Assembly (NCBI GenBank): GCA_965203465.1
Contig: CBDBCR010000003.1
Location: 928,263-992,262 of the forward strand
Length of the DNA stretch: 64,000 nucleotides
From: Nitrosopumilaceae archaeon
GTDB taxonomy: Archaea; Thermoproteota; Nitrososphaeria; Nitrososphaerales; Nitrosopumilaceae
Reading direction: 5' to 3'
The notes beneath the pieces are model-generated. The model did no database searches and had not been told where the DNA came from. It saw nothing but the letters and a program-made list of their open reading frames with translations. A program made the position numbers and the translations under genes. The first letter of the stretch is position 1. The number at the start of each line of letters is the position of its first letter. This document shows positions 1 to 64,000 of this stretch, in pieces.

Positions 1-156
1 TTCCCAGCAGGGCCATGGCGCCGGCGCCGACCGCCTCGGACGCCTTTGTGGACCAGCATCCCCCCGTGCGCCTGGCGTACAGGGTGGGGAACCTGACCGA
101 GCCGACGTCCGAGACGCACTTTACGAACCCCGTTCCCAGATCCAAGCCGACCTTCA
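1..156 (-). CDS. ParM/StbA-like actin ATPase, 5' part only (element B copy, runs off window)
   Basis: Closely similar to 58028-58183; translates VKVGLDLGTGFVKCVSD (actin phosphate-1 motif); TATA-like ATTTAAGG about 25 bp upstream of the GTG. Confidence 0.8.
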
Positions 157-225
157 CGGATGTAGTGGCCGGGCCGGATTTAAGGGGCAGGCAAGGCTGA
201 TATTTGCCGGCGCGGCACCACGGGC

Positions 226-837
226 ATGATCGTAGACGAAAGCGAGTTTTCGAAGATGGCCGAGCATCTGGGAATCGAGCCAAAAGACCTAGTCAACACC
301 GTCTTGGAGAGCGTGAAGAGCCGCCCGTGGTACGTGTACAGGGCTGGTCGCAACAGATCTCTGGGCAAGTCGCTCCAAATATCTCTGAACAGCTCGGAGC
401 TCGCGTACGCTTGGGACGAGGCGATCAAAGACGTAGTCGGGGGGCGCGAGTACATCGTAGAAGAGTGCGACGTCGACTTGGTAAAGGGCACCACATGGTA
501 CGGAATAGTCTTGTCAGGGGACGACGACAGCGAAATAGACAGGCTGGATCTCTATTTTGGAGATGGCCCCGGAGAAATCGTGCGTGCGTCGGTGCATGTC
601 GTGTTCGCCGACGGCAAGTTGGGAGACAAGGCCATGGAAGAAATAGACGAAGTGCTTGACAACGAGATGGTGGATTGCGAGGGCTTGGATTTGGAACACG
701 ATTACTACGACGGCGTTTGGTCTTTTGCCATAACCGTCCACACTAGTCACGATTTCGAACTGCCCGGGTTTGACGAGATGCACGATCTGGTCAAAAAGAT
801 CAAAAAAATCGCAAAGGCGCACGGCGCACGCGACTAA
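226..837 (+). CDS. Hypothetical acidic protein (203 aa)
   Basis: Clean ORF with natural, D/E-rich composition; lower GC than flanks; absent from the equivalent position in element A. Confidence 0.75.
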   Translation: MIVDESEFSKMAEHLGIEPKDLVNTVLESVKSRPWYVYRAGRNRSLGKSLQISLNSSELAYAWDEAIKDVVGGREYIVEECDVDLVKGTTWYGIVLSGDDDSEIDRLDLYFGDGPGEIVRASVHVVFADGKLGDKAMEEIDEVLDNEMVDCEGLDLEHDYYDGVWSFAITVHTSHDFELPGFDEMHDLVKKIKKIAKAHGARD

Positions 838-980
838 CCGGGTCGGCATGCAAGATTCGGACGGCGCGGGCCGCCTCCGGCCCCGCACATCTCGGGACGG
901 ATCGGCGCTACGGGGCGGGGCGAGGGGCTGGTTACTGGGCGAAGAGGGGATCCGGGCGCATTTAAGGCGCCCGCGATCCT

Positions 981-1206
981 CGGGCGATGTGCTCCATAAC
1001 GGGGACAAAAACGTCCCGGCTATGGGGTACATGTCCTCCTACAGCCAGGCAGATGGTGTCTGGGATCGCCTGAAGTGGGCCGTACAGCGCGGCCGAGGCC
1101 GGCGGGGGCGACCGGGCGCATAAAAGGTGCCCTAGATCCGCGGGCGATGTGCCCCACAGTCGGGACGCTAGGATCCCGACTGTGGGGTATATGCCCTCCT
1201 ACAGCC
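981..1206 (+). repeat. Two copies (981-1046, 1141-1206) of a 66-bp hairpin-forming unit; third copy at 58254-58319
   Basis: CGGGCGATGTGC..GGGAC..TCCCG.CT.TGGGGTA.ATG...TCCTACAGCC; in the second copy CCCCACAGTCGGGA pairs perfectly with TCCCGACTGTGGGG. Confidence 0.8.
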
Positions 1207-1374
1207 CGGGCCTAGTCCGGGCCGCCGGGCCGGGGGCCGGCGGGGGCCGACTTCAGGAGGCGGCGGGCGCACGCGACGAGCCGCCTGTTCGAATGGTCTG
1301 CGAACGGCTCCGAGCAGGAGGGGCAGGCTTTCACGCCGCCGGAGCCCGGCTGGCATAAAAGGGCGGCCGCGCGC

Positions 1375-2628
1375 TCACGGCCTGCCCGGCTCCAGCCTGC
1401 CCATGATCTCCTCGACCATGTCGAACACCCTGCCGCGCAGCTCGCGCTCGCTGTCGGCCTCTTTTTTGAGCGACTTTATCCGCTTCCTGCCGGCCTCCTC
1501 TTTCCTGCGCATCGCGGTCAGCTCGTCTATCCTGGCCTGCTTGGCCGCGGCCTCGGCCCTGAGCCGCTCCTCGTCCGAGACGGTCAGCAACGGTATGGCC
1601 TTCCTGTACTCGGGGAACCGCTCAAAGTCCTCCTCGTTGTACCGCTCGTAGTGGGATTCGAGGCCCACCTTGTGACCCATCATGTCCTCCTTGTCCAGGT
1701 AGTCAACCTTGGCCCGCCTCAGCATAGTGTTGAAGTACTTGCGGAACCCGTGGTCGAGGCTCACCTCGTGCCTCCTGCGCCTGTCCCCCGGCGGGCGGAG
1801 GCCGACGCGCGCGACCAGTTTGGACACCCGGGCCTTTACGCTGTTGGAGCCGAGCCGGACCGGCTCGTCGTACCGCACCGAGACGAGCAGCGGATCGGAG
1901 CCGCGCGGCTCCCTGCCGAACCTGTGCTTCCACTCTTTGCGGTACAGGCCCACGGTCCCGTACGCCTCGGGGGTCACGAACGTCCAGTACTCCTCGGGGT
2001 ACCCGCGGTACACCCGCAGCGCGGCCCCCTCCGGCGGCTCGCCCACCGGCACCAGATCCTCCCAGCAAAAGTAGTCCCACGCCCCGACCCGGAAGCCGCC
2101 CGACGAGAACAGCAGCACTATGACCTTGTCGGTCAGGCCGGTCGAGCCGGCCAGCATGGCCTTGAGCTCCTCGCGGGTGTACGCGCGGTCGCGGCTCTTG
2201 ACGGGCGGCGGCATCATCCTGTTGACGGCCTTCCAGGATATCCCGATCTCGGAGGCGGCCAGCAGCGCCTTTACGGGCTTTATCTTGTTGGGGACCGTGT
2301 TGGGGTTCATCTCGCCCCGTTCCACCAGGTCCTTGAGCCCCTTTACGTAGCTGCGCACGGCCGCCTTGGCCGCGTCGGGGTTGGACCGCGCCAGGCCCAC
2401 GAACGCCTCGCACATGTCCTCGATGCCCCTCGAGCGCGGCGGGCCCCCCGCGTACCTCTCAAAGACCCCGTCGGGCACCGCGGCCATGAACGCGGCCAGG
2501 TTGCCCCCGTACGACCGGCGGGTCTCGGCGCTGCCCAGCGAGGCCATCATGTCCGAGTATGCCGCCCCCTCCATGGAGGCCACATCTATCTCCACCGATC
2601 GTTTCGGACTCTGTTCCTGATAAGGCAC
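1375..2628 (-). CDS. Tyrosine recombinase/integrase (element B)
   Basis: Catalytic R (GGFRVG), HxxR (HGFRKYF), MMGH and Y (SHYE); about 20 substitutions in 417 aa versus 58645-59898. Confidence 0.92.
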   Translation of the reverse strand: MPYQEQSPKRSVEIDVASMEGAAYSDMMASLGSAETRRSYGGNLAAFMAAVPDGVFERYAGGPPRSRGIEDMCEAFVGLARSNPDAAKAAVRSYVKGLKDLVERGEMNPNTVPNKIKPVKALLAASEIGISWKAVNRMMPPPVKSRDRAYTREELKAMLAGSTGLTDKVIVLLFSSGGFRVGAWDYFCWEDLVPVGEPPEGAALRVYRGYPEEYWTFVTPEAYGTVGLYRKEWKHRFGREPRGSDPLLVSVRYDEPVRLGSNSVKARVSKLVARVGLRPPGDRRRRHEVSLDHGFRKYFNTMLRRAKVDYLDKEDMMGHKVGLESHYERYNEEDFERFPEYRKAIPLLTVSDEERLRAEAAAKQARIDELTAMRRKEEAGRKRIKSLKKEADSERELRGRVFDMVEEIMGRLEPGRP

Positions 2629-2645
2629 TAAATGTGGGCGGGTCT
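2629..2645 (-). other. att junction between elements A and B (partial copy of tRNA-Lys 3' end)
   Basis: TAAATGTGGGCGGGTCT is identical to 59899-59915; identity stops abruptly after 2645/59915 and includes the last 7 nt (AGACCCG) of the tRNA. Confidence 0.8.
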
Positions 2646-2670
2646 TCGGCGACTATCAAGTTGCGCCTGA

Positions 2671-3096
2671 TCAGCGGCAGGGCGGCGCGCTTTCCAGCGC
2701 AACCCGGACCAGCCGGGCGCACCGCTCCGGCCGCTTTTTTATGTCGTCGTCCCAGAAGCGGATCACCGCGTATCCTGCCTCCCTCAGCTCCCGGTTCACC
2801 CGCCGGTCCCGCCGGCGGTTGCCCCCTATGTGCTGCAGCCAGTACTCTGGATTGTCGCCTCCGGCCAGTTTCTTCCTCAGCTTTGGCCAGTTGCGCCCGT
2901 GCCAGAACGAGCCGTCGCAGAACACGAGCAGGCGGCCCTCGACTATGAAGTCCGGCGAGCCGGGCAGTTCCGGCTGGGACCGGTAGCGCATGCCGCCGCG
3001 CCGCAGGATCCTGGCCATCTCCCTCTCCGGCCCCGTCCCCCGGCTCCTGATCTTGGACATCACCTCCGAGCGCTTTTCCTTGGTGAGCGTGTCCAA
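2671..3096 (-). CDS. vsr: Very short patch repair endonuclease Vsr
   Basis: EKRSEVMSKIRS..PE, LPGSPD, FCDGSFWHG, NRRRD, IRFW motifs; start moved to TTG 3096 with TTTAAC box upstream. Confidence 0.9.
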   Translation of the reverse strand: MDTLTKEKRSEVMSKIRSRGTGPEREMARILRRGGMRYRSQPELPGSPDFIVEGRLLVFCDGSFWHGRNWPKLRKKLAGGDNPEYWLQHIGGNRRRDRRVNRELREAGYAVIRFWDDDIKKRPERCARLVRVALESAPPCR

Positions 3097-3442
3097 CGCG
3101 CCGGGGCGCCGGAGAGGGGTTAAACGTGCTTTGGCCGGGCGCGGCTCCGGCGGGCGCCCCCGTCCAAGCGTCCGCTGCGTGCTATGCAGGCGTCCGAATC
3201 GGCGTCCGGGACATCGCGGATCGTAGCTCGCCCGCAGCCGATGCGGCGCGCAGAAGCGGCGGATCCGGGAGGGCCGGCGCGGCCGGATCGTGGGCGCAGA
3301 AAAGGCCCCCCTTCCGGCTGCCGGTTTGCGGACGCGCGGAGCTTGCGTCGTGCGTCCGCCGGCGCTCCCGATTTGGCCGCGCCGCACGCACGCCAGCTTC
3401 GCCCCGACCCAGGCTTATAACCAAGTTCCGGCAATGCACGCC

Positions 3443-4192
3443 ATGGGCGACACCGGCATCCCGGGAGTGGAGGAGATGGTGCAAGACGCGATTGCGAAGA
3501 TCCGGAGGGAAGACCCCGGCACGCTGACGCCGGAGGCCGTGCTGAACCGGTTCTCGGACGCGGTAGAGGCCGTGTTGGGCGCCACGTACGACGCGTACGA
3601 AAGGCACGAGCGGGGCAGGATAGAAGCCTGCAAGAAGAGATTCACGGAGGGCCTGCCCGAGACGGTCCCGAAGGAAAGGGCGGAAAAAGTCGTGAGCGAT
3701 ACCGTCGACGGGGTCAGGGAACTGAAGAACAGCCTCGAGCAGTCCAAGGCATCCCGAGCGGGCAAGAGCTTGGAGAAGATCGTGCAAAAGCTGCTGGCGC
3801 TTGCGGGAATACCCAGCGAGGCCCTGACGCCCGGCGACAAAAAGCACAATCTGGACAGGATCGGCTTGGCGATACCGAACAAGCAGACGGCCATCGACAG
3901 CCCCGACAAGTCGCATTTCCTCTCGCTCAAGACTTCGCTGAGGGAGCGCGGAAGCAGGTGGTCGAAGAACAGAAACCGGGGCCGGACACACCTGATCACC
4001 GTCCTTCGGGGAGAGGCGCTGGGCAACGGCGTGGCGCGGGAGATCGTCAAACACGGGGTATTCCTGTACCTGCCGGACAGGATAAAGGACGGCCGCTTCT
4101 CGGACGAGCCGCGGATCAGGAGGCTGTCGGATCTGCCCCTCAGCGTGGGCAGGGAATACGTCGAGAGCCCGAGCGCAACGTCAGTAATCTAG
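3443..4192 (+). CDS. EcoRII C-terminal-like type II restriction endonuclease, probably damaged
   Basis: SKASRAGKSLE and SLKTSLRER motifs; the expected WKQVVEE is read in a shifted frame at ~3950-3975 (compensating frameshifts). Confidence 0.7.
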   Translation: MGDTGIPGVEEMVQDAIAKIRREDPGTLTPEAVLNRFSDAVEAVLGATYDAYERHERGRIEACKKRFTEGLPETVPKERAEKVVSDTVDGVRELKNSLEQSKASRAGKSLEKIVQKLLALAGIPSEALTPGDKKHNLDRIGLAIPNKQTAIDSPDKSHFLSLKTSLRERGSRWSKNRNRGRTHLITVLRGEALGNGVAREIVKHGVFLYLPDRIKDGRFSDEPRIRRLSDLPLSVGREYVESPSATSVI

Positions 4193-4352
4193 AACACGGC
4201 CGCCCGGTGCGCCAGAGCGACGGCAGGCGCCGGATCTGCGAAGTCGGCGGACGGATACGGGGTCGGCCAGCAGAGGCGCTGGACTTGCGCGTTCTAGATT
4301 GGGCCTGACCGCGCCACGGGGTGCATGTAATATACGTCGGCCAGCATTTTCG

Positions 4353-4526
4353 CTAGTCCCTGGCCGCGGTCACCTCTATTTTCCCGCGCACGATCCTGTA
4401 GGTTATGCGGGAGGGGCACCCCAGCCTGTCCATGACCGGCTTCGGAAGGTACCCCTGGCAGCCCCGGGTATCGTGGTAGGTGACGCTGACGGTGAACTCT
4501 TTGGCGTCCTTTTGCCATCTTCCCAT
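4353..4526 (-). CDS. Small AbrB/SpoVT-like protein inside the IS6-like element
   Basis: FTVSV..GYLPKPVMDRLG..ITYRIVRGKIEV swapped-hairpin pattern; identical protein at 6770-6943. Confidence 0.7.
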   Translation of the reverse strand: MGRWQKDAKEFTVSVTYHDTRGCQGYLPKPVMDRLGCPSRITYRIVRGKIEVTAARD

Positions 4527-4576
4527 GTCAATTCCGGGCACGCCGTTTGTTAAAAACTATTATTCCACGTGTTTAT

Positions 4577-5734
4577 ATGCCCGTCGCCGCGGCCGGAGGC
4601 GTGGATCGGCTGCTCGCGCTCAGAAAAGGCGGATACCGGCCGTCCGCGGCCCGCGGACCGGTGGTGCGGCACGACCGGTGATATTCGGTGCAGTCCTACA
4701 CGGTTCCGGGGAAAAAATACACGGTGCTCGACGCGGGCGGCCCGTGGGTCTGCACGTGCCTCTGGCACTGCTACGTGCACGTCGATTGCAAGCACATCTT
4801 GGCGGCGCGCGCCGCGTTCGGTTCGCGCGCGCCCGAGGAGCCCGAGCCGGCAGTGATACCGGAAATAGAGCCGGGCACGTGCCCCGAATGCGGCTCTGCC
4901 AACTCGAAAACTGACGGCGTGCGCGTGAACAAAAACTACGAGAACCAAAAGTACAAGTGCCTCGACTGCGGCAGGCACTTTTCGGCAAACGCCGGGCTCG
5001 GGGACACCGTGCTTCCCCCCGCATTCGTGACGCGGGTGATAGAGATGGCCTCCTCCGGCATGCCGTACCCCAAGATAGCAAAGTGGCTGGCCTCAGAGAA
5101 GGTGAAAGTGTCCACAAAAACCGTGTGCAACATAGTCCGCCGCTTCTCCAAAATCCTGATCGAATACTGCGCCCGGCTGCGGCCGGCCGTCTCAGAGTTG
5201 TGGAGGACCGACGAGAAGCGCGTCGCGGTGGCCGGCGGCAAGCCCTACCTGCACGGCCTGATGGACTCGGGGACGCGGCTGCTCCTGTCGGTGCAGCTGA
5301 CGCCCAGAAAGGGCGAGGACGACGTCGCTCCCATGTACCGGGCCGGCGCCGACTGGGCCGGCAAGGTCCCGCACCTGCTGGTCTCGGACGGGGCGCCGTC
5401 GTTCCGCGCGGCGTGGAATTCGTGCTACCGGCCCAACAGGAAGGACCAGAAATACTCCGATCACGCGGCCATGATCCACCTAGACGGCAACATGAACAAC
5501 AACATGATGGAGTCGCTCAACCGCGAGCTTGGCAGGCGCATGTGGCCGGCGCGGTTCGTCCCGGCAGAGGCGGCGGCCGCCATGGCCGAGCGCGTGCGCC
5601 TGTTCTACAACTTTTTCCACGAGCACTCGGGCCTCGGCGGCAGGACGCCGGCCGAGGCGGCCGGCATCTTGGTGCGGGGCGACAACAGGTGGAAGACGCT
5701 GCTGCGCAACGCGCACGCCAACGCTCCAAGATAG
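4577..5734 (+). CDS. IS6/IS240-like DDE transposase with N-terminal SWIM and Zn-ribbon; in-frame TGA at 4679 (or restart at GTG 4688)
   Basis: CTC..CKH SWIM, CPECG..CLDCG ribbon, WRTDE / VSDG / NNMMES DDE triad, TPAEAAGI tail. Confidence 0.85.
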
Positions 5735-5930
5735 CGCCACCCGGCGCCGGCCCGCCCGGACGGGCGGGGAAGCGCACGCGCCGGTCCGGGATTTGGACGC
5801 AGACGGGCCCCGATACGGCGCGCCAAAGGGCCCGTCCCGGTCCTGGACGCGCCCGCCGCCCGGCGCGGGGCGGCCTTTGCGGCGAATCCGTGGTTCTTTT
5901 TTGCTCTGGAAAATTCATCGACGACGTATA

Positions 5931-6719
5931 TTACACGCACCCGGCGCCGGCCCGGTACATGGGAGCGACGTCGTCCTCGCCCTTTCTGGGCGTCAGCTGC
6001 ACCGACAGGAGCAGCCGCGTCCCCGAGTCCATCAGGCCGTGCAGGTAGGGCTTGCCGCCGGCCACCGCGACGCGCTTCTCGTCGGTCCTCCACAACTCTG
6101 AGACGGCCGGCCGCAGCCGGGCGCAGTATTCGATCAGGATTTTGGAGAAGCGGCGGACTATGTTGCACACGGTTTTTGTGGACACTTTCACCTTCTCTGA
6201 GGCCAGCCACTTTGCTATCTTGGGGTACGGCATGCCGGAGGAGGCCATCTCTATCACCCGCGTCACGAATGCGGGGGGAAGCACGGTGTCCCCGAGCCCG
6301 GCGTTTGCCGAAAAGTGCCTGCCGCAGTCGAGGCACTTGTACTTTTGGTTCTCGTAGTTTTTGTTCACGCGCACGCCGTCAGTTTTCGAGTTGGCAGAGC
6401 CGCATTCGGGGCACGTGCCCGGCTCTATTTCCGGTATCACTGCCGGCTCGGGCTCCTCGGGCGCGCGCGAACCGAACGCGGCGCGCGCCGCCAAGATGTG
6501 CTTGCAATCGACGTGCACGTAGCAGTGCCAGAGGCACGTGCAGACCCACGGGCCGCCCGCGTCGAGCACCGTGTATTTTTTCCCCGGAACCGTGTAGGAC
6601 TGCACCGAATAGCAGCTCCGGCCGTGCCGCACCGCCAGTCCGCGGGCCGCGGACGGCCGGTATCCGCCTTTTCTGAGCGCGAGCAGCCGATCCACGCCTC
6701 CGGCCGCGGCGACGGGCAT
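5931..6719 (-). pseudogene. 3'-truncated IS6-like transposase
   Basis: Same protein as copy 1 up to MYRAGA, lacks the second D and the E; N-terminus open where copy 1 has a stop. Confidence 0.85.
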
Positions 6720-6976
6720 ATAAACACGTGGAATAATAGTTTTTAACAAACGGCGTGCCCGGAATTGACATGGGAAGATGGCAAAAGGACGCCAAAGAGT
6801 TCACCGTCAGCGTCACCTACCACGATACCCGGGGCTGCCAGGGGTACCTTCCGAAGCCGGTCATGGACAGGCTGGGGTGCCCCTCCCGCATAACCTACAG
6901 GATCGTGCGCGGGAAAATAGAGGTGACCGCGGCCAGGGACTAGCGAAAGGCAAAACGACGTATATTACATGCATCC
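5943..6976 (-). mobile_element. Inverted, truncated second copy of the IS6-like element
   Basis: Reverse complement of ~4319-5350; own IRL at 6956-6976; cut exactly at the right IR of copy 1. Confidence 0.88.
6770..6943 (+). CDS. AbrB-like passenger gene, copy 2
   Basis: Identical to 4353-4526. Confidence 0.7.
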   Translation: MGRWQKDAKEFTVSVTYHDTRGCQGYLPKPVMDRLGCPSRITYRIVRGKIEVTAARD

Positions 6977-7689
6977 GTGTACGGTGCCCACCGAGACGGG
7001 CAGGCCGTCGCGGCCCATGCGGCCGGCGTTCATCCTGTGCGGCATGCGGTCGGCGAAGTTGCCCACGATGCTGGCGCACGCGTTGCGGCCCGGGTTTCCC
7101 TCGTCGGGCAGGCCCGTCTCGGGCTCCATGCCGCAGCTGTCGCACTCGGCGCAGTCGTAGACGTTTACCGTATGGCACGTAGTGGTCGCCCTGACGGGGC
7201 GCGGGGCCTCGTGACGTAGCGTATCTTTTTCCTGACGACCCGTATCCTGCGCGAGCCGCAGCCGCTGCACTCGCTCATCTTGTGCTCTTCGAACTTATCC
7301 GGCTTTGGCTTGCGCGTCTTGTCCGGGTGCCCCTTTTGCGCGCCCCTCTTCCCGCCCGACGGGGCCGCGCCCCTGCCTATCTTGTCCTGGGTTTCCGTCC
7401 TGTGCGACGGCGGCGTGTGCGTGTTGTCGTACCGTTTCTGGATCTTTTCCAGCTTTTCCGCCCGCGCGGCGAGCCGGGCCGCCGAGCCCTCCGCCCTCCG
7501 CCTCGCTTTCCGCTCCCCCGCCAGCTCCTGCTTGGCGAACGCAAGCTCCGCCTGCGAGTGCAGATAGTCGAGTTCGGCCCTGTCGGCCTCGGCGTTCGTC
7601 CGCTGCTCGGCCTGGAGCCTCCCGGTCCTTTCCTCCTTGAACCTGCGCTTCCATTCCGCGCACTTGCGAGCCGCTTCCCTGCAATCCAA
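6977..7689 (-). pseudogene. IS66-family transposase N-terminal remnant, frameshifted and truncated by the IS6-like copy
   Basis: Coiled coil, then NTHTPPS, KRGAQKGH, CSGC..CAEC zinc finger across two frames. Confidence 0.75.
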
Positions 7690-7930
7690 CGGCTGACGTA
7701 AAACGTACTAGTATTTAGATCGCTGCTGTCAAAAAATTTCATCACGGAGTGAAAATTCAGGCACGACGTGAACACATACCTTGCGTTTTGTAGGCGTATC
7801 GTGGTTCTTTACCGTCTTTACATATCTCTCCACGGGTGTGCTTATCCGTATGATTATAAGAACATTCCGTATCAGCACGAATGATATCATATCGAATAAG
7901 GCTTAATAAGGCTCCTCCGGAGGGGTGGCC

Positions 7931-8098
7931 GTGTCGAAGTGGAAGAGCGGCGAGACGGACTTCACGGTGAGCGTAAGCAGGGACAATAGAGACTCTTATG
8001 TGTGCCGCCTGCCCAAACCGCTCGTGAAAAAGCTGGGCTTGGACGGCAGGATACGCTTCCGCGTGTTCAAGAGCCGCGTGGAGGTGAGCAAGCCTTGA
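7931..8098 (+). CDS. AbrB-like regulator (55 aa, not in the ORF track)
   Basis: MSKWKSGETDFTVSVSRDNRDSYVCRLPKPLVKKLGLDGRIRFRVFKSRVEVSKP; homologous to the IS passenger; TTGA overlap with the next gene. Confidence 0.75.
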   Translation: MSKWKSGETDFTVSVSRDNRDSYVCRLPKPLVKKLGLDGRIRFRVFKSRVEVSKP

Positions 8099-8661
8099 CC
8101 GGCCGTGCGACCGGTGGAAAATACAAGACGGTCGTCATCGACCCTCCTTGGAGAATCACCGCCACAGGCCCCAACTCGAAACCGTGTCGTGGGGTGCTCA
8201 AGCGCCGTTTGGATTACAGAACCATGACCGACCGAGAGATCGCCGACTTTCCAATAGACGATTTTGCCGCATCCTCGTGTAACCTTTTTGTCTGGTCTAT
8301 CCAGAGCCGCTTGCCGTTCACGATGGATCTTATACGCAAGTGGGGATTCAACTACTACTGCACATTCACATGGGTGAAAAATACAGGCATTACGATGCAG
8401 GGCGTCTTTCGCAACAGTGAATTCGTAGTATTCGGATATCGCGGACCTTTCAATATACCGTTCACCGGAAGGGCGGTACCAGCCGCATTCAAGGCCCGTA
8501 CTGGAATCCACTCCCAGAAACCAAGCGAATTTTACGAACTGGTGCGAACCAAGACCAAGCCTCCTAGAATAGATGTGTTTGCACGCCAAAGACATCCCGG
8601 TTTCGATGTGTGGGGAGACGAGGCTGTCGAGAGACCCCTCATCGAAGAGTGCCTATTCTAG
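8095..8661 (+). CDS. MT-A70 family DNA methyltransferase
   Basis: YKTVVIDPPW, YRTM, LFVW, FTWVK, HSQKP, IDVFAR..GFDVWGDE; the last five codons come from the IS110 end. Confidence 0.9.
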   Translation: MTGRATGGKYKTVVIDPPWRITATGPNSKPCRGVLKRRLDYRTMTDREIADFPIDDFAASSCNLFVWSIQSRLPFTMDLIRKWGFNYYCTFTWVKNTGITMQGVFRNSEFVVFGYRGPFNIPFTGRAVPAAFKARTGIHSQKPSEFYELVRTKTKPPRIDVFARQRHPGFDVWGDEAVERPLIEECLF

Positions 8662-8722
8662 CGGGCGTTGAAAATTTCGCCTCCCCCTCCACGCATCAGA
8701 CAGGCGGGGGCAAAATCTTCCA

Positions 8723-8924
8723 TGACCGGCAGACCCTGTATCAAATCTTATCTGGGAGGGGAGCATGGCTCTCCGAGATGGGCCCGAGAGTTGAACTATT
8801 CTTACCCCGCATGAGGGTGACCGGCAGACCCTGTATCAAATCTTATCTGGGAGGGGAGCATGGCTCTCCGAGATGGGCCCGAGAGTTGAACTATTCTTAC
8901 CCCGCATGAGGGTGACCGGCAGAC
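8723..8924 (+). repeat. Exact 95-bp tandem duplication (2 copies + 12 bp) in the IS110 non-coding left end; candidate bridge RNA region
   Basis: TGACCGGCAGAC recurs at 8723, 8818 and 8913 with identical sequence between. Confidence 0.9.
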
Positions 8925-9033
8925 TAACTCACAACAATAGGCGGACGGGGTACTACCCCACAGAGGGTGAATGGGAGCTTTCCGCTCAATCGGGCAAATC
9001 CACAAATCCAATGGCTTCGAAGGAGGTGACACA

Positions 9034-10107
9034 TTGATCAACATTGGGATAGACGTGCACAAAAAGATGTGCGTGGCGACAATAAAAGGAAACGGCAAGG
9101 ATATAATAGAACAGACCGAATTCAAGAACAGCAAAAAAGACATAGAGGCGTTCGCGGCACACGTAAAGAAGACGCACGGCAAAAACGCCAGGGCGGTCTG
9201 CGAGGCGACCGGCAATTACTGGATGATACTGCACGACACGCTGGAGGACTGCGGCATCGACACGATCCTAGCTCACCCGGCCAAGACCAAGGCCATAGCC
9301 CAGGCAAAACTAAAGGACGACAAGGTGGACTCGGAGGTGCTCGCGGACTTGCTACTCATGGACATGGTTTACGAGTCGTTCGTGCCTGACGAGCGCTACA
9401 GGAACCTGCGCAACCTGGCCAGAACCCGGCTCGACAGGGTCCGCACGGCGACGGAGCAGAAGAACAAGATAACTGCGCTTCTGGCCAAATACGAGCACAA
9501 GCTTCCCACAAAGACGAAATTCTCAAAGACCAACTTGAAGTGGATGCGAACCGTAAGCGTCTCGCCGGTGGACAGGCTGTCGCTGGACTCGTACCTCGAC
9601 ACGCTGCAGCTGATGCAGAAACAGACGGAAACGCTGGAGCGCGAGATAGCTTCCGAATGCATGGACGACGATAGGGCAAAGCTCGTCATGACGGTCACCG
9701 GAATAGGATACGTTACCGCGCTGACCATAATCGCAGAGATAGTAGACGTAAAGAGATTCAGGACGGCCGAAAAACTCGTCTCGTACGCGGGCCTTTCTCC
9801 GTCCCACCGGAACAGCGGCGAGACCAAGCGCGGCGGCGGCATAACCAAAAAGGGGTCCGTCTGGTTAAGGAACGCCATGGTGGAGGCGGCCAACGTCGCG
9901 GCGCGCTACGACGCTCGAATGTCTTCGACCTACGAGCGGCTGTCGAAAAGGATAGGCAAAAAGAAAGCGAGGGTGGCCATCGCGCGCCGCCTGACGGAGG
10001 TAGTCTGGCACATACTGACCGACATGGCCGAATACCGGACGCAGGACAAGGATCTAGTGCAGCGAAAGTATAAAGCGGCGGCGGCCAAAGCCCGCCCGCC
10101 TGACTGA
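9034..10107 (+). CDS. IS110-family DEDD recombinase/transposase
   Basis: IGIDVHK, CEATG, KDDKVD, GIG, SYAGLSP..NSG; SD AGGAGGTG before TTG 9034. Confidence 0.95.
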   Translation: MINIGIDVHKKMCVATIKGNGKDIIEQTEFKNSKKDIEAFAAHVKKTHGKNARAVCEATGNYWMILHDTLEDCGIDTILAHPAKTKAIAQAKLKDDKVDSEVLADLLLMDMVYESFVPDERYRNLRNLARTRLDRVRTATEQKNKITALLAKYEHKLPTKTKFSKTNLKWMRTVSVSPVDRLSLDSYLDTLQLMQKQTETLEREIASECMDDDRAKLVMTVTGIGYVTALTIIAEIVDVKRFRTAEKLVSYAGLSPSHRNSGETKRGGGITKKGSVWLRNAMVEAANVAARYDARMSSTYERLSKRIGKKKARVAIARRLTEVVWHILTDMAEYRTQDKDLVQRKYKAAAAKARPPD

Positions 10108-10180
10108 GCACACACTCGTTTGCAGTGGCCCGTCAATCCGGGAAGATTTGATATGGGAGAATAGGCAGCTAATCTAAATA

Positions 10181-10741
10181 GTGGCATCGTCAGGATCCCA
10201 CATGAGCCGTCGCGAGAAAGCACCGGTGCAAGATCAGGGGCGCGAAGAAAAGATGATCCGCATGCTCGGCCTTAGAGGGGTTGTCGGACGCCTTGGCCAC
10301 GACGCGGAGGACGATGATGGCCATACATTCGAACTAAAGTCAACAACGAAGAACAGTTTCGGAACCGGCAGAGATGTCTCTATCAACATGATCGGTAGGT
10401 GGAGGACGCGCCACTGGATATTCGCTGTTGGCACCAACTACAGGGATGGTTTTGAGATAGATGCCATGTACCTCTGCACCCCGACCATGATGAAGGAGCA
10501 GTTTGATCTATTTGAAGCGCGGTTTGGGCCCGATCTGACTCTACGCGACACGGTGATCGGATACATCAAAAAGCTCCTGAAAAAGAGTCAAATTGAGCGG
10601 CTCACATACCTCATAGATCGCGGGATGACGTATAACAACCCACACATCAGCCTCAAATACGTCCGAGAACATGGAATAGAACTAGATTTGGCAGATGCCG
10701 CCCAAAGCCTAAAGCGGGCGATGAATCAGCATGCCAACTAA
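10181..10741 (+). CDS. PvuII-like type II restriction endonuclease
   Basis: QD..GL...GR.GHDA.D..G..ELKS, WIFA, NNPHI..KYV.EHG match R.PvuII motifs (GREGNDAVD..ELKS, WIFA, NNPKIPVKYVMEHG) as recalled. Confidence 0.75.
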   Translation: MASSGSHMSRREKAPVQDQGREEKMIRMLGLRGVVGRLGHDAEDDDGHTFELKSTTKNSFGTGRDVSINMIGRWRTRHWIFAVGTNYRDGFEIDAMYLCTPTMMKEQFDLFEARFGPDLTLRDTVIGYIKKLLKKSQIERLTYLIDRGMTYNNPHISLKYVREHGIELDLADAAQSLKRAMNQHAN

Positions 10742-10909
10742 GCGTTTGTCACGAATTTACGAATGCGTGTAATGCATCTGTTGCCCTTGCGCCGGCCTTT
10801 TGGCATTGCCTTTTTGTTCTGCCCGTGCACGATCTCGTGCGTGACGTAGGGAAGATCAGACTCCTGCCGAGGCTGGCTCGATCGGAGACGCCTAGCAGAC
10901 GCAAATTAT

Positions 10910-11376
10910 ATGCGTTTAAATTGAAAAGATAAGAGGCCTGAGAAGGCCGAAAAAGGAAAGTACAGGGCCAATGCGACCCTGTACGAGAGCTCCACGCCCC
11001 GTTGTCTAAAGTCGCCGTTCAACTCTAGGCACAAGTGCCGCAAAAAACACGGAGCGCGCGGAAGCGACGGATCCGGCTCGGACAGGCCGGTGCGACCGGA
11101 CGGCGAGGGTGCAAGAGGTCCGCCGGAGGGGCACACTGGCGTCTCGCACACCAACGTGCCCGTGCTGTGGAGAAAATACGAGATCTAGTGCTGCGCATGC
11201 GGGGCAGAGTTTCAAGACGTGGGCTGCATACACAAGACGGTGTCCAATTTCGACAAGTGCAAAAAGATGGTTACGTTATGGCGGTTCTAGAGACGGGCGG
11301 TGCTCGGACTGCAATAAGCGGGTCGGTGCCCCGTCCCCGTTCCTAGAGGGCACATCGCGGGGGTCAGTGGCGTTCG
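10910..11376 (+). pseudogene. Degenerate IS66 transposase N-terminal remnant
   Basis: Stop-riddled translation with GPPEGHTGVSH and CSDC..PSPFLEGT, paralogous to GPPVGHKGVSH / SPSIRGT in the adjacent IS66. Confidence 0.6.
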
Positions 11377-13301
11377 GTGTAGACTCAGGTCGACTTGGAG
11401 GCCGTGCCTGAGGACGCCGGCACCGGAGGCCGCCGGTGGGGGTTCTGGCGGCGTTTCGGGCCGCCGGGTCATTTTTCAGCACTTCAAAGCTGTATTTTTT
11501 TGACCATACGGGTTTATCGATCTCCGGATCCAGGGCAGGTCCGTGCCGGACTCGGAGACCACGATAGTGCGCAGGGAGCTCGTCAAGGTCGTGCGGGAGA
11601 AAGATCAGCTCGAGAAGGATCACGCCGGGTACAAGGACTACGCGGAAGCGCGGTTTCTGGGGTACGAGCGCGAGATAGCGGAGCTGAAGCTGAACTCGGC
11701 CGCCAACGCCGGACCCTGCCCCCGCTGCGCGGGCGGGCAGGGCAAGGACGCGCAGTCCGAAAGCGACCTGGTGAAGGAACTCAGATGCCAGATAAAAGAG
11801 GCCAACAGAAAGCTGGACATGTACGACAGCCACAACAACCCGAGCGCCAAGGACTACAACCGCAAGCGCGCCGAGTTCCGCAAAAAGCACGGGACGTACG
11901 ACAGGCAGGCCGGAACCGGGCGGATCGGCCCGCCGGTGGGGCACAAGGGGGTCTCGCACGGCCGCAAGGCAGACGAGGTCGCGCGGTACGAGCTGGACGC
12001 GTGCCCCGTGTGCGGAAGCGCCGGGAGCCTGTCGGCCGAGCGCCCGAGCGTAAAGCTTCTGGTGGAATGGGACAAGACGGTCACGATCGTGGCCGCGAGG
12101 GCGTGGTGCTGCAGGTGCAGGACGATGGTGGTGGCCGACTCGCCGTCGATCAGGGGCACGCACATGGGCCCGCGCATGCTCGGAATCGTGGCCGAATACG
12201 CGGCCGAATGCTCCACCGACAGGGCGATATCGCGCTATCTGGAGAGGCTGCACGGCCTGCGCGCCTGCCCCAACTCGGCGCGCTCGGCGCGCATGGCGCT
12301 GACCTCGCTCTTGGAAAAGCTGGCGCTGCTCGTGCGCGACTACATAATCAAGCACGCCGACTACGTGCACCGCGACGAGACGCCCATCATAATCGCCGGC
12401 AAGATCGGGTACGTGTGGCTGGTCTGCTGGGGGCCGGCCGTCTTCATCGTCGTGGCCGGCAGCAGGGCGCGGGCCGTCCTGGACGTCTTTTTTCCGGCAT
12501 GCACGACATCCCGTCCGTCACCGACGAGTACGCCGCGTACGCGTACCTGTCGGTGAGGCAGTCGTGCCTGATCCACATACTGCGCCGCGCCGAGAAATGC
12601 GCCGTGCGGTCCGGCAAGGGGTCGGACTTGATACCGTACCTGCTCCTGCTCGGCATGTACTTTCGCGTAAAGCGCATGGACACCGCGCCCCCCGAGGCCG
12701 TGGCGGAACTGGAGGGGCAGGTGCGGGCGATCGCCGACATGTACGGGGAGGGCCACGAGATAAACACCGCCCTGACCAACTCGCTGCCGACCATGTTTAC
12801 GTTCCTAAAGCACCCGGGCATACCGCCCCACAACAACCGCGCCGAGCAGGAGCTGCACGCCGGGCCGTCCAAGGAGAAGCGGGTGCGGCGGCAGCTGAAG
12901 AACCACAACGGAATGAGGTGCATGTCGGTCCTTTCGACGGTGTTCCGCACTGCCGAGAACCTCGGCGTCTGGCCGTCCACCGTAGTGCGGATGACGGCGC
13001 GCGACCCGGACTGGGACATGTGCGCGCACGCAGACGGCCCCGGCCGCCCCTTGGCTCGCAGGCCCGGCGCCCGGCAGCCTTTTCGGGCGCCGCCGCCTGA
13101 CGCGCATCCGTCCACGGCGCAAACGCGCGCCGCAAACAGGGGCCGTTCTCCGGCCCCGGTCGCAGTTGGGCCGGTCCGCCGCCGGGCGGCGGCCCGGCGC
13201 CGTTTCCCCACGCAGCGGAGCCCGAGCCTGCGCGCGACGGCGCCGCGCATGCCAAACCGGAGCAGCCTAGGCACGCCAGTCAAATCGACCTGAGTCTACA
13301 C
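11377..13301 (+). mobile_element. IS66-like element (single ORF type) with 21-bp IRs
   Basis: GTGTAGACTCAGGTCGACTTG (11377-11397) vs reverse complement of 13281-13301, 20/21; no TSD visible. Confidence 0.85.
11543..13293 (+). pseudogene. IS66 transposase, frameshifted at a T6 run (12488-12493)
   Basis: HRDETP, VTDEYAAY, QSCLIHILR, PPHNNRAE motifs; adding one T joins the frames (DVFFSGMHD). Confidence 0.85.
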
Positions 13302-13649
13302 GCGGAACCTGGGATTCTGCCGTTTCCGGTTCCCGGATCGTGCGCCCGGACTGCTGAGCCGCGGTTGTCGAAGGCCCGTCTCTGATCGGCGGTAGTCACG
13401 GAACTGGCACCGACGGCAAGGCGGCGCCTGTTCACGGCCGCGGTCTCGCATGCCGACTCCATAACACCACTCAGATGTATTTCCCCCCACCCTAGCCTAC
13501 GCCCGAAGTACGAGAGGGAAATTGTTTTGGCGTGGTGTTATAGGATTGGAAACGCCGCCGTGCAGGCTAGACTGTCGGCCGCGTCCGTCCGCATTATGGC
13601 AGTACCGGAGGCATCCCTGCTTTGAGCCACGGCTGGATCATGTGGGATC

Positions 13650-14936
13650 TCACACGGTCGGATCCGATATCTTGCCCATGAACAGTATAAGGCCGCTCTG
13701 CTCGTCGTATATGGCGAACAGGAACGGGCGGTCGGCGTTGAAGTACGACAGGGGCGGGGGCGCTGACTCGCGCAGTGTTATAACCGTGACGGCCGCCGCT
13801 TCCGTCCCTTCTTCGTTCACCTTTACGTACGCGTCGTGCGTTGCCCTATCTACATACAGACTGTCGTTGTCGGAAAGATCGCCCAGATCTGCCCTGGAAG
13901 TGAAAACATCAGACATTCCCAGATCTATGAGGTCTGTCTTTAGGTCATACTTCGTCTTTGTCTCAAACTTTGGCAACGACACTACTACGTCTTGTGGTTC
14001 CAGCATCCCGATATACTCCGACATTTGCTTGGCGGACATTTCGGCCTCCAGTCTTTCTATGCCGCCCGTCTCGCTAGGCAGCACCGTCAGCATGGAGAGC
14101 CGGTCTCCCTCGTACGGCAGCCGGAGAATCTGGGCGCCCTCCGTGTCGGCATAGTCGAAGTTGTTCTTTACGTGCATAAATTCTGCGTCAATGCCATCCT
14201 CGTCTATCCAAAACTTGCCCTCTCTCGTGTCCTCTTTCGGAAACTGGACCAGCCAAGTCCCCTTGAAATAGACGGCGTTGGTGATCACCGCGGCGGTGGA
14301 GCCGTCGACGTCTCTGTCGTCGAGCACCTCTTGGATCTTGCCTCTGGTCTTTTCAGCCGCCCAGTCGTTCACCTTTTTCACGCCCGGCTTTCCTTCCCCC
14401 GCAAAGTCGACCGTCTCAACGGTCGCAAGGTACGTATTGCGCGCGATGTCAAGATACTGCTCGTACGGCTCGAACCAGTCTGCAAGCCACAGCGCGTTGG
14501 CCGTCTCGAGGACCGCGTGCGGGTCTTCGGCGTTTAGCGCGGCCATCATGTTCGCGGAGGCGGAGTGGCGTGCCGCGTCGTCGGGCTCGAACCCGAACAC
14601 GTCGAGCATCTGCCCGGCCGTCTCGCCGCGCGCCCCCTCGTACAGCACGGAAAAGGCCGTATAGACGCTGACCGGCGAGAAAAAGACGTTCTCGTCTGTC
14701 TCGTACACTTTTCTGTAAAAGTCAAAGGCGAATTCGTTGACAGACTCTGCAATCTGCGGGGGCACCTCGGGCGAGTCGAGGGCGGAGGCGTGCAGTATCT
14801 GGACGGGTTCCGGGGGGCCTCTTGCGGGATCCTGCGGGGTTCCTTGCGGCATCATCGCTGGCAACCCTGCCGAACCAAGCGCAAGGACGGCGGCCGACGC
14901 CGCGGCTGCGATCATAGCAGTGTAGATCCGCTTCAT
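13650..14936 (-). CDS. Secreted serpin (serine protease inhibitor)
   Basis: Signal peptide, NVFFSPVS, NAVYFKGTW, LPKF, hinge EEGTEAAAVT, FNADRPFLFAI..LFMGKI.DP. Confidence 0.97.
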   Translation of the reverse strand: MKRIYTAMIAAAASAAVLALGSAGLPAMMPQGTPQDPARGPPEPVQILHASALDSPEVPPQIAESVNEFAFDFYRKVYETDENVFFSPVSVYTAFSVLYEGARGETAGQMLDVFGFEPDDAARHSASANMMAALNAEDPHAVLETANALWLADWFEPYEQYLDIARNTYLATVETVDFAGEGKPGVKKVNDWAAEKTRGKIQEVLDDRDVDGSTAAVITNAVYFKGTWLVQFPKEDTREGKFWIDEDGIDAEFMHVKNNFDYADTEGAQILRLPYEGDRLSMLTVLPSETGGIERLEAEMSAKQMSEYIGMLEPQDVVVSLPKFETKTKYDLKTDLIDLGMSDVFTSRADLGDLSDNDSLYVDRATHDAYVKVNEEGTEAAAVTVITLRESAPPPLSYFNADRPFLFAIYDEQSGLILFMGKISDPTV

Positions 14937-17900
14937 TGGATGACCACGAGGAACGGCTCGCGCTCGGACTCTTTACCGTCCGAGGCGCTTATCCAAAACA
15001 CGTACGTGCCCGCCGGCACGGACGCAGCACTGAGGGTGACAGTCGCGGTGCCGTCGCCGCCGTCTGCCACCGATATGGCAGAGGCGGGGAGCATGTCCGG
15101 AATTGCCGTAACCGTAACCGCGTCGCCGTCCGGATCCGAGACCCTCACGTCCAGGGAAGTCTGCTGTCCGGCGGCAAGCGGTATGCTGCCGGTCACGGCG
15201 GTGCCACTGGAGAGCACCGCGATCTCTGGACCGTCGTTTTCTGCTCCGGCCGGCTGCGCCGCGGATTCGGACGAGCTGGAGCCGGAGTAGACCCGGCCCG
15301 TGGTGAGGCCGCGCGGATCGTCCATGCGGTTGCCGGTCGCGAACACCGACGTGGTTCCCGACGCTATTTTTACGATGTTGTCGTCGTCCTTGTTGGCAAC
15401 GTACAGGACGCCGGCGCCGTCCATGTCCATTCCGTACGGCTCGTCAATGAGCGAGGTTATCTGGCGCACCAGCCGAGAGTTGGTGGGGTTTATCTCGTTG
15501 ACGCGCCCCCTGTCGTCGCCGCTCTGGTACAGGCTGGTGCCGGAGCCGGACATGGCCGTGCCGCACTCTACCCCGGTGGCCCTGTGCGTGTTGGGGGACG
15601 AGCCCGATATGGTCCCCAAATAGGTGCCCGCAGAGGCGGTATAGTACAATATCTTGCCGCCGGACCTGTCGGCCACGTACATGCGGTTGTCGGGGCAGAA
15701 CACCACATCGTACAAGCTGCGGATGGAGGGGGCGCCCGATGTCGACGGGTTGCGCGAGGCGTCCCCAAAGTAGCCCAGCGACGTTCCCGTAGACGAGAAC
15801 CGCTCCACTCCCATGGAGGTCGCCACGTACAGCGTGCTACCGTTCCATACGAGACCGCGCGGGTACCCCTGGGTCGTGGCCCACCCGGAGCTGGTGCTGA
15901 TCGGGGCACCGGTGGATCCGTTGTACTTGCGGATCTTGCTATACGAATCGTCCGACACGTACAGGTGGTTGTCCGGGCCGAACGCCACATCCCACACCTT
16001 GCCGAGGCCGCCCGATCTGGCCGTGACGAACACGCCCTGGTAGGCGCCCGTCTTTGAGAACGCCAAGACCTCGCGGTCGTCGGTATCCGCAAGATACACC
16101 GTGTAGTTGCTAGACGAAGGCGGCGTGGGCGTCGGGGCTGGCGTGGGAGCAGGCGTGGGCGTTGGTGTCGGGGCTGGTGTTGGCATGGGCGCAGGCGTCG
16201 GTGTTGGCGCGGGCGCCGGAGCGGTCGTGCCCTTGGCCGTGGCGGTTATCCTCACGTTGTCTATCTGTATGTCCTCGGCGGTGCTGCTCTGGTGCGAGAC
16301 GAACCTTATCTTGAAGTTGGACACGGTCAGGTACGACGAGAGGTTGTAGGATTCAGAGTGCCACCGGTGGTCGTCCCCCGAACCGTGCGACCAGTTGAAG
16401 ACGGTGTTCCACCGACTGCCGTTGTACAGTTCTACCTTTAGGTACTCGCCGCGATCCAAGCTGGAATCCAAGATCCTCGAGAAGGATAGCGTGGCCGCGG
16501 AGTACGTCGTGAGGTTTATGGGTGTCTTTAGCGTCATCGTGCACGTGTTGTCGCAGTTGTCCGAGCCGAGAACCTTGTTCGTCGACGAGCTGCCCGGCAG
16601 CGTCGGGATGCGCTGCGCCTGCGACGTGGTCGTCCTCCAGTTGCCGTCGCCCGTCTCGATCCACTTCGACAGGTTCGACTCAAAGTCGTCTGAAAACACT
16701 ACAGACGAAGCGGGTGTGGGGGACGTGGTGGATGCGGGCGGTGCCGGCCTGTACGTGGCGTTTATGCTCCACGACTTTAGCACGCCCGTGTCTCCGCCCG
16801 CATAGTCGCCCACCGACAGCGTCCAGTTCCCTTTGATCGATGAATTCAGCATGGTGCCGAACACGCCGGAGTAGGTGGCCTTTATGTTGTCCGCGCCGCT
16901 TCCCTGCCTGTTGTGTAGCGTCACCTGCGTGCCGCTAGCCGAGGTGAGCACCACCTTGAGGTCGCCGCGATAAGAGTGCGTGATGTCAACCGAGACCGAC
17001 AGGGCGGTGATGGTGCCTCTCTCCGTTATCGTTATGGCGTCGGAGACGGACTGTAGGCGCGTGTTGTCTGGGATGGCCGTCCCGGGGCTGGAGGTGGCGC
17101 GGTACGAGGCCGTGGCGGGGCACGAGTTGGATGCGGAGCTGGCGCCGGATGCGCTGGACGAGCCGGATGCGCTGGACGAGCATGTGCTGGGAACGTAGCC
17201 GACGAACATGCGTATGTCCGACCTGGCCGTCGATCCTTTCCAGCTGTGCGCGGCCTCTTCGTCCACGCCGTCGGCCGACAGGGTGACGGATCTTACGGAT
17301 ATCGGGGAAGATAACTGGATCATCCTGACGCCGCTCTCCGGAACGGCCACGGTGTACTTTGTCCCGCCCGTCGTGGTCAGGGACAGGTCCACCCCCTCCA
17401 TGTTTTCGGAACCCACGTACAGCGCAGATACGGAGTAGCTTTGGCCGGAGAACGTCTCGGAGTGACTCGACTGGCTGGCCGTGCGGGGGGTGTGCGTGTC
17501 CCAGCCGCGCACGCTTGCAGAAGTCGCCGCAACGTCTCTGGCGCCGGCCGGAAGCGACTCCGCGGTGAGCGTGATCGTGGCCGCTGTGCCCGAGACGAGC
17601 CCGTCGTGCGGCGTGACCTGGAACGTGTCGGTGCCTGCAAAGTTGTCGTTGGGCGTGTACGTGACCCGCGATATGGTCTTTGTGAGCAGCTCGTCGGTGG
17701 TCACGGTGCCCCTTACCGGATCGCGCGAGACGCGGTACGAGACCGCATCGCCGTCCGAATCGGTCGACGACAGGTGCACCGACACCTCCTGTCCGGGGCT
17801 CACCACCACGGAGCCTGATTGGGCCACCGGCGCGCGGTTTGCGGGCGAGGTGGGCAGCTCGGTGAGCGGGTTGGTGCTCGCCAGGGCGAACGTCTGCACG

Positions 17901-19816
17901 GGCTTGTTGAGCGAGGCCGTGTTGGAGCCGGACACCGTGACGGTGTACGTGCCTGTGACCTTGGGCTTGAAGACTGCAAACTCGGTATTCTGCTTGGACG
18001 AGTTGGCGCTTATGGCGCTCCCGCTGGGCGGCGTGATCGTAAAGTCTAGGTTGGCCACCGGGACTGTCGCCGTGCTCCTCACCTGATCCTCTATGCCGCC
18101 GTGCGGGTGTGCCATCCACGCCAGTATCACCTTTACCTGCTTTGAGGTGTCGGTCACCACGAACCGGTACTGCTTCGATGCCGGACTGGCGACTGCGTCC
18201 AAGTACCCGGAGACCACGTAGGACGTCAGGCTGTGGACGTACTTTAGCGAGTTTGCGGTGTCCAGTATGCCGAACCCAGTGTTGTTGAGTATTCCGAGGG
18301 AGGCCGCGTTGTTTGCTTTGTCAAAGTCCGCAGATTCACTGAACTGCCTAGCGTAGGAACAGTTGTCGGTAGATACGTTGGCCTCGTACTGTACGGAGGT
18401 GCACGGAACGGGCCCCTGCCAGTCGGCGCCCAAGAGCAGGGCCGCCTTGACCTCGGCGGGCGTGAGCTCGGGCTCCAGCTGCAGCATCATGGCCGCTGTG
18501 GCGCTTACCTGCGGCGCAGCGTAACTGGTGCCGCTTCTCGGACTCGTTGCGGAACCGGTCGTGTTGTTTAGCGTGTCTATGTCGTGGGCGGGCGCCACTA
18601 TGTGGGGCACCAACCTGTGTTCGGTACTGCTGACTGGTCCCCTGCTTGAAGCCGTGTACATTTTGATGGTAGATTCTCGGTCGTTTATCCCTCCGACCGT
18701 AATGGAGTTATGCGCACAGCCAGGATTTGTTATCGATGCATAAGAAGGAGAAGCTCCGCTACCATTACCTGCAGATTTTACCACCACCACCCCTTTGTCT
18801 ACGGCCTCGTTTAAGATCAAGTTATGGGTGGTGCTTGGGCTTGAGGCACAACTACCAAAGCCAGCGCTGATGTTGGCTACGTCGGCCCCGTTGACATACG
18901 ACCAATCCAGAGAATGAGCCAAGCTACGTGTAGATGCGGCGCCAAACTGGGCGTCCAACAGCGTCACTCCCGTGGCGATTCCGTTGTCTCTCGGCATCCC
19001 TGACGCGGCGAGCACCTGTGCTACTTGTGTGCCATGCGTTGCAATAGAATTGTTCAAACTAGAAAGTGCAGGCGAAGATAGGTTGGTTCTTCCGGTGATG
19101 CGGCCGTTGACAACCGGGCAGTTGTCGTCAAGGCAGTATATCCGTTCTGTTACTTTGCTGTTCAAGTATACGCTGTTTATGCCTGTATCTACGACGGCTA
19201 CTACCACGCCGGTGCCGTTCGGCGTGCGGCCCACGGCCGTGCGCAGGTCTCCAGATGTAGCGTTTATCGTAGTCCTTGCCTTGTCTACATCGAGCGTGAC
19301 GGGCAGCTCCCCGTCGCCGATCGCGTACACCTCGTCGTGCAGCGAGAAACCAGGCACGTCGGCTACCGGCACGGACGCCGTCACGAACGAGAGCGACTCG
19401 GCGGCCGTTATGTCGCGCGCGCCGAGCAGCTGCAGCCGCTTGACCACGGCGTCCTTGTTTTCCTTTGCTGTTTCGTCCGAGCCCCTGCCGTCGCCGTCGT
19501 CCCTGCTCACCACGATCAGCACGTTGTAGTAGCGCTCGCCGTCATAGACGCCCGGATCCCCGTCTGTCGGAGACTCGGCCATCAGGCCCCTGATCTTGTC
19601 GTAAAACCCCCCGTCGAACTTGTACTCGGCGGCGTCCACGTTGGCCACCGGCCCGGGCGCATCGTCGTCTGGGATCAGGCCGCCTGGAACTGTGGGGGCG
19701 CCGCCGGCCGCACCCGGCCCCCCGAACGGGGCGGCCCCGTCGGAGGACTGCGCGTATATGGCCGCGGCCGGAGCGGCCAGAAAGGCCGCCAAGACGATCG
19801 GTAGCAGCTTGTGCAC
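14933..19816 (-). CDS. Secreted multidomain S8 subtilase (propeptide, S8, PPC-like, Ig-like, P-proprotein, jelly-roll, Pro/Thr linker, NHL-like propeller)
   Basis: VAVVDTG, THGTQVA, SAGNG, SGTSYAAPQV catalytic motifs; ITHSYRGDL..GNWTL P-domain. Confidence 0.95.
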   Translation of the reverse strand: MHKLLPIVLAAFLAAPAAAIYAQSSDGAAPFGGPGAAGGAPTVPGGLIPDDDAPGPVANVDAAEYKFDGGFYDKIRGLMAESPTDGDPGVYDGERYYNVLIVVSRDDGDGRGSDETAKENKDAVVKRLQLLGARDITAAESLSFVTASVPVADVPGFSLHDEVYAIGDGELPVTLDVDKARTTINATSGDLRTAVGRTPNGTGVVVAVVDTGINSVYLNSKVTERIYCLDDNCPVVNGRITGRTNLSSPALSSLNNSIATHGTQVAQVLAASGMPRDNGIATGVTLLDAQFGAASTRSLAHSLDWSYVNGADVANISAGFGSCASSPSTTHNLILNEAVDKGVVVVKSAGNGSGASPSYASITNPGCAHNSITVGGINDRESTIKMYTASSRGPVSSTEHRLVPHIVAPAHDIDTLNNTTGSATSPRSGTSYAAPQVSATAAMMLQLEPELTPAEVKAALLLGADWQGPVPCTSVQYEANVSTDNCSYARQFSESADFDKANNAASLGILNNTGFGILDTANSLKYVHSLTSYVVSGYLDAVASPASKQYRFVVTDTSKQVKVILAWMAHPHGGIEDQVRSTATVPVANLDFTITPPSGSAISANSSKQNTEFAVFKPKVTGTYTVTVSGSNTASLNKPVQTFALASTNPLTELPTSPANRAPVAQSGSVVVSPGQEVSVHLSSTDSDGDAVSYRVSRDPVRGTVTTDELLTKTISRVTYTPNDNFAGTDTFQVTPHDGLVSGTAATITLTAESLPAGARDVAATSASVRGWDTHTPRTASQSSHSETFSGQSYSVSALYVGSENMEGVDLSLTTTGGTKYTVAVPESGVRMIQLSSPISVRSVTLSADGVDEEAAHSWKGSTARSDIRMFVGYVPSTCSSSASGSSSASGASSASNSCPATASYRATSSPGTAIPDNTRLQSVSDAITITERGTITALSVSVDITHSYRGDLKVVLTSASGTQVTLHNRQGSGADNIKATYSGVFGTMLNSSIKGNWTLSVGDYAGGDTGVLKSWSINATYRPAPPASTTSPTPASSVVFSDDFESNLSKWIETGDGNWRTTTSQAQRIPTLPGSSSTNKVLGSDNCDNTCTMTLKTPINLTTYSAATLSFSRILDSSLDRGEYLKVELYNGSRWNTVFNWSHGSGDDHRWHSESYNLSSYLTVSNFKIRFVSHQSSTAEDIQIDNVRITATAKGTTAPAPAPTPTPAPMPTPAPTPTPTPAPTPAPTPTPPSSSNYTVYLADTDDREVLAFSKTGAYQGVFVTARSGGLGKVWDVAFGPDNHLYVSDDSYSKIRKYNGSTGAPISTSSGWATTQGYPRGLVWNGSTLYVATSMGVERFSSTGTSLGYFGDASRNPSTSGAPSIRSLYDVVFCPDNRMYVADRSGGKILYYTASAGTYLGTISGSSPNTHRATGVECGTAMSGSGTSLYQSGDDRGRVNEINPTNSRLVRQITSLIDEPYGMDMDGAGVLYVANKDDDNIVKIASGTTSVFATGNRMDDPRGLTTGRVYSGSSSSESAAQPAGAENDGPEIAVLSSGTAVTGSIPLAAGQQTSLDVRVSDPDGDAVTVTAIPDMLPASAISVADGGDGTATVTLSAASVPAGTYVFWISASDGKESEREPFLVVIQ

Positions 19817-19967
19817 GCCCTCGCCCCCTTCGGCTTCGTTAAAAGAATGCCGGTCGGACGCAGGCTAGTGGCAACAGGCCGTTCCGGACGCAGGCCCGTC
19901 CAGCGCGCCGCGGCCACGCCCGATCCGCGGCGCGGGCGTCTCTTGCCGGATCACGGCGCGCCCGTCG

Positions 19968-22900
19968 TCATCCCGGTTGCGGTATGAACGAGTCCTCGTC
20001 CGAGTAGAGCTTTTGCTTGCCGAACCACTCGAACACCTTGTACGTCACCTGCTTGCCGTACCACTCGGGATTTACGGAGTCTGTCGTTTCCGTGCCGGCG
20101 CCGGGCTGGTTTTCTATCTCGGCGAACGGGCCGCCGTCGACGGAGCGCTCGACGCGGTACCTGCCGTCTCCCTCCCCGTTGTAGTCGTCCCACCGGATCT
20201 GTACGGAGCCGCCGTCCTGCCGCGCCGACAGGTAAAGCCCGGGATCGAACGGCTGCGTGCCGGCCTCGGCCGTGCGGACGTTCACCGACGCCTGCGTGTA
20301 GTCGTTGCCCCGCTCGCCTACCGAGACGGCGTACTCGGTGCCCGGGCTCAGGTTCACGAAGCGGTAGCTGTCCGCGCCCCCGGACACGGCGTCTGCGAAC
20401 TTGGCGGACGGATCCGAGGCCGGGCGTATGACGACCTTGTACTCGCGCCCCCAGTCGTCGTGATCCCACGATACCAGCACGCTGTCCTCGTGGGCGCGCT
20501 TTTCGACGATCACTACCTTGGAATCGGCGTGGGCCTGCATGGCGAGCAGCTCGCCGACGGTGAGCAGGTTGGGCGGCTCCGGCGCGGCTTGGCCGGGCTG
20601 GCCGGACGCGGCCGACGCGCCGGACGGGCCGGGCGGCGCGGCCGGGACCAGCTCGACCGAGACGTTGTCCACGTACAGCTGCTTTTTCCACGTGTAAGAC
20701 CAAAAGTCCCCGGTGTACGCGTACAGCTCGCACGGGCACAGGGCCGGGCCGACTTGCGGGACCACCGCGGTCACGCTCCTCCAGCCCGTGTCGTTGAGGA
20801 TCCCCGGCTCCTTGCCGGTCAGCGGCTTGCCCAGATCCAGCAGGCGCCCCTGCGAGTCCGAGATCGTAAAGTGCATGTTGTTGACGTGGTTGATGTGCGT
20901 GTACTGCTTCAGGTCGGCTAGCCCCCGGTAGTCGAACGAGGCCACCAGCGTCGAGGTGGCAGAGCCGGGCGCCACCGAGAACGCCGAGGCGATCCCAGAG
21001 TGGCCGGACCAGCAATCTTCGGAATATTTGAGGTGCGCCGAGCCCCCCGCCTCCTGCGAATGCGACAGCGAGTACACGGACGTGGCCGAGCTGGTGCTCG
21101 AGGCCATGGCGCCGCAGACGCGCCCGTTCTCGTTCCAGGTCGTCTCTTTGAGCAGCGCGTTGCCGAGCCCGCCGTCGAACCCGTTTTCGTGCACCGACGC
21201 GCGCGTGGCGCCGGACGCCTCCACCAGCACGTAAAAGTGGCGCAGCCTGACGTTGCCCGAGGCGTCCGAGACGGAGCAGTCGACCTTTGTGGTGCCCTCT
21301 TGGAAGGCCGAGCCGGACGGCGGGTTGCACGTGACCGCCGGCGACGGGTCGTAGTCGTCCCAGACCGTCATGGTGCTGTACGAGACGGTGGCAGTCGACG
21401 AGAACGGCCTGACCGCTATGTCGGGGGGCGCCGGAAACGCGGGCGCGAGCGTGTCGTGCTGGGGCGCCACGAGCGTCACGGGCCTGGACACCGTGGCGCC
21501 GTTGCCGCTCGTGTCGGTGGCGCTGTAGTGTATGACCGTGGTGCCGATGGGGGCCAGCTCCGGCCTCACGCTGCTCTCGCGTATGCCGGACAGGTCGCTT
21601 GGATGCATGCGCGCAAACGAGTCCGTGCGCGTCATGGACGTGTTGGCCTCTACCCTGCTGGGAGTCGACACCATGATGGTGGGCGGCGTGGTGTCGCGCA
21701 CGGTGACTGCCTGCTTTGCCGAGGCGCTGTTGCCCGAACTGTCCGTGGCGGTCCACGTTATCGTGGTGGTGCCCAGCGGGAACGAAGATGGGGCGTTGCT
21801 GGTCACGGTCACCGAAGAATCCACCGCGTCGGTGGCAGTCGCCGTGCCTATCCGGACCGACATTGGCACCCCGGTCAGCTCTGCCGTGATGTCGGGCGGG
21901 GCCGTGACGGCGGGTGCCGTGGTGTCCCGCACGGTGACTGCCTGCTTTGCCGAGGCGCTGTTGCCCGAATCGTCGGTGGCGGTCCACGTTATCGTGGTAG
22001 TGCCCAGCGGGAACGAAGAGGGGGCGTTGCTGGTCACGGTCACCGAAGAATCGACGGTATCGGAGGCAGTCGCCGCGCCCGTCTGGACCGATGTTGCAGA
22101 ACCGGCGGCCTCGGCGGTCACGTCCGGCGGGGCCGTTATGGCGGGCGCCGTGGTGTCGCGCACCGTCACGGTCTGGGTAGCAGTGGCGGTGTTGCCCGCC
22201 GCGTCCCTGGCGGTCCAAGTCACCGTGGTGGCGCCGAGCGGGAACGTGGCCGGCGCGTTGCTCGTCGCGGCCACCGTGCCGTCGCGGGCGTCCGTGGCCA
22301 CGGCCGTCCCGACGGATACGGCGGTGCGGGTGCCGGTCGCCTCTGCGGTCACGTCCGGCGGCGGCGTGATGCGCGGCGGCGTGCTGTCCGGCGGCACGGT
22401 CACCGTCACGGCAAAGGACGTGCTGGCCGACAAAGAGCCGGCCGTGGCCGTCACCGCCATGGTGTACTTGCCGGCGGCCGACGAGGCCGCGGGGCTGACT
22501 GCCACCGTGCCCCTGCCGCTCCCCCTGTCCGAGAGGGAGACGAAGCTTGGGTTGCCCGATATGGAGAGCCGTATGATGTCCCCGTCCGGATCCGACGCTG
22601 TAACCTGTCTGGTGGCCGAGGCGCCCTGCGCCAGCGTGACGTCCTGTATGGCCGATATGGACGGCGCGCGGTCGGGCCTGGGTATGGGGGGCGCGGTGGC
22701 CGACGTGCCGTTGTGCAGCATGGCGCCCCCTCCCAGGTCGACTGTCCGTCCCGTGTACGTGACCTTTACGGCCGTGTCGTAGGATACGCCGGAAATCGCG
22801 AGGCTGCGCGCGGCCGAGTTGGGAGAGTTTGTCACGGAGGATATGTTGCCGGCGCTGACGGTAAAGTCCGAGGCGGCAAATACGTGCGATGTCGACTTTG

Positions 22901-25160
22901 AAAAGACCAACGATACGGAGCTGCGCGCGTCGTTGAGTCGGGCCGTGAACGTGACATCGGGCAACGCCTGCGAGGGGCGGTACACGCTGAAATTGTCCAC
23001 CTCGACTGTCTCGCCGCTGCCGTTGGACTTTGCGTGAAGGCGGATCTGGGCGGAGCCCTCCGGCACGGATAGCCCGATGACCTCGCGCTCCCACCTCGAC
23101 GTGTCGTCGCCCTTGGCGCCCGTGTACGAGGCCAGCTCGGTCCAGGTGGAGCCGTCCGTGGAATACTCCACGAACAGCCCCTCCCGGGTGTCTATCTTAC
23201 GGTCGACGTACCTGTCGAACTCGATTGTCAGCGGCTCGACCGTGTTTAGCTTTGAGCGGAACGTCGCGACGCAAGAGTCGTCGCACGCCTCGGACAGGAG
23301 GACCCGGTTGGTGCGGATGGGCAAGCCCGGAACGTCCATTTCGGACGGCTCGCCTATCCTCCAGTTGGCATCGCCGGACAGCGTCCAGGACCGCGTCAGC
23401 CTCGACGTGAACGAATCGCTCGCGGAAGTGAGGGCGCCCGAGGCCGGAGACGGATCTGTCACGTCACGCGCCGCTGCCACGAACGTGGCCCCCGAGGTGG
23501 GCGCCTTTGCTACCGGGTTGCCGAACCGGTCGCGCGCGTTGGAGAACAGCAGGCTCGTGGTGCCCGACTCTCCGTCGAGCACGTGCGAGTACGTGTAGAC
23601 TGTGTCGGAGACCTTTGTCATGGTGGCGGTCGTGCTCTGCGTGCCGTCCGTGACGGTCAGGTTGGGCGGGAACGCGCCGTGGATGGGCTCGCTGAACACG
23701 GCGCGTATCTCCATGCTGCCGCTCGCAGGTATCGTGGACGGGAGCGTGATGGCGCCGGTGGGTGCCACAGAGTCGTACGACTGCGCCGCCCCCCTCAGCG
23801 AGGCGACGTGCGGGCCGGTCGCAAAGAGCGCCTTTGCGTTCCATGCCTCGACGGTTCCGGCCGGGGTCAGCCTGCCGAAAAAGTTCCGGTGCGGATCCGA
23901 CCATATTTCCTTCTGGGTGCAGGCGTACCGGCTCGGGTAATCATTCGAGCCGCAGTAGGCGCCTCCCGGGATCATGACGGTGCCGAAAGTCGTCCGCTGA
24001 TTGCTAGTGCTGTACGCTTGCGCATAACTGAATTCTGAGTTTCGGACGCCCGCGAAGCCCGCTCCCTGTAGCACCCCGATCGCCGCGGTGGCGTGGTGGT
24101 TTATGACGCAGGCGTGGTGCACCACGGCGAACGCGGTCGCCGTCCTCTTTGCCAGCGTCTCCTGCGCCTTGCCGCAGTCGCGGACATCGGTGGAGCCTGG
24201 AGAATTGTGTACCAGCAAGATCACCAGATCCGCGTCGTTTCTTTCCGCCAGTATATGGATCCGGCGCGTGGCTGTATCACTCGGTGTCACAAGCTTTTTC
24301 AGATCATCGGCCACATCAGAACCCTCTCTATATCCGGTTATCCCGTCGTGCACCGTGTCTATCCGTATGGGCAGGTCGTTGGTTCGGTACACCCTGTTGG
24401 CCTTTGTCTCGATCATGCGAACCAGCGACGAAGACGACGGCTCCGCGTTGCTGTCAGCTGCGCGCGTCGTGGCAACCATCACCTTGATCGTCACCGTACC
24501 GGCGATGGCTGGCGTGCTGTAGTCTCCGTCGTACTCTACCCAGCCCAGATACGCCGACTCTAGCTCCGATATCCGGGCGCGGTCTATCCTAGACGACGCG
24601 CCGGCGACGGCCGACGCGCTTGCGTCTCCCGTCGCGTCGGGGCCCAGCAGCGGCGGGAACAAGGCTGGATCCAGCTCCAGCACCTCGTGCAGATCTCCGG
24701 GGACGGCCACAACGGCGTACGTGCCGGCCGCGGTCTCTATCGTCCCCAGCACCGACGTGCCGTCCACGATCAGCACGGCGACCGAGCCGGCATCGTCGAC
24801 GCCCTCCCACGCCAGTATGCCATTCTTGGTAGTGGCCGTATCGCTCGACAGGGTCAGGTCTTGGCCCAGCGCCGCAAACCTGACGCTCTCGGTAGAGGCC
24901 GAAGGGGCCGTCACCCGCACAAACTCGGATCGTACCGCGTAATCGTGGTACAGGCTGTGTTTTTGTCCTTCCGGCGCCTGCGCCGCCGCTATCAGATCCA
25001 AGGGGGACTCTTGCGCCCATGCGCCAGGGGTACCCACGATGGCGGGCACGATGATTGCTGACGCCAGCGCGCAAACCAAGATCGCTGGAAGGGGCCGTCT
25101 GCGGCGCGTCATGCGTGTTTCGGCAGGCTCCATCAGCGTATCATCTCGTCGGTCAGCCAT
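19968..25160 (-). CDS. Large secreted protein: reprolysin/M12B-like domain lacking HEXXH, jelly-roll, HYR/Ig-like repeats, FN3-like C-terminus
   Basis: Signal peptide; ADLVILLV..CG.A..AFAVV..C, FGTVM, WSDP; repeated DTTAP.ITAPPD...FPLGTTTITWTATD..GN units; true start may be 25112. Confidence 0.85.
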   Translation of the reverse strand: MADRRDDTLMEPAETRMTRRRRPLPAILVCALASAIIVPAIVGTPGAWAQESPLDLIAAAQAPEGQKHSLYHDYAVRSEFVRVTAPSASTESVRFAALGQDLTLSSDTATTKNGILAWEGVDDAGSVAVLIVDGTSVLGTIETAAGTYAVVAVPGDLHEVLELDPALFPPLLGPDATGDASASAVAGASSRIDRARISELESAYLGWVEYDGDYSTPAIAGTVTIKVMVATTRAADSNAEPSSSSLVRMIETKANRVYRTNDLPIRIDTVHDGITGYREGSDVADDLKKLVTPSDTATRRIHILAERNDADLVILLVHNSPGSTDVRDCGKAQETLAKRTATAFAVVHHACVINHHATAAIGVLQGAGFAGVRNSEFSYAQAYSTSNQRTTFGTVMIPGGAYCGSNDYPSRYACTQKEIWSDPHRNFFGRLTPAGTVEAWNAKALFATGPHVASLRGAAQSYDSVAPTGAITLPSTIPASGSMEIRAVFSEPIHGAFPPNLTVTDGTQSTTATMTKVSDTVYTYSHVLDGESGTTSLLFSNARDRFGNPVAKAPTSGATFVAAARDVTDPSPASGALTSASDSFTSRLTRSWTLSGDANWRIGEPSEMDVPGLPIRTNRVLLSEACDDSCVATFRSKLNTVEPLTIEFDRYVDRKIDTREGLFVEYSTDGSTWTELASYTGAKGDDTSRWEREVIGLSVPEGSAQIRLHAKSNGSGETVEVDNFSVYRPSQALPDVTFTARLNDARSSVSLVFSKSTSHVFAASDFTVSAGNISSVTNSPNSAARSLAISGVSYDTAVKVTYTGRTVDLGGGAMLHNGTSATAPPIPRPDRAPSISAIQDVTLAQGASATRQVTASDPDGDIIRLSISGNPSFVSLSDRGSGRGTVAVSPAASSAAGKYTMAVTATAGSLSASTSFAVTVTVPPDSTPPRITPPPDVTAEATGTRTAVSVGTAVATDARDGTVAATSNAPATFPLGATTVTWTARDAAGNTATATQTVTVRDTTAPAITAPPDVTAEAAGSATSVQTGAATASDTVDSSVTVTSNAPSSFPLGTTTITWTATDDSGNSASAKQAVTVRDTTAPAVTAPPDITAELTGVPMSVRIGTATATDAVDSSVTVTSNAPSSFPLGTTTITWTATDSSGNSASAKQAVTVRDTTPPTIMVSTPSRVEANTSMTRTDSFARMHPSDLSGIRESSVRPELAPIGTTVIHYSATDTSGNGATVSRPVTLVAPQHDTLAPAFPAPPDIAVRPFSSTATVSYSTMTVWDDYDPSPAVTCNPPSGSAFQEGTTKVDCSVSDASGNVRLRHFYVLVEASGATRASVHENGFDGGLGNALLKETTWNENGRVCGAMASSTSSATSVYSLSHSQEAGGSAHLKYSEDCWSGHSGIASAFSVAPGSATSTLVASFDYRGLADLKQYTHINHVNNMHFTISDSQGRLLDLGKPLTGKEPGILNDTGWRSVTAVVPQVGPALCPCELYAYTGDFWSYTWKKQLYVDNVSVELVPAAPPGPSGASAASGQPGQAAPEPPNLLTVGELLAMQAHADSKVVIVEKRAHEDSVLVSWDHDDWGREYKVVIRPASDPSAKFADAVSGGADSYRFVNLSPGTEYAVSVGERGNDYTQASVNVRTAEAGTQPFDPGLYLSARQDGGSVQIRWDDYNGEGDGRYRVERSVDGGPFAEIENQPGAGTETTDSVNPEWYGKQVTYKVFEWFGKQKLYSDEDSFIPQPG
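21680..22390 (-). repeat. About three tandem ~234-bp HYR-domain coding repeats
   Basis: CGCACGGTGACTGCCTGCTTTGCCGAGGCGCTGTTGCCCGAA recurs at ~21697 and ~21928, with a diverged third unit. Confidence 0.8.
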
Positions 25161-27253
25161 ATCGTCTCATAGATATACCCTTTGGGCCACTTGGAGGCGA
25201 ACGTGACTTTGCCGTCCTCCAGAAACCACACGTTCTCGTCCTCAAAGAAGCTGTTTCTCCACCTAATGTCCGAATCCCATTCCTCGTTCTCCCGGAACCA
25301 GGCGGTCTGGCCGTCGAGCGCGTCGACGAACACGTCCACGTTGACTTCGTGCGCGCGGTTGAATATGTGTTGGTGGTACGGCACGTAGGGCGCCTTGTCC
25401 ATGCCGGCAGAGTCTATCCAGCCCGCGGGAGTGATGCGGATTTCCGTGTTGTCCTCCCAAATTTGCCTGCACAGCGACGGATCGTCCACCCAGTCATCCA
25501 GTTGCCCGTCTGTCATATCCCACCGCGCGTCGACTACTGCGTGACTTTCTTCCATAGTGATCAGATCTTCGCGTGAAGCTATTTTGCCTGCGTGGCACAG
25601 GTCGTGGCGCACCTCGCAAGCCCCCATGTCCACGACCCAGAACGGCGCGCCGGCCACCTGATCCAGATAGACGTGCCGGGGCCGGTCCTCGGCCGACCTG
25701 TCCTGAACGGACAGGCCGCACTCGGGGCCGGACAGCACCTGGTCGGCCGCTGCAAACTCCAGCGCCCGCTCTATGGCCTCCGTCCGCGATACGGCCGGTT
25801 TGGGTATCGGATAGTCCGACCACCCCTCGAAATCGCCCGTCAGCCCGTCGGGTACGGGGCCAACCGATATCCACCCCGTCCCGTCGTTGTACGCTATCAA
25901 CGGAATATGGTCGGTCTCGAAGCGATCGAAGATGGCGTCTTTGTACAGGCCGTAGTTGTCGCGTACGTGCCGCACGCTGTCCGTCATTCTTTCCGGATTC
26001 AGTTCCGGGTCGCCCCGCGCATCCTGTATAAACGAGGTCACTTGCTGGACCGTCGGCCCGGTCGTCTCGTAGCGTTCCTTGAGGTCGGTGGTCTGATCCA
26101 GCACGGTCCCGTGGATCATCCCCGAGCCCCAGACTTTCCCCACGTATGGAGCCCAGTTGTCAAAGCCCATCGTATCCATGAACTCGGCGGCAAATTCCAG
26201 GCTGGTGGGCGAGCCCGGCACCGAACTGTACCTCTGGTGATGGATCTTGCCGCCGTCCAGCCCGTTGTGAGCCGTGAACCAGCCGTCGCGCACATGCCAC
26301 TTGTACTCGTATTGGTCGGCGTGAAAGTCGAAATCGTCGCCCGCAACCGGCAGCCCGGAACCCCGCCACCGCGCGTTTTCAAAACCGGCGCCCAGCGCCG
26401 CCGGAAGCCAGTCGTATTCGTCGCCGGACAGGACGTACGGATCAGAGCCGATGATAAGGTGCGTGTGTATTTCCGGCCCCAGCGCGCCGGCGAGCCTCGG
26501 CAGCAGCTCGTCGAGTTCGGCCTTTGTGGCCGTGGACCAGTAGCCGGTGCGGTCCGGATCCACCATTATCGTGGTGCGGATCGGCTCGCCTTTGAAATAC
26601 GCAAGAAACACCAGCGGCTCGCGCTCTTTGGGCGGGGGCACGTCCGAGACCACGAAGCACTTGCCGTGCTTGGAGCACTGCGCCCCGTGCAGGCCCGCGT
26701 AGGTTTCCGACGAGGGCGAGACGGCGTAGCACTGTTCCCAGACGCACTCGAGCCGCTCGCCCGTTTCCGGATGCTGGATGGCTGGCTTGAAGTCGGGCGC
26801 AGGCACCAAGGCGTGCGCCTTGACTTGGGCAGAACCCTTCTCGGGCTTACCAGTCAGGTCTGCGAGCGCGCCGTCGTATACAGCAGGGGCGTCCGCGTGG
26901 CCGTATCTTTCGGAACGCTGGATTATCTCCAGGTCCAGCCGGTCGGCGGTAGCAGGCCTCAGGCACGCGGCGCCGGAGGCGCGCATGACCAGCACCAGGC
27001 CCTCGTTGCAGAGCACCTCGTCCGGCGCCGCGCCCGCCTCTTCCTGCGCCAGAGGCGAGGCCAGCTGGGCACCGGACTGCGAGAGTGCCAGCAGCGCGGA
27101 TAACGCCGCGCACGAGGCCAACGCCTTCAACGAGTCGGCCGGGGCGCGCCGCGATATAATGTATTCCGAGGTTTTGTACGGCCTGCCTGCGCGCCCGGCA
27201 TTGTGCCCAGAGCCCGCGCCGGCGGGCGCGGCGCCGCCTAGATCGGAAGCCAC
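25133..27253 (-). CDS. Hypothetical secreted protein; start probably downstream of 27253
   Basis: Hydrophobic segment followed by VLCNEGLVLVMRASGAACL, a Cys-pair motif I recognise from thaumarchaeal exported proteins; abuts the next gene. Confidence 0.7.
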   Translation of the reverse strand: MASDLGGAAPAGAGSGHNAGRAGRPYKTSEYIISRRAPADSLKALASCAALSALLALSQSGAQLASPLAQEEAGAAPDEVLCNEGLVLVMRASGAACLRPATADRLDLEIIQRSERYGHADAPAVYDGALADLTGKPEKGSAQVKAHALVPAPDFKPAIQHPETGERLECVWEQCYAVSPSSETYAGLHGAQCSKHGKCFVVSDVPPPKEREPLVFLAYFKGEPIRTTIMVDPDRTGYWSTATKAELDELLPRLAGALGPEIHTHLIIGSDPYVLSGDEYDWLPAALGAGFENARWRGSGLPVAGDDFDFHADQYEYKWHVRDGWFTAHNGLDGGKIHHQRYSSVPGSPTSLEFAAEFMDTMGFDNWAPYVGKVWGSGMIHGTVLDQTTDLKERYETTGPTVQQVTSFIQDARGDPELNPERMTDSVRHVRDNYGLYKDAIFDRFETDHIPLIAYNDGTGWISVGPVPDGLTGDFEGWSDYPIPKPAVSRTEAIERALEFAAADQVLSGPECGLSVQDRSAEDRPRHVYLDQVAGAPFWVVDMGACEVRHDLCHAGKIASREDLITMEESHAVVDARWDMTDGQLDDWVDDPSLCRQIWEDNTEIRITPAGWIDSAGMDKAPYVPYHQHIFNRAHEVNVDVFVDALDGQTAWFRENEEWDSDIRWRNSFFEDENVWFLEDGKVTFASKWPKGYIYETIWLTDEMIR

Positions 27254-27274
27254 GGTAGACGGTCTGGTAGTCGC
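27212..27274. repeat. 63-bp direct repeat, copy 1 (copy 2 at 36891-36953)
   Basis: 56/63 identical; core GATCGGAAGCC.CGGT.GACGGTCTGGTAGTCGC. Confidence 0.85.
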
Positions 27275-27348
27275 ACCGGGGTTAGGATTCGGTGTGCATC
27301 CTGCAACGAGAGTTCATCCAGTCTTGCTTCTGAGATGGGGTTATTGGA

Positions 27349-28350
27349 CTAACTGCCAGACGGATCGCTCCTATTGGAGACATACGGCCCAAGGAATCTC
27401 TCGCCGTCAAAATGAATCATGTGGTCTGGCTCGTCTGCTATCCACACGTCCGTCTCCCAAGATATGTGCTTGAAGTATTTCAGCATGGCCTCTTTGTTAA
27501 GAAACGCGGTAACGTACACTATGCCTACAGTCGAATGGGCAAACAGCTTTTGCAGTTCTTGCCGCCGGGTCGGATCTATCGGCCCGTGGCTTGTCACTGC
27601 CTCTACCACGATCAGCCAGTCGTTTTTTGTGTCGTGTATGATTACATCTGGAATCTTGCCGTGCGGCTTGATCGTGATGCCGAGCTTCTGGAGACCGCTT
27701 CTGTCGTGGTATCCGGATTTTCTGGCAGTATCCCCCACCAGAAGAGCGGTTCCGCCCGGAACAAACCTGCTTCCAAAATCACAGCAGATCTTCCTAACCA
27801 GCACGTTTTGTCCGCCGGGCGACAGCTTTAGCGTCGTACCGTCGGGCATCCGTAGCGGGATCTTGTTCATCGTGCGCCTCATGGAATACTCCTCTTGCAG
27901 CGACTTGTGGGATTTTTTGTATTCTGCAAGATTGTGACTCCATCTGCGCGTCCCAAAGCTCCGGATTAGGCGTAGCACGTCGCCCTCGATTTGGTATACG
28001 GTCTTGCCGCTGTTGGTTGGCCTGTCGGGCTTGTCGGGGTTTTCAAGCACAATTGAAGCCTGTAGGAATTGATGCACCGTCTGCTTTCTTACGGTCTCGC
28101 GGCTGTTTGGCGCATACTTTCTGCCGTATCTTTTACGAAAGAATTCAAGCATCGGGGTTATCCCCACGAGCGGGTTGCCCGCCATCGTCCACGATTCGTT
28201 TGCCCCCAGTCCCAACAACGCCAGCAACGTGAGTGCGGATCTGTCGTTTTGCTGTCGCCGCCCGAATCCTATCTGGCGCAGGATCTCAACAGCTTCCCGG
28301 ATTCTCATGCGTATGTCCGCATCCGACGGTTCGCCTGCGCCTTTGCTCAA
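27349..28350 (-). CDS. BsuBI/PstI-family type II restriction endonuclease
   Basis: QQNDRSALTLLAL, YAPNSRETVR, LSPGGQN, HGKIPD..EAVTSHGP, ISWETDVW...PDHMIHFDG. Confidence 0.95.
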   Translation of the reverse strand: MSKGAGEPSDADIRMRIREAVEILRQIGFGRRQQNDRSALTLLALLGLGANESWTMAGNPLVGITPMLEFFRKRYGRKYAPNSRETVRKQTVHQFLQASIVLENPDKPDRPTNSGKTVYQIEGDVLRLIRSFGTRRWSHNLAEYKKSHKSLQEEYSMRRTMNKIPLRMPDGTTLKLSPGGQNVLVRKICCDFGSRFVPGGTALLVGDTARKSGYHDRSGLQKLGITIKPHGKIPDVIIHDTKNDWLIVVEAVTSHGPIDPTRRQELQKLFAHSTVGIVYVTAFLNKEAMLKYFKHISWETDVWIADEPDHMIHFDGERFLGPYVSNRSDPSGS

Positions 28351-29921
28351 AACAACACCCTCTCCACTACCGAGTCAACCTCTGGTTGCGAGGTAAACGT
28401 GCCGTTGCGACGGCAGTGCCTGCCGATCTCTACAATCTGGGCGCGTTTTGGGTACCGGAGGTACCTCAGATCCGTGGCGTTTACTTGTGTGTTGCCGTTG
28501 AACTGCCTGAAATACGCGTCCACCAGTGTTGAGTTCAGAAATGCGGCCAAGCCCAACGCCGTAAGAGGTTTTAGTGGGCCTCCTCCTACGTGGAAATAGT
28601 TCACCCTGTTCTCAAAACCCACAAGCTTTGAATCCCACGTATCGCAGGTCCAGACTGCCGCGACTACACGCCTTGCCTCCTCCACTGTGGTAAAGCGCTT
28701 TACAACCACATAGCTGCCGTTATCCACCATCATCTTGGAAGTTTCAGAATCTGCCACTATGAAATTGTGGTGCTTTTTGTGGGCGGCAGGAAACGCCACG
28801 CCGCCTATGCGTCCTCCGCTTATGTTGAGCGGCCTGACAAGCGGAACGACGGCACGGCGATCGTCCTTGGGATCAAATCGCAACTGTTTCCTTGTCCGAA
28901 AGTCTATTATTTTGCCGGTGGATACGCCCAGCCCCAGATCCTCCAACACGCATTTCATTGCCTTCATCCTGTCTGCGGTTCCGGCGTCAGCCGGACTTAT
29001 GTGTATGAACTGTTGCGGGTCGTCCTCTCTGACTACCTCTGACGCATAAACGCGCCTTGTAGTCACTTTGGTCTCTGGACCACTGCTGGACGAGATTGTG
29101 ATCAGGCCGCCGCGTTTCCTGTCAGAGCTGCCGTTTTTTCCACCGCCCGTCCCAACGGCAGAAACGATCACGTTTTCCTGTAGTACGGAATCATCTCGAA
29201 AGGGGGAGGTGCGCAGGCCAAACAGGTGTATCTTTCTCAGGCGGACAGATTCTAGCAGACTTCTTCTGAATCCGCAGAAGTACGCCCCGTTGCAGAAGCT
29301 CCTCGGCGATATGAATGCAAGCTGCCCGCCGATGCGCAGCATCCTGCACGCTACGGCGATAAACGCGGCGTACTTGTTTGGTACCGGCGTCATCCCCATA
29401 TCCTGCACGGCGCGGTACATGTCAGACTTTACGCCAATCTTTCCGTATGGCGGATTCATGATTATGTGTGTGAATCTGCCTAGCCTGCTCGTCTCCGTCA
29501 TGTCTCCGCACCCAGACACAAAGTCCCGGTTTTCCAACCTGTACGCAAAGTCGATCCCCGCCTCACGGCACTGATCACTGGCCATCTCGAGGGACTCCCG
29601 GAGCCTTCCTAGAAGCGTCCCGTCTATCTCGTAGGCCGTCACCGACACTCTGTCGGGTTTTTTGCCTGCATTTCCGGCGCAAATCTTCTCGATGCAGGCG
29701 GCGAAGAGAGTTCCGACGCCAGCTCCTGGATCTAGCAGTTCTATCTCCCTTTGCCGTCCGTACGTCATCATGGATGCCATGAGCCGGGCAAGCGGCGCGC
29801 TTGTAAAATATTGATCTAGCCGCTCTTTCTTTTGCAGACCCACATCCAGCATTGTGCGTCTTACAGAATCAGCGTAATCAAGCGCGCCGCCGGCCAGATT
29901 TTGTCGCATAGCCAGAGTCAT
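28347..29921 (-). CDS. BsuBI/PstI-type (Eco57I domain) N6-adenine methyltransferase
   Basis: QYFT, LLDPGAGVG, IMNPPY, PRSFCNG, FNGNTQVNATDL; 4-bp overlaps with both neighbours. Confidence 0.95.
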   Translation of the reverse strand: MTLAMRQNLAGGALDYADSVRRTMLDVGLQKKERLDQYFTSAPLARLMASMMTYGRQREIELLDPGAGVGTLFAACIEKICAGNAGKKPDRVSVTAYEIDGTLLGRLRESLEMASDQCREAGIDFAYRLENRDFVSGCGDMTETSRLGRFTHIIMNPPYGKIGVKSDMYRAVQDMGMTPVPNKYAAFIAVACRMLRIGGQLAFISPRSFCNGAYFCGFRRSLLESVRLRKIHLFGLRTSPFRDDSVLQENVIVSAVGTGGGKNGSSDRKRGGLITISSSSGPETKVTTRRVYASEVVREDDPQQFIHISPADAGTADRMKAMKCVLEDLGLGVSTGKIIDFRTRKQLRFDPKDDRRAVVPLVRPLNISGGRIGGVAFPAAHKKHHNFIVADSETSKMMVDNGSYVVVKRFTTVEEARRVVAAVWTCDTWDSKLVGFENRVNYFHVGGGPLKPLTALGLAAFLNSTLVDAYFRQFNGNTQVNATDLRYLRYPKRAQIVEIGRHCRRNGTFTSQPEVDSVVERVLF

Positions 29922-31708
29922 GCGTCTTCAAACCCCGCAAGAAATTTGCTTATGCGATCGTTGGCGTCGGGAAGCTGCACCGGAATAGGAAGCCCGTCTA
30001 TTCCAGTCGCGCTGTGGCTTATCAGCAGCCACTGGCCAGCGCTAAAACGCAACGACTCTTGGATGGTGTCGTCTGACAGGCCAAACGCCTCCTGTATCTT
30101 TTCGCGGTCTGATGCACGTGGAAGCTTGCTGACGAAGTAGGTGTGGGGTTGCCCCAAGATGTTCGTGTCTAGATACACTATTCTCTGCGTTGCTATGCCT
30201 ATGCCTAGCCCGTACTTTCTCCCTCTTCTTGCCAGCTGTTCTGCTGTCTGCTTGGACTCTTTCATTCCGGGTTGTCTGTCGTCTTGCGCTATGAATTGAT
30301 CTGCCTCATCATAAACGAAAGACACGGGGGGAGATATTATTCCGTCCCTCCTTCTGCTGTCGAGCATCGTGTTTCCAAGTTTGCGTGAAAACATGCGCAC
30401 CTCGCTGTCGTCGCCATCCTGTATTATGTATAGCGCCCCGGTGCCGGATCCGTTTAGATTGTCCGTCATCTGCTCAATCGTGATCTTGAATTTGTCGCGT
30501 ATGTTTTCACTTGTTCTCAACCGATTACGGTGCGATTCAAGCTCGCGCTTAAGTTTTTTCCTGAGCTCTTCCGCCTTTGCCGCGCTAGTCGTGGGCATCT
30601 GGTATTCGTCTATCTGATTTAAGAGACTAGTGATGCTTTGTACAGTAACAGAGCCTGTGGTTGTGTTACGCTGAACGTGCGCAATGAACTGGCTCTTAGC
30701 CTGAGACTGCTGTCCGGTTGACTCATCGACTATACCCGAGACTAGATTGCTCAATGACTCGCTACCAGAGATCGCAAGCGCCTTTAGCTTTCCCTCGCGT
30801 AGTATTTTCCGTATTGGGCCAACGAACTTTTCTCGCTGTGTTGCAAGCATTTTTGGCAGAATCGTGGTCTTGACAATGTCGTTCGCCGCCGTATCTAGGT
30901 TTTTGTCGGTAGGGTCACTCCAGAACGCAGCTACCGATCTTGGAACAGCGCGATCTGAAAGGAACACCACGCATGCGTCTGCTCTGGCAGACAGTACATC
31001 GATCAAGAGCGCGCTGTACTCGCCCATCAGATCGTAGATGACGATTTTTGCCGAATTGCCTGCCTTGGAGGACACCTTGGACGCAACGGTGCTGAGAAGA
31101 TTGGACTTTCCGGCATTGGTATATGCGAACACGCCGAAGTGTGTGCGAATCATGCTGTCCCAGATGGCAAGTATGTCCACGTCTTTGGAATTTGTAAGAT
31201 TGCCCACTGTTATGACTTCGTCAGTGCGTTTTTGCAGGTCGTGGTTGATTATACGTCTAGTCCACTCGATGTCCAAGACTCTCACCCTTTCTCCGGGCAT
31301 TGGCATGTTGCTTTCCCGAGCCATTGCGGGTTCGCCTCCAGTCAATCTCGGCTTTCTTATCTCAAAGGTGCTCGGTATCGCATCGCATTCTATCTTTGTT
31401 GTGTCCTCTATAGGGCGATCCTGTTCCCAGTCCTTAGAGGCGCTCATGGCGGCCTCTTCCACGAATCCTGGATATCCGTCCTTGCCGGCCATCATGGCGT
31501 AGTGCCTTGGCATGATCGATGTTATTCGCATTACGCTGTAGCGATCCTCTTCGTCGGTGCTAGCAAAATTCTTCACCGCTATCAAGGATCCCTCGCGTAT
31601 CCTCCCCATGTGATTTCGCACGAACGGAAACCACACAACAAAACCGAGTTTGGTCTGGTCGGATTTTTTTATGTCCATCAACGTGCCTTGAATATCGTCC
31701 TCAAACAT
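29918..31708 (-). CDS. HerA-like ATPase/translocase
   Basis: HAS-barrel-like N-terminus, variant Walker A AYTNAGKS, YDLMGEY, VYDEAD, ARRGRKYGLG..ATQR; SD GGAGG. Confidence 0.9.
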   Translation of the reverse strand: MFEDDIQGTLMDIKKSDQTKLGFVVWFPFVRNHMGRIREGSLIAVKNFASTDEEDRYSVMRITSIMPRHYAMMAGKDGYPGFVEEAAMSASKDWEQDRPIEDTTKIECDAIPSTFEIRKPRLTGGEPAMARESNMPMPGERVRVLDIEWTRRIINHDLQKRTDEVITVGNLTNSKDVDILAIWDSMIRTHFGVFAYTNAGKSNLLSTVASKVSSKAGNSAKIVIYDLMGEYSALLIDVLSARADACVVFLSDRAVPRSVAAFWSDPTDKNLDTAANDIVKTTILPKMLATQREKFVGPIRKILREGKLKALAISGSESLSNLVSGIVDESTGQQSQAKSQFIAHVQRNTTTGSVTVQSITSLLNQIDEYQMPTTSAAKAEELRKKLKRELESHRNRLRTSENIRDKFKITIEQMTDNLNGSGTGALYIIQDGDDSEVRMFSRKLGNTMLDSRRRDGIISPPVSFVYDEADQFIAQDDRQPGMKESKQTAEQLARRGRKYGLGIGIATQRIVYLDTNILGQPHTYFVSKLPRASDREKIQEAFGLSDDTIQESLRFSAGQWLLISHSATGIDGLPIPVQLPDANDRISKFLAGFEDA

Positions 31709-31717
31709 GCCTCCACA

Positions 31718-33607
31718 CTACCTCCCGAAACTGTTCCTTATCTCCCTGAGCGTCTTTATAAGCGGACGGGACCTGAACTTTATCTCAGAACTGTCCAAAA
31801 GTTTCTTGACACTGTCGCGCATGGATTTTGCTCCCTGATCTGCTTTGTGCAGCGGATCCGGGTATCCGATCATTTCAGCAAAATGGTTTTTTGTAAGAGT
31901 GTCCAGCAGAAAGTACGTCACCAGTTGGCCTATGTTCTGTTCTTTGTTTGTGGGATGGAACAGAGGGGACATTGTGCCCAGTTCTAAAGTATCTATATTG
32001 ATTGCCTGAGCCTTGCCATCCCATTCTTGAAACGTCAATCTGTCGATGAATATGGCGTGGCCTGTGAGCGGGGACTCGGTATGGCGCCTAGTGTAAAACT
32101 GCCCGATCGACCTCATGAACAAACGCTCCGGCCGAGTAATGCCGGTAAACGTGCCTCCCAATCTAACACTGCCATTCTCAAGCCCGGTGCGAAGCGTCAT
32201 GAACGTAGAGTCAAACTCGATTGAACCCCATGGGCTAGTCAAGCCGTCGTCCAGGTACGGCAGCAGCTCGCACAACATCCTGTCCGTGGGGGGCAGTGCG
32301 CCAAAACTTTTTTCCGACAATTCGCGATATTGTCCCAAGTATCTGCACACTCCCAGATAGTTTTTGGTAAGGTATGTTGATGCAGAATCTTTTGCTATGC
32401 CTATGAGGAGTATTTTCCTGTTCCAGCACTCTTCCACTAGTGCCCGCAGACCGACTGCTATGAGGAACCTGACGTCATCGGGCGCCATCCATCGAGTCGT
32501 GGTTTTGGCGTCATGGTCACGTATCTTGTACTTTAAGGCGTCTGGGCGCTTGTCAAGAAATATTGCCTTGCACATTCCCTGGAACATCGACTTTGTTCGC
32601 TCCCAGCTCTCATACGGATTCACCTTTGTCCTTATGGTGTTGTCGGCGCCGTTAAAGGCGATGATGCCGTCAGAATCAAGCCGGTTGACGATACTGCGCA
32701 GTCTTTTGATGTCAAGTATGCCCGTCTTGCTGCCAAGATCTTCCATTTTAATCGTTTGTGATTGGTGTGGGTACTCGTGCATGAACTTGATCACGGCAAA
32801 CCTTTGCGAGAACTTTTTCCCACTCGGTATACCCATCCCTGTGTTAAAAGGATGTGCTTGTGCCACTGCTACATCACGTTTTTCCAACACACTGCCATCA
32901 GATAACACGCATCCCTGCAACCGTACTTTGTCCGGTGAAAAATCCGTATATCCCAACATTCCGCTCAGGCTGTTGTCCATCAGTATTATGTTTGGACCAT
33001 CTAGATTGGAGCTTGTGGCCACGTTGTATGCCAAGAACACCTCGGCAAGTTGCATAATCGGCAGATGCATGCTACTCAATTCTATTCTGTCTTCCTCCGA
33101 TATCACAAACTGGTTGTCGTCTCGTCCAGCTGGGAGGCCGAACGCAGGGTCTCGGCGGTCTTCCTCAGATACCATAGACCTGTTGTCATCTTCGACTTCA
33201 GCCAGCCGGTTGTAGGGTATGGGTACAAATGCTACCATGCTCACGTCTTTTTCTATCTCCCACCTCTTGTATTCCACCGTAGCCTTGCCTCCCAAGACTG
33301 TCAGCATCCCCTTTGCTCCGTATGCCCCCCCATAAAACGACACGAACTCATTTGATTTGTGTTTGTGACAGCTGCCGTCTACAGCCACGAAGTTCAACTC
33401 GCGCTTTCCAAAAAACTTCTCAGCTTCTTCCGCTATTGTTTCACGAAAGTCTCTGTCTTCGAGTCTTTGGCCCATGTTGATCACAAGATCCCTGAAGAAA
33501 TGGGTATAAAACTCGCGTGCGTTGGAGGATGTCGTACGTAGCGATTCCTCGTATTGATCCTGCGCCAGATCCAAGCTTTTCTTGTATGACGAATAAATGT
33601 CCGACAT
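31718..33607 (-). CDS. NurA-like nuclease with probable internal wHTH insertion
   Basis: VAVDGS, LAE, ILMDNSL, IGIAKDS, GYPDPLHKAD motifs; directly upstream of herA; start uncertain (33607 or 33637). Confidence 0.85.
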   Translation of the reverse strand: MSDIYSSYKKSLDLAQDQYEESLRTTSSNAREFYTHFFRDLVINMGQRLEDRDFRETIAEEAEKFFGKRELNFVAVDGSCHKHKSNEFVSFYGGAYGAKGMLTVLGGKATVEYKRWEIEKDVSMVAFVPIPYNRLAEVEDDNRSMVSEEDRRDPAFGLPAGRDDNQFVISEEDRIELSSMHLPIMQLAEVFLAYNVATSSNLDGPNIILMDNSLSGMLGYTDFSPDKVRLQGCVLSDGSVLEKRDVAVAQAHPFNTGMGIPSGKKFSQRFAVIKFMHEYPHQSQTIKMEDLGSKTGILDIKRLRSIVNRLDSDGIIAFNGADNTIRTKVNPYESWERTKSMFQGMCKAIFLDKRPDALKYKIRDHDAKTTTRWMAPDDVRFLIAVGLRALVEECWNRKILLIGIAKDSASTYLTKNYLGVCRYLGQYRELSEKSFGALPPTDRMLCELLPYLDDGLTSPWGSIEFDSTFMTLRTGLENGSVRLGGTFTGITRPERLFMRSIGQFYTRRHTESPLTGHAIFIDRLTFQEWDGKAQAINIDTLELGTMSPLFHPTNKEQNIGQLVTYFLLDTLTKNHFAEMIGYPDPLHKADQGAKSMRDSVKKLLDSSEIKFRSRPLIKTLREIRNSFGR

Positions 33608-33934
33608 CTTTCCCAATTTGATAGCCGTCGCCAGCATGTAATTATTAAGATTTGGGTAGCCGTCATAAGTGGCGCTGTTACGAATTCGTGGGTCGGACAC
33701 GGATTTGTAGGTATAAGCCGCCTTAAATAGGGATGGCCCAGATGAGGGCCCGCCCACGCCGGATCCGCCCTGAATGGAAGCGGGGCAGCGGCTGGTTCCG
33801 GCGGCGGGTGTTGCCTGATCGCACTGGACGAGCCGCCGGACGCGCTGCGGGCAATGCAAGTCCGTCCTAGGCGTCGGACGGAAGGGGTGAGCGTATATCA
33901 CGGGACCCATGTGGCCTCTTCCTGTCGTAAGCAG

Positions 33935-34948
33935 TCACGAGTGTCCCATCTGCTCATCTAGATGCTCGATGATCTGCTTGCCGAGAACAAGTGCAAAAAG
34001 CGGCGGAACCGCATTGCCTATCTGGTTTAGGGCGCTGGTTTTGGAACCAGAAAAACAAAACCTATCCGGAAAGCTCTGAAGTCTTGACGCCTCTATGCCG
34101 TACAATAGACGCCTTTTGCCGTTGCGTGTTACTATTCGGTGCATGTCACTTGATCGTCCTGCCAAGTTCCGACATGTCAGCGTCCTAGCGGGTCTATTCA
34201 TATGTAGGTCGCGCGGTCTGACACACTTTGACACACTTTCGTATACTGCGATGTAGCGATCCATGCTTGGTGTTAGGTACTGCGGTTTCTCACGCCTTGA
34301 GGCGGGAATGTTTCTTAGAGCCTCGCCAGCTGTCACCGGAGAATTAATGCTACAGATCCCGGCAGGATAATCAAACTTCCCGCCACGGCTACCCACCACT
34401 ATAATCCGTTCCCTGTTTTGTGGCACTCCATAATCGGCACAGTTGACGACCTGCGCGCTTATCCGGTATCCCAGCCTCTGAAGCTTTGTAACAGTCTTCT
34501 CGAAGTACTGCCTGTTGCGGTACGTTAGGCCTTTCACGTTTTCAAACACAAACATTCTCGGCACGATCTTCCTTACCGCGCTGACGAACGCAGGTATGCC
34601 GTTGCGCCCGTCAAGGATCCCCATCTGCCTGCCGCGAACACTGAATGGCTGGCATGGAGGGCCGCCTACGATTATGTCGGCGCGCGGAAAGTCGTATTTG
34701 GGTGTGACAAACTCTTTGATGCAGTGTCCTGCCAAGTTGGCGTTGTACGTATCACAACAGTCTGGGTCGCAGTCTATCCCGGTTACTGCAAGGCCGGCGG
34801 TCTCCAGTCCGAGTGAAAGCCCACCCGCACCCGCATATAGATCCAGAGCTGTGTAGGCAGATCTTTTTCTTCTGGACGGTTTGAACAGCCTGTCAACCTC
34901 CATCGCATAGTTGTCCTTGATGGCCTGTGGACCGTTCCCAGATTTCAT
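33935..34948 (-). CDS. C5-cytosine DNA methyltransferase
   Basis: DLYAGAGG, GGPPCQPFS, FENV, PQNRER, RLQSFP, IGNAVPP; start moved to ATG 34948. Confidence 0.95.
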   Translation of the reverse strand: MKSGNGPQAIKDNYAMEVDRLFKPSRRKRSAYTALDLYAGAGGLSLGLETAGLAVTGIDCDPDCCDTYNANLAGHCIKEFVTPKYDFPRADIIVGGPPCQPFSVRGRQMGILDGRNGIPAFVSAVRKIVPRMFVFENVKGLTYRNRQYFEKTVTKLQRLGYRISAQVVNCADYGVPQNRERIIVVGSRGGKFDYPAGICSINSPVTAGEALRNIPASRREKPQYLTPSMDRYIAVYESVSKCVRPRDLHMNRPARTLTCRNLAGRSSDMHRIVTRNGKRRLLYGIEASRLQSFPDRFCFSGSKTSALNQIGNAVPPLFALVLGKQIIEHLDEQMGHS

Positions 34949-35311
34949 TTGTGTGGTCTGGCCTGGTAACGGTATGTTAAACCTTCTGCAGAATCCGGGG
35001 TTGCCGCATAATTCCCCAGAATGACGGATTCCGGCGCGCCTGAGTCCCAGCGCCCGCAAGGGGGCCGCGCAGATCGGTTTTTTCCGACAAACGGTCAATT
35101 CTTTCCGACCGCTACGCTTATTGATCACGGCCATAACCGCCCGCCGTTGAAGCAGCAACGGCGGGCCGGCTACTGGCCAGGCTACCACGCGTCGCGTGCC
35201 TCAAAAGATTTCGTCGTCGGCTGCGTCAAGGATCTTGTGATTAAAAAAACCGCCGCCCGAGCCTGTTCGCAAGAGCCGCCGCGGCAGGCCTAAGGTGTAC
35301 CCGGTGCCGAA

Positions 35312-36141
35312 ATGGCCATCGTGTGCGTCCTTATGAACCACTTCAACCTCTCGTCCTACGAAGCCGAGAACGCGGCGGCGTCTTGGGATCTGGATCTGAA
35401 CGGACTCGTTCCGGACAATACGACTATTCTGAGGGCGCACGCGGATCTCTACATGCAGTGGTTCGAAGACATGGTGGCCGAGACTGCCAACGCGTGCCTA
35501 AAAAAAGGCCGGGATCGGCGAGGCAAGCGAGATCGACACGGCGGCGGACAGCACCGGCGCGGAGACCGACGGGTACGAAGACAGGGCGAAGCTGGACAAA
35601 AAGACCGGCAAAGAGACCGTCGCGCGCAAAATCGTACCGGAAATGACACGTTTTCGCGGTGCTGAAGCTGCAGGTAATCCTCTCGTGCGCGATGACGCCG
35701 GGCAACGTGGCCGACACCGACATGCTGCCTCCGCTTCTTGAAAAGGCCAAGAAAGTGGGGCGCAGTTTCGCCGGCTGGTGGCTGCACGCCGACAGGGGAT
35801 ACGACTCGGATCGGAACTGCAAGTCCGCCTTCGAGATGGGCATGCACCCCAACATCGACCAGAGGAGGAGCAGGGAGAACAGCGGCAACAGGCGCAACGT
35901 CGGCAAGCGGTTCCGCCGCAGGGCCGTGGCCCTGTTCGATCGGTGGCGCTACCGGAAGCGCAGGATGGTCGAGGGCATATTCGGGGCCGGGGAGACGCGC
36001 GCCCACCGGCTGCTCTGCCGGTACAGGAGAAAAGAGACGCAGAAGAGGTTCTGCATGCTGCTCGCGATAACGTGGAACATGCGCCCGCTCAACCGGATCC
36101 GGTGCGCCGCGGAAACTGCCGCCGCGCCGGCGTCGGGGTAA
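35312..36141 (+). pseudogene. IS5/IS4-superfamily DDE transposase, frameshifted
   Basis: VADTDML, HADRGYDS, YRKRRMVEGIFG signature; N-terminal part in other frames. Confidence 0.75.
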
Positions 36142-36890
36142 TCTGCAAGGGCCCGGACGGGCCGGAAACGGCCCTCCGAGGGAATCAGGCCGACCCGCCT
36201 GTAGCCGGACCTTCGAAACGACGGAATCCGTCGCTTTGGGCGATTCGCGGGGGAATTATGCGGCAACCCCGCAGAATCCAGTCAACCCAAAAGTACCCTG
36301 GCGGAGCCCGGAAAGCGATCGCCGGCAGGGCCCACCGAAAGATCCAAAAAGGCCGTCTTGGACGACGCCTCAACCTACATGAAGAGGAACCGCCCGGGAC
36401 GAGCTCGGAGGAGCGACCGCCCCATGTATGAGCTGGTGACGGGCATGTTCGTCGAGGCGGCAGGCTGCGCCGGGTTCTCGGTCGCGCCCAACGCCAGATA
36501 CGGCCCCAAAGACTTGCCCGCTGCGCTCCGCGCTGACGGCGATGCCGTTCTTTCTGTAGTCCGGATCCGGGCCGCCCGGCTGATCCGACAAGACGGCCCA
36601 AGACGGGCGGGGACGCTGCGCGCTGCGGCGGCCGAGTTCGTGCCTGCGCCCCCGTCCGGGCGGCGACGCGGGCGCCGGGCAGCCCGGGCCGCGCCCGGAA
36701 CGGGACCGGACGAGCCAGTCTTTCTGACGCCGCTGCCGTTTTGCCCATTTTGGCCGCGTTTGCGATCGGAAATTATCCGCCCGCCGGAGGAACTTTTGGG
36801 TTGGCTGGAATCCAGACCCCGACACTGGCGGATTCTGGAGTCGTTCGCGTCTGACTGAATGTGACCTCAACCGCCCCTAGACATCCCACC

Positions 36891-36953
36891 GCCCGCGCCG
36901 GCAGGCGCGGTGCTGCCCGGATCGGAAGCCGCGGTGGACGGTCTGGTAGTCGC
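36891..36953. repeat. 63-bp direct repeat, copy 2
   Basis: Matches 27212-27274 at 56/63. Confidence 0.85.
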
Positions 36954-37044
36954 CTAGCCCGGACTCGCGTCCACAGCGACAAAAACTGGGCCGCAGGACT
37001 ATATTCCCGTGGAGCCGTTAGATCAAGTAGCCACATGGCTACTG

Positions 37045-37446
37045 CTAGACGTGGCCCCGCACTATCCGCAGGATGCGACGCATGCACACGCCCGGCCTCC
37101 GCTCTATGTCGTGCTCCCACAAGCGAACCACCGAATACCCTTCGCGCCTAAGCCTGCATGTGACATGACTGTCCCACCTCATGTTTCCCTCTATCTTGTC
37201 GCGCCAGTACCTCTGCTGTGGCCTCCTGCCGTCGTAGTTGTAGCCGTGCCAAAAGTCCCCATCGCAGAACACCGCCACGCGGTCGCCCGCCAGAAAGTCC
37301 GGCCGGCCGAAGATGTTAGGGTGCCGGGTAAACCGGATCCCAGCCCCTCTCAGCATTCTGCCCACCTCAAGCTCGATCTTGGTGTTTTTCCAGCGGATCC
37401 GAGACATTACGTAGCTGCGCTTCTCCGGCGAGAACATGTCCGCCAT
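37045..37446 (-). CDS. vsr: Vsr endonuclease
   Basis: MADMFSPEKRSYVMSRIR, GRPDF, FCDGDFWHG, VRLWEH. Confidence 0.93.
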   Translation of the reverse strand: MADMFSPEKRSYVMSRIRWKNTKIELEVGRMLRGAGIRFTRHPNIFGRPDFLAGDRVAVFCDGDFWHGYNYDGRRPQQRYWRDKIEGNMRWDSHVTCRLRREGYSVVRLWEHDIERRPGVCMRRILRIVRGHV

Positions 37447-37452
37447 GGTGGC

Positions 37453-38661
37453 CTACCTGATCATCCTTTTCACGCTTTTGGCCACCGCCAGCGCCAGCAG
37501 AGGCGGCACCGCGTTTCCCACCTGCCGGAACTGCGCAGACCGGGATCCATGGAATACAAAGCTGTCCGGGAAGCCTTGGAGCCTGGCGGCCTCGCGGACC
37601 GAGACCGTCCGGTTCTGCGTCGGGTGTATGTACATGTACCCGTCCTTGCCCAAGTGTGCGTTTACCGTCCATGACGGCCTGTCCAGTGGCAACCTCTTCC
37701 ACTTGTCATCAAACGAGTCGTTGCTGTACCCGATCTTGCGCCTGTCCGCGCCTGAAAGCTCAGACCATTTGCTGCCCGGCCTCATGTGCCTGAAGACACA
37801 CAGGTCCTTTTTTCGGTGCCACCGAGTCACGTTGTTGTGCAACTCGCCCGAGTTTCCCCTTGCCCACCTCTGGAACGCGCATGCGGGGCCGCGCCCATAC
37901 GTGCGGACATAGTCCGTCCGCTTGGAGTGTTTGGGGGACGGCCGGAGTACCGGCATATCTCCTAACGCGTCCCGCACCGTTACATGCCAGCTAGCTGCCT
38001 TTCGGCGCCGCGTCGTTTTCTGGTCCGCCGAAAAGTGCGTAGGTTCTGGCCATGCCACCGCGGCCCGCCTGCGAGTCGCGACGAAGAACAGGCGCCTTCG
38101 CAGCTGCGGCACCCCAAAGTCTGTCGCGCTGAGCAGCCTGTATTCAATGTTCCGGTACCCGACGCCGGCAAAGTCCTCCCTGATCTGCTCCACCACCCGA
38201 CCGTTCCTGTAGCTCATCATGCCCGGTACGTTCTCCATCACGACCGCCTTGGGACGGAACTCCCTGACAAACCCGACGAACGACTTGTACAGACCGTTGC
38301 GCCTGTCGTCTATAAAGCGAGCGCGTGAGCTTCTCCCGCTGCGCTGGCCGTTCTTCACCAAGGACGCGATCTTGGTCCTCCCGATGGTGCTGAACCCCTG
38401 GCACGGCGGGCCCCCTATTATCACATCTACATCCCCTCTTCTCAGCCCCGACGCTTCTTGGAACCTTTCCACGTAGCCCGGCGATCCCGCGTCCGAGCGC
38501 ACTATGCTGTCCCGTGAGACCGTGGGGAAGTTTCGCCGGTAGGTCTCAAGCCCGTCCTCAAAGATATCTAGCATTCCGACAGGACGCATTCCCGCAAGGC
38601 TGAACCCTAGGCTCATTCCGCCCGGGGCGCCGAACAGGTCAACGAATGTGGGCCGGGTCAC
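37453..38661 (-). CDS. C5-cytosine DNA methyltransferase
   Basis: DLFGAPGG, GGPPCQGFS, MENV, PQLRRR, IHPTQNRTVSVREAARLQGFP, GNAVPP. Confidence 0.95.
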   Translation of the reverse strand: MTRPTFVDLFGAPGGMSLGFSLAGMRPVGMLDIFEDGLETYRRNFPTVSRDSIVRSDAGSPGYVERFQEASGLRRGDVDVIIGGPPCQGFSTIGRTKIASLVKNGQRSGRSSRARFIDDRRNGLYKSFVGFVREFRPKAVVMENVPGMMSYRNGRVVEQIREDFAGVGYRNIEYRLLSATDFGVPQLRRRLFFVATRRRAAVAWPEPTHFSADQKTTRRRKAASWHVTVRDALGDMPVLRPSPKHSKRTDYVRTYGRGPACAFQRWARGNSGELHNNVTRWHRKKDLCVFRHMRPGSKWSELSGADRRKIGYSNDSFDDKWKRLPLDRPSWTVNAHLGKDGYMYIHPTQNRTVSVREAARLQGFPDSFVFHGSRSAQFRQVGNAVPPLLALAVAKSVKRMIR

Positions 38662-39049
38662 GGCGGTGCATCCTCGTACGTGGCGAGATCCGCGTGCCTC
38701 TGGAATTTACCGTCCCGATCGTATTCAAACATCGAGTCTCGGCCGCCGTAGCTGTAAGTCACCCTCTTGAGAGGCTTCGCCTTTTCCGGCTCCAACGGAA
38801 CGGCGCTCCTGAGCTTCCTTTTACGTGCTTCTGCAAACCGGCGAGTATGCACCCACCCTCCCCGGCCCGTTGGCGCTGCATGCACCTGCGACTGGCCTGT
38901 GCAGCAAATCCGCCTGTTCGGAGTTGGGTACCAGTTAGGATTTTTCCCATGTCGCCCAGCACTTGCTGCGCCCGTAATCCAGACATTATGCAACAAGCAC
39001 GTGGTTAACTTTCGCGGCTATGACATCAGGCGCTTGCGTGCAGGTCTGC

Positions 39050-39678
39050 AGGGTAAAGGGCGAGCCAGACAAGCCCGCTGGACATGGCTGTGCACCGGGG
39101 ACGACGCGGTAGTAGTCGAGGTCGCGACAACTATGAGCGCCGGGATCCTGGACATGTTCTTTCCGTTCTTCGAGACGCCCCTGACGTCCGACGGATACCC
39201 CGGGTACCTCAAGTTCAGAATCCGGCAGAGGTGCTGGGCGCACGAGACGCGCGAGACGCGGTACGCGGCGAAGCGGCGCGGGCCGGCCGGCACGGCGTTG
39301 CACTAGCGGTTCGCGGGCTGCTCTACAGGACCAAACGCGCGCCGCCCGACGGGGATCTGGTGCGCCGGATGGAGGGCGAGGTGATCGCGATCGCGTCTGG
39401 ATACCGTTCGCTGGGGGAGGGCAAGCTTGCCACGAGGCTGGAAAACGCGGCGCCGCACCTCTACGTTCGTGATGCATCTGGAACTGCACCCTACGAACAA
39501 CGAGGCCGAAAGGCTGCTCCGCCCCGTTGTGATCCAGACCCTGATCAGGAAGCACCACGTGACCTAGGAGGGGATGAGGGCGTTCAGCAGGATCATGACC
39601 GGCGCGCCGGCCCGGCGCAAGCGGGGCCTGAACGCCTACGGCGAGTTCTACCGGCCTATCGACGACCTGACCGCTTAC
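39050..39678 (+). pseudogene. IS66 transposase C-terminal remnant with right end
   Basis: TSDGYPGY, QRCWAH, PTNNEAER with stops and frameshifts; end reads GTAAGCGGTCAGGTCG on the minus strand. Confidence 0.75.
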
Positions 39679-39726
39679 GGAACCGGGCCCGAATAGCACA
39701 AATAGGAGTAGATCTAGACCCCACGC

Positions 39727-41820
39727 GTGAGAGAGATGTTCTTTAACCCCAAAGCGAGGTTGCTGCTTCAGCTTGGGGACGAACTTATAAGAAACGAGAG
39801 TATAGCACTGCTAGAACTGGTAAAAAACGCGTATGATGCAGATGCCACCAGCGTCTCGCTCGTTATGAATGATGTGGACTCAAACAACGGCACCATAATC
39901 GTGGAAGATAATGGGGCGGGGATGGATATGCAAACAGTCGCACATGCTTGGATGGAACCGGGTAGCGATTACAAGGCAGATCCAGCGAGAAGAACTACAA
40001 AGAAATTCGGCAGAACCGTGCTAGGAGAAAAGGGCGTCGGACGGTTTGCCGTTCATAAAATTGGAGATCTGGTAGAACTGACTACAAGACGATCTGGAAA
40101 GAAAGAAATACATATAAAAATAGATTGGAATATGTTTAAAAACTCGAAACATCTAAAAGATATTCCTGTAAATATCGAGGAGAGAAGACCCATAGAATTT
40201 ACAGGCAATAGGACTGGAACCAGAATGGTGATCCAGAGTCTCCGAACGCAGTGGACCCGAGCTATGTTAAGGGAGGTTTACCGGTCGTACGTATCATTGC
40301 AATCCCCATATGATTCTATAGATGCGTTCGAGACTAAATTTATCACAAACAAGAGAAAATGGTTAGACGGCATGGTGTCGTGGAGTGACATAAAGGATTT
40401 GGCCCTCTTTAGGTTTGCATGTGAGATCCAAGGGAGTCGTATTGAAAAATTCGAATACGAATTCACACCATGGAAAACTATGGACAAGCTGAGTCGGCGA
40501 AAGGCAACGGGAAAGGGAAAGTTTGGGAAGACCATGGAGATGAAAGATCGACAGAACAACACGATCGATCTGGCCAAATACAAGATTGGCAGAATACGTT
40601 TTGTTGGGAGCATATTCGATCTAGATCCCAAAATGCTCAGCCTAGGTCTGCAAGACAGACCGGGGATGGGGGAGCGACGCGGAATCAAAGAATACCTCAG
40701 CAGGAACGGCGGAATTCGGGTGTTCCGAAACGGGCTACGGGTATACGACTATGGGGAACCAGGGAACGACTGGCTAGATCTAGACATGCGGCGCGTAAAC
40801 ATGCCCACAACACGGATCAGCAACAACCTAGTAGTAGCCGCAGTAACGCTCGATAGAAAAACGAGCGGAGATCTAATAGAGAAAACCAACAGAGAGGGAT
40901 TTATTGAAAATAAAGCATATGGCGTGTTTGTACAAGCAGTGCTCTATGCAATTGGCAGGATAGAAGCTCAACGAGCACAGGACAAGGGAAAAATCAGGAC
41001 ATACTATGGTCCTACACCTAAAAGCGAGCCAGTGTTGGCCAACATAGCGCACGTCAAAGAACTCATACAAAAGATCGCCGACAAAGGACTGAAAGAAAAT
41101 CTGTGTATGTACATGGGCCGCATTGAACGAGACTACAGAACAATACACTCTACGCTTCTGCAAAGTGCCGGAGCCGGACTTAGCCTGAGTGTTGCAGTGC
41201 ATGAGATAGACAAGGTTATACGTGAATTGACCAAGGTGCTGGCGAATGAGCATCCATCAGAAAGAATCTCAGCGTTGGTAAAACACTTGGACCGGCTTGT
41301 AGAGGGATACTCCATCACGGTTCAAAAAAATGCGCAACGGACATGGTCTGCATATGAGATTATAAACCACGCACTTTTCAACTTTGATTTTCGGTTCCGT
41401 GCACATAAAATAAGCGCGGTCTTTGAAAACCAAGACGTAGCAAAGAATATACAAATAAAGTGCTCACGCAGCCATATAGTCAGCTCCATGATGAACATTC
41501 TAGATAATTCCATATGGTGGCTCGAATATGGGAAACCGAGATCCAAGAAAATCTTCATAACAGTACACAAAAATTCCGTTACAACAACTATACTGTTTGC
41601 GGATAATGGGGCAGGCTTTTCGCTGCCGAGTGACATGCTTACGGAGCCAGGCGTTACAACCAAACCCGATGGCATGGGGCTTGGTCTCCATATCGCGAAT
41701 GAGGTTATGAAAGCTCACAACGGACATCTATCCTTCCCGGAATCTGTCGACTATGTAATTCCAAAAGAATTTCACAAAGGAGCGATGGTAGCGCTTGTCT
41801 TTGGGAGCGTTCAGAAATGA
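39727..41820 (+). CDS. MORC/MutL-like GHKL ATPase fused to a C-terminal histidine kinase
   Basis: ELVKNAYDA, DNGAGM, GEKGVGRFA; second module HEID, NILDNS, DNGAGF, GMGLGL; low GC. Confidence 0.9.
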   Translation: MREMFFNPKARLLLQLGDELIRNESIALLELVKNAYDADATSVSLVMNDVDSNNGTIIVEDNGAGMDMQTVAHAWMEPGSDYKADPARRTTKKFGRTVLGEKGVGRFAVHKIGDLVELTTRRSGKKEIHIKIDWNMFKNSKHLKDIPVNIEERRPIEFTGNRTGTRMVIQSLRTQWTRAMLREVYRSYVSLQSPYDSIDAFETKFITNKRKWLDGMVSWSDIKDLALFRFACEIQGSRIEKFEYEFTPWKTMDKLSRRKATGKGKFGKTMEMKDRQNNTIDLAKYKIGRIRFVGSIFDLDPKMLSLGLQDRPGMGERRGIKEYLSRNGGIRVFRNGLRVYDYGEPGNDWLDLDMRRVNMPTTRISNNLVVAAVTLDRKTSGDLIEKTNREGFIENKAYGVFVQAVLYAIGRIEAQRAQDKGKIRTYYGPTPKSEPVLANIAHVKELIQKIADKGLKENLCMYMGRIERDYRTIHSTLLQSAGAGLSLSVAVHEIDKVIRELTKVLANEHPSERISALVKHLDRLVEGYSITVQKNAQRTWSAYEIINHALFNFDFRFRAHKISAVFENQDVAKNIQIKCSRSHIVSSMMNILDNSIWWLEYGKPRSKKIFITVHKNSVTTTILFADNGAGFSLPSDMLTEPGVTTKPDGMGLGLHIANEVMKAHNGHLSFPESVDYVIPKEFHKGAMVALVFGSVQK

Positions 41821-43058
41821 TTCTACCAGAAAACGGTAGGATTGTAGTTATCGACGACAAGGACGAGGAAGGAAAACCACTGGTCAATGCCCTAACGCAG
41901 GCCGGTCATCTCGCCACCTTTTTTACACCAGAACCCGAACATCTACCAGAAAACCCACTCACTGGAATACGGGTTGTTTTTCTTGATCTAAAGCTGCAAA
42001 CAGAATATCAACCTACGTCAACCATGATATCTACAATACTGAATGTGATGGATAAAATAGTACACAAGCAAGATAACGGGCCATTCTTTCTAGTGTCTTG
42101 GACAAATCGACCTGAAGAAGCCGAAAAAGTTGAAAATGCCTTACGGAGGCACGGGTTTATGATAGTAACAGCTAGGATGGAAAAGCAGAACTGTAAAAAA
42201 AACGGGAAAATGAGCATGTCTCTAATCAGGAATGGGATTGACGCTGCACTTACGGATGGAGCTGTGTTGCAAATGTTTACGTTGTGGGAAAACTGCGTAC
42301 ACCGAGCGGCTGGAAAGATCGTAAGACGGTTTTCGTCGTTGTGCAAACCAGACGACCAATGGAACGAACGGATGGAGTTGGTGATTGCAAAGCTTGCAAA
42401 AAGCGTACTTGGAAAACATTTTAAACCAGAACAAACAAAAGAAGCTGTTGAAAGCTCCATGTACTCGCTTAATGCAGCCCTTATAGATGCAATACGGCAA
42501 GAAACGCGCAACTCATCAGAGTCGTCGGGGATCAACATGTGTTTGCCAAACCCATCAGATAAAAAACCGGCAAGCTTGATGGACGGAGAGATCAACCACA
42601 TGCTTCTGCTAAAAACCGTCACTGGACAATCCCCAATGCCGGGCAACATATACAAGAATATGCTAGAACATGTCAATCTTGAGAAGTTGGTCAATAACCC
42701 GCCCAATCTTCCTAAAATCTTAGATAGAGTGGAGCACATTATGCTAGAGGTGACTCCCGTCTGCGATTTTGCTGAACAAAAATTACTCAGGAACAGAATA
42801 CTACCAGGAGTAATATTTCCAAACGAGTACTATGATAAGCTTAAGGGAAGGGCGGAGTTTTTAACAATCTCGCCCGTCCTTGCGAATCAAGACTATGGCC
42901 TTTTTAACCTTGTGTTTGATTTTAGGTTATTTACATCGATTGACATGAAGGAAATGTCTAGATATAAACCCATGTTTGCAATCCAAAATGATCTTCTAGC
43001 TGATATCCAAACAAAACTAGCAAAACATGTCAGTAGGCTAGGCGTTTCCAGCGTCTAA
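41817..43058 (+). CDS. Receiver-domain protein with uncharacterised C-terminal domain
   Basis: IVVIDD, VFLDL, VSWT, K; C-terminal EVTPVCDFA; ATGA overlap with the kinase. Confidence 0.8.
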   Translation: MILPENGRIVVIDDKDEEGKPLVNALTQAGHLATFFTPEPEHLPENPLTGIRVVFLDLKLQTEYQPTSTMISTILNVMDKIVHKQDNGPFFLVSWTNRPEEAEKVENALRRHGFMIVTARMEKQNCKKNGKMSMSLIRNGIDAALTDGAVLQMFTLWENCVHRAAGKIVRRFSSLCKPDDQWNERMELVIAKLAKSVLGKHFKPEQTKEAVESSMYSLNAALIDAIRQETRNSSESSGINMCLPNPSDKKPASLMDGEINHMLLLKTVTGQSPMPGNIYKNMLEHVNLEKLVNNPPNLPKILDRVEHIMLEVTPVCDFAEQKLLRNRILPGVIFPNEYYDKLKGRAEFLTISPVLANQDYGLFNLVFDFRLFTSIDMKEMSRYKPMFAIQNDLLADIQTKLAKHVSRLGVSSV

Positions 43059-43120
43059 CAAGTAGCGCTGGACAAAAGTTCGCCGTCAAAACTAAGCATG
43101 TTTTAGGGCGTCAACTCATG

Positions 43121-44210
43121 TATAGCTGCATCAAAAAATTTTCGCAATCGGTTTTGCCAGGAGGGTCCCTGCGATGTCCCTGGAAAATCGGTAGCTGCCC
43201 ATGAAGTTTTTGACCTCGGCAATCCTCTCGTCCAGCGTATCGTAACGCTTGTAGATGAACGGCCGGGATTTTAGCACGCTCCACCCCCGTTCCATGATGT
43301 TCAATTCGGGCCAGCCCGTCGGAAAGTACTGGACGCGCAGCCTGTGCGGGTTGTCTTCGATCAGATCTTGGACGGCGCGCGACCTGTGGACGGGAGCCTT
43401 GTCCATGACGAGCCCGATCTTGCGGCGCCTCATCAAGAGCTTCAGATACTCCACCGCTTCCGCAGTCTTGAACTGGGTTGTGACCTGCCACACCGTCGGC
43501 CCGTCCGGCGAGACCCCCGCGGATACCATGACGCGGCGGTGCTGTCCGTAGTACGGCATGTAGACCCTTTCTCCCTCCGGAGACCACGGGCCGCGCTTGT
43601 TGTCGTAGTCGAGCTGCATGGTTGTCTGGTCGATGGCATAAAGCCAGAAACCGTCCCTTTCCAGGCACGAAATCCAGCGCACCATCATTCTTTGCCACTT
43701 TAGTACGTCCTCGACCGAGTCGTGTCTATGGTACGACGGCACCGGGGTTTTGCGCGTATAGCCCATGCCGTGCAGGTGACGCCTTACCTTGGCCGCATTG
43801 CATTCGACTCCGGTTTCCGCCGCCACCTCATCTGCGATGAGGGACGGAAACACGAGATCGGCTTTTTTGATGAACTTGTCGAGCGTCTGGTTCTTTATCT
43901 TGAGCGGCCTGCCGGAGCGCGGCTTGTCGTCGAGGCCGTCCGGGCCGTACCTTAGGAACCGGGCGCGCCACGCCTTGATCGTGTTGTACGCCTTGCACAA
44001 GAACTCGGCGACTTCCGTGATCGTCTTTCCTTGGACCAGGATGTGCAGCATGGCGAGAAGCTTTTCCTTCTTTTTCGCGTTGAGTTCATGCTTGTAGAGT
44101 TGTGTGAGCTCCGCCTCCGACACCTTCATGTGCACCCCCCCGGGGCGGGTCTATAAGAATGCTTCTAAGCGCTTTGATAGATTTTGCAGAAACTTTTTGG
44201 TGCAGCTATA
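43121..44210 (-). mobile_element. IS630-family element with TA duplication
   Basis: TATAGCTGCATCAAAAAATTTTCGCAA vs TATAGCTGCACCAAAAAGTTTCTGCAA (23/27, TA included). Confidence 0.9.
43131..44129 (-). CDS. IS630 transposase, uninterrupted
   Basis: HTH, PRSGRP, AIDQ / VMDKAPVH / PELNIME DDE. Confidence 0.92.
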   Translation of the reverse strand: MKVSEAELTQLYKHELNAKKKEKLLAMLHILVQGKTITEVAEFLCKAYNTIKAWRARFLRYGPDGLDDKPRSGRPLKIKNQTLDKFIKKADLVFPSLIADEVAAETGVECNAAKVRRHLHGMGYTRKTPVPSYHRHDSVEDVLKWQRMMVRWISCLERDGFWLYAIDQTTMQLDYDNKRGPWSPEGERVYMPYYGQHRRVMVSAGVSPDGPTVWQVTTQFKTAEAVEYLKLLMRRRKIGLVMDKAPVHRSRAVQDLIEDNPHRLRVQYFPTGWPELNIMERGWSVLKSRPFIYKRYDTLDERIAEVKNFMGSYRFSRDIAGTLLAKPIAKIF

Positions 44211-44319
44211 GTACACATTATAAAAACACCCCGGCCAGAGGTAAAATGAGATCTCCTAGCCACACGCACGTAAGCTTCGCCCAAACCGAGGCTTATAACC
44301 AAATTCCGACAATGCCGCC

Positions 44320-44937
44320 ATGGATGACACCGGCATCCACGGAGTGGACTAGATCGTGCAGAAGTCGATGGCGAAGATCCCGAAGGAAGATCCCGACATG
44401 CTTACGCCAGAAACCGTGCCGAACCTGCTCTTGGACGCGGTAGAGGCCATCGGCGGGGTCAGAGAACTGGGGAAGATCTTCGAGCAGTCCAGAGCATCCC
44501 GGGCGGACAAGACCCTCGATAAGATCGTGCAGGATCTGCTGACGCTAGCTGGAATACCCAGCGAGGCGGTGACCCGTGGCGACAAAAAGTACAATCTAGA
44601 CAGGATCAGCTTGGTGATGCCGGACAGGCAGACGGCCGTCGACAACCCCAAGGCACATTTCCTCTCGCTCAAGACTTCGCTGAGTGGGCACTGGAAGCAG
44701 GCGGTCGAAGAACGTCAGCTTGGGCAGAAGACCCACATGATCACCGTCCTTCAGGGAAAGACGTTGGGCAACAACGTGGCGTGGGGGATCGTCAAGCACG
44801 GGATATTCCTGTACCTGCTGGACATGGTAGAGACTGCTTCCCGGACTAGCCGCGGATCAGAAAGCTGTTGGATCTGCCCTTCGCCGTGGACAAATACATT
44901 GACCCGGGCAGAGCGCCGGCTCGATAGTCTCGAATGA
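44320..44937 (+). pseudogene. EcoRII-like endonuclease pseudogene, paralogue of 3443-4192
   Basis: TAG at codon 11, internal deletions, RER replaced by SGH, 3' frameshift; upstream promoter region also homologous to ~3385-3443. Confidence 0.8.
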
Positions 44938-45965
44938 ATGCGGCCGCCCAGCACGCCCGATCGAAGGCGGGCGGGCGTGGTTTCAGGTTCGTAGACCTGT
45001 TCGCGGGGATAGGTGGCATTAGGATGGCCTTCGAGCGGGCGGGTGGGCGCTGCGTCTACAGCTCCGAATGGAACAAGTTCTCGGCCGACACATACGAGGC
45101 CAACTTCGGCGAGCGGCCGGCCGGGGACATAACCGAGATCCCAGCCTCCGAGATCCCCGACCACGATGTTCTGGTGGCCGGCTTTCCCTGCCAGCCGTTC
45201 TCGATAGCCGGCGTCTCCAAGAAGCGCAGCCTCAACATGCCGGACGGGTTCGAGGATCCCACCCAAGGGACGCTGTTCTTCGATGTGGCGAGGATCATAA
45301 GGGAAAAGAGGCCTAGGGCGTTTCTTCTGGAGAACGTCAAGAACCTGCCCTCGCACGACGGGGGTAGGACGTTCGGGGTCATAACGGAAACCCTCGAGGG
45401 ACTCAGGTACAGCATACACCACAAGGTGATCGACGCCCAGGCGGTGGTTCCCCAGCACCGAGAGCGCATATTCATAGTGGGGTTCGACGGGCCCGCCGAC
45501 TTCCAGTTCCCCGACCTTCCGGATCTCAAGCCCCGATTCGGCAGCGTGCTGAACAGGCGAGTTCCCGCCAAGTACACACTTAGCGACAACCTGTGGAGGA
45601 CTCTCAAGAGGCACGCGGAGAACAGCAGAAAGAAGGGCAACGGGTTCGGCTACGGCATAGCCGACCGGCGTGGCGTGGCCCGCACCCTGAGCGCTAGGTA
45701 CTACAAGGACGGCGCCGAGGTGCTGGTGGAGCAGCGCGGCAAGAACCCTAGGAGGCTGACGCCGCGCGAGTGCGCCCGGCTGATGGGGTTCCCAGACAGC
45801 TTCGAGATACCGGTGTCCGACGCGCAGGCGTACAGGCAGTTCGGCAACGCCGTGGTACCGCCCGTGGTCGAGGCGGTCGCACGGGCCATGATCCCCTACA
45901 TCCGGATGCGCCCGATAGCCCAGAAGGTGCCCAGAAGAAAGGGCGTGCGCGCGCCCCGACGCTGA
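44934..45965 (+). CDS. dcm: Dcm/M.EcoRII-like C5-cytosine methyltransferase (likely CCWGG-type)
   Basis: AGFPCQPFSIAGVSKK, QGTLFFD, KGNGFGYG, RTLSARYYKDG, PRRLTPRECARLMGF. Confidence 0.92.
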   Translation: MNAAAQHARSKAGGRGFRFVDLFAGIGGIRMAFERAGGRCVYSSEWNKFSADTYEANFGERPAGDITEIPASEIPDHDVLVAGFPCQPFSIAGVSKKRSLNMPDGFEDPTQGTLFFDVARIIREKRPRAFLLENVKNLPSHDGGRTFGVITETLEGLRYSIHHKVIDAQAVVPQHRERIFIVGFDGPADFQFPDLPDLKPRFGSVLNRRVPAKYTLSDNLWRTLKRHAENSRKKGNGFGYGIADRRGVARTLSARYYKDGAEVLVEQRGKNPRRLTPRECARLMGFPDSFEIPVSDAQAYRQFGNAVVPPVVEAVARAMIPYIRMRPIAQKVPRRKGVRAPRR

Positions 45966-45981
45966 GGGCGGGCCGCCGCGC

Positions 45982-48900
45982 CTAAGCGCGGCGCGAGCGT
46001 ATCTTGACGGCTTCCACGTGTGAGCACGTCGGCACGAAGTCGGGGTGCCACTCGGGGTACTTTTTGAACCCTTTGCACTGGCACTTCAGATCCGCCGACA
46101 CGGTGTAAGATTTTCCGGAATCAGACGACGAGGGCACCGTGTGGGAGCCGTCCGGGTTGCGGACGATCGGTTTGTCCGCCAGCTCTTCGGCTTTACGGCG
46201 CACGGACGCGCTGACGTACGACGGGCGCAGCTCGCCCGTCGGCTGCGCGTCGTCCGGCCTCACCGTGTCGTTCTCCCGCTTCTCGGACTTGGCTGTGCTG
46301 AACTCGGTCCCCACCTCGAACCCCTTGTGCGGGCACAGGGCCCTAAAGTCGCATCCCCGGCATTTCGCATCCTCTGGCGTCGGATCGAACGATCTGCGCC
46401 GGATCATGTCCACCTTCTCGGCTATCGTTTTCTTGGTGGCATCCAGCGCCGCGCCGCTGATGTCCACCGGCTCCCTCGCCTGCGTGTCCAAGTGGTGTAT
46501 CGTGGCTACCGCCGGCCTGCTTCCTAGCGACTCCTGCACGGCGTACGCGTAGAACCGCACCTGCTCCGAGTGGTCCAGCTCGTACCTCCCGTCGTCCCCC
46601 CTCCTGTCGGACTTGAAGTCTATGATCTCGATCCCGCTCGCGCCGTCGTCGCCCACCCTCTTGAGCAGGTCTATGCTGCCCGAGATCAGCGCCCCGCCGA
46701 CTGTGAATTCGAACCTCTTTTCCGTCTCCAATATGCGTTCAAAGTCGCCCCCGTGCAGGCGCATGTAGTTGAGGACCACTTTGATCCCGGCCTCCTTCAT
46801 GTTCTCGCTCACGGCGCCTGGCGCGAACCGGAGGTAGAACATGCGGTCGAACACCTTCCGTATATACGCCTCGTCGGGCACGGCGCCGTTCTGCGCGAAG
46901 CCGGCGTGCAGGTAGTTGAGTATGTTGTGTATGTTGGTGCCGTATCCGAACGCGGCAGGCACCCCGGCGCTGAACCCCATGACGTGCCTGAGGCGGTAGT
47001 CGTGCGGGCACCGGTCGTACATGGAGAGCTCGCTGTACGACGACTGGATCAGATCGGCGCGGGCGGTGCCGGCTCCGCCCTCCGTCTTCGGCCTGTCGAT
47101 CGGGGCGGCCGGCGAGAACTCCGCCCCGTCCATTTCGTCCAAGAACGGGCTGGGTTTCCGGCTTTTCTTCGGAAGCGGCTGGCTCACGCGGATCTCCCGC
47201 TTCTCGGCGCTGGTGAGAAACAGGTACTTTTGAGAGCGCGTCACGGCCGTATAGTACGCGCGCCGATCGTCCTCGTCGCCGCCGTCGTACCTGGCCTTGT
47301 CGTACAGCCCGTCGTCTATGAAGACTTGGCTGGGGTTCGGCCTCCGCCTCTTGTCAAACGAAGGCACGAACACGGCCGGAAACTCCAGTCCTTTGGCCTT
47401 CCAGATGGTCAGGACCCGGACTGCGTCCACTTGGCCCGGATCGCCGCGGGCAGGATCCGCGTACTCGTTCTCTGCAAACTGAGAGATGAACCACTGCAGG
47501 CCACCCACCTGCCTGGCCCGCAGGGAGCGGTACACGTACTCATAGTCGGATATGGCGGCGCTGAGCACGGCCAGATTGTACATGTCCGCCTCCGACAGGC
47601 AACCCCGCTCCGCCCCCATGGTGTTGACTATCCGGTGGTAGAACTCTTGCAGTCCGAGGTTCGGAAGCCAGTCCCTGGGCTTCTTGGCTAGCACGGCCCC
47701 CGCTCTGGCTTTGACCGCCTCCAGTCCCTCAGAGAACGCCCGTGCGTCGCCGGACGGCACGGCTTCGTCGTACCGGCCCTCGAGTTCGGCGGGATCCGGC
47801 ACGCCGTCCGTCTGATACCCGTCCCGTTCGAAAGCGTACATTAAGCAGTCCAGCGCAAGCGACACCACGGGCCGTTCGAACACGCTGGTTCCGCTGTCCG
47901 CGACGCACGGTACGCCCCGCCCGGACATGTGCCGCATTATCCTGGCCGCGTCTTCGTTGGTGCGCACTATCACCGCCATGTCACGGTACGAGAGCGGGCG
48001 AACGGCCCCCTTTTCTTCGAACCCGGTTCCGCGCAGGCAGTCCATCGTGTCGCAGACGTAGTCGAATTCCTCGGTGTCCGTGGCGAAGTGGTGGCGCACG
48101 ATGTCGCCTGATTCGAACCCGCCCTTGTGCTCGTATGCGCGCATGTTCTTGGGGATCCGGTTCGCGTTGCGCGCGGCCAGTCTGCTGGCCACCCTGACCA
48201 ACGCGTCGGTGGCGCGATAGTTCACGCCCAGGTTCTCCGTAGTGACGGAGCGTCGATCGTGCCGATCCGAAAAGTCGCGTATGTGCGATATGTCGCTCCC
48301 GCGCCACTGGAATATGTTCTGGTCGTCGTCGCCCACCACGCACACCGAATCTGCCCCGCGCGACAGAAATTCCAGCAGGGTCTCCTGCAGCTTGTTCACG
48401 TCTTGGTATTCGTCGAAGACTACGTGTTTTACCTCCCTGCCGACCTGGGCCAGCGCGTCCGGATCCCGCTCTAGCACGTCCAGCAGAGTTGCGATTATAG
48501 AGATGAAATCGAAGAACTTTTCTTCCCGCAGCTTCTTCGCGTACGCTTCGTAGCACGAGACGAACGCGTCGTTGGAGATGCGCGACATGTCCACCCCTTC
48601 GGTCACTGCCCTGTCGACGCTCCTGCAGAACTTCGCCATCGTTCTCCACTTGCCAAGATCGGCCAAGTCGGCCAGTCCCAGCACGTTGTACCACCTGTCC
48701 ACGAACGCGGCGCGGCGGGCAGAGTCGAGGATCTCGAACGACCGGTACTCCGGCTTTATCTTCTTGAGCATGTACAGGCAGAACGAGTCTATCGTGCCCA
48801 CGTACATGTCGCCCACGTCGCGCCTGCCGCCCCACTCCTCTAGCATCGTTCTGATCCTGGACTTGAGGCCGTCCGCGGCTTTGTTGGTGAACGTGAACGC

Positions 48901-49065
48901 GACTATCGTGGACGGCTCCACGCCCTTCTTGACGAGTTCTGCCACCCTCCTGCTCACGGTCTCGGTTTTGCCCGATCCCGGGCATGCGACTATGCGCAGG
49001 TGGCCTCTGTCGTGATCGATCACCCGCTTTTGGATGTCCGACAGCTCGATTCTTCCGGGGCTCAC
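45982..49065 (-). CDS. UvrD/SF1A helicase fused to a PD-(D/E)xK nuclease and C-terminal SWIM finger
   Basis: CPGSGKT, DEYQD, VGDDDQ, KAKGLEF, YTAVTR; SYS..CP, GSID..IIDFK, C..C.F...C; CQC..CSH. Confidence 0.92.
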   Translation of the reverse strand: MSPGRIELSDIQKRVIDHDRGHLRIVACPGSGKTETVSRRVAELVKKGVEPSTIVAFTFTNKAADGLKSRIRTMLEEWGGRRDVGDMYVGTIDSFCLYMLKKIKPEYRSFEILDSARRAAFVDRWYNVLGLADLADLGKWRTMAKFCRSVDRAVTEGVDMSRISNDAFVSCYEAYAKKLREEKFFDFISIIATLLDVLERDPDALAQVGREVKHVVFDEYQDVNKLQETLLEFLSRGADSVCVVGDDDQNIFQWRGSDISHIRDFSDRHDRRSVTTENLGVNYRATDALVRVASRLAARNANRIPKNMRAYEHKGGFESGDIVRHHFATDTEEFDYVCDTMDCLRGTGFEEKGAVRPLSYRDMAVIVRTNEDAARIMRHMSGRGVPCVADSGTSVFERPVVSLALDCLMYAFERDGYQTDGVPDPAELEGRYDEAVPSGDARAFSEGLEAVKARAGAVLAKKPRDWLPNLGLQEFYHRIVNTMGAERGCLSEADMYNLAVLSAAISDYEYVYRSLRARQVGGLQWFISQFAENEYADPARGDPGQVDAVRVLTIWKAKGLEFPAVFVPSFDKRRRPNPSQVFIDDGLYDKARYDGGDEDDRRAYYTAVTRSQKYLFLTSAEKREIRVSQPLPKKSRKPSPFLDEMDGAEFSPAAPIDRPKTEGGAGTARADLIQSSYSELSMYDRCPHDYRLRHVMGFSAGVPAAFGYGTNIHNILNYLHAGFAQNGAVPDEAYIRKVFDRMFYLRFAPGAVSENMKEAGIKVVLNYMRLHGGDFERILETEKRFEFTVGGALISGSIDLLKRVGDDGASGIEIIDFKSDRRGDDGRYELDHSEQVRFYAYAVQESLGSRPAVATIHHLDTQAREPVDISGAALDATKKTIAEKVDMIRRRSFDPTPEDAKCRGCDFRALCPHKGFEVGTEFSTAKSEKRENDTVRPDDAQPTGELRPSYVSASVRRKAEELADKPIVRNPDGSHTVPSSSDSGKSYTVSADLKCQCKGFKKYPEWHPDFVPTCSHVEAVKIRSRRA

Positions 49066-49757
49066 GCCCTTTGCCCGATCTGCGCTCGATATAAACTAGG
49101 CATGGCAAACCGGTGATTGAATGGCGTTGGGCCGATTTCTGGCAGATAGGCGCAAGGCTGGCTCGGATCGGAGTCGCGCCACCGAGATTGTGGGGATGAT
49201 CGCTTGTTCGTTAACTCGCCCCTAGCGCCTGCGGCTCATAGGCCAAAAATAACCCCCCGGCGGGCGGAAATGTGGTGATGCATGACGAATCTAAAACAAA
49301 TATTAAGGCGTTGCGTAGTACTAGAAACATGTTGGACGTATTGTGCAGTCCTGAACACAAAAAACGGTGCGTCTTCTTGTTGGTGTTCGGGATCGTCAGA
49401 GCCACATTGCCCGCATACGTCTACCAAGATCCGTTGCTAAGTGAATGGGGGGATCTGTAGAAATAGCTTACAGCATGATATCTTCGGCTTCCCTACAATA
49501 GCAGGCCCAAAGCTGTACATGGTAGCCCCGAATTTTTGGCCAAACAGGATGTGGAAACAAGCGGTACGCAAGGGCGGGCGCTGGGTTCCAAACCATTGGT
49601 TAGAATCGGCGGATCTTCTGGAATATTGGCGCCGAATGTACGAATGCTCCAACAAGTTAAGACGCTCCGGCATACGATCGTAAATTCGAATTGGCGCGCT
49701 CTAGCAAGAGAGGATCCCGGCTTATCTTTGTCTCTGCCTACCTTGCTTCCGACGGCT

Positions 49758-50010
49758 ATGTCGTTCCTCCTGGACACGGGCGAGAGGCACATCCGAGACA
49801 GGTACGAAATGTCGGGGTACAAGATGAAGCGTACGGGCCGCGACCACGACTTCAAGGCCACGAAGCAATTGGCTGACGGGCAAAAAGGAAACAAAGTGCG
49901 TGGAGGTAAAGACGGGCGGGGCAAAGCTGTCGCCCCTGCAAAAGCGCAAAAAACGTAGTCTGGACAAAAAGTGCGTGGTAGGGAAGGGAGATCCCATGTT
50001 TTCGTTCGGT
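49758..50010 (+). pseudogene. Small PD-(D/E)xK nuclease-like gene, frameshifted near 49867
   Basis: GE..IR..YEMSGY..RTGRDHDF in one frame continues as NWLTGK..VEVKTGGAKLSPLQK in another. Confidence 0.55.
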
Positions 50011-50160
50011 TTCCCCACCAAGGGCCATTCCAAAAAGTCAGCCGGGTCCGGCCTGTTCGGTTCCCCGCCCAAGGGACACCGATCTAGCGCTCCCAAGTGG
50101 ACAATACGAGCTGGCGATCCAACGCCAGATGTGGGCCTCATCTGCTGACGATTTGTGTGT

Positions 50161-50308
50161 GCCATGGGGCCACGGGCCATGGGGCCACGGGCCATGGGGC
50201 CACGGGCCATGGGGCCACGGGCCATGGGGCCACGGGCCATGGGGCCACGGGCCATGGGGCCACGGGCCATGGGGCCACGGGCCATGGGGCCACGGGCCAT
50301 GGGGCCAC
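50161..50308. repeat. Perfect 15-bp tandem repeat GCCATGGGGCCACGG (9 units + 13 bp)
   Basis: Read directly from the sequence. Confidence 0.97.
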
Positions 50309-50548
50309 ATGCGTGAGCAAATCCCAAGCCAGAGTAGGTGTCGGGCCGGGCGTCAGATGGACAAACTAAGTGCCGCGTACTTTGGTTTCCTGCCGCCGCG
50401 CCCGACTAGAATCTGGAGGCGATCTTGGCCGGATCCGGCCCGGGCGCCGGATCTGCCGGCCGGGGCGGGCCGGCTCCGTCGCGTACGGCCCGGAGGCACG
50501 AATTCGTGGGCGTGCTGGGGCCTTAAGTGGTACCCGCGCTCCCTCGCC

Positions 50549-50896
50549 GTGTCAGTCTACGACAGGAGGGTGCAGAAAAAGGAGAGCGGCGGCCTCATCG
50601 TGTCCGTCCCGTACCAGATAGCCTACGCGCTCGGCATAGGCAAGGGCACGACCGTCCGCTTCTGGTCGGTGAACGGCAAGGCCGTCTTCAAGCCGATCGC
50701 GCCAAGCGGCCTGACGGAGAAGGACGTTGCCGACATCGACGGGTACGAAGAGGCGGCCGGGGAGAGCCGGGGGCAAATCCGCCCACACACCCGTTGCCGG
50801 TGTCCGGACGGCGGAGAAAGACGCCCGGGGGTTCAGGAGGAACCACATCGGACGTCCGAGGCTGACAGTGGCCGGCCGTGGTGGACCTATTTTTAG
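50549..50896 (+). CDS. AbrB/MazE/SpoVT-like regulator, possibly with a degenerate 3' end
   Basis: RRVQKK..GLIVSVP..IAYALGIGKGTTVRF; CCTTAAG box at 50521. Confidence 0.75.
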   Translation: MSVYDRRVQKKESGGLIVSVPYQIAYALGIGKGTTVRFWSVNGKAVFKPIAPSGLTEKDVADIDGYEEAAGESRGQIRPHTRCRCPDGGERRPGVQEEPHRTSEADSGRPWWTYF

Positions 50897-51418
50897 CCAG
50901 GTCCCAAATCCACGGCCACGCGCGCTTTTGACTGCCTATAGCGTACGACGGAATCTGTACGTGGAGGCGCGCAAATTCAGGACGATGCCGAAAAGACAAA
51001 GTTGGACCTGCCAAGGCGGCCGGCCAAGCCGTACGTTCAGGCGGGCAAGACGCCGCTAGAGTACTGACCGGCGAGGCCCCGAACCGACAGCTTTGGCGGC
51101 CGGAGATTTTTCAGCCAAAAGCCCAGACGGCCGGGCCAGTCCAGCGGGGCGCGTACGTCTGGATCCGGGGCAAGCGGCCCGGTTCTGCTCGTCGGCCAGC
51201 TCTATCGGAGGTCTGCCGGGGCCTGACCGGCCCGGGCGTACGGATACGGAACGGGCCGGACGTGGGCCGCGATCTCGGGTTCGGCCGGCCGAGACGGGCC
51301 GGGACGTGGGCCGCCGGCGGGCGGCCCGCCAAGGTCGGGAAGATTCGGGGGAGCCGTGCTCTCCCCGTGTCTGTTCGTTCGTTTTGTGTGTAAATGCGAG
51401 GGCGGTGCGGCCGTGCCC

Positions 51419-51539
51419 AAAGGCGCCTGGAGGTACAGCAAAAAGGCGCCTTCAAGCACAGCAGAAAAGCGCCTGCAGGTACAGCAGGTCGTAGCAAAAG
51501 CGCCTGCAGGTACAGCAAAAGGCGCCTGCAGGCGCCTTT
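51419..51539. repeat. Iteron-like array of five ~22-bp units ending in a perfect 22-bp palindrome
   Basis: AAAAG(G)CGCCTGCAGGTACAGC variants; AAAGGCGCCTGCAGGCGCCTTT at 51518-51539. Confidence 0.85.
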
Positions 51540-51963
51540 CTGCTTTCAGTCGGGGCAGTTGACAGGCGCGGACAAGAACCGGACGCTGCCCAAAAGAACA
51601 TGGCGAGCGTGCCCGCCCGGTCAGGGACCCGGGATGGGGGGCCATAGACGAGACGGCCGCGGATGCGGGCCGCACGCCCGAATTCTGATCGAAGCGCCGA
51701 GATCCCGCGATCCAACGTTAGACGTGAGCCCAAGTCGGATTCATTTGTGCCATGGAGCCACGGCGTACGCGAATCCAAAGCCGGAAACGAAGTCGGGCGG
51801 CAGACAGGCCGGGTGCCGCGTACTTTGGTTTCCTGCCGTCGTGCCGTGCAGTCGTGCCGTACGCGAATCTAATCTGGAGGCGATACTGGGCCGGGGCCGG
51901 AGCAAGCGTTGTACGATCCTTGTCAGGCTAGGGTTCTGCCTGCCGGGGCGCCGGCTCTGCCGG

Positions 51964-52533
51964 CGTGTCCGGTGGCCGTAAAGTCCCCGCGTTCTGCTGG
52001 CGGATCTACTGGCCGTGTCCGGCTCGGGTTCTGCCTGCCCTGGCCATATGGGCGGGATCCGGCCCGGAGGGGCCGAGAAGATCCAAGAGCTGTAGAGATC
52101 ATGGCCGACTTTCGGGCTACGTTCGAACCGGCGGAAACCCGGATCGGGCGGCCGGTTCGTGGCAAGCTGGCCGGACAGATTTGCCTGCCGTCGTGTCCGG
52201 TGGCCGTAAAGTCCCCGCGTTCTGCTGGCGGATCTTCGGGCCGTGTCCGGGTCGGGCTCTGCCTGCCTTGGCTACTTGGGCGGGATCCGGCCCGGAGGGG
52301 CCGAGAAGATCCAAGAGCTGTAGAGATCATGGCCGACTTTCGGGCTACGTTCGAACCGGCGGAAACCCGGATCGGGCGGCCGGTTCGTGGCAAGCTGGCC
52401 GGACAGATTTGCCTGCCGTCGTGTCTGGCTGGACCGTAAAGTCCCCGCGTTCTGCTGGCGGATCTTCGGGCCGTGTCCGGGTCGGGCTCTGCCTGCCTTG
52501 GCTACTTGGGCGGGATCCGGCCCGGAGGGGCCG
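51964..52533. repeat. ~229-bp tandem repeat, about 2.5 copies
   Basis: GTAAAGTCCCCGCGTTCTGCTGGCGGATCT at 51978, 52206 and 52436. Confidence 0.92.
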
Positions 52534-52930
52534 GGCCCAGCTTGGGGGGCGGGGCCTCTGGGCCCCGCGGACGGTTTTGGGGTACAGGGGCCGCCGTCGG
52601 CTCCTTGGTACAGCTTTGGTTCGATCAGACAGGAATGCGAAGGGCCGAGCTGCCGCAGAATCCCGTCCGGGCGGCGATCTGCGTGGCACGGTCGGGTACG
52701 ATTTTTGGGTACGTCGTGGGCGACCGAAACGGAGACGAATGCGCTGTTGTGTATGTTTCTTGGGTACGTTGCGGGCGGCGAAAATGAGGACGAATGCGCC
52801 GTTGTGGGCGATTTATGGGCACGTTGGCACAGTGGGGACGGAGGCCCGGTCGTTCAGGTCGGCCGAACTGTGCCGTTGTGGGAGATTTCTGACACATTTG
52901 TGCCTTAAGTGGAAACCAGCCATTCTGGAC

Positions 52931-53329
52931 GTGAAAGCCTACGACAGAAAAGTGCAGAAAAAGGGGACCAGCGGGTTCTTCGTGGCCATCCCGTCCCCGA
53001 TAGCCTACGCGCTCGGCATAGAGAAGGGCAGCATCGTCCGGTTCTGGTCGGTCAACGGCAAGTTCATAGCCAAGCCGGTTTCGGTGGACGGCCTGACGAA
53101 AAAGGACCTGGCCGACGCCGACAAGTACGAAGAGGCCGTCAGGGGGATCCGCGAAGAACTGAGGGCGGGCACTATCGGAAAGCCCGCCGGGGCCGCCAGA
53201 GACGGAACCGGATCCGGGCCGCCCGCGGCCGAGCCGGATCATCTGGGCCAGGAGGATACCAGCCCGGACAGGAGGCGGGGGAGCCGGCCCCTGAGCAACG
53301 CCGAGAGGCTCAAGAGGCTCAGCATCTAG
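52931..53329 (+). CDS. AbrB/MazE/SpoVT-like regulator
   Basis: RKVQKKGTSGFFVAIPSPIAYALGIEKGSIVRF; paralogue of 50549-50896; CCTTAAG box ~25 bp upstream. Confidence 0.8.
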   Translation: MKAYDRKVQKKGTSGFFVAIPSPIAYALGIEKGSIVRFWSVNGKFIAKPVSVDGLTKKDLADADKYEEAVRGIREELRAGTIGKPAGAARDGTGSGPPAAEPDHLGQEDTSPDRRRGSRPLSNAERLKRLSI

Positions 53330-56300
53330 ACCACCGTCACCCGGACGGACTTTTTTTCCGCCTCGTCCAGGTCCTCGAAGACCTTCAGGACGGCCCTGCT
53401 CTTGGACCAGACGTGGCACATGCCGAACCCCATGCCCCTCCACTTGGTCATGTTGTACCTGACGTGCTCTGGGTGGCTCCGCACCTCGCTGACCGATTCG
53501 ATCTCGATGCTGACCGGCGTCTTGGTCTCGTAGTCGTAGGCGGCAAGGTCGGTCCTGTCCACCCCCCTGCGGACCGTCTGGTCGGCCACGGCCACGAAGA
53601 ACCCCTGCTTGAGGTACGCCTCGAACGCCTGGCGCGCCACGCCCTCCACGTCGTCGGCAGACCCCACGGGGGCCACGTCGGGCTCAAAGTACGACTTGCG
53701 GGCGCCCGGCGACAGCTGGTAGGGGGCGGCCCTGCCGCCGTCGGTCCGCCTCAAAATCCCCTTGGCCACCATGGCCTTGAGGACGGGCAGCAGCTCGGCC
53801 CTGTTTGCCGCCTTCATCTTCATGGCTATCTCGACCTGCTGCATGGGCTTTTCGGAGAGCATCAGCATTATCCTCCATTCGGTCCGGGAAGGCACCTCCA
53901 CGTCCAGCGACGCCTTCCACTGGACGGGGCCGGCGGCGCGGACAGCCCCCTCGACCACGCCGCTTCCGTACTTTGCAAGCTGTGAGGAGACGAACTGCTC
54001 GAACATGCCCGCCGAGACCAGCCCGGGCGGGGGGCTCAGCCAGAACTGGGAAGGCGGCGGCTGCTCTTTGCCGGGCGGCGCCTTTTCCCGCACCGTCCAG
54101 TGGAAATATTCCTGGCTGGCAAGCTGGTGCTGGAGCGGCTTTTGGAACTGGGGATCCCAGATCTGCGATATCCGGGCCGCGTCCCTGCCGTTGACGCGCC
54201 CCACGAACTGGGTGCCCGAATTTCCGGTGATTATGCCCAGCTGCCTGTCGCTGATCTGCTCGGTGGTCTGGTGTGAGAGAACCAAGCCGAGGCCCAGCGA
54301 GCGGGCCTGCTCCAGCATCAGCTGCAGAACCTGCAGGTCCTTTACTATCTGGAACTCGTCCAAGGCCAATACCACCTGGGTGCGGTCGCGCTCCGGTGTC
54401 CGGTCGGCCCGCTCCTGTATGGTAAACCACAGCTTCAGGATGAACGCCTGCATGGCCAGCGGCTGGACGTGCTGGGGCATGTTGAGCGGCGATATGCGGA
54501 CCACCGTGCAGGAGCCGGGCTTTACCAGCTCGTCGAAATCTACGGTCCCGCGCCGCACAGAAAACATCCTCTTGAGGACGGGGTCGGTGGCAAACTGCTC
54601 CACGCGGTTCAGGAGGGGCACGAAGGCGTCCCCTTTCAGGGAAGATATGCTCTCCAGTGCCTGGGCCATCTCGGGGTCCGGCTCGCCGTACTCGCGGATT
54701 ACGTCGGCCAGCGCGTCCTTGCCGCCCTGCAGCCTCAATATGATGCCGTGCATGTCCAAGAAGGTCGGGGCGTCGTGCTTCATGTACATGTAGAACAAAA
54801 GAGCGCGAAAGATCCTCTCCATCTGGACGTAGCTGGCAGACTGCTGGTACCACTCTTCTATAGTCTTCATGAAATACCCCACGTATCTGGACACGACCTC
54901 CTCGCGCTCCGATTCCTTGTGGGGCGGCAGCTCGAGCGGGTTTATCGAAAAGCGCGTCTCCTGCGGGTCCAGATAGTGGACACGGCCCTCCTCCAGGGAG
55001 CCCGGCAGACACTGCTGGACGAACTTGCGGGAGTCGTCCCCTTTCGGATCCACGTAAATGAACGCGTTGGGAAACTGCCCCGAGTCGTTCCACGCCTCGA
55101 GGTGCTTGGCGAGCAGCCGGATCAGGGAAGTCTTGCCCGAGCCCGAGCCGCCGACGGCGTACAGGTGGGTGGCAAAGTCCGAAGGCGACACCACGGCCGC
55201 CTCGGCGTCCTTGGACCTGACGGTCAGGCCCCACTCGGGGGCGCCTGCGCCGGGAACGAACGAGCCGAGCGGGCCGCCCTCCTTTTCGGACGGCTTTGTC
55301 GGCATGGCCACGCCGCGGGTGGTGTCTATGTTGGGCGTGGACGGGGACGGCAGATGCACGAACAGCGGCATCTCCGGGAGGGTCAGCATCAAAAAGGGCA
55401 GGGGCCGCCTGTCCTTGTAGCCGAACAGGCCGCGCCCGCAATACCCGGACAGCGCCTTTTCCAAATGCTGCTCGGGGTCGGGCAGCAGGCGGCGCGGGAA
55501 CATCTCCAGGCGGCTCAGTTTCTGCCCGCCCGCCCGTATCTCCGATTTTTTGGATCCGTGCCTCCACCTCTCCGCGTCGCGGTACCGGAACTTGGTCAGG
55601 TGCTCGTGGCCCGAGCGCACGCTCTCTACGGGCAGGGCCTCGATCTCGTCGAAATTGAGGTCGATCTCGTCGTCGCTGACCATCAGCCCGCGCACGGCCA
55701 TCAGCACGTGGGAGCCCTGCATCTTGAGGGTGGCGTGCTTTTGCAGGCCGGCGTAGTTGTTGTCGAAGTCCCTGCCCGCCTCCGGGTGATCGTGCGGCTT
55801 TTTGTCGGGGTGCATCAGTATCTCGGTGTTGGACAGGTAGTTGCCCCGGCGTATCTCGCGTACCTTGCCGTCCAGCCGGGCCACGTGACGCCTCAGGAAG
55901 GGGTTGAACGAGTACGACTTGAAGACGAACTGTATCCAGGCCTTGCTTGAAAGCTGGACGGTGCTGGCTATCTGGGACATTATCTGGTGGGCGCGCGCCT
56001 TGTCAAAGACGGTCGCGTAGTGGCCGTGGTAGGCGCCCACGTCGAACACCCGGTACTTGCCGGCCGGGTCGAACCAGGACGGCGCGGTTTCCGCCTCGGA
56101 AAACGCCGCGCTGGGGTACATGTTGCGGAACGCCTGCCTGTATCCGGCCATGTCGGCTTTTTCGCAGGCCAGCACCATCCGCAGCTGCTTTTCGGCGCCG
56201 TCCCACCACACCTCGTAGCTTCTCACGCCCGGGCAGGCCAGCCCGCCGGCCGCCTCGACCGCCTCTTTCTTGTCCGTCTCCACGGGGACCGACACCGAGC

Positions 56301-56457
56301 AGGCCGCTACGTCGGCCGGCCCGGGCAGGAACTTTCTGGCCCCGTCCAGGGCCCCTTTTGGCTTGCGCCCGTTGGCCAGCCGCCATTTTCCGCCCACGGC
56401 GGCAGGCGCCGGGCCGCATAAAAGGGGCGCCATAAGGGAAATAGGCGTAGAACCCAT
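53326..56457 (-). CDS. VirD4/TraG/HerA-superfamily ATPase with C-terminal wHTH and PD-(D/E)xK-like domain
   Basis: GGSGSGKT, VDPKGD, FSINPL, LDEFQ, ARSLGL.LVLSHQ; RTDL..IEIE at the C-terminus; start uncertain. Confidence 0.85.
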   Translation of the reverse strand: MGSTPISLMAPLLCGPAPAAVGGKWRLANGRKPKGALDGARKFLPGPADVAACSVSVPVETDKKEAVEAAGGLACPGVRSYEVWWDGAEKQLRMVLACEKADMAGYRQAFRNMYPSAAFSEAETAPSWFDPAGKYRVFDVGAYHGHYATVFDKARAHQIMSQIASTVQLSSKAWIQFVFKSYSFNPFLRRHVARLDGKVREIRRGNYLSNTEILMHPDKKPHDHPEAGRDFDNNYAGLQKHATLKMQGSHVLMAVRGLMVSDDEIDLNFDEIEALPVESVRSGHEHLTKFRYRDAERWRHGSKKSEIRAGGQKLSRLEMFPRRLLPDPEQHLEKALSGYCGRGLFGYKDRRPLPFLMLTLPEMPLFVHLPSPSTPNIDTTRGVAMPTKPSEKEGGPLGSFVPGAGAPEWGLTVRSKDAEAAVVSPSDFATHLYAVGGSGSGKTSLIRLLAKHLEAWNDSGQFPNAFIYVDPKGDDSRKFVQQCLPGSLEEGRVHYLDPQETRFSINPLELPPHKESEREEVVSRYVGYFMKTIEEWYQQSASYVQMERIFRALLFYMYMKHDAPTFLDMHGIILRLQGGKDALADVIREYGEPDPEMAQALESISSLKGDAFVPLLNRVEQFATDPVLKRMFSVRRGTVDFDELVKPGSCTVVRISPLNMPQHVQPLAMQAFILKLWFTIQERADRTPERDRTQVVLALDEFQIVKDLQVLQLMLEQARSLGLGLVLSHQTTEQISDRQLGIITGNSGTQFVGRVNGRDAARISQIWDPQFQKPLQHQLASQEYFHWTVREKAPPGKEQPPPSQFWLSPPPGLVSAGMFEQFVSSQLAKYGSGVVEGAVRAAGPVQWKASLDVEVPSRTEWRIMLMLSEKPMQQVEIAMKMKAANRAELLPVLKAMVAKGILRRTDGGRAAPYQLSPGARKSYFEPDVAPVGSADDVEGVARQAFEAYLKQGFFVAVADQTVRRGVDRTDLAAYDYETKTPVSIEIESVSEVRSHPEHVRYNMTKWRGMGFGMCHVWSKSRAVLKVFEDLDEAEKKSVRVTVV

Positions 56458-56496
56458 TGGTGGCGCTGGTAGTTCAACGCCACCTTCCAGCCCCGA

Positions 56497-57226
56497 TCAT
56501 CCACGCTCTTGGTTGCCTTGGCTCGAGATTGTATTTTTTATTTCGTTCAAAACTCCCATCACAGAAACATGTTGTGCATCAAAATACAACACTTGGTTGT
56601 TTAAATTGTGATGTGGATCTACAGTATTTCCGAGATCAATTGAAGGCTTCTCTATGGCTTGAATTCCTCCTCTTTTCTGGAATTCTGAGTTCCATTTATT
56701 GGCAAATTGTTTAGGAACTGCATAACTCGGAAGTTTTTCAATTATTTCTTTTGCATAATACATGTGATATTCTAATGATTTTTCATGGATACCCATTCCA
56801 GTTTCTAAATTAGAAACTTTGTGTAAGTGATTATATGCACTTAACGCATATTGTTGTAACAGAAGATATTCCGACAACAAAATGTAGGGGGAATTTCTGT
56901 ACAAAGACATAGATTCGATTTCCTGAAACATAAAGCTTCTAAATTGGCAGATTGCATCATAAGTAGAAGAATTGAGCTCTATTACAGTAGGGGCTTTGTA
57001 ACGGGGGTGAGTCTCCCATAGTTCGAATATGTTTTTTTTTGAAACTGTCTATTCTAAGTATATGTGAAAACAGACTACTATACACAACTTTGGCGTTTTT
57101 GTCAAAAACCTTATCTGCTTTTGTTTTCCTTAAAACGCTTACAATTACACCCGATATCACACCTCCCACTATTGAAAATAATAATGTGGTGATCCAAGTT
57201 CCAAAGGGCCAACTTGCTAAATCCAT
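56497..57226 (-). pseudogene. AT-rich membrane-anchored protein gene split at an A9 tract
   Basis: N-terminal TM helix; removing one base from the T9 run at 57032-57040 fuses the two ORFs into ~242 aa. Confidence 0.7.
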
Positions 57227-57361
57227 GGGCTTACTCCGCTCTATTAGATCCTCCACGATCAAAGGTTGCCATCGCTTTATGTCGACAACACCATGTAATA
57301 ATTGTTAGCCTCTCAAAATCAACGATAATAGGAGAGTTGGCAGTATTTCACGAAAGACGCC

Positions 57362-58183
57362 TCAGGCCGCCAGCTTGTACAGCCCGCGCGCATTGCTCAT
57401 CACTGGGTCGGACGGCACCACGATCTTGCGATCCTTGAGGCGCGCTTCCAGCTCGTCGCGCACGCCCGGCATCAGCAGCCCGCCGCCCGACAGCGCCAGG
57501 GGGTACCCGTACTGGCCGGCCACGTCCCAGATTTCTGCGGCTAGGTTCTCGGCCAGCACGCGCGCGTACTTTTTGCAGACGTCCTTGTGCGCCTCCAGCG
57601 CGGACGGATCCAGGTGGGCGAACCTGCCCACCTTTTTGGTCACAAAGTCAGAGGCCCAGGCAGAGCTTGCCCCGTCGATTACCTCCGAGCCGTCGACGGC
57701 GACTATCTCGGTGGTGCCCTGCCCTATCGAGACCACCACGCCCGTATCCATGTCAAGGTCCACCAGCGTGCCGCACGCCTGGGCCACCACGCTGCACGAG
57801 TCCGCGTCCAGCGTGCGCTTTACCAGCTTTGCGACGAACTCGCGCTGGTCGAACGCGTGGTACGGCAGGCCCACCACCATGCTGAGTTGCTCGTTGCCGG
57901 GCGCCGGCGCCTTGGCTAGGCACCTGATCTGGGCCAGCGCCTCGCGCACGAGCATCTCGACCTGCTTTTGGTGGCGCGGATCCGGCCTGCCCTTCGATAT
58001 GGGCCCGACCGCCGCGGTCCCCGTGGTTCCCAGCAGGGCCAGAGCGCCGGAGCCGACAGCCTCGGATGCCTTTGTGGACCAGCATCCCCCCGTGCGCCTG
58101 GCGTACAGGGTGGGGAACCTGACCGAACCCACGTCCGAGACGCACTTTACGAACCCCGTCCCCAGATCCAGTCCGACCTTCAC
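57362..58183 (-). CDS. ParM/StbA-like actin-fold ATPase
   Basis: GLDLGTGFVK, VVGLP, VVAQACG, SIGQGTTE, LSGGG, DPVMSNARG; GTG 58183 with TATA-like box at 58204-58211. Confidence 0.85.
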   Translation of the reverse strand: MKVGLDLGTGFVKCVSDVGSVRFPTLYARRTGGCWSTKASEAVGSGALALLGTTGTAAVGPISKGRPDPRHQKQVEMLVREALAQIRCLAKAPAPGNEQLSMVVGLPYHAFDQREFVAKLVKRTLDADSCSVVAQACGTLVDLDMDTGVVVSIGQGTTEIVAVDGSEVIDGASSAWASDFVTKKVGRFAHLDPSALEAHKDVCKKYARVLAENLAAEIWDVAGQYGYPLALSGGGLLMPGVRDELEARLKDRKIVVPSDPVMSNARGLYKLAA

Positions 58184-58203
58184 GGGCGCGGTGGACGGGC
58201 CGC

Positions 58204-58644
58204 ATTTAAGGCGCCCCGGAGCCCGCCGGGCGGCCGGACGGGAAGGTGGAATGCGGGCGATGTGCCCAACAGTCGGGACGCCAGCGTCCCGGCTGTGGGG
58301 TATATGCTCTCCTACAGCCCGGCGGCCGCCCGAAGTGGGGCCGCACGCGGCCGGGGAGGTCTGCCGGGCGCATAAAAGGGGGTCAGGTTTTGCCCGCGAT
58401 GTGACCCTTAACGGGGCCCCTTTGCGCCCCGTTAAGCGGCACATCCCGGGAGGCAGGGCCGGGCGGGAAAAGGCGGGGGGCCTAGTCCGGGCCGCCGCGC
58501 CGGGAACCCGAGGGGGCCGACTTTAGGAGGCGCCGCGCGCACGCGACGAGCCGCTTGTTCGAATGGTCTGCGAACGGCTCCGCGCAGGAGGGGCAGGATT
58601 TCACGCCGCCGGAGCCCGGTTAGCATAAAAGGGCGGTCGCGCGC
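58204..58644. promoter_or_regulatory. Conserved non-coding region between integrase and parM-like gene
   Basis: Homologous to ~960-1374; holds the 66-bp hairpin (58254-58319) and repeated GCATAAAAGG boxes. Confidence 0.6.
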
Positions 58645-59898
58645 TCACGGCCTGTCCGGCTCCAGCCGGCCCATGATCTCCTCGACCATCTCGTACACCC
58701 TGCCGCGCAGCTCGCGCTCGCCGGCGGCCTCTTTTTTGAGCGACTTTATCCGCTTCCTGCCGGCCTCCTCCCTCCTGCGCATGGCGGTCAGCTCGTCTAT
58801 CTTGGCCTGCTTTGCTACCGTCTCGGCCCTGAGCCGCTCCTCGTCCGACACGGTCAGCAGCGGTATGGCCTTTCTGTACTCGGGGAACCGCTCAAAGTCC
58901 TCCTCGTTGTACCGCTCGTAGTGGGATTCGAGGCCCACCTTGTGGCCCATCATGTCCTCCTTGTCCAGATAGTCAACCTTGGCCCGCCTCAGCATGGTGT
59001 TGAAGTACTTGCGGAACCCGTGGTCGAGGCTCACCTCGTGCCTCCTGCGCCTGTCCCCGGGCGGGCGGAGGCCGACGCGCGCGACCAGCTTGGACACCCT
59101 GGCCTTTACGCTGTTGGAGCCGAGCCGGACCGGCTCGTCGTACCGCACCGAGACAAGCAGCGGATCGGAGCCGCGCGGCTCCCTGCCGAACCTGTGCTTC
59201 CACTCCTTGCGGTACAGGCCCACTGCACCGTACGCCTCGGGCGTCACGAACGTCCAGTACTCCTCGGGGTACCCGCGGTACACCCGCAGCGCGGCCCCCT
59301 CCGGCGGCTCGCCCACCGGCACCAGGTCCTCCCAGCAAAAGTAGTCCCACGCCCCGACCCGGAAGCCGCCCGACGAGAACAGCAGCACTATGACCTTGTC
59401 GGTCAAACCGGTAGAGCCGGCCAGCATGGCCTTTAGCTCCTCGCGCGTGTACGCGCGGTCGCGGCTCTTCACGGGCGGCGGCATCATCTTGTCGATGGCC
59501 TTCCACGATATCCCGATCTCGGAGGCGGCCAGCAGCGCCTTGACCGGCTTTATCTTGTTGGGGACCGTGTTGGGGTTCATCTGCCCCTTTTCGACCAAGT
59601 CCTTGAGGCCCTTTACGTAGCTGCGCACGGCCGCCTTGGCCGCGTCGGGGTTGGCCCTGGCCAGCCCCACGAACGCCTCGCACATGTCCTCGATGCCCCT
59701 CGAGCGCGGCGGGCCCCCCGCGTACCGCTCAAAGACCCCGTCGGGGACCGCGGCCATGAACGTCGCCAGGTTGCCCCCGTACGACCTGCGGGTCTCGGCG
59801 CTGCCCAGCGAGGCCATCATGTCCGAGTAGGCTTCCCCCTCCAGGGAGGCGATGTCTATCTCCACCGATCTTTTCGGACTCTGTTCCTGATAAGGCAC
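58645..59898 (-). CDS. Tyrosine recombinase/integrase (element A)
   Basis: R, HxxR, H and Y motifs; GTG lies 10 bp after the tRNA discriminator base. Confidence 0.93.
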   Translation of the reverse strand: MPYQEQSPKRSVEIDIASLEGEAYSDMMASLGSAETRRSYGGNLATFMAAVPDGVFERYAGGPPRSRGIEDMCEAFVGLARANPDAAKAAVRSYVKGLKDLVEKGQMNPNTVPNKIKPVKALLAASEIGISWKAIDKMMPPPVKSRDRAYTREELKAMLAGSTGLTDKVIVLLFSSGGFRVGAWDYFCWEDLVPVGEPPEGAALRVYRGYPEEYWTFVTPEAYGAVGLYRKEWKHRFGREPRGSDPLLVSVRYDEPVRLGSNSVKARVSKLVARVGLRPPGDRRRRHEVSLDHGFRKYFNTMLRRAKVDYLDKEDMMGHKVGLESHYERYNEEDFERFPEYRKAIPLLTVSDEERLRAETVAKQAKIDELTAMRRREEAGRKRIKSLKKEAAGERELRGRVYEMVEEIMGRLEPDRP

Positions 59899-59908
59899 TA
59901 AATGTGGG

Positions 59909-59983
59909 CGGGTCTAGAGGGATTCGAACCCCCGACAGCCGGATTAAGAGTCCGGTGCTCTGACCTGGCTGAGCCATAGACCC
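59909..59983 (-). tRNA. tRNA-Lys (anticodon CTT)
   Basis: GGGTCTA/TAGACCC acceptor stem, CCGGA-CTCTTAA-TCCGG anticodon arm, GGTTCGAATCC T-loop; no intron, CCA not encoded. Confidence 0.95.
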
Positions 59984-60010
59984 GCGCGCCGGGTACGGCG
60001 GGGGCCGTTA

Positions 60011-60613
60011 TTAAACTTCGGCCGGCGCGACTTTTTGCTGCTCGTAGCGCTCCAAGATGGCCGTCAGCGCCGTGGAGACGGGCACGTTCATGCGCTTTTT
60101 CTCGGCCAGCAACTTTTGGTACGCCTCCAGTGTAATGTACACCGGTATCGACCCGTTGCCCTCGAGCAGGCCGCGCACCTTGTAGAGGGCCGTCTCCATG
60201 CCCCTTTCGGCGGACTTTGCGAACTTTGCCTTGTCCATGATGGAGCCGAGCGGCCCGAACGGCATCTCGTACTCTACGGTCATGGTCACGCGCGTCTTGC
60301 GGGCTCCGAGCTCCTCGAAGAGGGTGGTGATGCGCCACTTTTTGAACGGGCCGTCTATCTGCACCGCCGATATGCGCTCCTCGCGCTCGAACTCGGTCGT
60401 CTCGCAGTCCCACTCTATGCGCTTGCCGCCAAAGTCGCCTATGATGCGGAACGTGGTCCCCACGCCCATCCCCTCCTTGATGTCCATCGGTATGACGGTC
60501 ATGCCGACGCCCTTGTCGCTCATCTGATCCGAGACATGCTCGGGGCGCGCAAAGTAGGTAAAGACTGTGGATATCGGAGATTTTATCTCGAGCGACCTGC
60601 TGACCGTTGTCAA
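60011..60613 (-). CDS. SRPBCC (START-like) family protein
   Basis: VSRSLEIKSP..VF.Y, GMGVGTTF, GPFKKW, TRVTMTVEY..PFGPLG. Confidence 0.85.
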   Translation of the reverse strand: MTTVSRSLEIKSPISTVFTYFARPEHVSDQMSDKGVGMTVIPMDIKEGMGVGTTFRIIGDFGGKRIEWDCETTEFEREERISAVQIDGPFKKWRITTLFEELGARKTRVTMTVEYEMPFGPLGSIMDKAKFAKSAERGMETALYKVRGLLEGNGSIPVYITLEAYQKLLAEKKRMNVPVSTALTAILERYEQQKVAPAEV

Positions 60614-60704
60614 CGCCCGCGTTCCCGGCGGCGTTGATTTAAAGCTTTGGCGGGGTTAGGTCTGCCTAAGGTTGCAATATATTTCCGGCCTCCCGCGGGG
60701 AACC

Positions 60705-61232
60705 GTGAAGCGTGCCGCGTTTCTGGCGCTGGCCCTGCTGGCGCTGCAGCCGGCGTGGGGCCACTCGCTGTTCAACTCCGCCGAGCAGACCGTCGGCGGG
60801 TACCGGATGCAGGTGGCCACCCTGCCCGAGTTCCCCCAAGTGGGCGAGCCCTCGCAGATACTGTTCCGCCTCACCGACGAGAGCCTCGAGGAGGTGAGCA
60901 GGTTCTCCATGAGCATCCGCATATTCTACAACGGCGAGCAGGTGCAGGCGCTGCGGCCCCAGTCCATAGACGGCGGGCACTGGGAGATGCAGTACGTCTT
61001 CGAGCGCGGCGGCAACCACATATTCAGGGTGGACGCCCAGCCGCCCGACGGGCGCACCCTCCAGTACACCTTCAACATGAGCACCCAGAGCCCGTTCGGC
61101 TACATATTCTTCGTGGCCATAACGGCGGGGGCCGGCATCTTCGGCGTCGTGATCTCGTACGTGTACATGCCCAGGATCAGGTCTTGGCTGTCAGCTTTTG
61201 CCCGTCCAAGCGGAAGGCGGCCAGGACGGTGA
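60705..61232 (+). CDS. Exported, C-terminally anchored protein (possible copper/oxidase assembly factor)
   Basis: Signal peptide ending AWG-H, beta-rich middle, C-terminal TM helix; next to the cox cluster. Confidence 0.65.
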   Translation: MKRAAFLALALLALQPAWGHSLFNSAEQTVGGYRMQVATLPEFPQVGEPSQILFRLTDESLEEVSRFSMSIRIFYNGEQVQALRPQSIDGGHWEMQYVFERGGNHIFRVDAQPPDGRTLQYTFNMSTQSPFGYIFFVAITAGAGIFGVVISYVYMPRIRSWLSAFARPSGRRPGR

Positions 61233-61620
61233 GCAGCACGGTGGCGAACAGCAGTATCCCGATGCCCAGGTGCACGGCCACGAGCACCGCGTGAAGTTTC
61301 AGGTCTATGACCAGGGCGCCCAGCGTTATCTGGGTGACGACGAATATCGAGGCCAGGGCGCTGGATGCCTTCATCCGCCTGCCGGCGCCGCGGGCCATCC
61401 ACGCGCCCACCGTCATGGCCACCACGAGCGCGCCGGTCGTGGCAGCCACTGCCCTGTGTATGTACTCTATGAGGTACTCTTCGCTGGGCACCAGCCCGTC
61501 GGGGCACAGGGGCCACTCGGGGCAGGTCAGGCCCAGGCCGGCCGCCGAGATGTACCCGCCTATGAACATGAGCGAGTAGAGCACCACCAACGTAGATAGG
61601 GAGACCCACTTTAGGATCAT
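61177..61620 (-). CDS. ctaA: Heme A synthase, short archaeal CtaA/COX15 type
   Basis: GLTCPEWPLC, EYIHR, QITLGA, VAVH. Confidence 0.9.
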   Translation of the reverse strand: MILKWVSLSTLVVLYSLMFIGGYISAAGLGLTCPEWPLCPDGLVPSEEYLIEYIHRAVAATTGALVVAMTVGAWMARGAGRRMKASSALASIFVVTQITLGALVIDLKLHAVLVAVHLGIGILLFATVLLTVLAAFRLDGQKLTAKT

Positions 61621-61621
61621 G

Positions 61622-62161
61622 TCACTCCACTATGAACGAGCCCACCATTCCCTGCAGTGCGTGGCCCGGCACCGTGCAGATGTAGTAGTATTCGCCCGGT
61701 TCGCCGGCTATGAACGAGACGCTGCCGGACTCGCCGCCCTTGAGCGGGTTGGACGCCGAGCCTATGTCCGAGCCCCACAGCGTGGCAGCAAAGTCGGCCG
61801 GATCGGCGGTGACGCCGAACGCGTGGAAGGTCACGCCGGTGTTGGTCACCGAGACTATCACCTCGTCGCCCGAGGCGACCACCAAGTCGGGGTTGCTGCC
61901 CGGCTCGTCGGGCAGGCCGTTGAACCCCAAGGTGATAAAGTCCGAAGATTCCACAAAGTCCAAGTCGAACGAGACGGTGTCGCCGGTCAGCGGGCCGGAG
62001 GGGGCAGCCGCGACGGCCCCGCCTGTGGCAACCGGCGGAAGCTCCGATATCCAGTAGTCCCAGAGCCCGAAGAATATGCCGCCGCCGACCACGCATATGC
62101 CCAGCATTATCGCCATCATCTTGCCCACGCGGGCGGGGCTGGTAAGGTACGGCTCCATCAA
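61622..62161 (-). CDS. Membrane-anchored blue-copper cupredoxin
   Basis: H..., YICTVPGHALQGM type-1 copper ligands; N-terminal TM. Confidence 0.92.
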   Translation of the reverse strand: MMEPYLTSPARVGKMMAIMLGICVVGGGIFFGLWDYWISELPPVATGGAVAAAPSGPLTGDTVSFDLDFVESSDFITLGFNGLPDEPGSNPDLVVASGDEVIVSVTNTGVTFHAFGVTADPADFAATLWGSDIGSASNPLKGGESGSVSFIAGEPGEYYYICTVPGHALQGMVGSFIVE

Positions 62162-62167
62162 GACACC

Positions 62168-63694
62168 TCAGTGGTGCGGGGTCTTGGCCTGGTACGGGTA
62201 ATAGTACCTGCCACCCACCCCGAACGGGTCGTCCATGTCAGCCGGCTTGCCGCGGCCCGAACTGTGTATGAGGTTGGCCAGGAATATGGCCATGCTGACG
62301 CCGATGAGCATCGCCCCTATCGTGGCTATCTGGTTCATCGCTATCCATTCGGGTATCGGCGGATAGTCGTATATGCGGCGCGGCATGCCGAACAGCCCGA
62401 GCACGTGCTGCGTAAAGAACACCATGACGGTCCCGACGAACGAGAGGATAAAGTGGACGTACCCCAGCTTTTCCTTGTACATGCGCCCGGTCACGTACGG
62501 GAACATGTAGTAAACGTACCCGATGGAGCCGAACGCGATGGTCCCCATGACGAAGAGGTGGAAGTGGCCCACGACCCAGTACGTGTCGTGCGTGGTAAAG
62601 TCGAGCGGCATGGCGCTGTTGACGACCCCGCCGGCGCCGGCCGAAAAGAACAGCGCGATGCCCCCGACTGCCCACATCATCGGGGTGGCGAAGCGTATGC
62701 GGCCGTTCCACATGGTGGCAAGAAAGTTGAACACGTGCATGGCAGAGGCCGGCACGGCGGCCAGCGTCCCGACCATGAAGACGGTCTTTTCGGTGAACGA
62801 CATGCCCGTCGCGTACATGTGGTGGGCCCACGACGAAAAGCCGACTATGGACAAGAGCACGAACGCAAAGATCCCCGAGCTGTGGCTGTATATGGGCTTG
62901 CGCGAAAAGCGCGGTATGATCTCGTACATCATGCCGATGGCCGGTATCACCAGGACGTACACCTCGGGGTGGAACGTGAACCAGAACAGGTGCGCGTAGG
63001 CTATCGGGTCGCCGCCCATGGCCGGGTTGAAGAACCCCGAGACGCCGAGCCTGTCAGTGAGCAGCATCAGCAGCGCGGCTGCGAAGGTCGGCAGGGCCAC
63101 CAGTATTATCAGCGAGGAGGAGAGGAACGACCAGGCCAGCAGCGGCACCTGCCCCAGCGACATGTCGGGGTGCTTGCACTTCATTATGGTGACCACGAAG
63201 TTGATGGATCCCAGTATCGAAGAGACCCCCAGTATCTTGAGGCCGAATATCCACATGTCGGCCGCCGGGCCCGGCGCGCTGATTATCGAATACGGCGGGG
63301 TGGCGTACCAGGTAAAGTCGGCAAAACCCAGCCATATGAGGGCGCCTGCCGGCGGTATCATCCAGAACGCGATGGCGTTGAGCTTTGGGTACGCCATGTC
63401 CTTGTAGCGGACCATGATGGGCACGAAGTAGTTGCCGACCGCCGAGGCGAACGGTATGATGAACAGGAATATCAGGGTCGTCCCGTGCACCGTGAATATG
63501 CGGTTGAACGTCATCGAATCGGCGATGAACTGCGAGCCGGGAAGGAACAGCTCCAGCCGTATGGCCAGGGCCAGCGAGCCTCCCATGAACAGGAACGCCA
63601 GCGACGTTATCAGGTACAGCAGGCCCACGTCGGTGTGGTGGGTCGAGAACATGATCTGCCAGATCGGCCGAGGCTTGGCCAGCTCCAGCGTCAT
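62168..63694 (-). CDS. coxA: Heme-copper oxidase subunit I
   Basis: TVHG, WFTFHPEVY, WAHH, GHFH; start moved to ATG 63694. Confidence 0.97.
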   Translation of the reverse strand: MTLELAKPRPIWQIMFSTHHTDVGLLYLITSLAFLFMGGSLALAIRLELFLPGSQFIADSMTFNRIFTVHGTTLIFLFIIPFASAVGNYFVPIMVRYKDMAYPKLNAIAFWMIPPAGALIWLGFADFTWYATPPYSIISAPGPAADMWIFGLKILGVSSILGSINFVVTIMKCKHPDMSLGQVPLLAWSFLSSSLIILVALPTFAAALLMLLTDRLGVSGFFNPAMGGDPIAYAHLFWFTFHPEVYVLVIPAIGMMYEIIPRFSRKPIYSHSSGIFAFVLLSIVGFSSWAHHMYATGMSFTEKTVFMVGTLAAVPASAMHVFNFLATMWNGRIRFATPMMWAVGGIALFFSAGAGGVVNSAMPLDFTTHDTYWVVGHFHLFVMGTIAFGSIGYVYYMFPYVTGRMYKEKLGYVHFILSFVGTVMVFFTQHVLGLFGMPRRIYDYPPIPEWIAMNQIATIGAMLIGVSMAIFLANLIHSSGRGKPADMDDPFGVGGRYYYPYQAKTPHH

Positions 63695-63729
63695 GCCGTC
63701 CGCTGCCCCCCGTCCGGCTATAACGGTTT

Positions 63730-64000
63730 TCATGCCGGCGCCTCCACTACCAGCTTGCCGCGCATGTTGTAGTGCAGCAGCCCGCAGTACTCGCGGCACT
63801 GTATGTCGTGCTCGCCCGCGTCGGTCGGCGCGAACCAGACCACGTTGGTGCGCCCCGGTATGGCGTCCATGAGCACCACGTAGTCGTGTATGTTGAAAGA
63901 GTGGTTTACGTCCATCGAGGTTATCTCGAACCGGTAGGCCTTGCCCGCCTCGACGTGCAGCTCGCCTATCTCTACGGTGCCGTCCTCGCGCTCGAACGTC
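63730..64000 (-). CDS. coxB: Heme-copper oxidase subunit II, 3' part
   Basis: DVNHSF, DAIPG, CREYCGLLHYNM CuA motif; frame open to the window edge. Confidence 0.95.
   Translation of the reverse strand, partial: TFEREDGTVEIGELHVEAGKAYRFEITSMDVNHSFNIHDYVVLMDAIPGRTNVVWFAPTDAGEHDIQCREYCGLLHYNMRGKLVVEAPA

Follow-up and report, generated by a model that had tools for sequence, protein, structure and literature searches.

Among the systems described so far, the closest to the locus analyzed here are IS621, an IS110-group element, and the IS1111-group elements with seekRNAs. As described in the available parts of PMC11208160 and PMC11208158, the gene for the noncoding RNA of IS621 is situated in a long left end, upstream of the gene for a DEDD/serine recombinase, and S241 is given as its catalytic serine (PMC11208158). 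The RNA comprises two stem/internal-loop/hairpin modules, of which the first is target-binding and the second donor-binding. Every loop strand forms pairs with a single strand of a half-site and includes the core dinucleotide, and the two bases past the 3′-side guide match the partner DNA as a handshake guide. Insertion occurs without target duplication, and the target is part of a palindromic repeat of the genome. For the IS1111 elements ISEc11, ISPa11, and ISKpn4, the accessible part of PMC11187229 describes near-perfect subterminal inverted repeats of 11–13 bp and a seekRNA in which the complement of the top strand comes first (5′) and that of the bottom strand second. Tandem noncoding repeats that carry half-matches to the guides are frequent next to IS110 transposase genes, as far as the available part of bioRxiv 10.64898/2026.08.14.744561 reports.

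Here, an element of this kind was analyzed in a stretch of 64,000 nucleotides from a Nitrosopumilaceae archaeon (the window). Coordinates are those of the window, and those written with two points denote features on its + strand.

Results

Comparison of four copies in the genome, together with the ends of related elements, showed that the IS starts with ACCCTG and ends with GGGAG. It occupies 8733..10159 and measures 1427 bp, or 1332 bp without the duplication described below. As judged from its sequence, this archaeal member of the IS110 family looks active. Because AGA is common to both junctions, its boundary can be placed only to within 3 nt, and the core AG was assigned by homology. The IS was inserted at GACCGGC-AG|AATAGG, within the terminal inverted repeat of a hairpin repeat, without target duplication. 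The corresponding empty site was present on a contig from sample X6, in which CCGGCAGA is directly followed by ATAGGCAGCTAATCTAAATAG. CCGGCAG precedes the IS in all four genomic copies; the three other copies begin with CCGGCAG|ACCCTG after unrelated flanks, and two of these three end with GGGAG|A(A/C)TAGG. The remaining one (L004/L005) ends with GGGAG|ATCAGC, which the right-target guide matches poorly. The copy L002 resides in the opposite inverted repeat of another copy of the hairpin repeat, in the corresponding orientation, and in X6 the IS was present in yet another hairpin-repeat copy. In relatives, the core at both junctions is AG, with TG in 2 of 26. A previous reading of the sequence only had proposed CCCCTC-ATC-TAAATAG as the target and GGCAGCTA-ATC-GAAGAG as the donor junction; both proposals are contradicted by the three other copies and by the empty site in X6. 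The empty site also rules out the ATC direct repeat as a target duplication.

The noncoding left end (8733-9033) has a length of 301 nt (206 nt if the duplication is subtracted), and the right noncoding end measures 52 nt from the stop codon (10107) to the IS end (10159). A perfect subterminal inverted repeat of 11 bp is formed by TATCAAATCTT at 8739-8749 and again at 8834-8844 and by AAGATTTGATA at 10143-10153. The right end (10143..10159) is composed of AAGATTTGATA and TGGGAG, including the core AG at 10158-10159. Beyond the inverted repeats, 6 nt remain on the left (ACCCTG) and 6 nt on the right (TGGGAG; 4 nt minus the core). In Nitrosopumilus relatives, the subterminal inverted repeats comprise 9–10 bp. 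The combination of a long left end with subterminal inverted repeats of the IS1111 style, already pointed out in the sequence-only reading, was confirmed by the 11-bp repeat and the 206-nt left end. The same reading had assigned all of the ~390 nt preceding the recombinase gene to a noncoding end of the IS, and this had to be corrected: 8641-8661 is the 3′ end of a methyltransferase gene, 8651-8732 is a separate repeat, and the IS begins only at 8733.

The gene for an IS110-family RNA-guided transposase of 357 amino acids (9034..10107) starts with TTG, with a Shine-Dalgarno sequence, GGAGGTGA, at 9022-9029. The previous designation of this gene as an IS110 recombinase was verified by the Pfam domains PF01548 (DEDD_Tnp_IS110; E 7e-26) and PF02371 (Transposase_20; E 1e-25) and by a score of 249 bits against NCBIfam NF033542 (IS110 family RNA-guided transposase; cutoff 140). 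Among PDB chains, IS621 and ISCro4 were recovered as remote matches (phmmer E 6.6e-17 to 8wt6_A). The IGID, EATG, D..VD, and (N/E)SG serine positions, which we take to be the catalytic acidic residues and serine, are aligned with IS621 by phmmer. In a tblastn search of plasmids, the best bacterial transposase was 38% identical, and the names of the matches were generic or uninformative. The host belongs to the Nitrososphaeria, and relatives occur in Bathyarchaeia and Methanophagales.

On the left, the IS is flanked by a gene for an MT-A70 DNA methyltransferase (8002..8661 in the ORF list; Pfam PF05063, E 2.9e-18) and on the right by a gene for a PvuII-like restriction endonuclease (10181..10741; Pfam PF09225, E 4.7e-9). 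The last codons of the methyltransferase ORF (8641-8661) overlap the start of the hairpin repeat. The latter is a genomic palindromic repeat of ~90 nt, separate from the IS, whose left and main part covers 8651..8732. When the genome was searched, 8651-8733 alone matched at 11 other places. Alignment of the 12 repeat copies revealed the terminal inverted repeats CCTATTCTGGCGG and CCGGCAGAATAGG, and an intact copy folds into a hairpin of −38 kcal/mol (z −4.8), a value that none of 200 shuffles equaled. The left target GACCGGC with the core AG (8731-8732) is part of the right terminal inverted repeat of this hairpin repeat, and the right target AATAGG (10160..10165) is the rest of it. Derivation of the hairpin repeat from the IS as a miniature form was rejected because the terminal inverted repeats of the hairpin repeat have nothing in common with the IS ends.

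The left end of the IS encodes a predicted bridge RNA of two stem/internal-loop/hairpin modules, one target-binding and one donor-binding, which by analogy would be made and used as in IS621. In the transposase-proximal unit of the duplication, a 5′ stem-loop is located at 8845..8874 (other copy at 8750-8779). It appeared in both single-sequence folds, and its sequence is not conserved among relatives. It is followed by the complete target-binding loop (8883..8930), in which an outer stem (8883-8888 / 8925-8930) encloses an inner hairpin (8899-8913). The 5′ loop, AACTATTCTT (8889-8898), has the reverse complement AGAATAG, i.e. the core and the right flank; the 3′ loop, GACCGGCAGAC (8914-8924), equals the left flank, the core, and the first 2 nt of the IS. 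The donor-binding loop (8941..8985) has an outer stem at 8941-8945 / 8981-8985 and an inner hairpin at 8955-8968. Positions 1–5 of its 5′ loop, CGGGGTACT (8946-8954), complement IS positions 2–6, and its 3′ loop, GAATGGGAGCTT (8969-8980), includes ATGGGAG, the right end.

This structure was supported by covariation. A covariance model matched the complete bridge RNA gene at 8879-8987 with 87.4 bits. The model seed (A3) left out L070 and L071, which were misaligned in A2, as well as L074 and L050, and the model still recovered all four although they were outside the seed. RNAalifold predicted both modules from 26 archaeal elements, with compensatory changes in 14 of 19 pairs. When 18 named pairs were inspected in these 26 elements, 98.3% of the 468 cells were paired compared with 76.5% in shuffles, and 0 of 500 shuffles reached the observed value, controls that overstate the significance because the relatives are related to one another. 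Slid controls were paired to 32–49%. The covariance-model check on other copies and relatives that had been proposed with the sequence-only reading thus turned out in its favor: both modules covary, and 13 of the 18 named pairs change on both sides. Likewise, the motif GAGTT..ACCC..GGGT..AACTC, singled out in that reading, could be assigned to the target-binding loop by covariation and by the matches between guides and flanks. Single-sequence folds of the duplicated and of the single left end did not surpass shuffles (z −0.63 and −0.31), and the minimum free energy folds of both lacked the loops supported by covariation. An Rfam scan of 8400-10400 with E values up to 10 retrieved no matching family; the sole hit was at chance level inside the transposase ORF (18.2 bits versus a gathering score of 45). 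By eye, a candidate TATA-like box, TTATA(T/A), was seen in the left ends of several relatives.

Guide matches were evaluated for 40 covariance-model hits in 75 loci, 38 of which had the full upstream window. In 20 of these 38 elements, an exact copy of the final 9 nt of the target-binding 3′ loop is located at the IS boundary, 46–54 nt upstream, and 29 show a match there at 8 or more of 9 positions. Among 1344 non-cognate control pairs, the corresponding values were 1.0% and 4.6%. In a table of 26 elements, from which L024 and L049 were left out, the right-target guide matched on average 4.55 of 6 positions, compared with 2.1 for non-cognate pairs, and at least 5 positions were matched in 11 of 22 cases compared with 2.7%. 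For the right-donor guide, the mean was 3.77 of 5 versus 2.14. In 22 of 26 elements, both bases after the core are those of the IS start, and these two bases covary as AC, AT, or AA. The guide matched its own flank at only 6 of 9 positions in L024, L049, and L038 and at 5 of 9 in L040, which has a truncated left end. The top strand is complementary to the 5′ loops, and in the left halves it has the same sequence as the 3′ loops. Taken together, sequence matches and covariation connect all four loop strands with the left flank, the right flank, the right end, and the left end. Comparison of the loops with target and donor, which had also been suggested earlier, succeeded with the corrected flanks and ends.

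As previously noticed, the left end contains an exact tandem duplication of 95 nt. Positions 8723-8817 and 8818-8912 are 100% identical, and TRF reported a period of 95, 2.1 copies, and 100% matches. Unit 1 (8723..8817) consists of 10 nt of flank and IS positions 1–85, with the 5′ hairpin and, from a target-binding loop, the 5′ strand, the 5′ loop, and the inner hairpin. Unit 2 (8818..8912) is identical to it; the guide copy closing unit 1 makes up its first 12 nt, and the remainder belongs to the intact bridge RNA gene. A third copy of the 12-mer, TGACCGGCAGAC, at 8913..8924 comprises the left-target guide (GACCGGCAG) plus AC and belongs to the intact target-binding loop. At the junction of the duplication lies the 12-nt sequence that the flank of the insertion site shares with the left-target guide. 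In agreement with the earlier description, the hairpin ATCTGGGAGG..CTCCGAGAT (8750-8779 and 8845-8874) and the motif GAGTTG / ACCCC..GGGT (8788-8818 and 8883-8913) are present in both units, and the closing TAACTC follows only the second (8925-8930). The upstream unit therefore contains an orphan half target-binding loop (8788..8829) with an outer 5′ strand (8788-8793), a right-target guide loop (8794-8803), an inner hairpin (8804-18), and a left-target guide (8819-29), devoid of a closing strand and of a donor loop. This half-loop reached only 17.1 bits (E 0.0012) in a forced alignment to the covariance model that gave 87.4 bits for the complete module. A model search of the genome recovered four full modules, one per IS copy, and the duplication was found in one of the four copies. 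TRF applied to all fetched loci detected a left-end duplication only in the locus of the window. Metagenome contigs scanned with a 21-mer of the guide yielded three matches, all in unrelated GC-rich coding DNA.

Contig depths provided further, indirect evidence on the duplication. In sample X1, which may be the source of the assembly, the depth of the unit (8821-8924) was 39.7, that of the next contig (8895-9224) 28.5, and that of the unique flank 10.9, and these contig depths therefore indicate an excess of about one unit copy. The bin 8772-8802 was covered in X1 only, at a depth of 1.24, in agreement with a piece that is specific for the junction and begins at 8800. In X3, the IS is present at the same site (contig 8562-8755), and one unbroken contig spans 8821-9267, with zero depth in 8772-8802. 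The contigs of X3 and X4 gave no sign of the duplication, and contigs cannot prove absence.

Discussion

Insertion of such an element always creates a direct repeat of flank and guide because the guide must copy the target. Since the left-target guide must equal the left flank, every inserted copy carries this direct repeat 95 nt apart; in the copy of the window it amounts to 12 nt (TGACCGGCAGAC). A recent unequal exchange at the 12-nt repeat would give rise to the 95-bp duplication. The host might have brought it about by replication slippage or unequal sister exchange, a route that is favored as a single step. The outcome would be the orphan half target-binding loop (8788-8829) and a second, nested left end (8828), with the one complete bridge RNA gene (8879-8987) unchanged and adjoining the transposase gene. 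We see about an even chance that this reading is right as a whole, i.e. that the element has a bridge RNA and that the duplication is a by-product of a recent host-side unequal exchange and not an evolved extra loop. Both the route of the duplication and its neutrality are what we infer. Of the earlier proposal of a bridge RNA with an extra loop, the bridge RNA was upheld by covariation and by the guide/flank matches, and the extra loop was not, being a half-module with 17.1 versus 87.4 bits in one of four copies.

The recombinase of the element itself, in the same element with the same bridge RNA, might have made the duplication, and we tentatively keep this as a genuine, somewhat doubtful, possibility. 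The guide-encoding DNA (GACCGGCAG|ACTAAC) would then have served as a near-cognate or half-match target. Either a circle inserted there, resulting in left part, whole IS, and remainder, followed by loss of one 1.2-kb direct repeat, or the left junction and the guide DNA were directly exchanged on sister chromatids. The guide-encoding DNA indeed agrees with the 14-nt target at 12 of 14 positions, including the entire left half. CCGGCAG|ACTAGG, the site of an actual insertion (L002), deviates from the internal site at a single position among the first five bases of the right flank. Half-match recombination by IS621 (bioRxiv 10.64898/2026.08.31.748434, in its available part) and tandem noncoding units beside IS110 transposases (n = 468), the boundaries of the units carrying donor half-matches (available part of bioRxiv 10.64898/2026.08.14.744561), have been reported. 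However, the insertion route takes two steps, no intermediate with a tandem IS and partial left end was seen in the genome, and there is one event among the four genomic copies and none in the other fetched loci. The boundaries in the latter preprint, as far as described there, are left-donor-only matches, whereas left-target | right-donor is found here. Simple slippage at the 12-nt repeat and a recombinase-made event would lead to the identical product, and sequence cannot separate them. The broader idea that the DNA of the left-target guide is an intrinsic self-target, used here by the element's own recombinase to duplicate the first 95 nt, and that the archaeal clade is an "ends-swapped" IS110/IS1111 intermediate appears rather unlikely to hold in full. 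If true, guide-encoding DNA would be a built-in hotspot for the formation of nested left ends and tandem noncoding units.

That the true locus has a single unit and the duplication arose during assembly is improbable. Identical units in an element with four copies do invite misjoins, a junction-spanning contig was absent among the contigs listed, and X3 and X4 were without sign of the duplication. Against this, the X1 depths (39.7 versus 28.5, flank 10.9) fit one extra unit, the piece starting at 8800 occurs in X1 only, the duplication resides inside a 992-kb contig next to a unique left flank, and its junction falls exactly at the 12-nt direct repeat, as expected of a biological exchange. Even less credence is given to a selected functional addition, i.e. 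a bridge RNA with a second target-binding module, which we consider very unlikely. The upstream unit does retain both target guides and the inner hairpin, and its GAGTTG strand could compete for the sole closing TAACTC in a long transcript. It lacks a closing strand of its own, however, scores 17.1 versus 87.4 bits, and was encountered in one of four genomic copies, in none of the other fetched loci, and not at the same insertion in X3; the zero divergence between the units is no sign of maintenance. Host-side exchange at the flank/guide repeat is retained as the preferred reading.

The locus offers a natural archaeal bridge RNA that could be parsed fully, with four guides, core, target, and empty site assigned. 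It reveals neither a new kind of RNA nor a new mechanism. The flank/guide repeat would constitute a structural liability, through which the 5′ part of the RNA gene can be duplicated or lost and alternative left ends can arise, and may help to interpret the tandem noncoding repeats recently reported beside IS110 transposases.

On the basis of sequence features, the element belongs to the IS110 family in the broad ISfinder sense: It combines a DEDD transposase, site-specific insertion without target duplication, a core dinucleotide shared by both junctions, and a structured RNA end that matches target and donor. With IS621 (available parts of PMC11208160 and PMC11208158), it shares the IS110-group layout of a long noncoding region upstream of the transposase gene and a short right end, the location of the RNA gene in the long left end, the two modules in the order target and donor, the pairing of each loop strand with one half-site strand including the core dinucleotide, the two matching bases past the 3′-side guide, the lack of target duplication, and the target in a genomic palindromic repeat. 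The guide strand order and the 2–3-bp subterminal inverted repeat of the IS110 group were not found. Unlike in IS621 as described in PMC11208160, pairing involves the top strand (right half) for the 5′ strands and the bottom strand (left half) for the 3′ strands, and the subterminal inverted repeat has 11 instead of 2–3 bp, although it begins with TAT/ATA like the short IS110 repeat in that source. Instead of CT (PMC11208160 and PMC11208158), the core dinucleotide is AG, or TG in the Methanophagales relatives; the hosts are archaeal, and the transposase is only distantly similar.

The 11-bp subterminal inverted repeats and the order of guides, with the top-strand complement 5′ of the bottom-strand complement, are features of the IS1111 group as seen in the seekRNA elements ISEc11, ISPa11, and ISKpn4, and ISPa11 also targets palindromes, namely REP sequences (PMC11187229, in its available part). 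In contrast to the IS1111 elements described there, the noncoding region is situated upstream and not downstream of the transposase gene, the right end measures 52 nt, and the terminal extensions are 6 nt on the left and 6 nt on the right including the core instead of 7/3 or 6/3. The tandem units of bioRxiv 10.64898/2026.08.14.744561 (available part) resemble the window in that a noncoding module is duplicated beside the transposase gene and that the boundaries carry sequences recognized by the element's own guides; they differ in their left-donor-only boundaries, as left-target | right-donor results here from flank/guide identity, and the element of the window has only two units in comparison with that survey. 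The layout is mixed, with IS1111-like guide order and inverted repeats and an IS110-like position of the RNA gene, and this mixture of hallmarks bears on the relation between the two groups. By its description, ISMtsp17, an IS1111 relative with an upstream noncoding region (PMC11187229, available part), is alike.

The transposase gene, the element's ends and its target site

The transposase gene starts with TTG at 9034, behind the Shine-Dalgarno sequence GGAGGTGA (9022-9029), and extends to 10107 on the forward strand. Its product contains the domains PF01548 and PF02371 and scored 249 bits (cutoff 140) on NCBIfam NF033542, "IS110 family RNA-guided transposase," confirming the family assignment made by the sequence-only reading; its only relatives in the PDB were IS621 (E 6.6e-17) and ISCro4 (E 5.8e-13).

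The genome of the window (G000; 2.26 Mb in four contigs) was searched with window positions 8641-10175 as query. Three further copies of the IS were found, of which L002 is intact; in each of the other two (L007+L003 and L005+L004), an unrelated insertion of ~1.1 kb interrupts the IS. These interrupting elements (C3:728917-730065 and C1:501207-502317) differ from each other, carry terminal inverted repeats and are inserted at TA/TATA. Another 11 places matched window 8651-8733 only. All three other IS copies start CCGGCAG/ACCCTGTATC behind unrelated flanks, and their right termini read ..GATATGGGAG. Alignment of 12 copies showed that 8651-8733 belongs to a palindromic repeat of ~90 nt, distinct from the IS and bounded by the terminal inverted repeats CCTATTCTGGCGG / CCGGCAGAATAGG; an intact copy gave a single long hairpin on folding (-38 kcal/mol, z -4.8; 0 of 200 shuffles as good). 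Together with the ends of the other copies, this places the IS inside the right inverted repeat, as GACCGGC-AG/IS/AATAGG. L002 occupies the left inverted repeat in a different copy of the hairpin repeat, with matching orientation. The empty site was present in X6, a public sequencing run, in which a contig goes from the repeat (..8733) directly to ATAGGCAGCTAATCTAAATAGTGGCATCGT (window 10161 onward) and the IS is located in yet another copy of the hairpin repeat. Three bases, AGA, are common to both junctions. Right ends of relatives stop at ..GGGAG before unrelated flanks, and judged by this homology the core is AG and the IS spans 8733-10159. The ends formerly proposed, 8641 and 10174, are thus wrong, and the ends of the other copies and the X6 empty site likewise contradict the proposed "ATC" repeat, target and donor junction. 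The 14-nt target occurs four times exactly in G000 and nine times with at most one mismatch.

An MT-A70 methyltransferase gene (8002-8661) and a PvuII-like restriction endonuclease gene (10181-10741), likely a type II restriction-modification pair, bracket the IS and the hairpin repeat. On the X6 empty-site contig the hairpin repeat alone separates them. The IS may exert a polar effect on the endonuclease gene.

Structure of the bridge RNA and its relatives

Left ends of 26 elements, picked from 52 transposase starts listed, were aligned: L002 (the window's IS in single-unit form), 6 elements from Nitrosopumilus MAGs, 9 from genomes of the family, 8 from Bathyarchaeia, and 2 from Methanophagales/Methanosarcinales. 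Near-identical duplicates, other left-end types (e.g. L075-L088), the contig-cut or truncated L040, L047, and L048, the fused-loop L028, the degenerate L006, and the flank-discordant L024 and L049 were excluded. RNAalifold, unaided, returned two modules, each consisting of an outer stem, an internal loop, and an inner hairpin, with compensatory changes at 14 of 19 pairs. The four helices comprise 18 pairs; of their 468 cells, 98.3% are paired versus 76.5% in column shuffles (0 of 500 reached the observed value), the covariation score is 0.678 versus 0.269 in shuffles, and pairing falls to 32-49% when the partner is slid by 1-3 columns; the aligned left ends are mutually related, so that the shuffle and slide controls overstate significance. 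Both sides changed in 13 of the 18 pairs, and compensatory swaps between clades are plain (e.g. GAGTT/AACTC versus GGCCC/GGGCC). No Rfam family matched the left end, and single-sequence folds of it were uninformative. On these comparative grounds, the left end is a genuine and well supported bridge RNA gene. The candidate of the sequence-only reading, for which an alignment and a covariance model had been proposed as checks, is borne out by both: the two-module structure covaries across the 26 elements, and the guides match flanks and ends.

A scan of genome_contigs gave 45 loci, all in archaeal MAGs (Nitrosopumilus and other Nitrososphaeria, Bathyarchaeia, Methanophagales/Methanosarcinales) except one weak bacterial match; in the window's taxonomic family, 29 of the 151 genomes searched (G000 counted) had a match at E <= 1e-30. 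L006 (G000 C1:168973-170009, reverse strand) is a relative at 73% identity (58% at the protein level) whose transposase ORF is intact; the 5' hairpin persists in its left end, in which the family covariance model R1 found no two-loop module at E <= 0.001. Further features of related elements were noted. The left end of a Bathyarchaeia element (L028:1300-1500) lacks the stretch between the inner hairpins of the target and donor loops, joining the right-target and left-donor guides in one loop, and looks like a deletion between these two similar hairpins. A second, solo right-end fragment (..GATTTCGTATGGGAG) lies ~60 nt past the right end of L045 (2600-2700), and in L020 a 13-nt repeat (GAAATACTGTTAT) forms a long array beyond the right end, after 3077. 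By eye, the left ends of L067-L071 show a palindrome centred on TTATA(T/A), e.g. CCATCGTTATATCGATGG, 15-25 nt inside; it could be an archaeal TATA box positioned for an RNA start just upstream of the target loop, or else the 5' hairpin's loop.

Assignment of the guides

In the target-binding loop of the window's copy (module 1, 8883-8930), the 3' strand GACCGGCAGAC (8914-8924) reproduces the left flank and the core (GACCGGCAG) and then adds AC, the two bases with which the IS begins; the reverse complement of the 5' strand AACTATTCTT (8889-8898) holds AGAATAG, i.e. core plus right flank. In the donor-binding loop (module 2, 8941-8985), the 3' strand GAATGGGAGCTT (8969-8980) includes ATGGGAG, the right end, and the first five bases of the 5' strand, CGGGG (8946-8950), complement IS positions 2-6 with one G-T. 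All four loop strands match the corrected flanks and ends.

Across the family, the loop strands covary with their partners. A search with R1, a covariance model of both modules (106 positions, 19 pairs), was the less biased test; it found 40 modules in 75 loci, 38 of them with a complete upstream window. In these 38, the final 9 nt of the 3' strand of module 1 recurred at the IS boundary, 46-54 nt upstream, exactly in 20 and with at least 8/9 matches in 29; 1344 non-cognate pairs gave 1.0% and 4.6%, respectively. The misses were L068, L044, L054, L027, and L076 at 7/9, L024, L049, and L038 at 6/9, and L040, with a truncated left end, at 5/9. The guide of L024 fits the flank of L049 and vice versa (same Nitrosopumilus MAG; TTACACAG versus TTGATAG), suggesting that the guide region was exchanged or converted between these copies after insertion. 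In the 26-element table, the right-flank guide matched at a mean of 4.55/6 versus 2.1 for non-cognate pairs (at least 5 in 11 of 22 versus 2.7%) and the left-end guide at 3.77/5 versus 2.14. Both bases past the core equal the first two IS bases in 22 of 26 elements, co-varying as AC, AT, and AA. The right-end guide matched 21 of 21 right ends found; these had been located by the element's own 7-mer, which leaves their position (just beyond the subterminal repeat) as the sole informative point.

The 95-bp duplication and its origin

Repeat searches confirmed the exact 95-bp duplication: 8723-8817 and 8818-8912 are tandem and 100% identical (Tandem Repeats Finder: period 95, 2.1 copies, 100% matches, no indels). 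Both structures noticed earlier, the hairpin and the stem/internal-loop/stem motif, are present, and the closing strand TAACTC indeed occurs once only, past the second unit. Each unit begins with 10 nt of flank (unit 1) or its guide copy (unit 2) and continues with IS positions 1-85, comprising the left subterminal repeat, the 5' hairpin, and the outer 5' strand, 5' loop, and inner hairpin of module 1. Its first 12 nt, TGACCGGCAGAC, occur a third time at 8913-8924. The junction lies within the left-target guide, so that the flank-guide-like 12-mer is followed by two blocks, each of 83 nt and a guide 12-mer, and then by the closing strand. Beginning at 8828, the sequence matches a normal copy exactly, and R1 gave 8879-8987 the same 87.4 bits as the other copies; the upstream unit reached only 17.1 bits in a forced alignment. 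The unit is single in all three other G000 copies, confining the duplication to one of four, and Tandem Repeats Finder, in the loci scanned, detected no other left-end duplication in this family. The extra loop that had been proposed is therefore not upheld.

Read evidence came indirectly, from Logan contigs of public runs, which cannot prove absence. In run X1, depth was 39.7 for the unit contig (8821-8924), 28.5 for the next contig (8895-9224), and 10.9 for the unique flank, an excess of about one unit copy. X1 alone had depth in bin 8772-8802 (1.24), as a junction-specific piece starting at 8800 at single-copy depth would give. X3 carries the IS at the very same site (contig 8562-8755), with 8821-9267 in one unbroken contig and zero depth in 8772-8802; X4 had no contig break either. 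The assembly may itself have been made from the X1 sample.

The left-target guide has to reproduce the left flank, which gives every inserted copy a direct repeat 95 nt apart. Its length is 9 nt in each of the three other copies; in the window's it reaches 12 nt, since TGA of the hairpin repeat matches the loop too. A single unequal exchange at this flank/guide repeat, by replication slippage or between sisters, would yield exactly the observed duplication, and we favor this one-step origin at roughly an even chance. That the element's own recombinase made the duplication is a more tentative proposal: the guide-encoding DNA matches the target at 12 of 14 positions with a perfect left half, the real insertion L002 used a right flank one base of five off the guide-encoding DNA, half-match recombination is described for IS621 (bioRxiv 10.64898/2026.08.31.748434), and tandem non-coding units beside IS110 transposases are described as common (n = 468; bioRxiv 10.64898/2026.08.14.744561). 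However, the units described in the latter report are bounded by left-donor matches, and the boundary here is left-target/right-donor. Slippage and recombinase cannot be told apart by sequence. An assembly artefact is improbable, given that the X1 depths fit one extra unit copy, and a selected second loop is least probable of all in view of the 17.1 bits of the upstream unit and its restriction to the window's copy. The duplication is a real, recent, copy-specific by-product of guide/target identity and not an extra functional loop.

A perfect tandem array (90 nt x 5.8) was observed at L091:2634-3155 (genome G089, reverse strand), in the non-coding region upstream of the transposase gene of an IS110-family element with 28% identity to the window's transposase. 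Lying downstream of a CCATATGTGG-type left end, it is a second, larger tandem amplification in an IS110 upstream region of the same archaeal family.

With its bridge RNA and transposase genes intact, the window's copy should still be active. Because GACCGGCAG precedes both of its left ends, 8733 and 8828, two circle sizes could arise, 1427 or 1332 bp. A transcript starting upstream would include an orphan half loop, and the GAGTTG strand of that half loop might compete for the sole closing strand.

Comparison with IS621 and IS1111 layouts

The order of the guide strands is the reverse of that described for IS621 (PMC11208160) and equals that outlined for IS1111-family seekRNAs, in which the complement of the top strand is placed 5' to that of the bottom strand (PMC11187229). 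The perfect 11-bp subterminal inverted repeat is likewise an IS1111 hallmark, whereas the RNA gene upstream of the transposase gene and the right non-coding end of 52 nt are hallmarks of the IS110 group, in agreement with the earlier remark on a long left end combined with IS1111-style inverted repeats. Exceptions of this mixed kind, such as ISMtsp17, are mentioned in PMC11187229. The covariation data of PMC11208160 or the phylogeny of PMC11187229 may already include the archaeal clade. As an IS1111-like RNA in an IS110-like position, the bridge RNA is a new member, from archaea, of a known kind.

Follow-up and report, generated by a model that had tools for sequence, protein, structure and literature searches.

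What is a NurA-HerA pair doing among DNA methylase and restriction genes, and with which of these neighbours does it work? The question arises at positions 27349-34948 of the window, the stretch of 64,000 nucleotides analysed here. The sequence-only reading of this locus had proposed a cut-and-resect defence system, in which a BsuBI/PstI-type restriction endonuclease (REase) makes ends in unmethylated invader DNA and a dedicated HerA-NurA pair degrades them. Our analyses showed that the locus is a mobile cassette of ~7.7 kb, in which five minus-strand genes are intact and code for a C5 methyltransferase (MTase), a NurA-like and a HerA-like protein, an N6A MTase and a BsuBI/PstI REase (Table 1).

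Table 1. Features of the five-gene cassette and of the repeats within and around it, in window positions
Feature	Position	Strand	Details
Direct repeat of ~70 bp, left copy	27206..27274	+	bounds inserted segment 27275-36884
BsuBI/PstI-family type II REase	27349..28350	-	333 aa from TTG 28350 / 319 aa from ATG 28308
N6-adenine DNA methyltransferase of BsuBI/PstI-type RM pair	28347..29921	-	524 aa; PF07669 Eco57I 3.4e-10
HerA-like hexameric-type translocase ATPase	29918..31708	-	596 aa; DUF87 1.4e-14
NurA-like nuclease	31718..33607	-	~629 aa; alternative ATG 33637 gives 639 aa
Winged-helix insert of NurA-like protein	32621..32824	-	residues 272-339
Repeat of ~130 bp in the 300-bp C5 MTase/nurA spacer	33765..33897		blastn
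C5 cytosine DNA methyltransferase	33935..34948	-	337 aa from ATG 34948; PF00145 1.2e-56, TIGR00675 1.2e-50
1.27-kb repeat element	35000..36272		between cassette and right direct repeat
Direct repeat of ~70 bp, right copy	36885..36953	+	alignment to left copy

The order of the five genes on one strand of a lower-GC block, as first described, is confirmed by the ORFs, the Pfam and PADLOC matches and the base composition, with a GC content of 0.49-0.58 over 27-35 kb versus 0.61-0.69 in the flanks and, gene by gene, of 0.51-0.55 versus 0.64-0.67 for the neighbours. The coordinates also agree with the 9-bp gap between nurA and herA and the 4-bp overlap of herA with the N6A MTase gene. A similar 4-bp overlap claimed for the MTase and REase genes exists if the REase begins at its TTG codon, but not if it begins at the first ATG. 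The C5 MTase gene and nurA are ~300 bp apart, with a ~130-bp repeat in the spacer, which has four further copies in the genome (75-83% identity, blastn) and within which one contig of run X6 (record 22) has 101 other letters at 33770-33783. In the corresponding cassettes of two other genomes (L001 and L002), the spacer measures only ~30 bp. Lastly, two scans of window ORFs (10 and 29 proteins) detected no Mre11 or Rad50 domain, as the sequence-only reading had noted.

All five genes move together, within an insertion that has a direct repeat of 70 bp on either side, the two copies matching at 86-87%. A 9,122-nt contig of run X6 spans 27005-34995, contigs of run X9 have loose ends at 27274, where the left repeat ends, and contigs of other runs depart from the window sequence at 34995, 34996 or 35014. 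No RNA run contains this stretch. Alignment showed that the right repeat continues like a paralogous locus on contig C1. The 1.27-kb repeat element has at least seven long copies elsewhere in the genome, at 79-87% identity, and a 2-kb query over this region gave 51 genomic matches in all; its ORFs have no Pfam match. The five-gene cassette recurs in the same order in L001 and L002 (50-67% identity). Relatives of the NurA-like protein are rare, being found in 3 of 300 further genomes of the taxonomic family and in none of four of the genus.

The genome has its own nurA-herA-mre11-rad50 operon ~700 kb from the cassette (G000, contig C3, 253410-259724), coding for a NurA (PF09376, 1.1e-8), a HerA (DUF87, 4.6e-23), a Mre11-like phosphoesterase and a Rad50-like SMC ATPase. 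The cassette pair is therefore accessory, as proposed initially. Our analyses showed that it is one of a rare and distinct group of such pairs, a family separate from the canonical operon of the host.

The reading frame of nurA extends over 730 aa. Since homologues begin at residues 8-11 of the 639-aa form, whose numbering is used hereafter, the start is likely ATG 33607, giving ~629 aa, in line with the oversized NurA of the sequence-only reading. The family is small and labelled 'hypothetical' in databases; the protein has no match to PADLOC models and scores 19.5 bits with Pfam NurA, under the 21-bit cut-off. Its AlphaFold2 model (pLDDT 87.3) was compared with known structures using VIA-align. 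It aligns with Sulfolobus (S. solfataricus) NurA 2ygk_A over 311 of 319 residues (Z 20.4, rmsd 3.4), with Tko NurA (Z 15.2) and with chain G of TdpAB (Z 12.9, 273 residues). Residues 272-339 of the model resemble the winged-helix (wHTH) domains of IclR, MarR, DsrD and Zalpha proteins (Z 8.0-8.8, rmsd 1.6-2.7, VIA-align), and positions 226-330 of the family profile match SarA/MarR/Lrp-type regulators (E 9e-4 and weaker). Thus, the fold of the modelled protein is truly that of NurA, and it contains a winged-helix insert, which structure comparison and family profile both confirm as suspected from the sequence. Residues D87 (in a DG motif), E199, D221, K416, D417, D452 and D476 are invariant across 41 family members, and an LxxADxxxAK motif is found at the place of NurA motif III as given in a review (PMC13748450).

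The AlphaFold2 model of the HerA-like protein (pLDDT 87.9) is closest to S. solfataricus HerA 4d2i_A (Z 27.5), tied with T. kodakarensis HerA, SIR2-HerA, DUF4297-HerA and TdpA (8wfd_A, Z 26.7, 450 residues). At the sequence level, no match to TdpA was found at E 0.01. The protein matches the PADLOC model PDLC01055 ('HerA, Type III coevolved') over its full length at 2.8e-67, and one relative does so at 2.6e-107; its matches to the PADLOC HerA models of SIR2, DUF4297 and Dnd systems are far below (E 1e-22 and weaker). The Walker A GKS, the Walker B DEAD and a TQR motif are invariant or nearly so among 71 full-length family members. The AYTNAGKS motif is indeed present, but it is not the variant Walker A that it had been taken for, as it fits the classical P-loop [AG]x4GK[ST]; GKS is found in 71/71 members, 64 of which start the motif with G and 7 with A.

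Of the modification enzymes, the C5 MTase shows PCQ and ENV motifs and shares 60% identity with the counterparts that L001 and L002 encode at this position, and 49% with that of L015. The N6A MTase is of the Eco57I type, with a visible NPPY motif, and matches the PADLOC models MTase_II PDLC03227 (1.1e-130) and the fused MTase-REase PDLC03359 (1.8e-103). The REase combines BsuBI_PstI_RE (PF06616, 6.2e-55) with an N-terminal HTH domain (PF17728, 4e-47) and matches REase_II PDLC03420 (1e-124). The genome shows no avoidance of CTGCAG (observed/expected 0.83). The window harbours further RM genes, namely those for EcoRII-C, MT-A70 with a PvuII-like gene, two more C5 MTases, Vsr and a BbrUII/HgiDII-like REase, and transposases.

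We then analysed the genetic environments of the 80 best among 196 relatives from metagenomes, each sharing 36% identity or more with the NurA-like protein of the window. This gave 66 unique loci after loci at least 95% identical were dropped. HerA is encoded directly downstream of NurA in 78 of the 80 loci, both misses ending 150 bp past NurA, and in 65 of the 66 unique ones. A DNA-modification gene was found nearby in 45/66 unique loci, a tblastn tally for which the queries were drawn from those loci themselves and in which related loci are not independent. TGT and/or DUF6884 genes lie at most 100 bp away in 26 of these unique loci and within 8 kb in nine further ones. C5 MTase genes are found in nine, one of them with a DUF6884 match 5.2 kb off and another with a type III Mod, and type III Mod/Res is the sole modification gene in one. 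No modification gene was detected in three unique loci with at least 2 kb on both sides and in 18 with a short flank. The recurrent linkage of nurA-herA to modification or RM genes is thus supported.

As the relatives are nearly always next to a DNA-modifying gene, these environments suggest a defence module rather than repair. A repair role, in which the pair would process breaks or lesions of self-DNA caused by neighbouring enzymes (self-restriction, 5mC deamination or abasic base-exchange intermediates), is very unlikely in our view. Canonical HerA-NurA is regarded as repair machinery, yet the host already has a complete operon for it, and Mre11 or Rad50 is encoded beside none of the accessory pairs seen among the best 80 of 196. 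Vsr adjoins the C5 MTase in eight of those loci, a HhH-GPD glycosylase is encoded at L087, one clade adjoins mutS or mutL, and a link of DUF6884 to the binding of DNA lesions has been described (PMC11701544), all of which would suit repair. Nevertheless, the cassette is rare and mobile, unlike core repair genes, and Tko HerA-NurA is described as destroying the two strands, not as producing recombinogenic tails (PMC12977600).

The type of modification gene follows the NurA tree, with C5 methylases in the clade of the window and DpdA-type TGT and DUF6884 in others. A clade of 19 NurA rows (SH-aLRT 100) contains all 14 C5-MTase rows, namely the window and relatives among the best 80 of 196, and its remaining five rows are cut contigs. 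In this clade, the gene that always accompanies the pair is the C5 MTase, bracketed in the sequence-only reading. Not all of these C5 MTases are orthologous to each other (26-60% identity), and their positions and strands vary. Our survey showed that the pair adjoins DNA-modification genes across bacteria and archaea. This link is not obligate, given that one subclade of eight rows (L040/43/44/65, L055, L058, L068 and L083) and G258/L014 have none. Three unique loci of that subclade have full flanks, with a housekeeping-like context (mutS, a HEAT-repeat gene, an aldolase).

Such modification-free pairs could indicate that the pair acts on its own, as an end-dependent module for defence or against plasmids, and merely travels with methylase and RM genes within defence islands and mobile cassettes. 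The crowding of the window with RM genes and transposases fits this explanation, as does the fact that the HerA of this family was first noted beside type III CRISPR-cas, PDLC01055 being cluster 57 of Shah et al. We nonetheless consider mere co-packaging distinctly unlikely. Among the best 80 of 196, modification genes lie on the same strand at most 100 bp away in 26 Dpd-type and seven C5-MTase loci, the modification type splits cleanly by NurA tree, with one change of state across 56 labelled rows, and the core order DUF6884-NurA-HerA-TGT is constant while the outer flanks differ and are unrelated between loci.

At the Dpd-type loci, the TGT and DUF6884 neighbours were identified with Pfam. 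Three TGTs match the PADLOC DpdA model (1e-95 to 1e-122), one DndB-like neighbour matches DpdB (5e-132), and a DUF6884 protein matches DpdC weakly (6e-4). QueC, QueD, YhhQ-type transporter and Q_salvage genes are also found near these pairs. In the 26 loci with DpdA-type or DUF6884 genes at most 100 bp away (best 80 of 196), NurA is the only recurrent nuclease. Conceivably, HerA with NurA might provide DpdA with ATP-driven DNA handling in place of the DpdB ATPase, and so belong to the modification rather than the restriction arm. Salmonella DpdA requires DpdB (PMC10164549), which was not seen at most Dpd-type loci of the best 80 of 196. However, two unique groups, L039 and L070/71, carry both DpdB and the pair, C5 methylases are accompanied by the same pair and require no helper, and the nuclease residues of NurA are invariant, making such a helper function extremely improbable.

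The BsuBI/PstI-type REase of the cut-and-resect model is found in only 4/85 rows (window, L001, L002 and L015; best 80 of 196), and thus the conserved partner is the modification enzyme, not the PstI-type REase. The other elements of that model are supported, i.e. the accessory pair, its linkage to RM genes, the shared tight operon and the end-dependence of Tko HerA-NurA. In this model, the pair would be a dedicated end-processing add-on to classical RM, devoid of modification sensing; the REase would cut unmethylated invader DNA and HerA-NurA would destroy the fragments. The pair would then stand in for RecBCD/AddAB, which archaea lack. The 4-bp overlap of herA with the RM methylase gene, in both the window and L001, and the tightly packed C5MT-REase-Vsr-NurA-HerA genes of L015, with 4-bp overlaps, are consistent with this explanation. 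So is the requirement of Tko HerA-NurA for DNA termini (PMC12977600), which together with its sparing of circular dsDNA fits a cut-then-degrade logic. Among the best 80 of 196, the C5-MTase clade has 15 informative rows; a recognizable REase (BsuBI/PstI type, NgoPII or type III Res) adjoins the pair in 8 of them but is missing in the other 7, although such absences are weak evidence because REases are often invisible to Pfam. Furthermore, no conserved REase accompanies the modification gene at 35 Dpd-type loci and at one locus with genes of both types, the Dpd-type core loci have no recognizable REase at all, and the window cassette retains a C5 MTase that is superfluous to the PstI-type pair. 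We therefore hold this explanation to be possible but rather unlikely.

With moderate confidence, we favour a reading in which the pair resembles TdpAB and serves, in a defence system based on a modification mark, as the nuclease-translocase effector that depends on DNA ends. The PstI-type RM would be an addition specific to the clade and might provide such ends. The HerA ring would thread DNA from a free end and feed it to a NurA dimer, which would destroy both strands. The adjoining C5 methylase would mark host DNA, the NurA-HerA complex would spare marked DNA, and the winged-helix insert may read the mark. The putatively co-transcribed PstI-type RM pair would be a second layer, present only in the subclade of the window, its REase making ends in circular unmethylated invader DNA. 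Tko HerA-NurA is described as degrading both strands from any end and leaving circular dsDNA uncut, and its authors suggested a role in defence (PMC12977600). Similarly, Tdp is presented as a phosphorothioate-based RM-like system, with a mark made by tdpC alone (PMC12914056, PMC13223576). Several observations argue against the modification-marked reading. The C5 MTase may serve classical RM rather than NurA-HerA, as it looks like the REase's own partner in L015 and L091/92; one protein family would have to read marks as unlike as 5mC and 7-deazaguanine; and the modification-free subclade and the non-orthologous C5 MTases must be accommodated.

Several known systems share parts of this organization. 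In BsuBI/PstI type II RM systems, the REase has the same two domains and its own adjoining N6A methylase, but the window RM genes share their operon with a nuclease-translocase pair and an additional C5 methylase. Archaeal HerA-NurA (PDB 2ygk, 4d2i, 9x1m) share both folds, the gene order, the close spacing, the acidic residues and the Walker motifs. In contrast, the window pair is rare, mobile and without adjoining mre11/rad50; its NurA is ~250-300 aa longer, with the wHTH insert, and under the Pfam cut-off, and its HerA is far under the NCBIfam HerA equivalog cut-offs. Gao_Her/Nezha and DndFGH similarly have a HerA ring that drives a partner effector, with tied HerA models (Z 24-27), but the partner here is a NurA nuclease and not SIR2, DUF4297 or DndFG.

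The HerA/NurA pairs that Shah et al. (2018) recorded next to type III CRISPR-cas loci (clusters 57 and 58) are represented by the full-length PDLC01055 match, which is labelled as cluster 57, and Caldicellulosiruptor, the genus from which the type gene of this cluster comes, has a member of our family. The window cassette has no cas gene, however, and the passages of Shah et al. 2018 consulted do not mention a link of these clusters to modification genes. As for the Dpd system (dpdA-K), whose restriction genes are given as dpdD-K (PMC10164549), the operons of the relatives share with it the DpdA-type TGT, the DpdC-like DUF6884, sometimes DpdB, and preQ0 synthesis or uptake genes. No TGT or Dpd gene was found among the window ORFs scanned, in contrast with that system. 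None of dpdD-K is known to code for a HerA or a NurA.

Lastly, TdpABC of thermophiles (PDB 8wfd, 8wet) also combines a HerA-like ring and a NurA-like nuclease beside a DNA-modification gene. TdpC makes backbone phosphorothioate, which reportedly blocks TdpAB, whereas the genes found here are for a C5 MTase (5-methylcytosine) and, in relatives, for 7-deazaguanine. The window NurA-like protein is nearer to canonical NurA than to TdpB, with which it shares 9% identity, and it differs by its wHTH insert.

The five genes of the cassette are intact and lie on the minus strand between 27349 and 34948, as open reading frames and Pfam and PADLOC matches bear out. The lower-GC block and close spacing described in the sequence-only reading were likewise recovered. 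GC is 0.49-0.58 inside and 0.61-0.69 around (0.51-0.55 for individual cassette genes versus 0.64-0.67 for their neighbours), nurA and herA are 9 bp apart, and herA overlaps the N6-adenine methylase gene by 4 bp. The 4-bp overlap between the methylase and restriction endonuclease (REase) genes holds with a TTG start but is lost with the first ATG, 42 bp further on. The REase has both domains of the BsuBI/PstI family and adjoins its N6-adenine methylase, as in type II RM systems of this kind. The genome contains 925 CTGCAG sites (observed/expected 0.83), which is unremarkable among 64 palindromes, and thus shows no avoidance of this sequence, a result that is neutral on the activity and specificity of the REase. 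No Rfam family was detected in 26500-37500. Between the C5 methylase gene and nurA lies a repeat of ~130 bp, with four other genomic copies at 75-83% identity; the same spacer measures only ~30 bp in the two closest relatives. With this repeat in between, nurA may be transcribed apart from the methylase gene.

Features of the cassette, its surroundings and related regions. Bare coordinates are window positions; G000 is the genome of the window, with contigs C1 and C3, and L001 is the locus of the closest relative.
Feature	Position	Strand	Match or description
C5 cytosine methylase gene	33935-34948	-	PF00145, 1.2e-56
~130-bp repeat	33765-33897
NurA-like ORF	31718-33910	-	open frame
HerA-like gene	29918-31708	-	DUF87, 1.4e-14
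N6-adenine methylase gene, Eco57I-type	28347-29921	-	PADLOC MTase_II PDLC03227, 1.1e-130
BsuBI/PstI-family REase gene	27349-28350	-	PF06616, 6.2e-55, and PF17728, 4e-47; PDLC03420, 1e-124
~70-bp direct repeat, left copy	27206-27274
~70-bp direct repeat, right copy	36885-36953
Insertion-like segment	27275-36884
1.27-kb repeat	35000-36272
~0.5-kb repeat	36280-36810
706-aa gene	25133-27253		WING-49 domain, 6e-9
Paralogue of the 706-aa gene	G000:C1:220802-222894		87-94% DNA identity
Canonical nurA-herA operon	G000:C3:253410-259724
Third DUF87 protein	G000:C1:524071-524385		open frame of 643 aa
Other RM genes of the window	3290-4192, 8002-10741, 37045-38661, 39727-43058, 44356-45965
Two small low-GC ORFs	56497-57262		144 and 101 aa
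AAA/TrwB-like protein	53326-56457		1043 aa
TIR-domain protein	L001:8058-8681		207 aa, low GC

The NurA-like protein scores just below the gathering cut-off of the Pfam NurA family (PF09376; 19.5 bits versus 21, E 7.4e-4), and NCBIfam and PADLOC scans gave no match to it. An AlphaFold2 model built from 41 sequences (pLDDT 87.3, pTM 0.89) has the RNase H-like fold of NurA, superposing on S. solfataricus NurA (2ygk_A) with Z 20.4 and rmsd 3.4 over 311 of 319 residues. Z scores were 13.6-15.2 against the Thermococcus kodakarensis and P. furiosus NurA proteins and 10.1 against that of D. radiodurans, and the top 10 Foldseek hits were NurA throughout. The wHTH insert suspected earlier corresponds to a winged helix at residues 272-339 of the 639-aa form (Z 8.0-8.8 to IclR, MarR, DsrD and Zalpha domains), and the family profile also matches SarA/MarR/Lrp regulators. 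Since homologues begin at residue 8-11 of this form, the start codon of nurA is most likely the ATG at 33607.

Residues D87, E199, D221, K416, D417, D452 and D476 are invariant in the family. NurA proteins have catalytic motifs I and II, each with a DG pair, and motif III, LxxAHxxxA+ (PMC13748450). Motif I is represented here by D87-G88, the Gly being conserved in at least 90% of sequences, while the residue after D221 is Asn or variable at the position of the motif II Gly, and the C-terminal LHKADQGAK (LxxADxxxAK) has D600 in place of the motif III His. A local hhalign alignment of the family profile with the genome's own NurA, at a probability of only 8%, places E199 and D221 on the AE and MDG of the latter. 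A complex prediction with the full-length NurA-like protein and HerA residues 1-175, run without controls, scored 0.00 and is neutral on binding.

The HerA-like protein is readily assigned to its family, with a DUF87 score of 55.2 bits versus a cut-off of 23.2, a full-length HerA fold including the N-terminal barrel, and the expected motifs. Its model (pLDDT 87.9) aligns over residues 3-586 with S. solfataricus HerA (4d2i_A; Z 27.5, 425 residues), and Z scores are tied among the S. solfataricus and T. kodakarensis HerA proteins, SIR2-HerA, DUF4297-HerA and TdpA (26.7), the HerA-like component of the Tdp defence system. The Walker A GKS, the Walker B DEAD and the arginine-finger TQR are kept in 70-71 of 71 members. 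The AYTNAGKS sequence, previously read as a variant Walker A, fits the classical P-loop pattern. The protein falls far short of the NCBIfam HerA equivalogs for repair and anti-phage functions (61.7 bits versus 800 for NF040937 and 49.7 versus 800 for NF042943). Of the library models, PADLOC PDLC01055, 'HerA, Type III coevolved', fits it best (2.8e-67, and 2.6e-107 for a relative), and this label derives from Shah et al. 2018 (their cluster 57).

The pair is accessory in this genome (2.26 Mb in 4 contigs, 96.9% complete), which has a canonical operon coding for a 375-aa NurA, a 513-aa HerA, a 417-aa Mre11-like phosphoesterase and an 801-aa Rad50-like SMC ATPase. A third DUF87 protein is encoded elsewhere. 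As noted from the sequence, no mre11 or rad50 gene lies beside the cassette pair among the window ORFs scanned. The common teaching is that HerA-NurA serves DNA repair in archaea, a view that recent work questions. With a complete canonical operon in the same genome, we consider a role in repairing self-inflicted damage improbable.

Several observations bear on mobility. A 9,122-nt contig of sequencing run X6 spans 27005-34995 with ~2-3% differences and then departs from the window sequence, and other runs have contigs with breaks at 27274 and 34996/35014. The 1.27-kb repeat next to the C5 methylase gene has at least 7 long genomic copies (79-87% identity) and many fragments; a second repeat of ~0.5 kb follows it, and ORFs in the two repeats matched no Pfam family. 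The whole segment is bounded by a direct repeat of ~70 bp with copies 86-87% alike, and the right copy continues like the paralogous locus on another contig. From this arrangement, the segment resembles an insertion into the 5' end of the gene coding for the 706-aa protein. Right at the ends of the cassette (27150-27400 and 34900-35200), no direct or inverted terminal repeats of 10 bp or more were found, the ~70-bp copies lying further out, and neither flank was found in four genomes of the same genus, hence no empty site was shown. Scans of viral contigs and tblastn searches of plasmids detected no NurA-like relatives, and thus no phage or plasmid carrier in the collections searched. The 706-aa gene has a far higher summed contig depth than the cassette in run X5. 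No RNA run is among those that contain the stretch.

Other RM genes crowd the window. They code for two EcoRII-C-like proteins; an MT-A70 methylase and a PvuII-like REase split by an IS110 transposase; two C5 methylases, the first with Vsr and the second beside an EcoRII-C-like gene; and a 697-aa BbrUII/HgiDII-like GHKL REase with a 413-aa partner that matches no family (GC 0.43-0.45). Two small ORFs beside the gene of an AAA/TrwB-like protein have a GC content of 0.34-0.38, far below the genome value of 0.65.

Relatives of the NurA-like protein are rare in its own lineage: a search that took in this genome, the closest relatives of the cassette and 300 genomes of the same family found them in 3 of the 300, each in a different genus, and in none of the 4 genomes from the window's genus. 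When 1.84 billion representatives were searched with phmmer, 225 clusters scored E 1e-3 or better, and some 40 were full length (600-640 aa). The ten clusters looked up are all called 'hypothetical protein' or nameless; the named sources are MAGs of Fimbriimonadales and Thermoplasmataceae and the cultured Caldicellulosiruptor hydrothermalis (WP_013404379.1). Our genome scan identified three loci. The Nitrosopumilus sp. and Cenarchaeum sp. records harbour all five genes in unchanged order, their proteins being 50-67% identical, and in the Desulfotomaculum record the NurA-like gene (41% identity) adjoins a DUF6884 gene. In the closest relative, a TIR-domain protein is encoded immediately upstream of the cassette.

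For a broader survey, metagenomes were scanned with a 13-row NurA-like alignment, and the best 80 of 196 relatives (36-54% identity) were tallied. HerA is encoded directly downstream of NurA in 78 of these 80 loci; the other two contigs stop 150 bp past NurA. Merging loci with NurA proteins at least 95% identical left 66 unique loci, not independent where related, 65 of which have HerA adjoining NurA. Neighbours were clustered, representatives (38, 124 and 31 proteins) were scanned with Pfam, and recurrent families were mapped back by tblastn with queries taken from the same loci, an approach that REases can escape at the Pfam step. Genes for a DpdA-type TGT and/or the DpdC-like DUF6884 occur within 100 bp in 26 of the 66 loci and within 8 kb in 9 others. 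Another 9 have a C5 methylase gene, one of them with a DUF6884 match 5.2 kb off and one with a type III Mod, and a single locus, whose contig stops at herA, has type III Mod/Res only. No modification gene was found in 18 loci with one short flank and in 3 whose flanks both reach 2 kb or more. That the pair is a helper of modification we regard as very improbable.

Some of the neighbouring TGTs are clear DpdA proteins (PADLOC 1e-95 to 1e-122), and one neighbour is a DpdB (5e-132). DUF6884 is distantly related to YaaA/DUF328, which is the DpdC family (PMC11701544, PMC12839542). Several loci have genes for QueC, QueD, a YhhQ-type transporter and queuosine salvage nearby. The recurring linkage of nurA-herA to RM genes proposed earlier was recovered in a broader sense: the pair keeps company stably with a DNA-modification gene, and the PstI-type REase is just one of several optional companions. 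We found no report of a NurA tied to a DpdA/7-deazaguanine or methylase-marked system in the open-access literature and bioRxiv main texts.

Other genes occur at particular loci. In L039, L052 and L062, an RNase_H_2 gene (PF13482, 1.4e-22; 161-162 aa) lies between the NurA-like and HerA-like genes. Genes for a UvrD-family helicase of ~790 aa and a PD-(D/E)XK/Cas4-like nuclease of ~345-395 aa come straight after herA in the extended Dpd-type loci L035, L039, L054, L061 and L070-L072, and L074 has a SIR2-ORC/CDC6-like protein at this position. The flanks of L051 code for GmrSD, an RNase T-like exonuclease, a 1972-aa DEAD-MZB helicase and a Schlafen-type helicase.

A tree of 85 NurA-like rows (IQ-TREE quick search, LG+G4, SH-aLRT support) grouped all 14 rows with C5 methylases, the window included, in a single 19-row clade with a support of 100, the remaining five being cut contigs. 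The other clades are filled by TGT/DUF6884 loci, and the C5 versus Dpd labels require one change over 56 labelled rows. As related rows share labels by descent, this pattern reflects stable co-inheritance rather than many independent events. Mere co-packaging of the pair with methylase or RM genes, which defence-rich surroundings such as those of the window could produce, appears distinctly unlikely beside such a pattern. Nested among the Dpd-type loci is a subclade of eight rows that lost its modification genes (L040, L043, L044, L055, L058, L065, L068 and L083). Its context is housekeeping-like, with mutS, a HEAT-repeat protein gene or an HpcH aldolase gene, and mutL in L068. Two further ATPases, one HerA-like and one SMC-like, are encoded upstream in L065, and a RAMP gene lies downstream in L068.

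A recognizable REase is encoded in 8 of the 15 informative rows of the window's clade. The PstI-type methylase and REase genes follow herA in the window, L001 and L002; L015 has the order C5 methylase, BsuBI/PstI-family REase, Vsr, NurA, HerA with 4-bp overlaps; L091/92 have an NgoPII REase and a C5 methylase; and L073 and L075 have type III Mod and Res. The seven other rows (L016, L076, L082, L084/85, L087 and L093) have a C5 methylase only, often with Vsr, and their small unassigned neighbours could be REases. The earlier cut-and-resect model in its pure form, in which the REase cuts unmethylated invader DNA and HerA-NurA degrades the ends, suits the first eight rows and has less to offer for the others and for the Dpd-type loci; we hold it to be unlikely.

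We infer, at about even chances, that the NurA-HerA pair is an end-dependent module for the degradation of DNA, modification-marked and joined by the RM pair as a second layer. This reading is favoured by the linkage to modification genes, the analogy with TdpAB and the end-dependence of T. kodakarensis HerA-NurA. The T. kodakarensis complex degrades the two strands of DNA starting at any terminus and leaves circular dsDNA uncut (PMC12977600); as it needs ends, the co-encoded REase would be a sensible supplier of them. More tentatively, the widespread, unnamed wHTH-NurA/HerA family as a whole might act as a restriction effector of general use whose marks can be swapped, destroying DNA from free ends unless it is marked. 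The protective mark would be written by whichever modification gene accompanies the pair, as 5-methylcytosine in the window's clade and as 7-deazaguanine, through DpdA and DUF6884, in others. If so, the Tdp principle would extend from backbone sulfur to base modifications, the Dpd-type loci would represent a minimal four-gene restriction-modification system, and the cassette would be a case from archaea in which a single operon also holds a classical type II RM. A rare, mobile second HerA-NurA tied to DNA-marking enzymes across bacteria and archaea would, if confirmed, make a testable case for a role in defence. Such a role would suggest that 7-deazaguanine systems can have a compact arm for restriction, and would add a defence system for ammonia-oxidizing-type archaea, for which we know of few characterized ones.

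Among known systems, the archaeal double-strand break repair operon differs from the cassette pair by its mre11/rad50 linkage. Gao_Her systems have a SIR2 or DUF4297 partner, whereas HerA is paired here with a NurA-like protein and no gene of the cassette matches SIR2 or DUF4297. The combination of DpdA with DpdB/DpdC that defines Dpd occurs in related loci but not in the window, where no TGT or DUF6884 was detected among the ORFs scanned. Tdp is described as a phosphorothioate-based RM-like system (PMC12914056, PMC13223576). It differs from the cassette in its adjacent phosphorothioate-forming gene tdpC, all five cassette genes having other identities, and no match between TdpAB and the cassette pair was found at the sequence level. 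Nevertheless, the predicted structures of the pair resemble both HerA-like TdpA (8wfd_A, same Z as given for TdpA) and NurA-like TdpB (8wfd_G, chain G of the TdpAB complex; Z 12.9). On this structure comparison of models, TdpAB is the closest worked-out analogue of the cassette pair, likewise a HerA-like protein with a NurA-like partner.

Follow-up and report, generated by a model that had tools for sequence, protein, structure and literature searches.

We lean towards reading the interval from 53326 to 59898 as the conserved backbone of a tRNA-targeting family of integrative elements of Nitrosopumilaceae, integrative, probably mobilisable and related to thaumarchaeal ICEs, with a ParMRC-like partition system and an AbrB-fold adaptor, a view that we believe somewhat more than we doubt. 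All positions refer to the window, the whole 64,000-nucleotide stretch of DNA analysed. An earlier note on this DNA had proposed a core of integrase, ParM-like actin and coupling-type ATPase. The named parts were all confirmed on the minus strand, namely tRNA-Lys(CTT), the tyrosine integrase with a spacer of 0.46 kb behind it, and the genes for an actin-fold protein of 273 aa and a P-loop ATPase of 1,043 aa; an AbrB-fold gene and repeat arrays lie beyond the ATPase, the gene being convergent to it.

The element at tRNA-Lys(CTT)

The integration target is tRNA-Lys(CTT) at 59905..59984 on the minus strand (ARAGORN; Rfam tRNA, 70 bits). Its 3' end constitutes an 11-bp att core at 59905-59915 (TGGGCGGGTCT on the + strand), an exact copy of which lies at 2635..2645, and identity between the regions upstream of both integrases stops exactly after this second core. 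The junction has element B to its left and element A (about 2646-59904, 57 kb) to its right, the two standing in tandem at the tRNA gene. The integrase-spacer-parM order is repeated in element B, as the earlier note had stated: its integrase (1375-2628) is 95% identical to that of element A and its actin gene begins at window 1-185. The left end of element B was looked for and not found. The cargo of element A consists mostly of restriction-modification, defence, IS and surface-protein genes.

The tyrosine integrase (58645..59898, minus strand, 417 aa) has a GTG start 6 nt from the tRNA 3' end. It matched Pfam Phage_integrase weakly (E 0.004) and NCBIfam XerA at 2.5e-4, its family profile matched XerA structures at 1e-4 and 1e-3, and R180, R296 and H319 are invariant. 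The spacer between integrase and actin (58184..58644, minus strand) is non-coding as far as seen and shows 86-90% identity with its counterparts in copies D and E. It had been described as structured; the spacer indeed exists, but its structure is marginal (z = -2.22, with 3 of 100 shuffles folding equally well) and no Rfam family was matched. A 144-aa ORF (56497..56931, minus strand) lies in a low-GC insert specific to copy A. Family and profile scans including Pfam, PADLOC and PHROGs found no family for it, its sole relative in the genome is at C1:74762, and contigs without it join 56428 to 57359. It was rejected as a backbone gene, the insertion being confined to copy A.

Pfam scans of 53 window translations and PHROGs scans of 12, covering part of the small ORFs, gave no match to any family of capsid, Rep, MCM, primase, HUH relaxase or mating-pair proteins. 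The reported lack of capsid, replication and relaxase genes thus held among the translations scanned, whereas that of mating-pair genes held within the 57 kb but not genome-wide, given a putative mating-apparatus cluster at C1:520-533 kb. No replication protein was identified in the scanned window translations, which counts against our reading. An excised or circular form was not seen among the contigs (0 of 20 whole contigs circular), which counts against it too.

The actin-fold protein, the ATPase and the AbrB-fold protein

Since 112 of 112 actin homologues span only about 75% of the 360-aa ORF, its first 87 codons were assigned to the spacer and the actin-fold ATPase ('ParM-like') was taken as about 273 aa (57362..58183, minus strand, GTG start 58183). 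It matched Pfam ALP_N (2.9e-5) and MreB_Mbl (1e-4), a 'partition protein' family of PHROGs (4.3e-13) and, when its profile was run against the PDB, Arp2 and MreB at about 1e-10. The nearest folds to its model (pLDDT 93.6) are filament-forming actins, with Z values of 26.5 for MreB, 25.7 for BeeR, 24.2 for chromosomal ParM, 24.1 for actin, 20.2 for FtsA and 19.7 for PilM. The fold is thus no nearer to ParM than to MreB or actin, which counts against our reading. D6, K13, Q135, E159 and a GGG motif are invariant. The family is devoid of the first Asp of the phosphate-2 motif ('sIGqGTTE' aligned with 'DIGGGTTE' of MreB), so that, judged from the alignment, ATP hydrolysis may differ. No match to the actin was found among 72,556 plasmids. 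Both observations also tell against our reading. Of 301 genomes of the phylum the gene was found in 8, and the five copies of the source genome all belong to integrase-actin modules, which supports an accessory, element-borne gene and not the chromosomal housekeeping actin that the earlier note had considered as the contrary outcome.

The VirD4/TraG-class ATPase (53326..56457, minus strand, 1,043 aa, soluble) comprises a VirB4-NTD-like region at about 21-390, Walker A at 436-443, Walker B at 696-702 and, at about 845-1043, a winged helix (E 5e-5) with a conserved acidic, His-rich domain. The nearest match to its N-terminal domain was TrwK/VirB4 (Z 11.9; next match 6.7). It scored 23.8 bits on Pfam TrwB_AAD_bind against a curated cutoff of 20.5, TraG-D_C was also matched, and T4CP families were matched in 19 of 19 ATPase-bearing homologues scanned. 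Two observations tell against the reading: just one Pfam T4CP cutoff was exceeded, with NCBIfam scores far under their cutoffs, and no membrane anchor was found when looked for. Among plasmids, its best relatives are the TraG-like genes carried by conjugative plasmids of Sulfolobus (E down to 3e-40), and by sequence the ATPase is a homologue of the TraG/VirD4-like protein of these plasmids.

Two AbrB-like genes are present in the window. Copy 1 (about 52892..53329, plus strand, start uncertain) is convergent with the ATPase gene and overlaps its stop; copy 2 (about 50507..50896, plus strand) is 76% identical to copy 1 and is devoid of the C-terminal peptide. The family, whose profile matched AbrB/MazE/SpoVT structures at 1.6e-4, is built of an AbrB/MazE/SpoVT domain joined by a linker of variable sequence to a conserved peptide at the very C-terminus, S(R/K)LEKLR(I/M)K, which in copy 1 reads ...AERLKRLSI. 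Prediction of the complex of AbrB with actin gave a score, the model's own confidence, of 0.84, as compared to 0.17 for the best of 3 controls; of 80 solved complexes 58 attained the mark applied to this score, and of 110 mismatched pairs 2 did. Different runs shared at least 80% of contacts, with a partner pLDDT of 52-53, and placed AbrB residues 133-145 against actin residues 103, 131-146, 165-168 and 270-273. The AbrB C-terminal peptide is thus predicted to dock into the actin cleft. Since peptides in actin clefts exist among solved structures, part of this score may be model memory, which weakens the case.

Repeat arrays had been reported beside the AbrB-like genes, and four were confirmed between 50161 and 52826. 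These are a perfect 15 bp x 9.9 tandem array (50161..50308, unit GCCATGGGGCCACGG), whose copy number differs among elements (10, 4, 20 and 33); 22-23-bp iterons of the AAAGGCGCC-N6-ACAGCA type, four direct and one inverted (51418..51544), conserved in copies A, B, C and D; 228 bp x 2.5 repeats with 96% matches (51957..52533), shared with copy B only; and 55 bp x 2.3 repeats (52686..52826), which precede the AbrB domain of copy 1 by 66-206 bp. Of 17 related loci, 16 have a tandem array no more than 150 bp to either side of the point where the AbrB ORF starts, as compared to 21 of 618 control windows. The periods were 22, 23, 33, 44, 54 and 55 bp, with unit sequences that vary from locus to locus. 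In copies A and B a distance of about 0.9-1.4 kb separates the conserved iterons from the neighbouring AbrB gene, which counts against our reading. The idea of AbrB as adaptor and the arrays as cis sites gains in silico support from the docking and from the arrays at these loci.

Recurrence in other genomes and alternative explanations

All 63 actin loci were found in archaeal records, 60 of them with titles naming Nitrososphaerota taxa. In 18 of 25 close loci (Nitrosopumilaceae) the actin is followed by the ATPase; behind the latter comes a convergent AbrB gene in 15 loci, and in 3 loci without ATPase the AbrB gene adjoins the actin. Seventeen loci carry an integrase, and in 10 of these the gene immediately before it is a tRNA. 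The genes co-occur elsewhere as a conserved backbone at tRNAs, as had been proposed. Genes for a TFIIB-like protein, c3, c9 and prepilin peptidase stand directly upstream of the actin in 6 close loci, so that part of this set adjoins the actin-ATPase pair; 4 of the 6 have the gene for the 7-TM protein c10 still further upstream. The TFIIB-c3-c9-peptidase genes precede the actin in many distant-clade loci as well. In the source genome, the cluster at C1:520-533 kb encodes a VirB4-like ATPase, a FlaI/PilT-like (T2SSE) ATPase, a 7-TM protein, TFIIB and prepilin peptidase, and no ATPase of the module's family was found in it. We read it as a mating-apparatus cluster.

It is possible, though we think it unlikely, that the actin is a structural or assembly part of a transfer or pilus apparatus, with a PilM/FtsA-like role, and that AbrB is an autoregulating repressor with the repeats as its operators. 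PilM (Z 19.7) and FtsA (Z 20.2) have the same fold, PilM is known to bind a terminal peptide of its partner, and in fuller elements a single gene string places the actin between prepilin peptidase, its immediate predecessor, and the conjugation-type ATPase; autoregulation, too, typically has repeats at the regulator's own promoter. However, MreB (26.5), BeeR (25.7) and chromosomal ParM (24.2), all filament-forming, outscore PilM and FtsA, and the top family match is a phage or plasmid 'partition protein'. Moreover, the five genome copies keep the actin under purifying selection without an adjoining pilus gene, and the actin-AbrB pair is kept in the 3 loci without ATPase.

The copies being decaying ICE remnants, chromosomally fixed, immobile and kept for their cargo or by chance, is less probable still. 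Of the five module copies in the genome, copy E has a broken ATPase, and N-terminal fragments of the integrase occur at C3:402947 and C3:102411; the failure to find a left end of element B, a cargo riddled with IS elements and 57 kb without mating-pair or replication genes among the scanned translations also fit such decay. Against it, ORFs are intact in the other four copies, the tandem att cores are exact and the cis arrays are conserved, the iterons being retained even though the proteins of copies A-D are only 58-67% identical. Also against it are the dN/dS values of close copies, which have diverged to dS 0.17-0.30: the integrase gave 0.13, the actin 0.06-0.09 and the ATPase 0.07. We give very little credence to the actin, ATPase and AbrB being a cargo defence or DNA-repair system with a HerA/FtsK-type motor, as in MADS-like systems. 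The ATPase does match the PADLOC model mad8 (1.6e-13), the element is full of restriction-modification and HerA-NurA genes, and AbrB/MazE folds are frequent in toxin-antitoxin and defence loci; but the window's cargo HerA matches mad8 too (6.3e-10), so the model is generic. The triad is always integrase-proximal and never among variable cargo, in relatives it adjoins TFIIB, prepilin-peptidase and 7-TM genes, and the nearest plasmid homologues are conjugation genes.

Proposed mechanism and comparison with known systems

Under the favoured reading of a partitioned integrative element, the tyrosine integrase would recombine the 11-bp att core in which the tRNA gene ends, the anatomy for this being evident. 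Once the circle is excised, its AbrB-fold protein would bind the tandem iterons at or near its own gene, and its C-terminal peptide is predicted in silico to dock between subdomains IA and IIA of the actin-fold ATPase. The resulting ParMRC-like (type II) segregation complex would guard the circle from loss, as srpMRC for SXT/R391 ICEs. The gene order is not parC-parM-parR, with the ATPase between actin and adaptor and the adaptor convergent, which counts against this. The 1,043-aa ATPase may recognise element DNA via its C-terminal winged helix and pump it, possibly as double strands and with no relaxase involved, much like TraB acting at clt in Streptomyces. For the mating apparatus the element would depend on the C1:520-533 kb cluster in trans, or, in fuller relatives, on genes in cis.

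The partition system srpMRC, of the ParMRC type (type II), is carried by integrative conjugative elements of the SXT/R391 group (PMC4489591). The likeness consists of an actin-type ATPase, a DNA-binding adaptor and centromere-like repeats on a normally integrated element, with stabilisation of the excised circle as the proposed role. However, srpMRC is bacterial with its function shown, whereas the archaeal module is known from sequence and models, has an AbrB-fold adaptor that is convergent with a large ATPase gene between actin and adaptor, and has an actin of only 273 aa without the phosphate-2 Asp. TraB of Streptomyces plasmids is described in PMC4447253 as a membrane-anchored single motor of the FtsK family whose C-terminus recognises direct repeats (clt) and which pumps unprocessed double-stranded DNA without a relaxase. 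The archaeal motor would likewise work singly and without a relaxase, with putative C-terminal recognition of element repeats, but is soluble and of the VirD4/VirB4 class.

The TraG/VirD4-like proteins of crenarchaeal conjugative plasmids (pSOG2, pKEF9, pTC, pAH1 and others) show 23-30% identity over residues 356-1006 (E down to 3e-40), the N-terminal domain being weakly similar. The TraG-like protein of pSOG2 is similar in size (1,094 aa), and a small convergent gene also overlaps its 3' end. In contrast, this small gene is not AbrB-like, no actin gene is annotated nearby, and the plasmids carry their own VirB4/TrbE and membrane genes. No relaxase is known for them according to PMC6563490 (Krupovic et al. 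2019). The same paper catalogued integrated elements of thaumarchaea and lists VirD4/TraG-like ATPases, prepilin peptidase and TFIIB as ICE genes. On this ground, and from the homology with the Sulfolobus plasmid protein, the earlier term 'undescribed' was too strong. Thaumarchaeal ICEs and cryptic integrated elements belong to the phylum of our element and, like it, target tRNA 3' ends, have short att sites and occur in tandem arrays (PMC6563490; Abby et al. 2018, PMC5797428). Our element differs in having no VirB4, VirB6, pilin, TFIIB or ParB-like gene, and would therefore be a cryptic integrated element by the scheme of these authors. An actin, ParM or MreB protein borne by an element is mentioned in neither main text: the words actin, ParM and MreB have 0 occurrences in PMC6563490, and ParM and MreB have 0 in PMC5797428.

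The backbone thus appears to unite an actin-type segregation machine with a DNA pump of the conjugation type, and the archaeal literature searched describes no such combination. If the proposed working is accepted, the element would be an integrative mobilisable derivative of the thaumarchaeal ICE family.

Integration site, genomic copies and cargo of element A

The window is the final 64 kb of contig C3 of a 2.26 Mb genome (65% GC, four contigs), and a tRNA-Lys(CTT) gene is present on its minus strand at 59905-59984. Beside it lies a 417-aa integrase ORF (58645-59898, minus strand), which gave a weak Pfam match, below cutoff. Alignment of 11 members of the integrase family revealed invariant tyrosine recombinase residues R180, R296 and H319 and a conserved Tyr in an 'ExxY' motif, and the family profile matched archaeal XerA structures at 1e-4 and 1e-3. 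TAL-effector matches of the profile were rejected, since they are artefacts that arose where the alignment carries a spurious, repetitive extension of the ORF at its N-terminus. A second integrase, 95% identical to the first, is located at 1375-2628 and belongs to element B, the tandem neighbour to the left of element A. A single further exact copy of the tRNA-Lys 3' end, TGGGCGGGTCT on the plus strand, occurs in the window; it occupies 2635-2645 and directly adjoins the second integrase on its upstream side. Similarity between the upstream regions of the two integrases ends at this 11-mer. The second att copy and the stop in similarity thus give the order tRNA - att - element A (2646-59904, 57 kb) - att - element B. 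When sequences were shuffled, 29 of 100 held at least three one-mismatch matches to the 11-mer, a frequency therefore expected by chance, and the att assignment is supported by context, not by the 11-mer count. Short att sites and tandem arrays of this sort are reported for thaumarchaeal elements in passages of PMC6563490. A search for the left end of element B gave no third exact att core, and near-matches at C3:890203 and C3:919233 are unconfirmed. None of the 20 whole contigs examined was circular, and no excised form was observed.

The integrase start codon is 6 nt from the tRNA 3' end (gap 59899-59904), and the gap is about as small in several related loci (L007, L011, L013, L027, L046 and L063). 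Such a gap leaves no room for a promoter of the integrase's own in the integrated state; the integrated gene may be transcribed by read-through from the tRNA, or from the far end of the element only once circular. N-terminal fragments of the integrase occur at C3:402947-403420 (161 aa), with a 140-nt upstream flank in common with the intact copy at C1:670730, on another contig of the same genome, and at C3:102411-102782 (124 aa). These fragments may be remnants or pieces of long att duplications. The chromosomal flank at 60306-62984 (cytochrome oxidase region) was matched by contigs of runs labelled sponge metagenome or marine metagenome, with 0-5 letter differences in the X4 records and 3-38 in the X6 records, indicating that the organism or a close relative was present in sponge or marine metagenome samples.

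Of element A, only the stretch at positions 49.8-59.9 kb is common to element B, and the remainder is cargo. The cargo includes three Dcm/Vsr/EcoRII-like sets, PvuII-like and BsuBI/PstI-like restriction-modification genes, a HerA-NurA pair, a GHKL ATPase, a UvrD-PD-(D/E)xK helicase-nuclease, a serpin with a 1,627-aa subtilase, a 1,730-aa HYR-repeat protein and many IS elements. At 13650-25160 the serpin (428 aa) adjoins the S8 subtilase (P-domain, cadherin-like repeats) and the HYR/fn3 surface protein, and these genes constitute eukaryote-like cargo inside a mobile element. A WING-49 domain was the sole match of a 706-aa protein (25133-27253), the gene of which is 88% identical in DNA to C1:220798-223032 in an element at tRNA-Ala; with such identity across two elements, the protein may be a common accessory or backbone gene. 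The helicase-nuclease, a UvrD-like helicase fused to a PD-(D/E)xK (Cas4-like) nuclease (45982-49065), directly adjoins the conserved core, has a 73%-identical copy at C3:376853-379208 and could serve in element replication or repair, or in defence. No replication protein was identified in the element.

A tblastn search revealed five modules in the genome, namely A, B, C3:331528-338286, C1:670730-676567 and C1:211682-218120. The copies at C3:331528-338286 and C1:670730-676567 carry integrases about 81-83%, actins 58% and ATPases 66-67% identical. The copy at C1:211682-218120 is located at tRNA-Ala(GGC); its integrase differs from the others (30% identical), its ATPase is broken, and no att repeat of at least 12 nt was found for it within 128 kb. 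Values of dN/dS among close copies were 0.13 for the integrase, 0.06-0.09 for the actin and 0.07 for the ATPase (dS 0.17-0.30), and such low values place the backbone genes under purifying selection in separately evolving elements.

The earlier note had proposed an integrase, a ParM-like actin and a coupling-type ATPase facing AbrB-like genes as the core of a tRNA-borne element, and this association was indeed encountered at tRNAs in other genomes. Among the related loci, which are kin rather than independent samples and whose genes are rough ORF calls, the ATPase gene lies 3' of the actin gene in 18 of 25 loci with actin more than 50% identical. In 18 loci the actin gene has an AbrB-fold gene linked to it, which is convergent behind the ATPase gene in 15 and still beside the actin gene in 3 without the ATPase. 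In 10 of 17 integrase-bearing loci the integrase is immediately preceded, on the same strand, by a tRNA gene (Val, Asp, Ser, Thr, His or Ala). A scan of one genome per species yielded 63 actin loci, 60 of which bear the titles Nitrosopumilus, Cenarchaeum, Nitrosotenuis, Nitrosotalea, Nitrosarchaeum, Nitrosopumilaceae, Thaumarchaeota or Nitrososphaerota; two others are titled 'archaeon' only and one is a weak match from Bathyarchaeia. In an even sample of the phylum the actin gene was present in 8 of 301 genomes (the source genome, 6 of 43 others of its family and 1 of 17 of another family), and is thus an accessory gene. Together with the arrays, the genes for the integrase, the actin, the VirD4-class ATPase and the AbrB-like protein make up a conserved, selected, tRNA-linked backbone.

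Actin-fold protein, candidate adaptor and repeat arrays

The 360-aa actin ORF is over-extended, since all 112 homologues have lengths of about 275 aa and their alignments begin near residue 88, which places the actin gene at 57362-58183, on the minus strand and with a spacer between it and the integrase ORF. A 144-aa ORF is present at 56497-56931 on the minus strand. The AlphaFold model of the actin (pLDDT 93.6) found its best Foldseek matches in MreB/Mbl, actin and MamK, at E values of 1e-15 to 1e-13. All-against-representatives structure alignment gave Z scores of 26.5 with MreB, 25.7 with BeeR, 24.2 with a chromosomal ParM, 24.1 with actin, 23.7 with crenactin, 23.2 with Ta0583, 21.1 with R1 ParM, 20.2 with FtsA and 19.7 with PilM. 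This ranking identifies a filament-type actin, and a ParM assignment is not given by the fold. PHROGs placed the protein in a 'partition protein' family (4.3e-13), and no relative was detected among 72,556 plasmids. Residues D6, K13, Q135 and E159 and the G233-235 motif are invariant in the family; in terms of motifs, invariance covers phosphate-1, the Gln137 equivalent and the adenosine motif. In the phosphate-2 motif the first Asp is replaced by Ser, Asn or Ala. The protein thereby matches the actin-fold NTPase of type II partition systems in its nucleotide-binding motifs, with the phosphate-2 Asp substitution as a caveat.

The profile of the AbrB-like family matched AbrB/MazE/SpoVT structures at 1.6e-4. 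Its members have a variable acidic linker followed by a conserved extreme C-terminus, S(R/K)LEKLR(I/M)K, which is kept in copy 1 (52892..53329, plus strand) and absent from copy 2 (50507..50896, plus strand). When the actin was modelled in complex with the C-terminal 50 residues of copy 1, the runs scored 0.84, 0.83 and 0.85 and the best control 0.17, with at least 80% contact agreement among runs and a partner pLDDT of 52-53. Of 80 solved complexes, 58 attained the score mark used, as did 2 of 110 mismatched pairs; such a prediction is a likeness, not binding. The terminal peptide is predicted to dock in the actin cleft, with contacts at residues 103, 131-146, 165-168 and 270-273, which we take to border the cleft that separates subdomains IA and IIA. 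It is in this cleft of ParM that ParR binds. An adjacent adaptor with an actin-binding C-terminal peptide, as in type II systems, is accordingly seen in silico only. The candidate adaptor has an AbrB fold, not the ribbon-helix-helix of ParR, and is thus not a ParR family member. The distant actin clade carries a 94-aa protein directly 3' of the actin, of similar architecture (conserved N-terminus, linker, conserved C-terminus).

In 16 of 17 loci a tandem array was found no more than 150 bp to either side of the start of the AbrB ORF, as against 21 of 618 control windows, most of them coding. By this position the arrays are candidates for the tandem-repeat centromere that lies by the adaptor gene in type II systems. 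The array periods cluster at 22-23 bp and multiples thereof, and the unit sequences differ among loci; copies A-D have 4-6 iterons of one type in common. Beyond the iterons lies a perfect 15-bp array (50161-50308), present in 10, 4, 20 and 33 copies in elements A, B, C and D, respectively, and related loci possess perfect 19-bp or 13-bp arrays at the same relative place. The 100% perfect 15-bp units suggest either that the array is still expanding and contracting or that it is a functional cis site. The order of the genes is actin, 1,043-aa ATPase and convergent AbrB gene, and not the type II order parC-parM-parR.

The 1,043-aa ATPase and its relation to conjugation genes

The profile of the P-loop ATPase (1,043 aa; 53326-56457, minus strand) gave 5,514 matches in 1.84 billion representatives, and its N-terminal part (1-390) and its motor with C-terminus (395-1036) also exist as separate proteins. 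TrwB_AAD_bind matched at 23.8 bits (cutoff 20.5), families of type IV coupling proteins (T4CPs) matched all 19 motor-bearing homologues scanned, and the NCBIfam VirD4-like CD1115 family matched at 3e-6, far below cutoff. The best plasmid relatives were TraG-like genes of Sulfolobus conjugative plasmids. The N-terminal transmembrane anchor of T4CPs was not found, there being no hydrophobic segment in the ATPase; the highest 19-residue hydropathy, 1.23, falls within a doubtful N-terminal extension. In the model of residues 21-400 (pLDDT 89.1), the N-terminal domain aligned with TrwK/VirB4 7o42_A (Z 11.9, rmsd 3.8, 233 aligned residues; runner-up 6.7), and TrwK chains were its top Foldseek matches (E 2e-3 to 9e-3), so that a VirB4-type N-terminal fold is predicted. 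None of the VirB4 sequence models (CagE_TrbE_VirB, AAA_10, TIGR00929) matched the window ATPase, some homologues matched TIGR00929 at 1e-6 to 1e-12, far below cutoff, and the genome's own VirB4-like protein is similar to the ATPase only at Walker A. The C-terminal 200 residues start with a MarR/ArsR-type winged helix (E 5e-5) and end in a conserved D/E/H-rich domain. Other assignments were set aside: a relaxase-like 'HxDxxPHxH' motif in the N-domain, found in close homologues, is unconserved in distant ones; DUF8128 for the N-domain (Atlas lead, 0.93) is a name found in no paper; and a nuclease/Replic_Relax reading of the C-terminal half (Atlas lead, 0.80), with a REase model in 1 of 12 members at 0.015, stays a lead.

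No VirB4 or mating-pair genes were found with the ATPase in the 57 kb of element A, and of the set that marks thaumarchaeal ICEs in PMC6563490 (own VirB4 and VirD4, VirB6, pilin and TFIIB) the element holds a VirD4-class ATPase only. A connection with ICEs is visible in related loci: in six close loci, TFIIB-like, c3, c9 (two uncharacterised proteins) and prepilin peptidase genes lie directly upstream of the actin gene, 4 of the 6 also have a 7-TM protein farther upstream, and the TFIIB-c3-c9-peptidase string lies 5' of the actin gene in many loci of the distant clade. This gene set matches ICE genes described for Thaumarchaeota in passages of PMC6563490. The ICE-type genes of the source genome stand apart, at C1:520-533 kb, with VirB4-like and FlaI/PilT-like ATPases. 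A viral origin was also considered and rejected, as an IMG/VR scan gave one weak actin relative and no capsid family matched in PHROGs.

The conjugation/pilus-like cluster at C1:520014-536500 (loci L064 and L065) comprises a T2SSE (FlaI/PilT-like) ATPase, a 642-aa VirB4-like ATPase, a 559-aa 7-TM protein, a methyltransferase, a TFIIB-like gene, two unknown genes and a prepilin peptidase, with a ParB_N protein nearby. It contains no actin and no ATPase of the 1,043-aa family.

Proposed function and meaning for Nitrosopumilaceae

Literature searches found no actin-type plasmid or element partition system in archaea, and we know of none. The main text of PMC6563490 does not mention an element-borne actin, the words actin, ParM and MreB being absent from it, and the words ParM and MreB are absent from the main text of PMC5797428. 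In functional terms, the nearest precedents are the srpMRC system of SXT/R391 ICEs (PMC4489591) and TraB/clt of Streptomyces (PMC4447253). The small convergent gene of pSOG2 showed no similarity to the AbrB profile.

In the proposed mechanism the iterons would be the centromere, the excised circle would be partitioned, and the ATPase would pump DNA through an apparatus supplied in trans. Tentatively, as a reading we hold possible rather than probable, this would be the first archaeal actin-driven DNA partition system, a self-contained cassette whose AbrB-fold adaptor, on 22-bp iterons, captures a minimal 273-aa actin by its C-terminal peptide. On the same backbone, a soluble motor with VirB4 and VirD4 features would use a winged-helix DNA reader of its own and transport the element as dsDNA without a relaxase. 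The cassette would in that case be the DNA-handling core that has long been missing from thaumarchaeal conjugation.

Little is known of what archaeal actins do, and the cassette is compact and testable, combining an actin with an adaptor whose docking peptide is defined and with repeats that are likewise defined. To our knowledge there are no genetic tools for ammonia-oxidising archaea, and maintenance modules could therefore seed vectors for them. The ATPase and its module provide a concrete candidate for DNA handling in relaxase-less archaeal conjugation, and the analysis suggests that defence-laden islands of Nitrosopumilaceae spread as mobilisable partners of ICEs.
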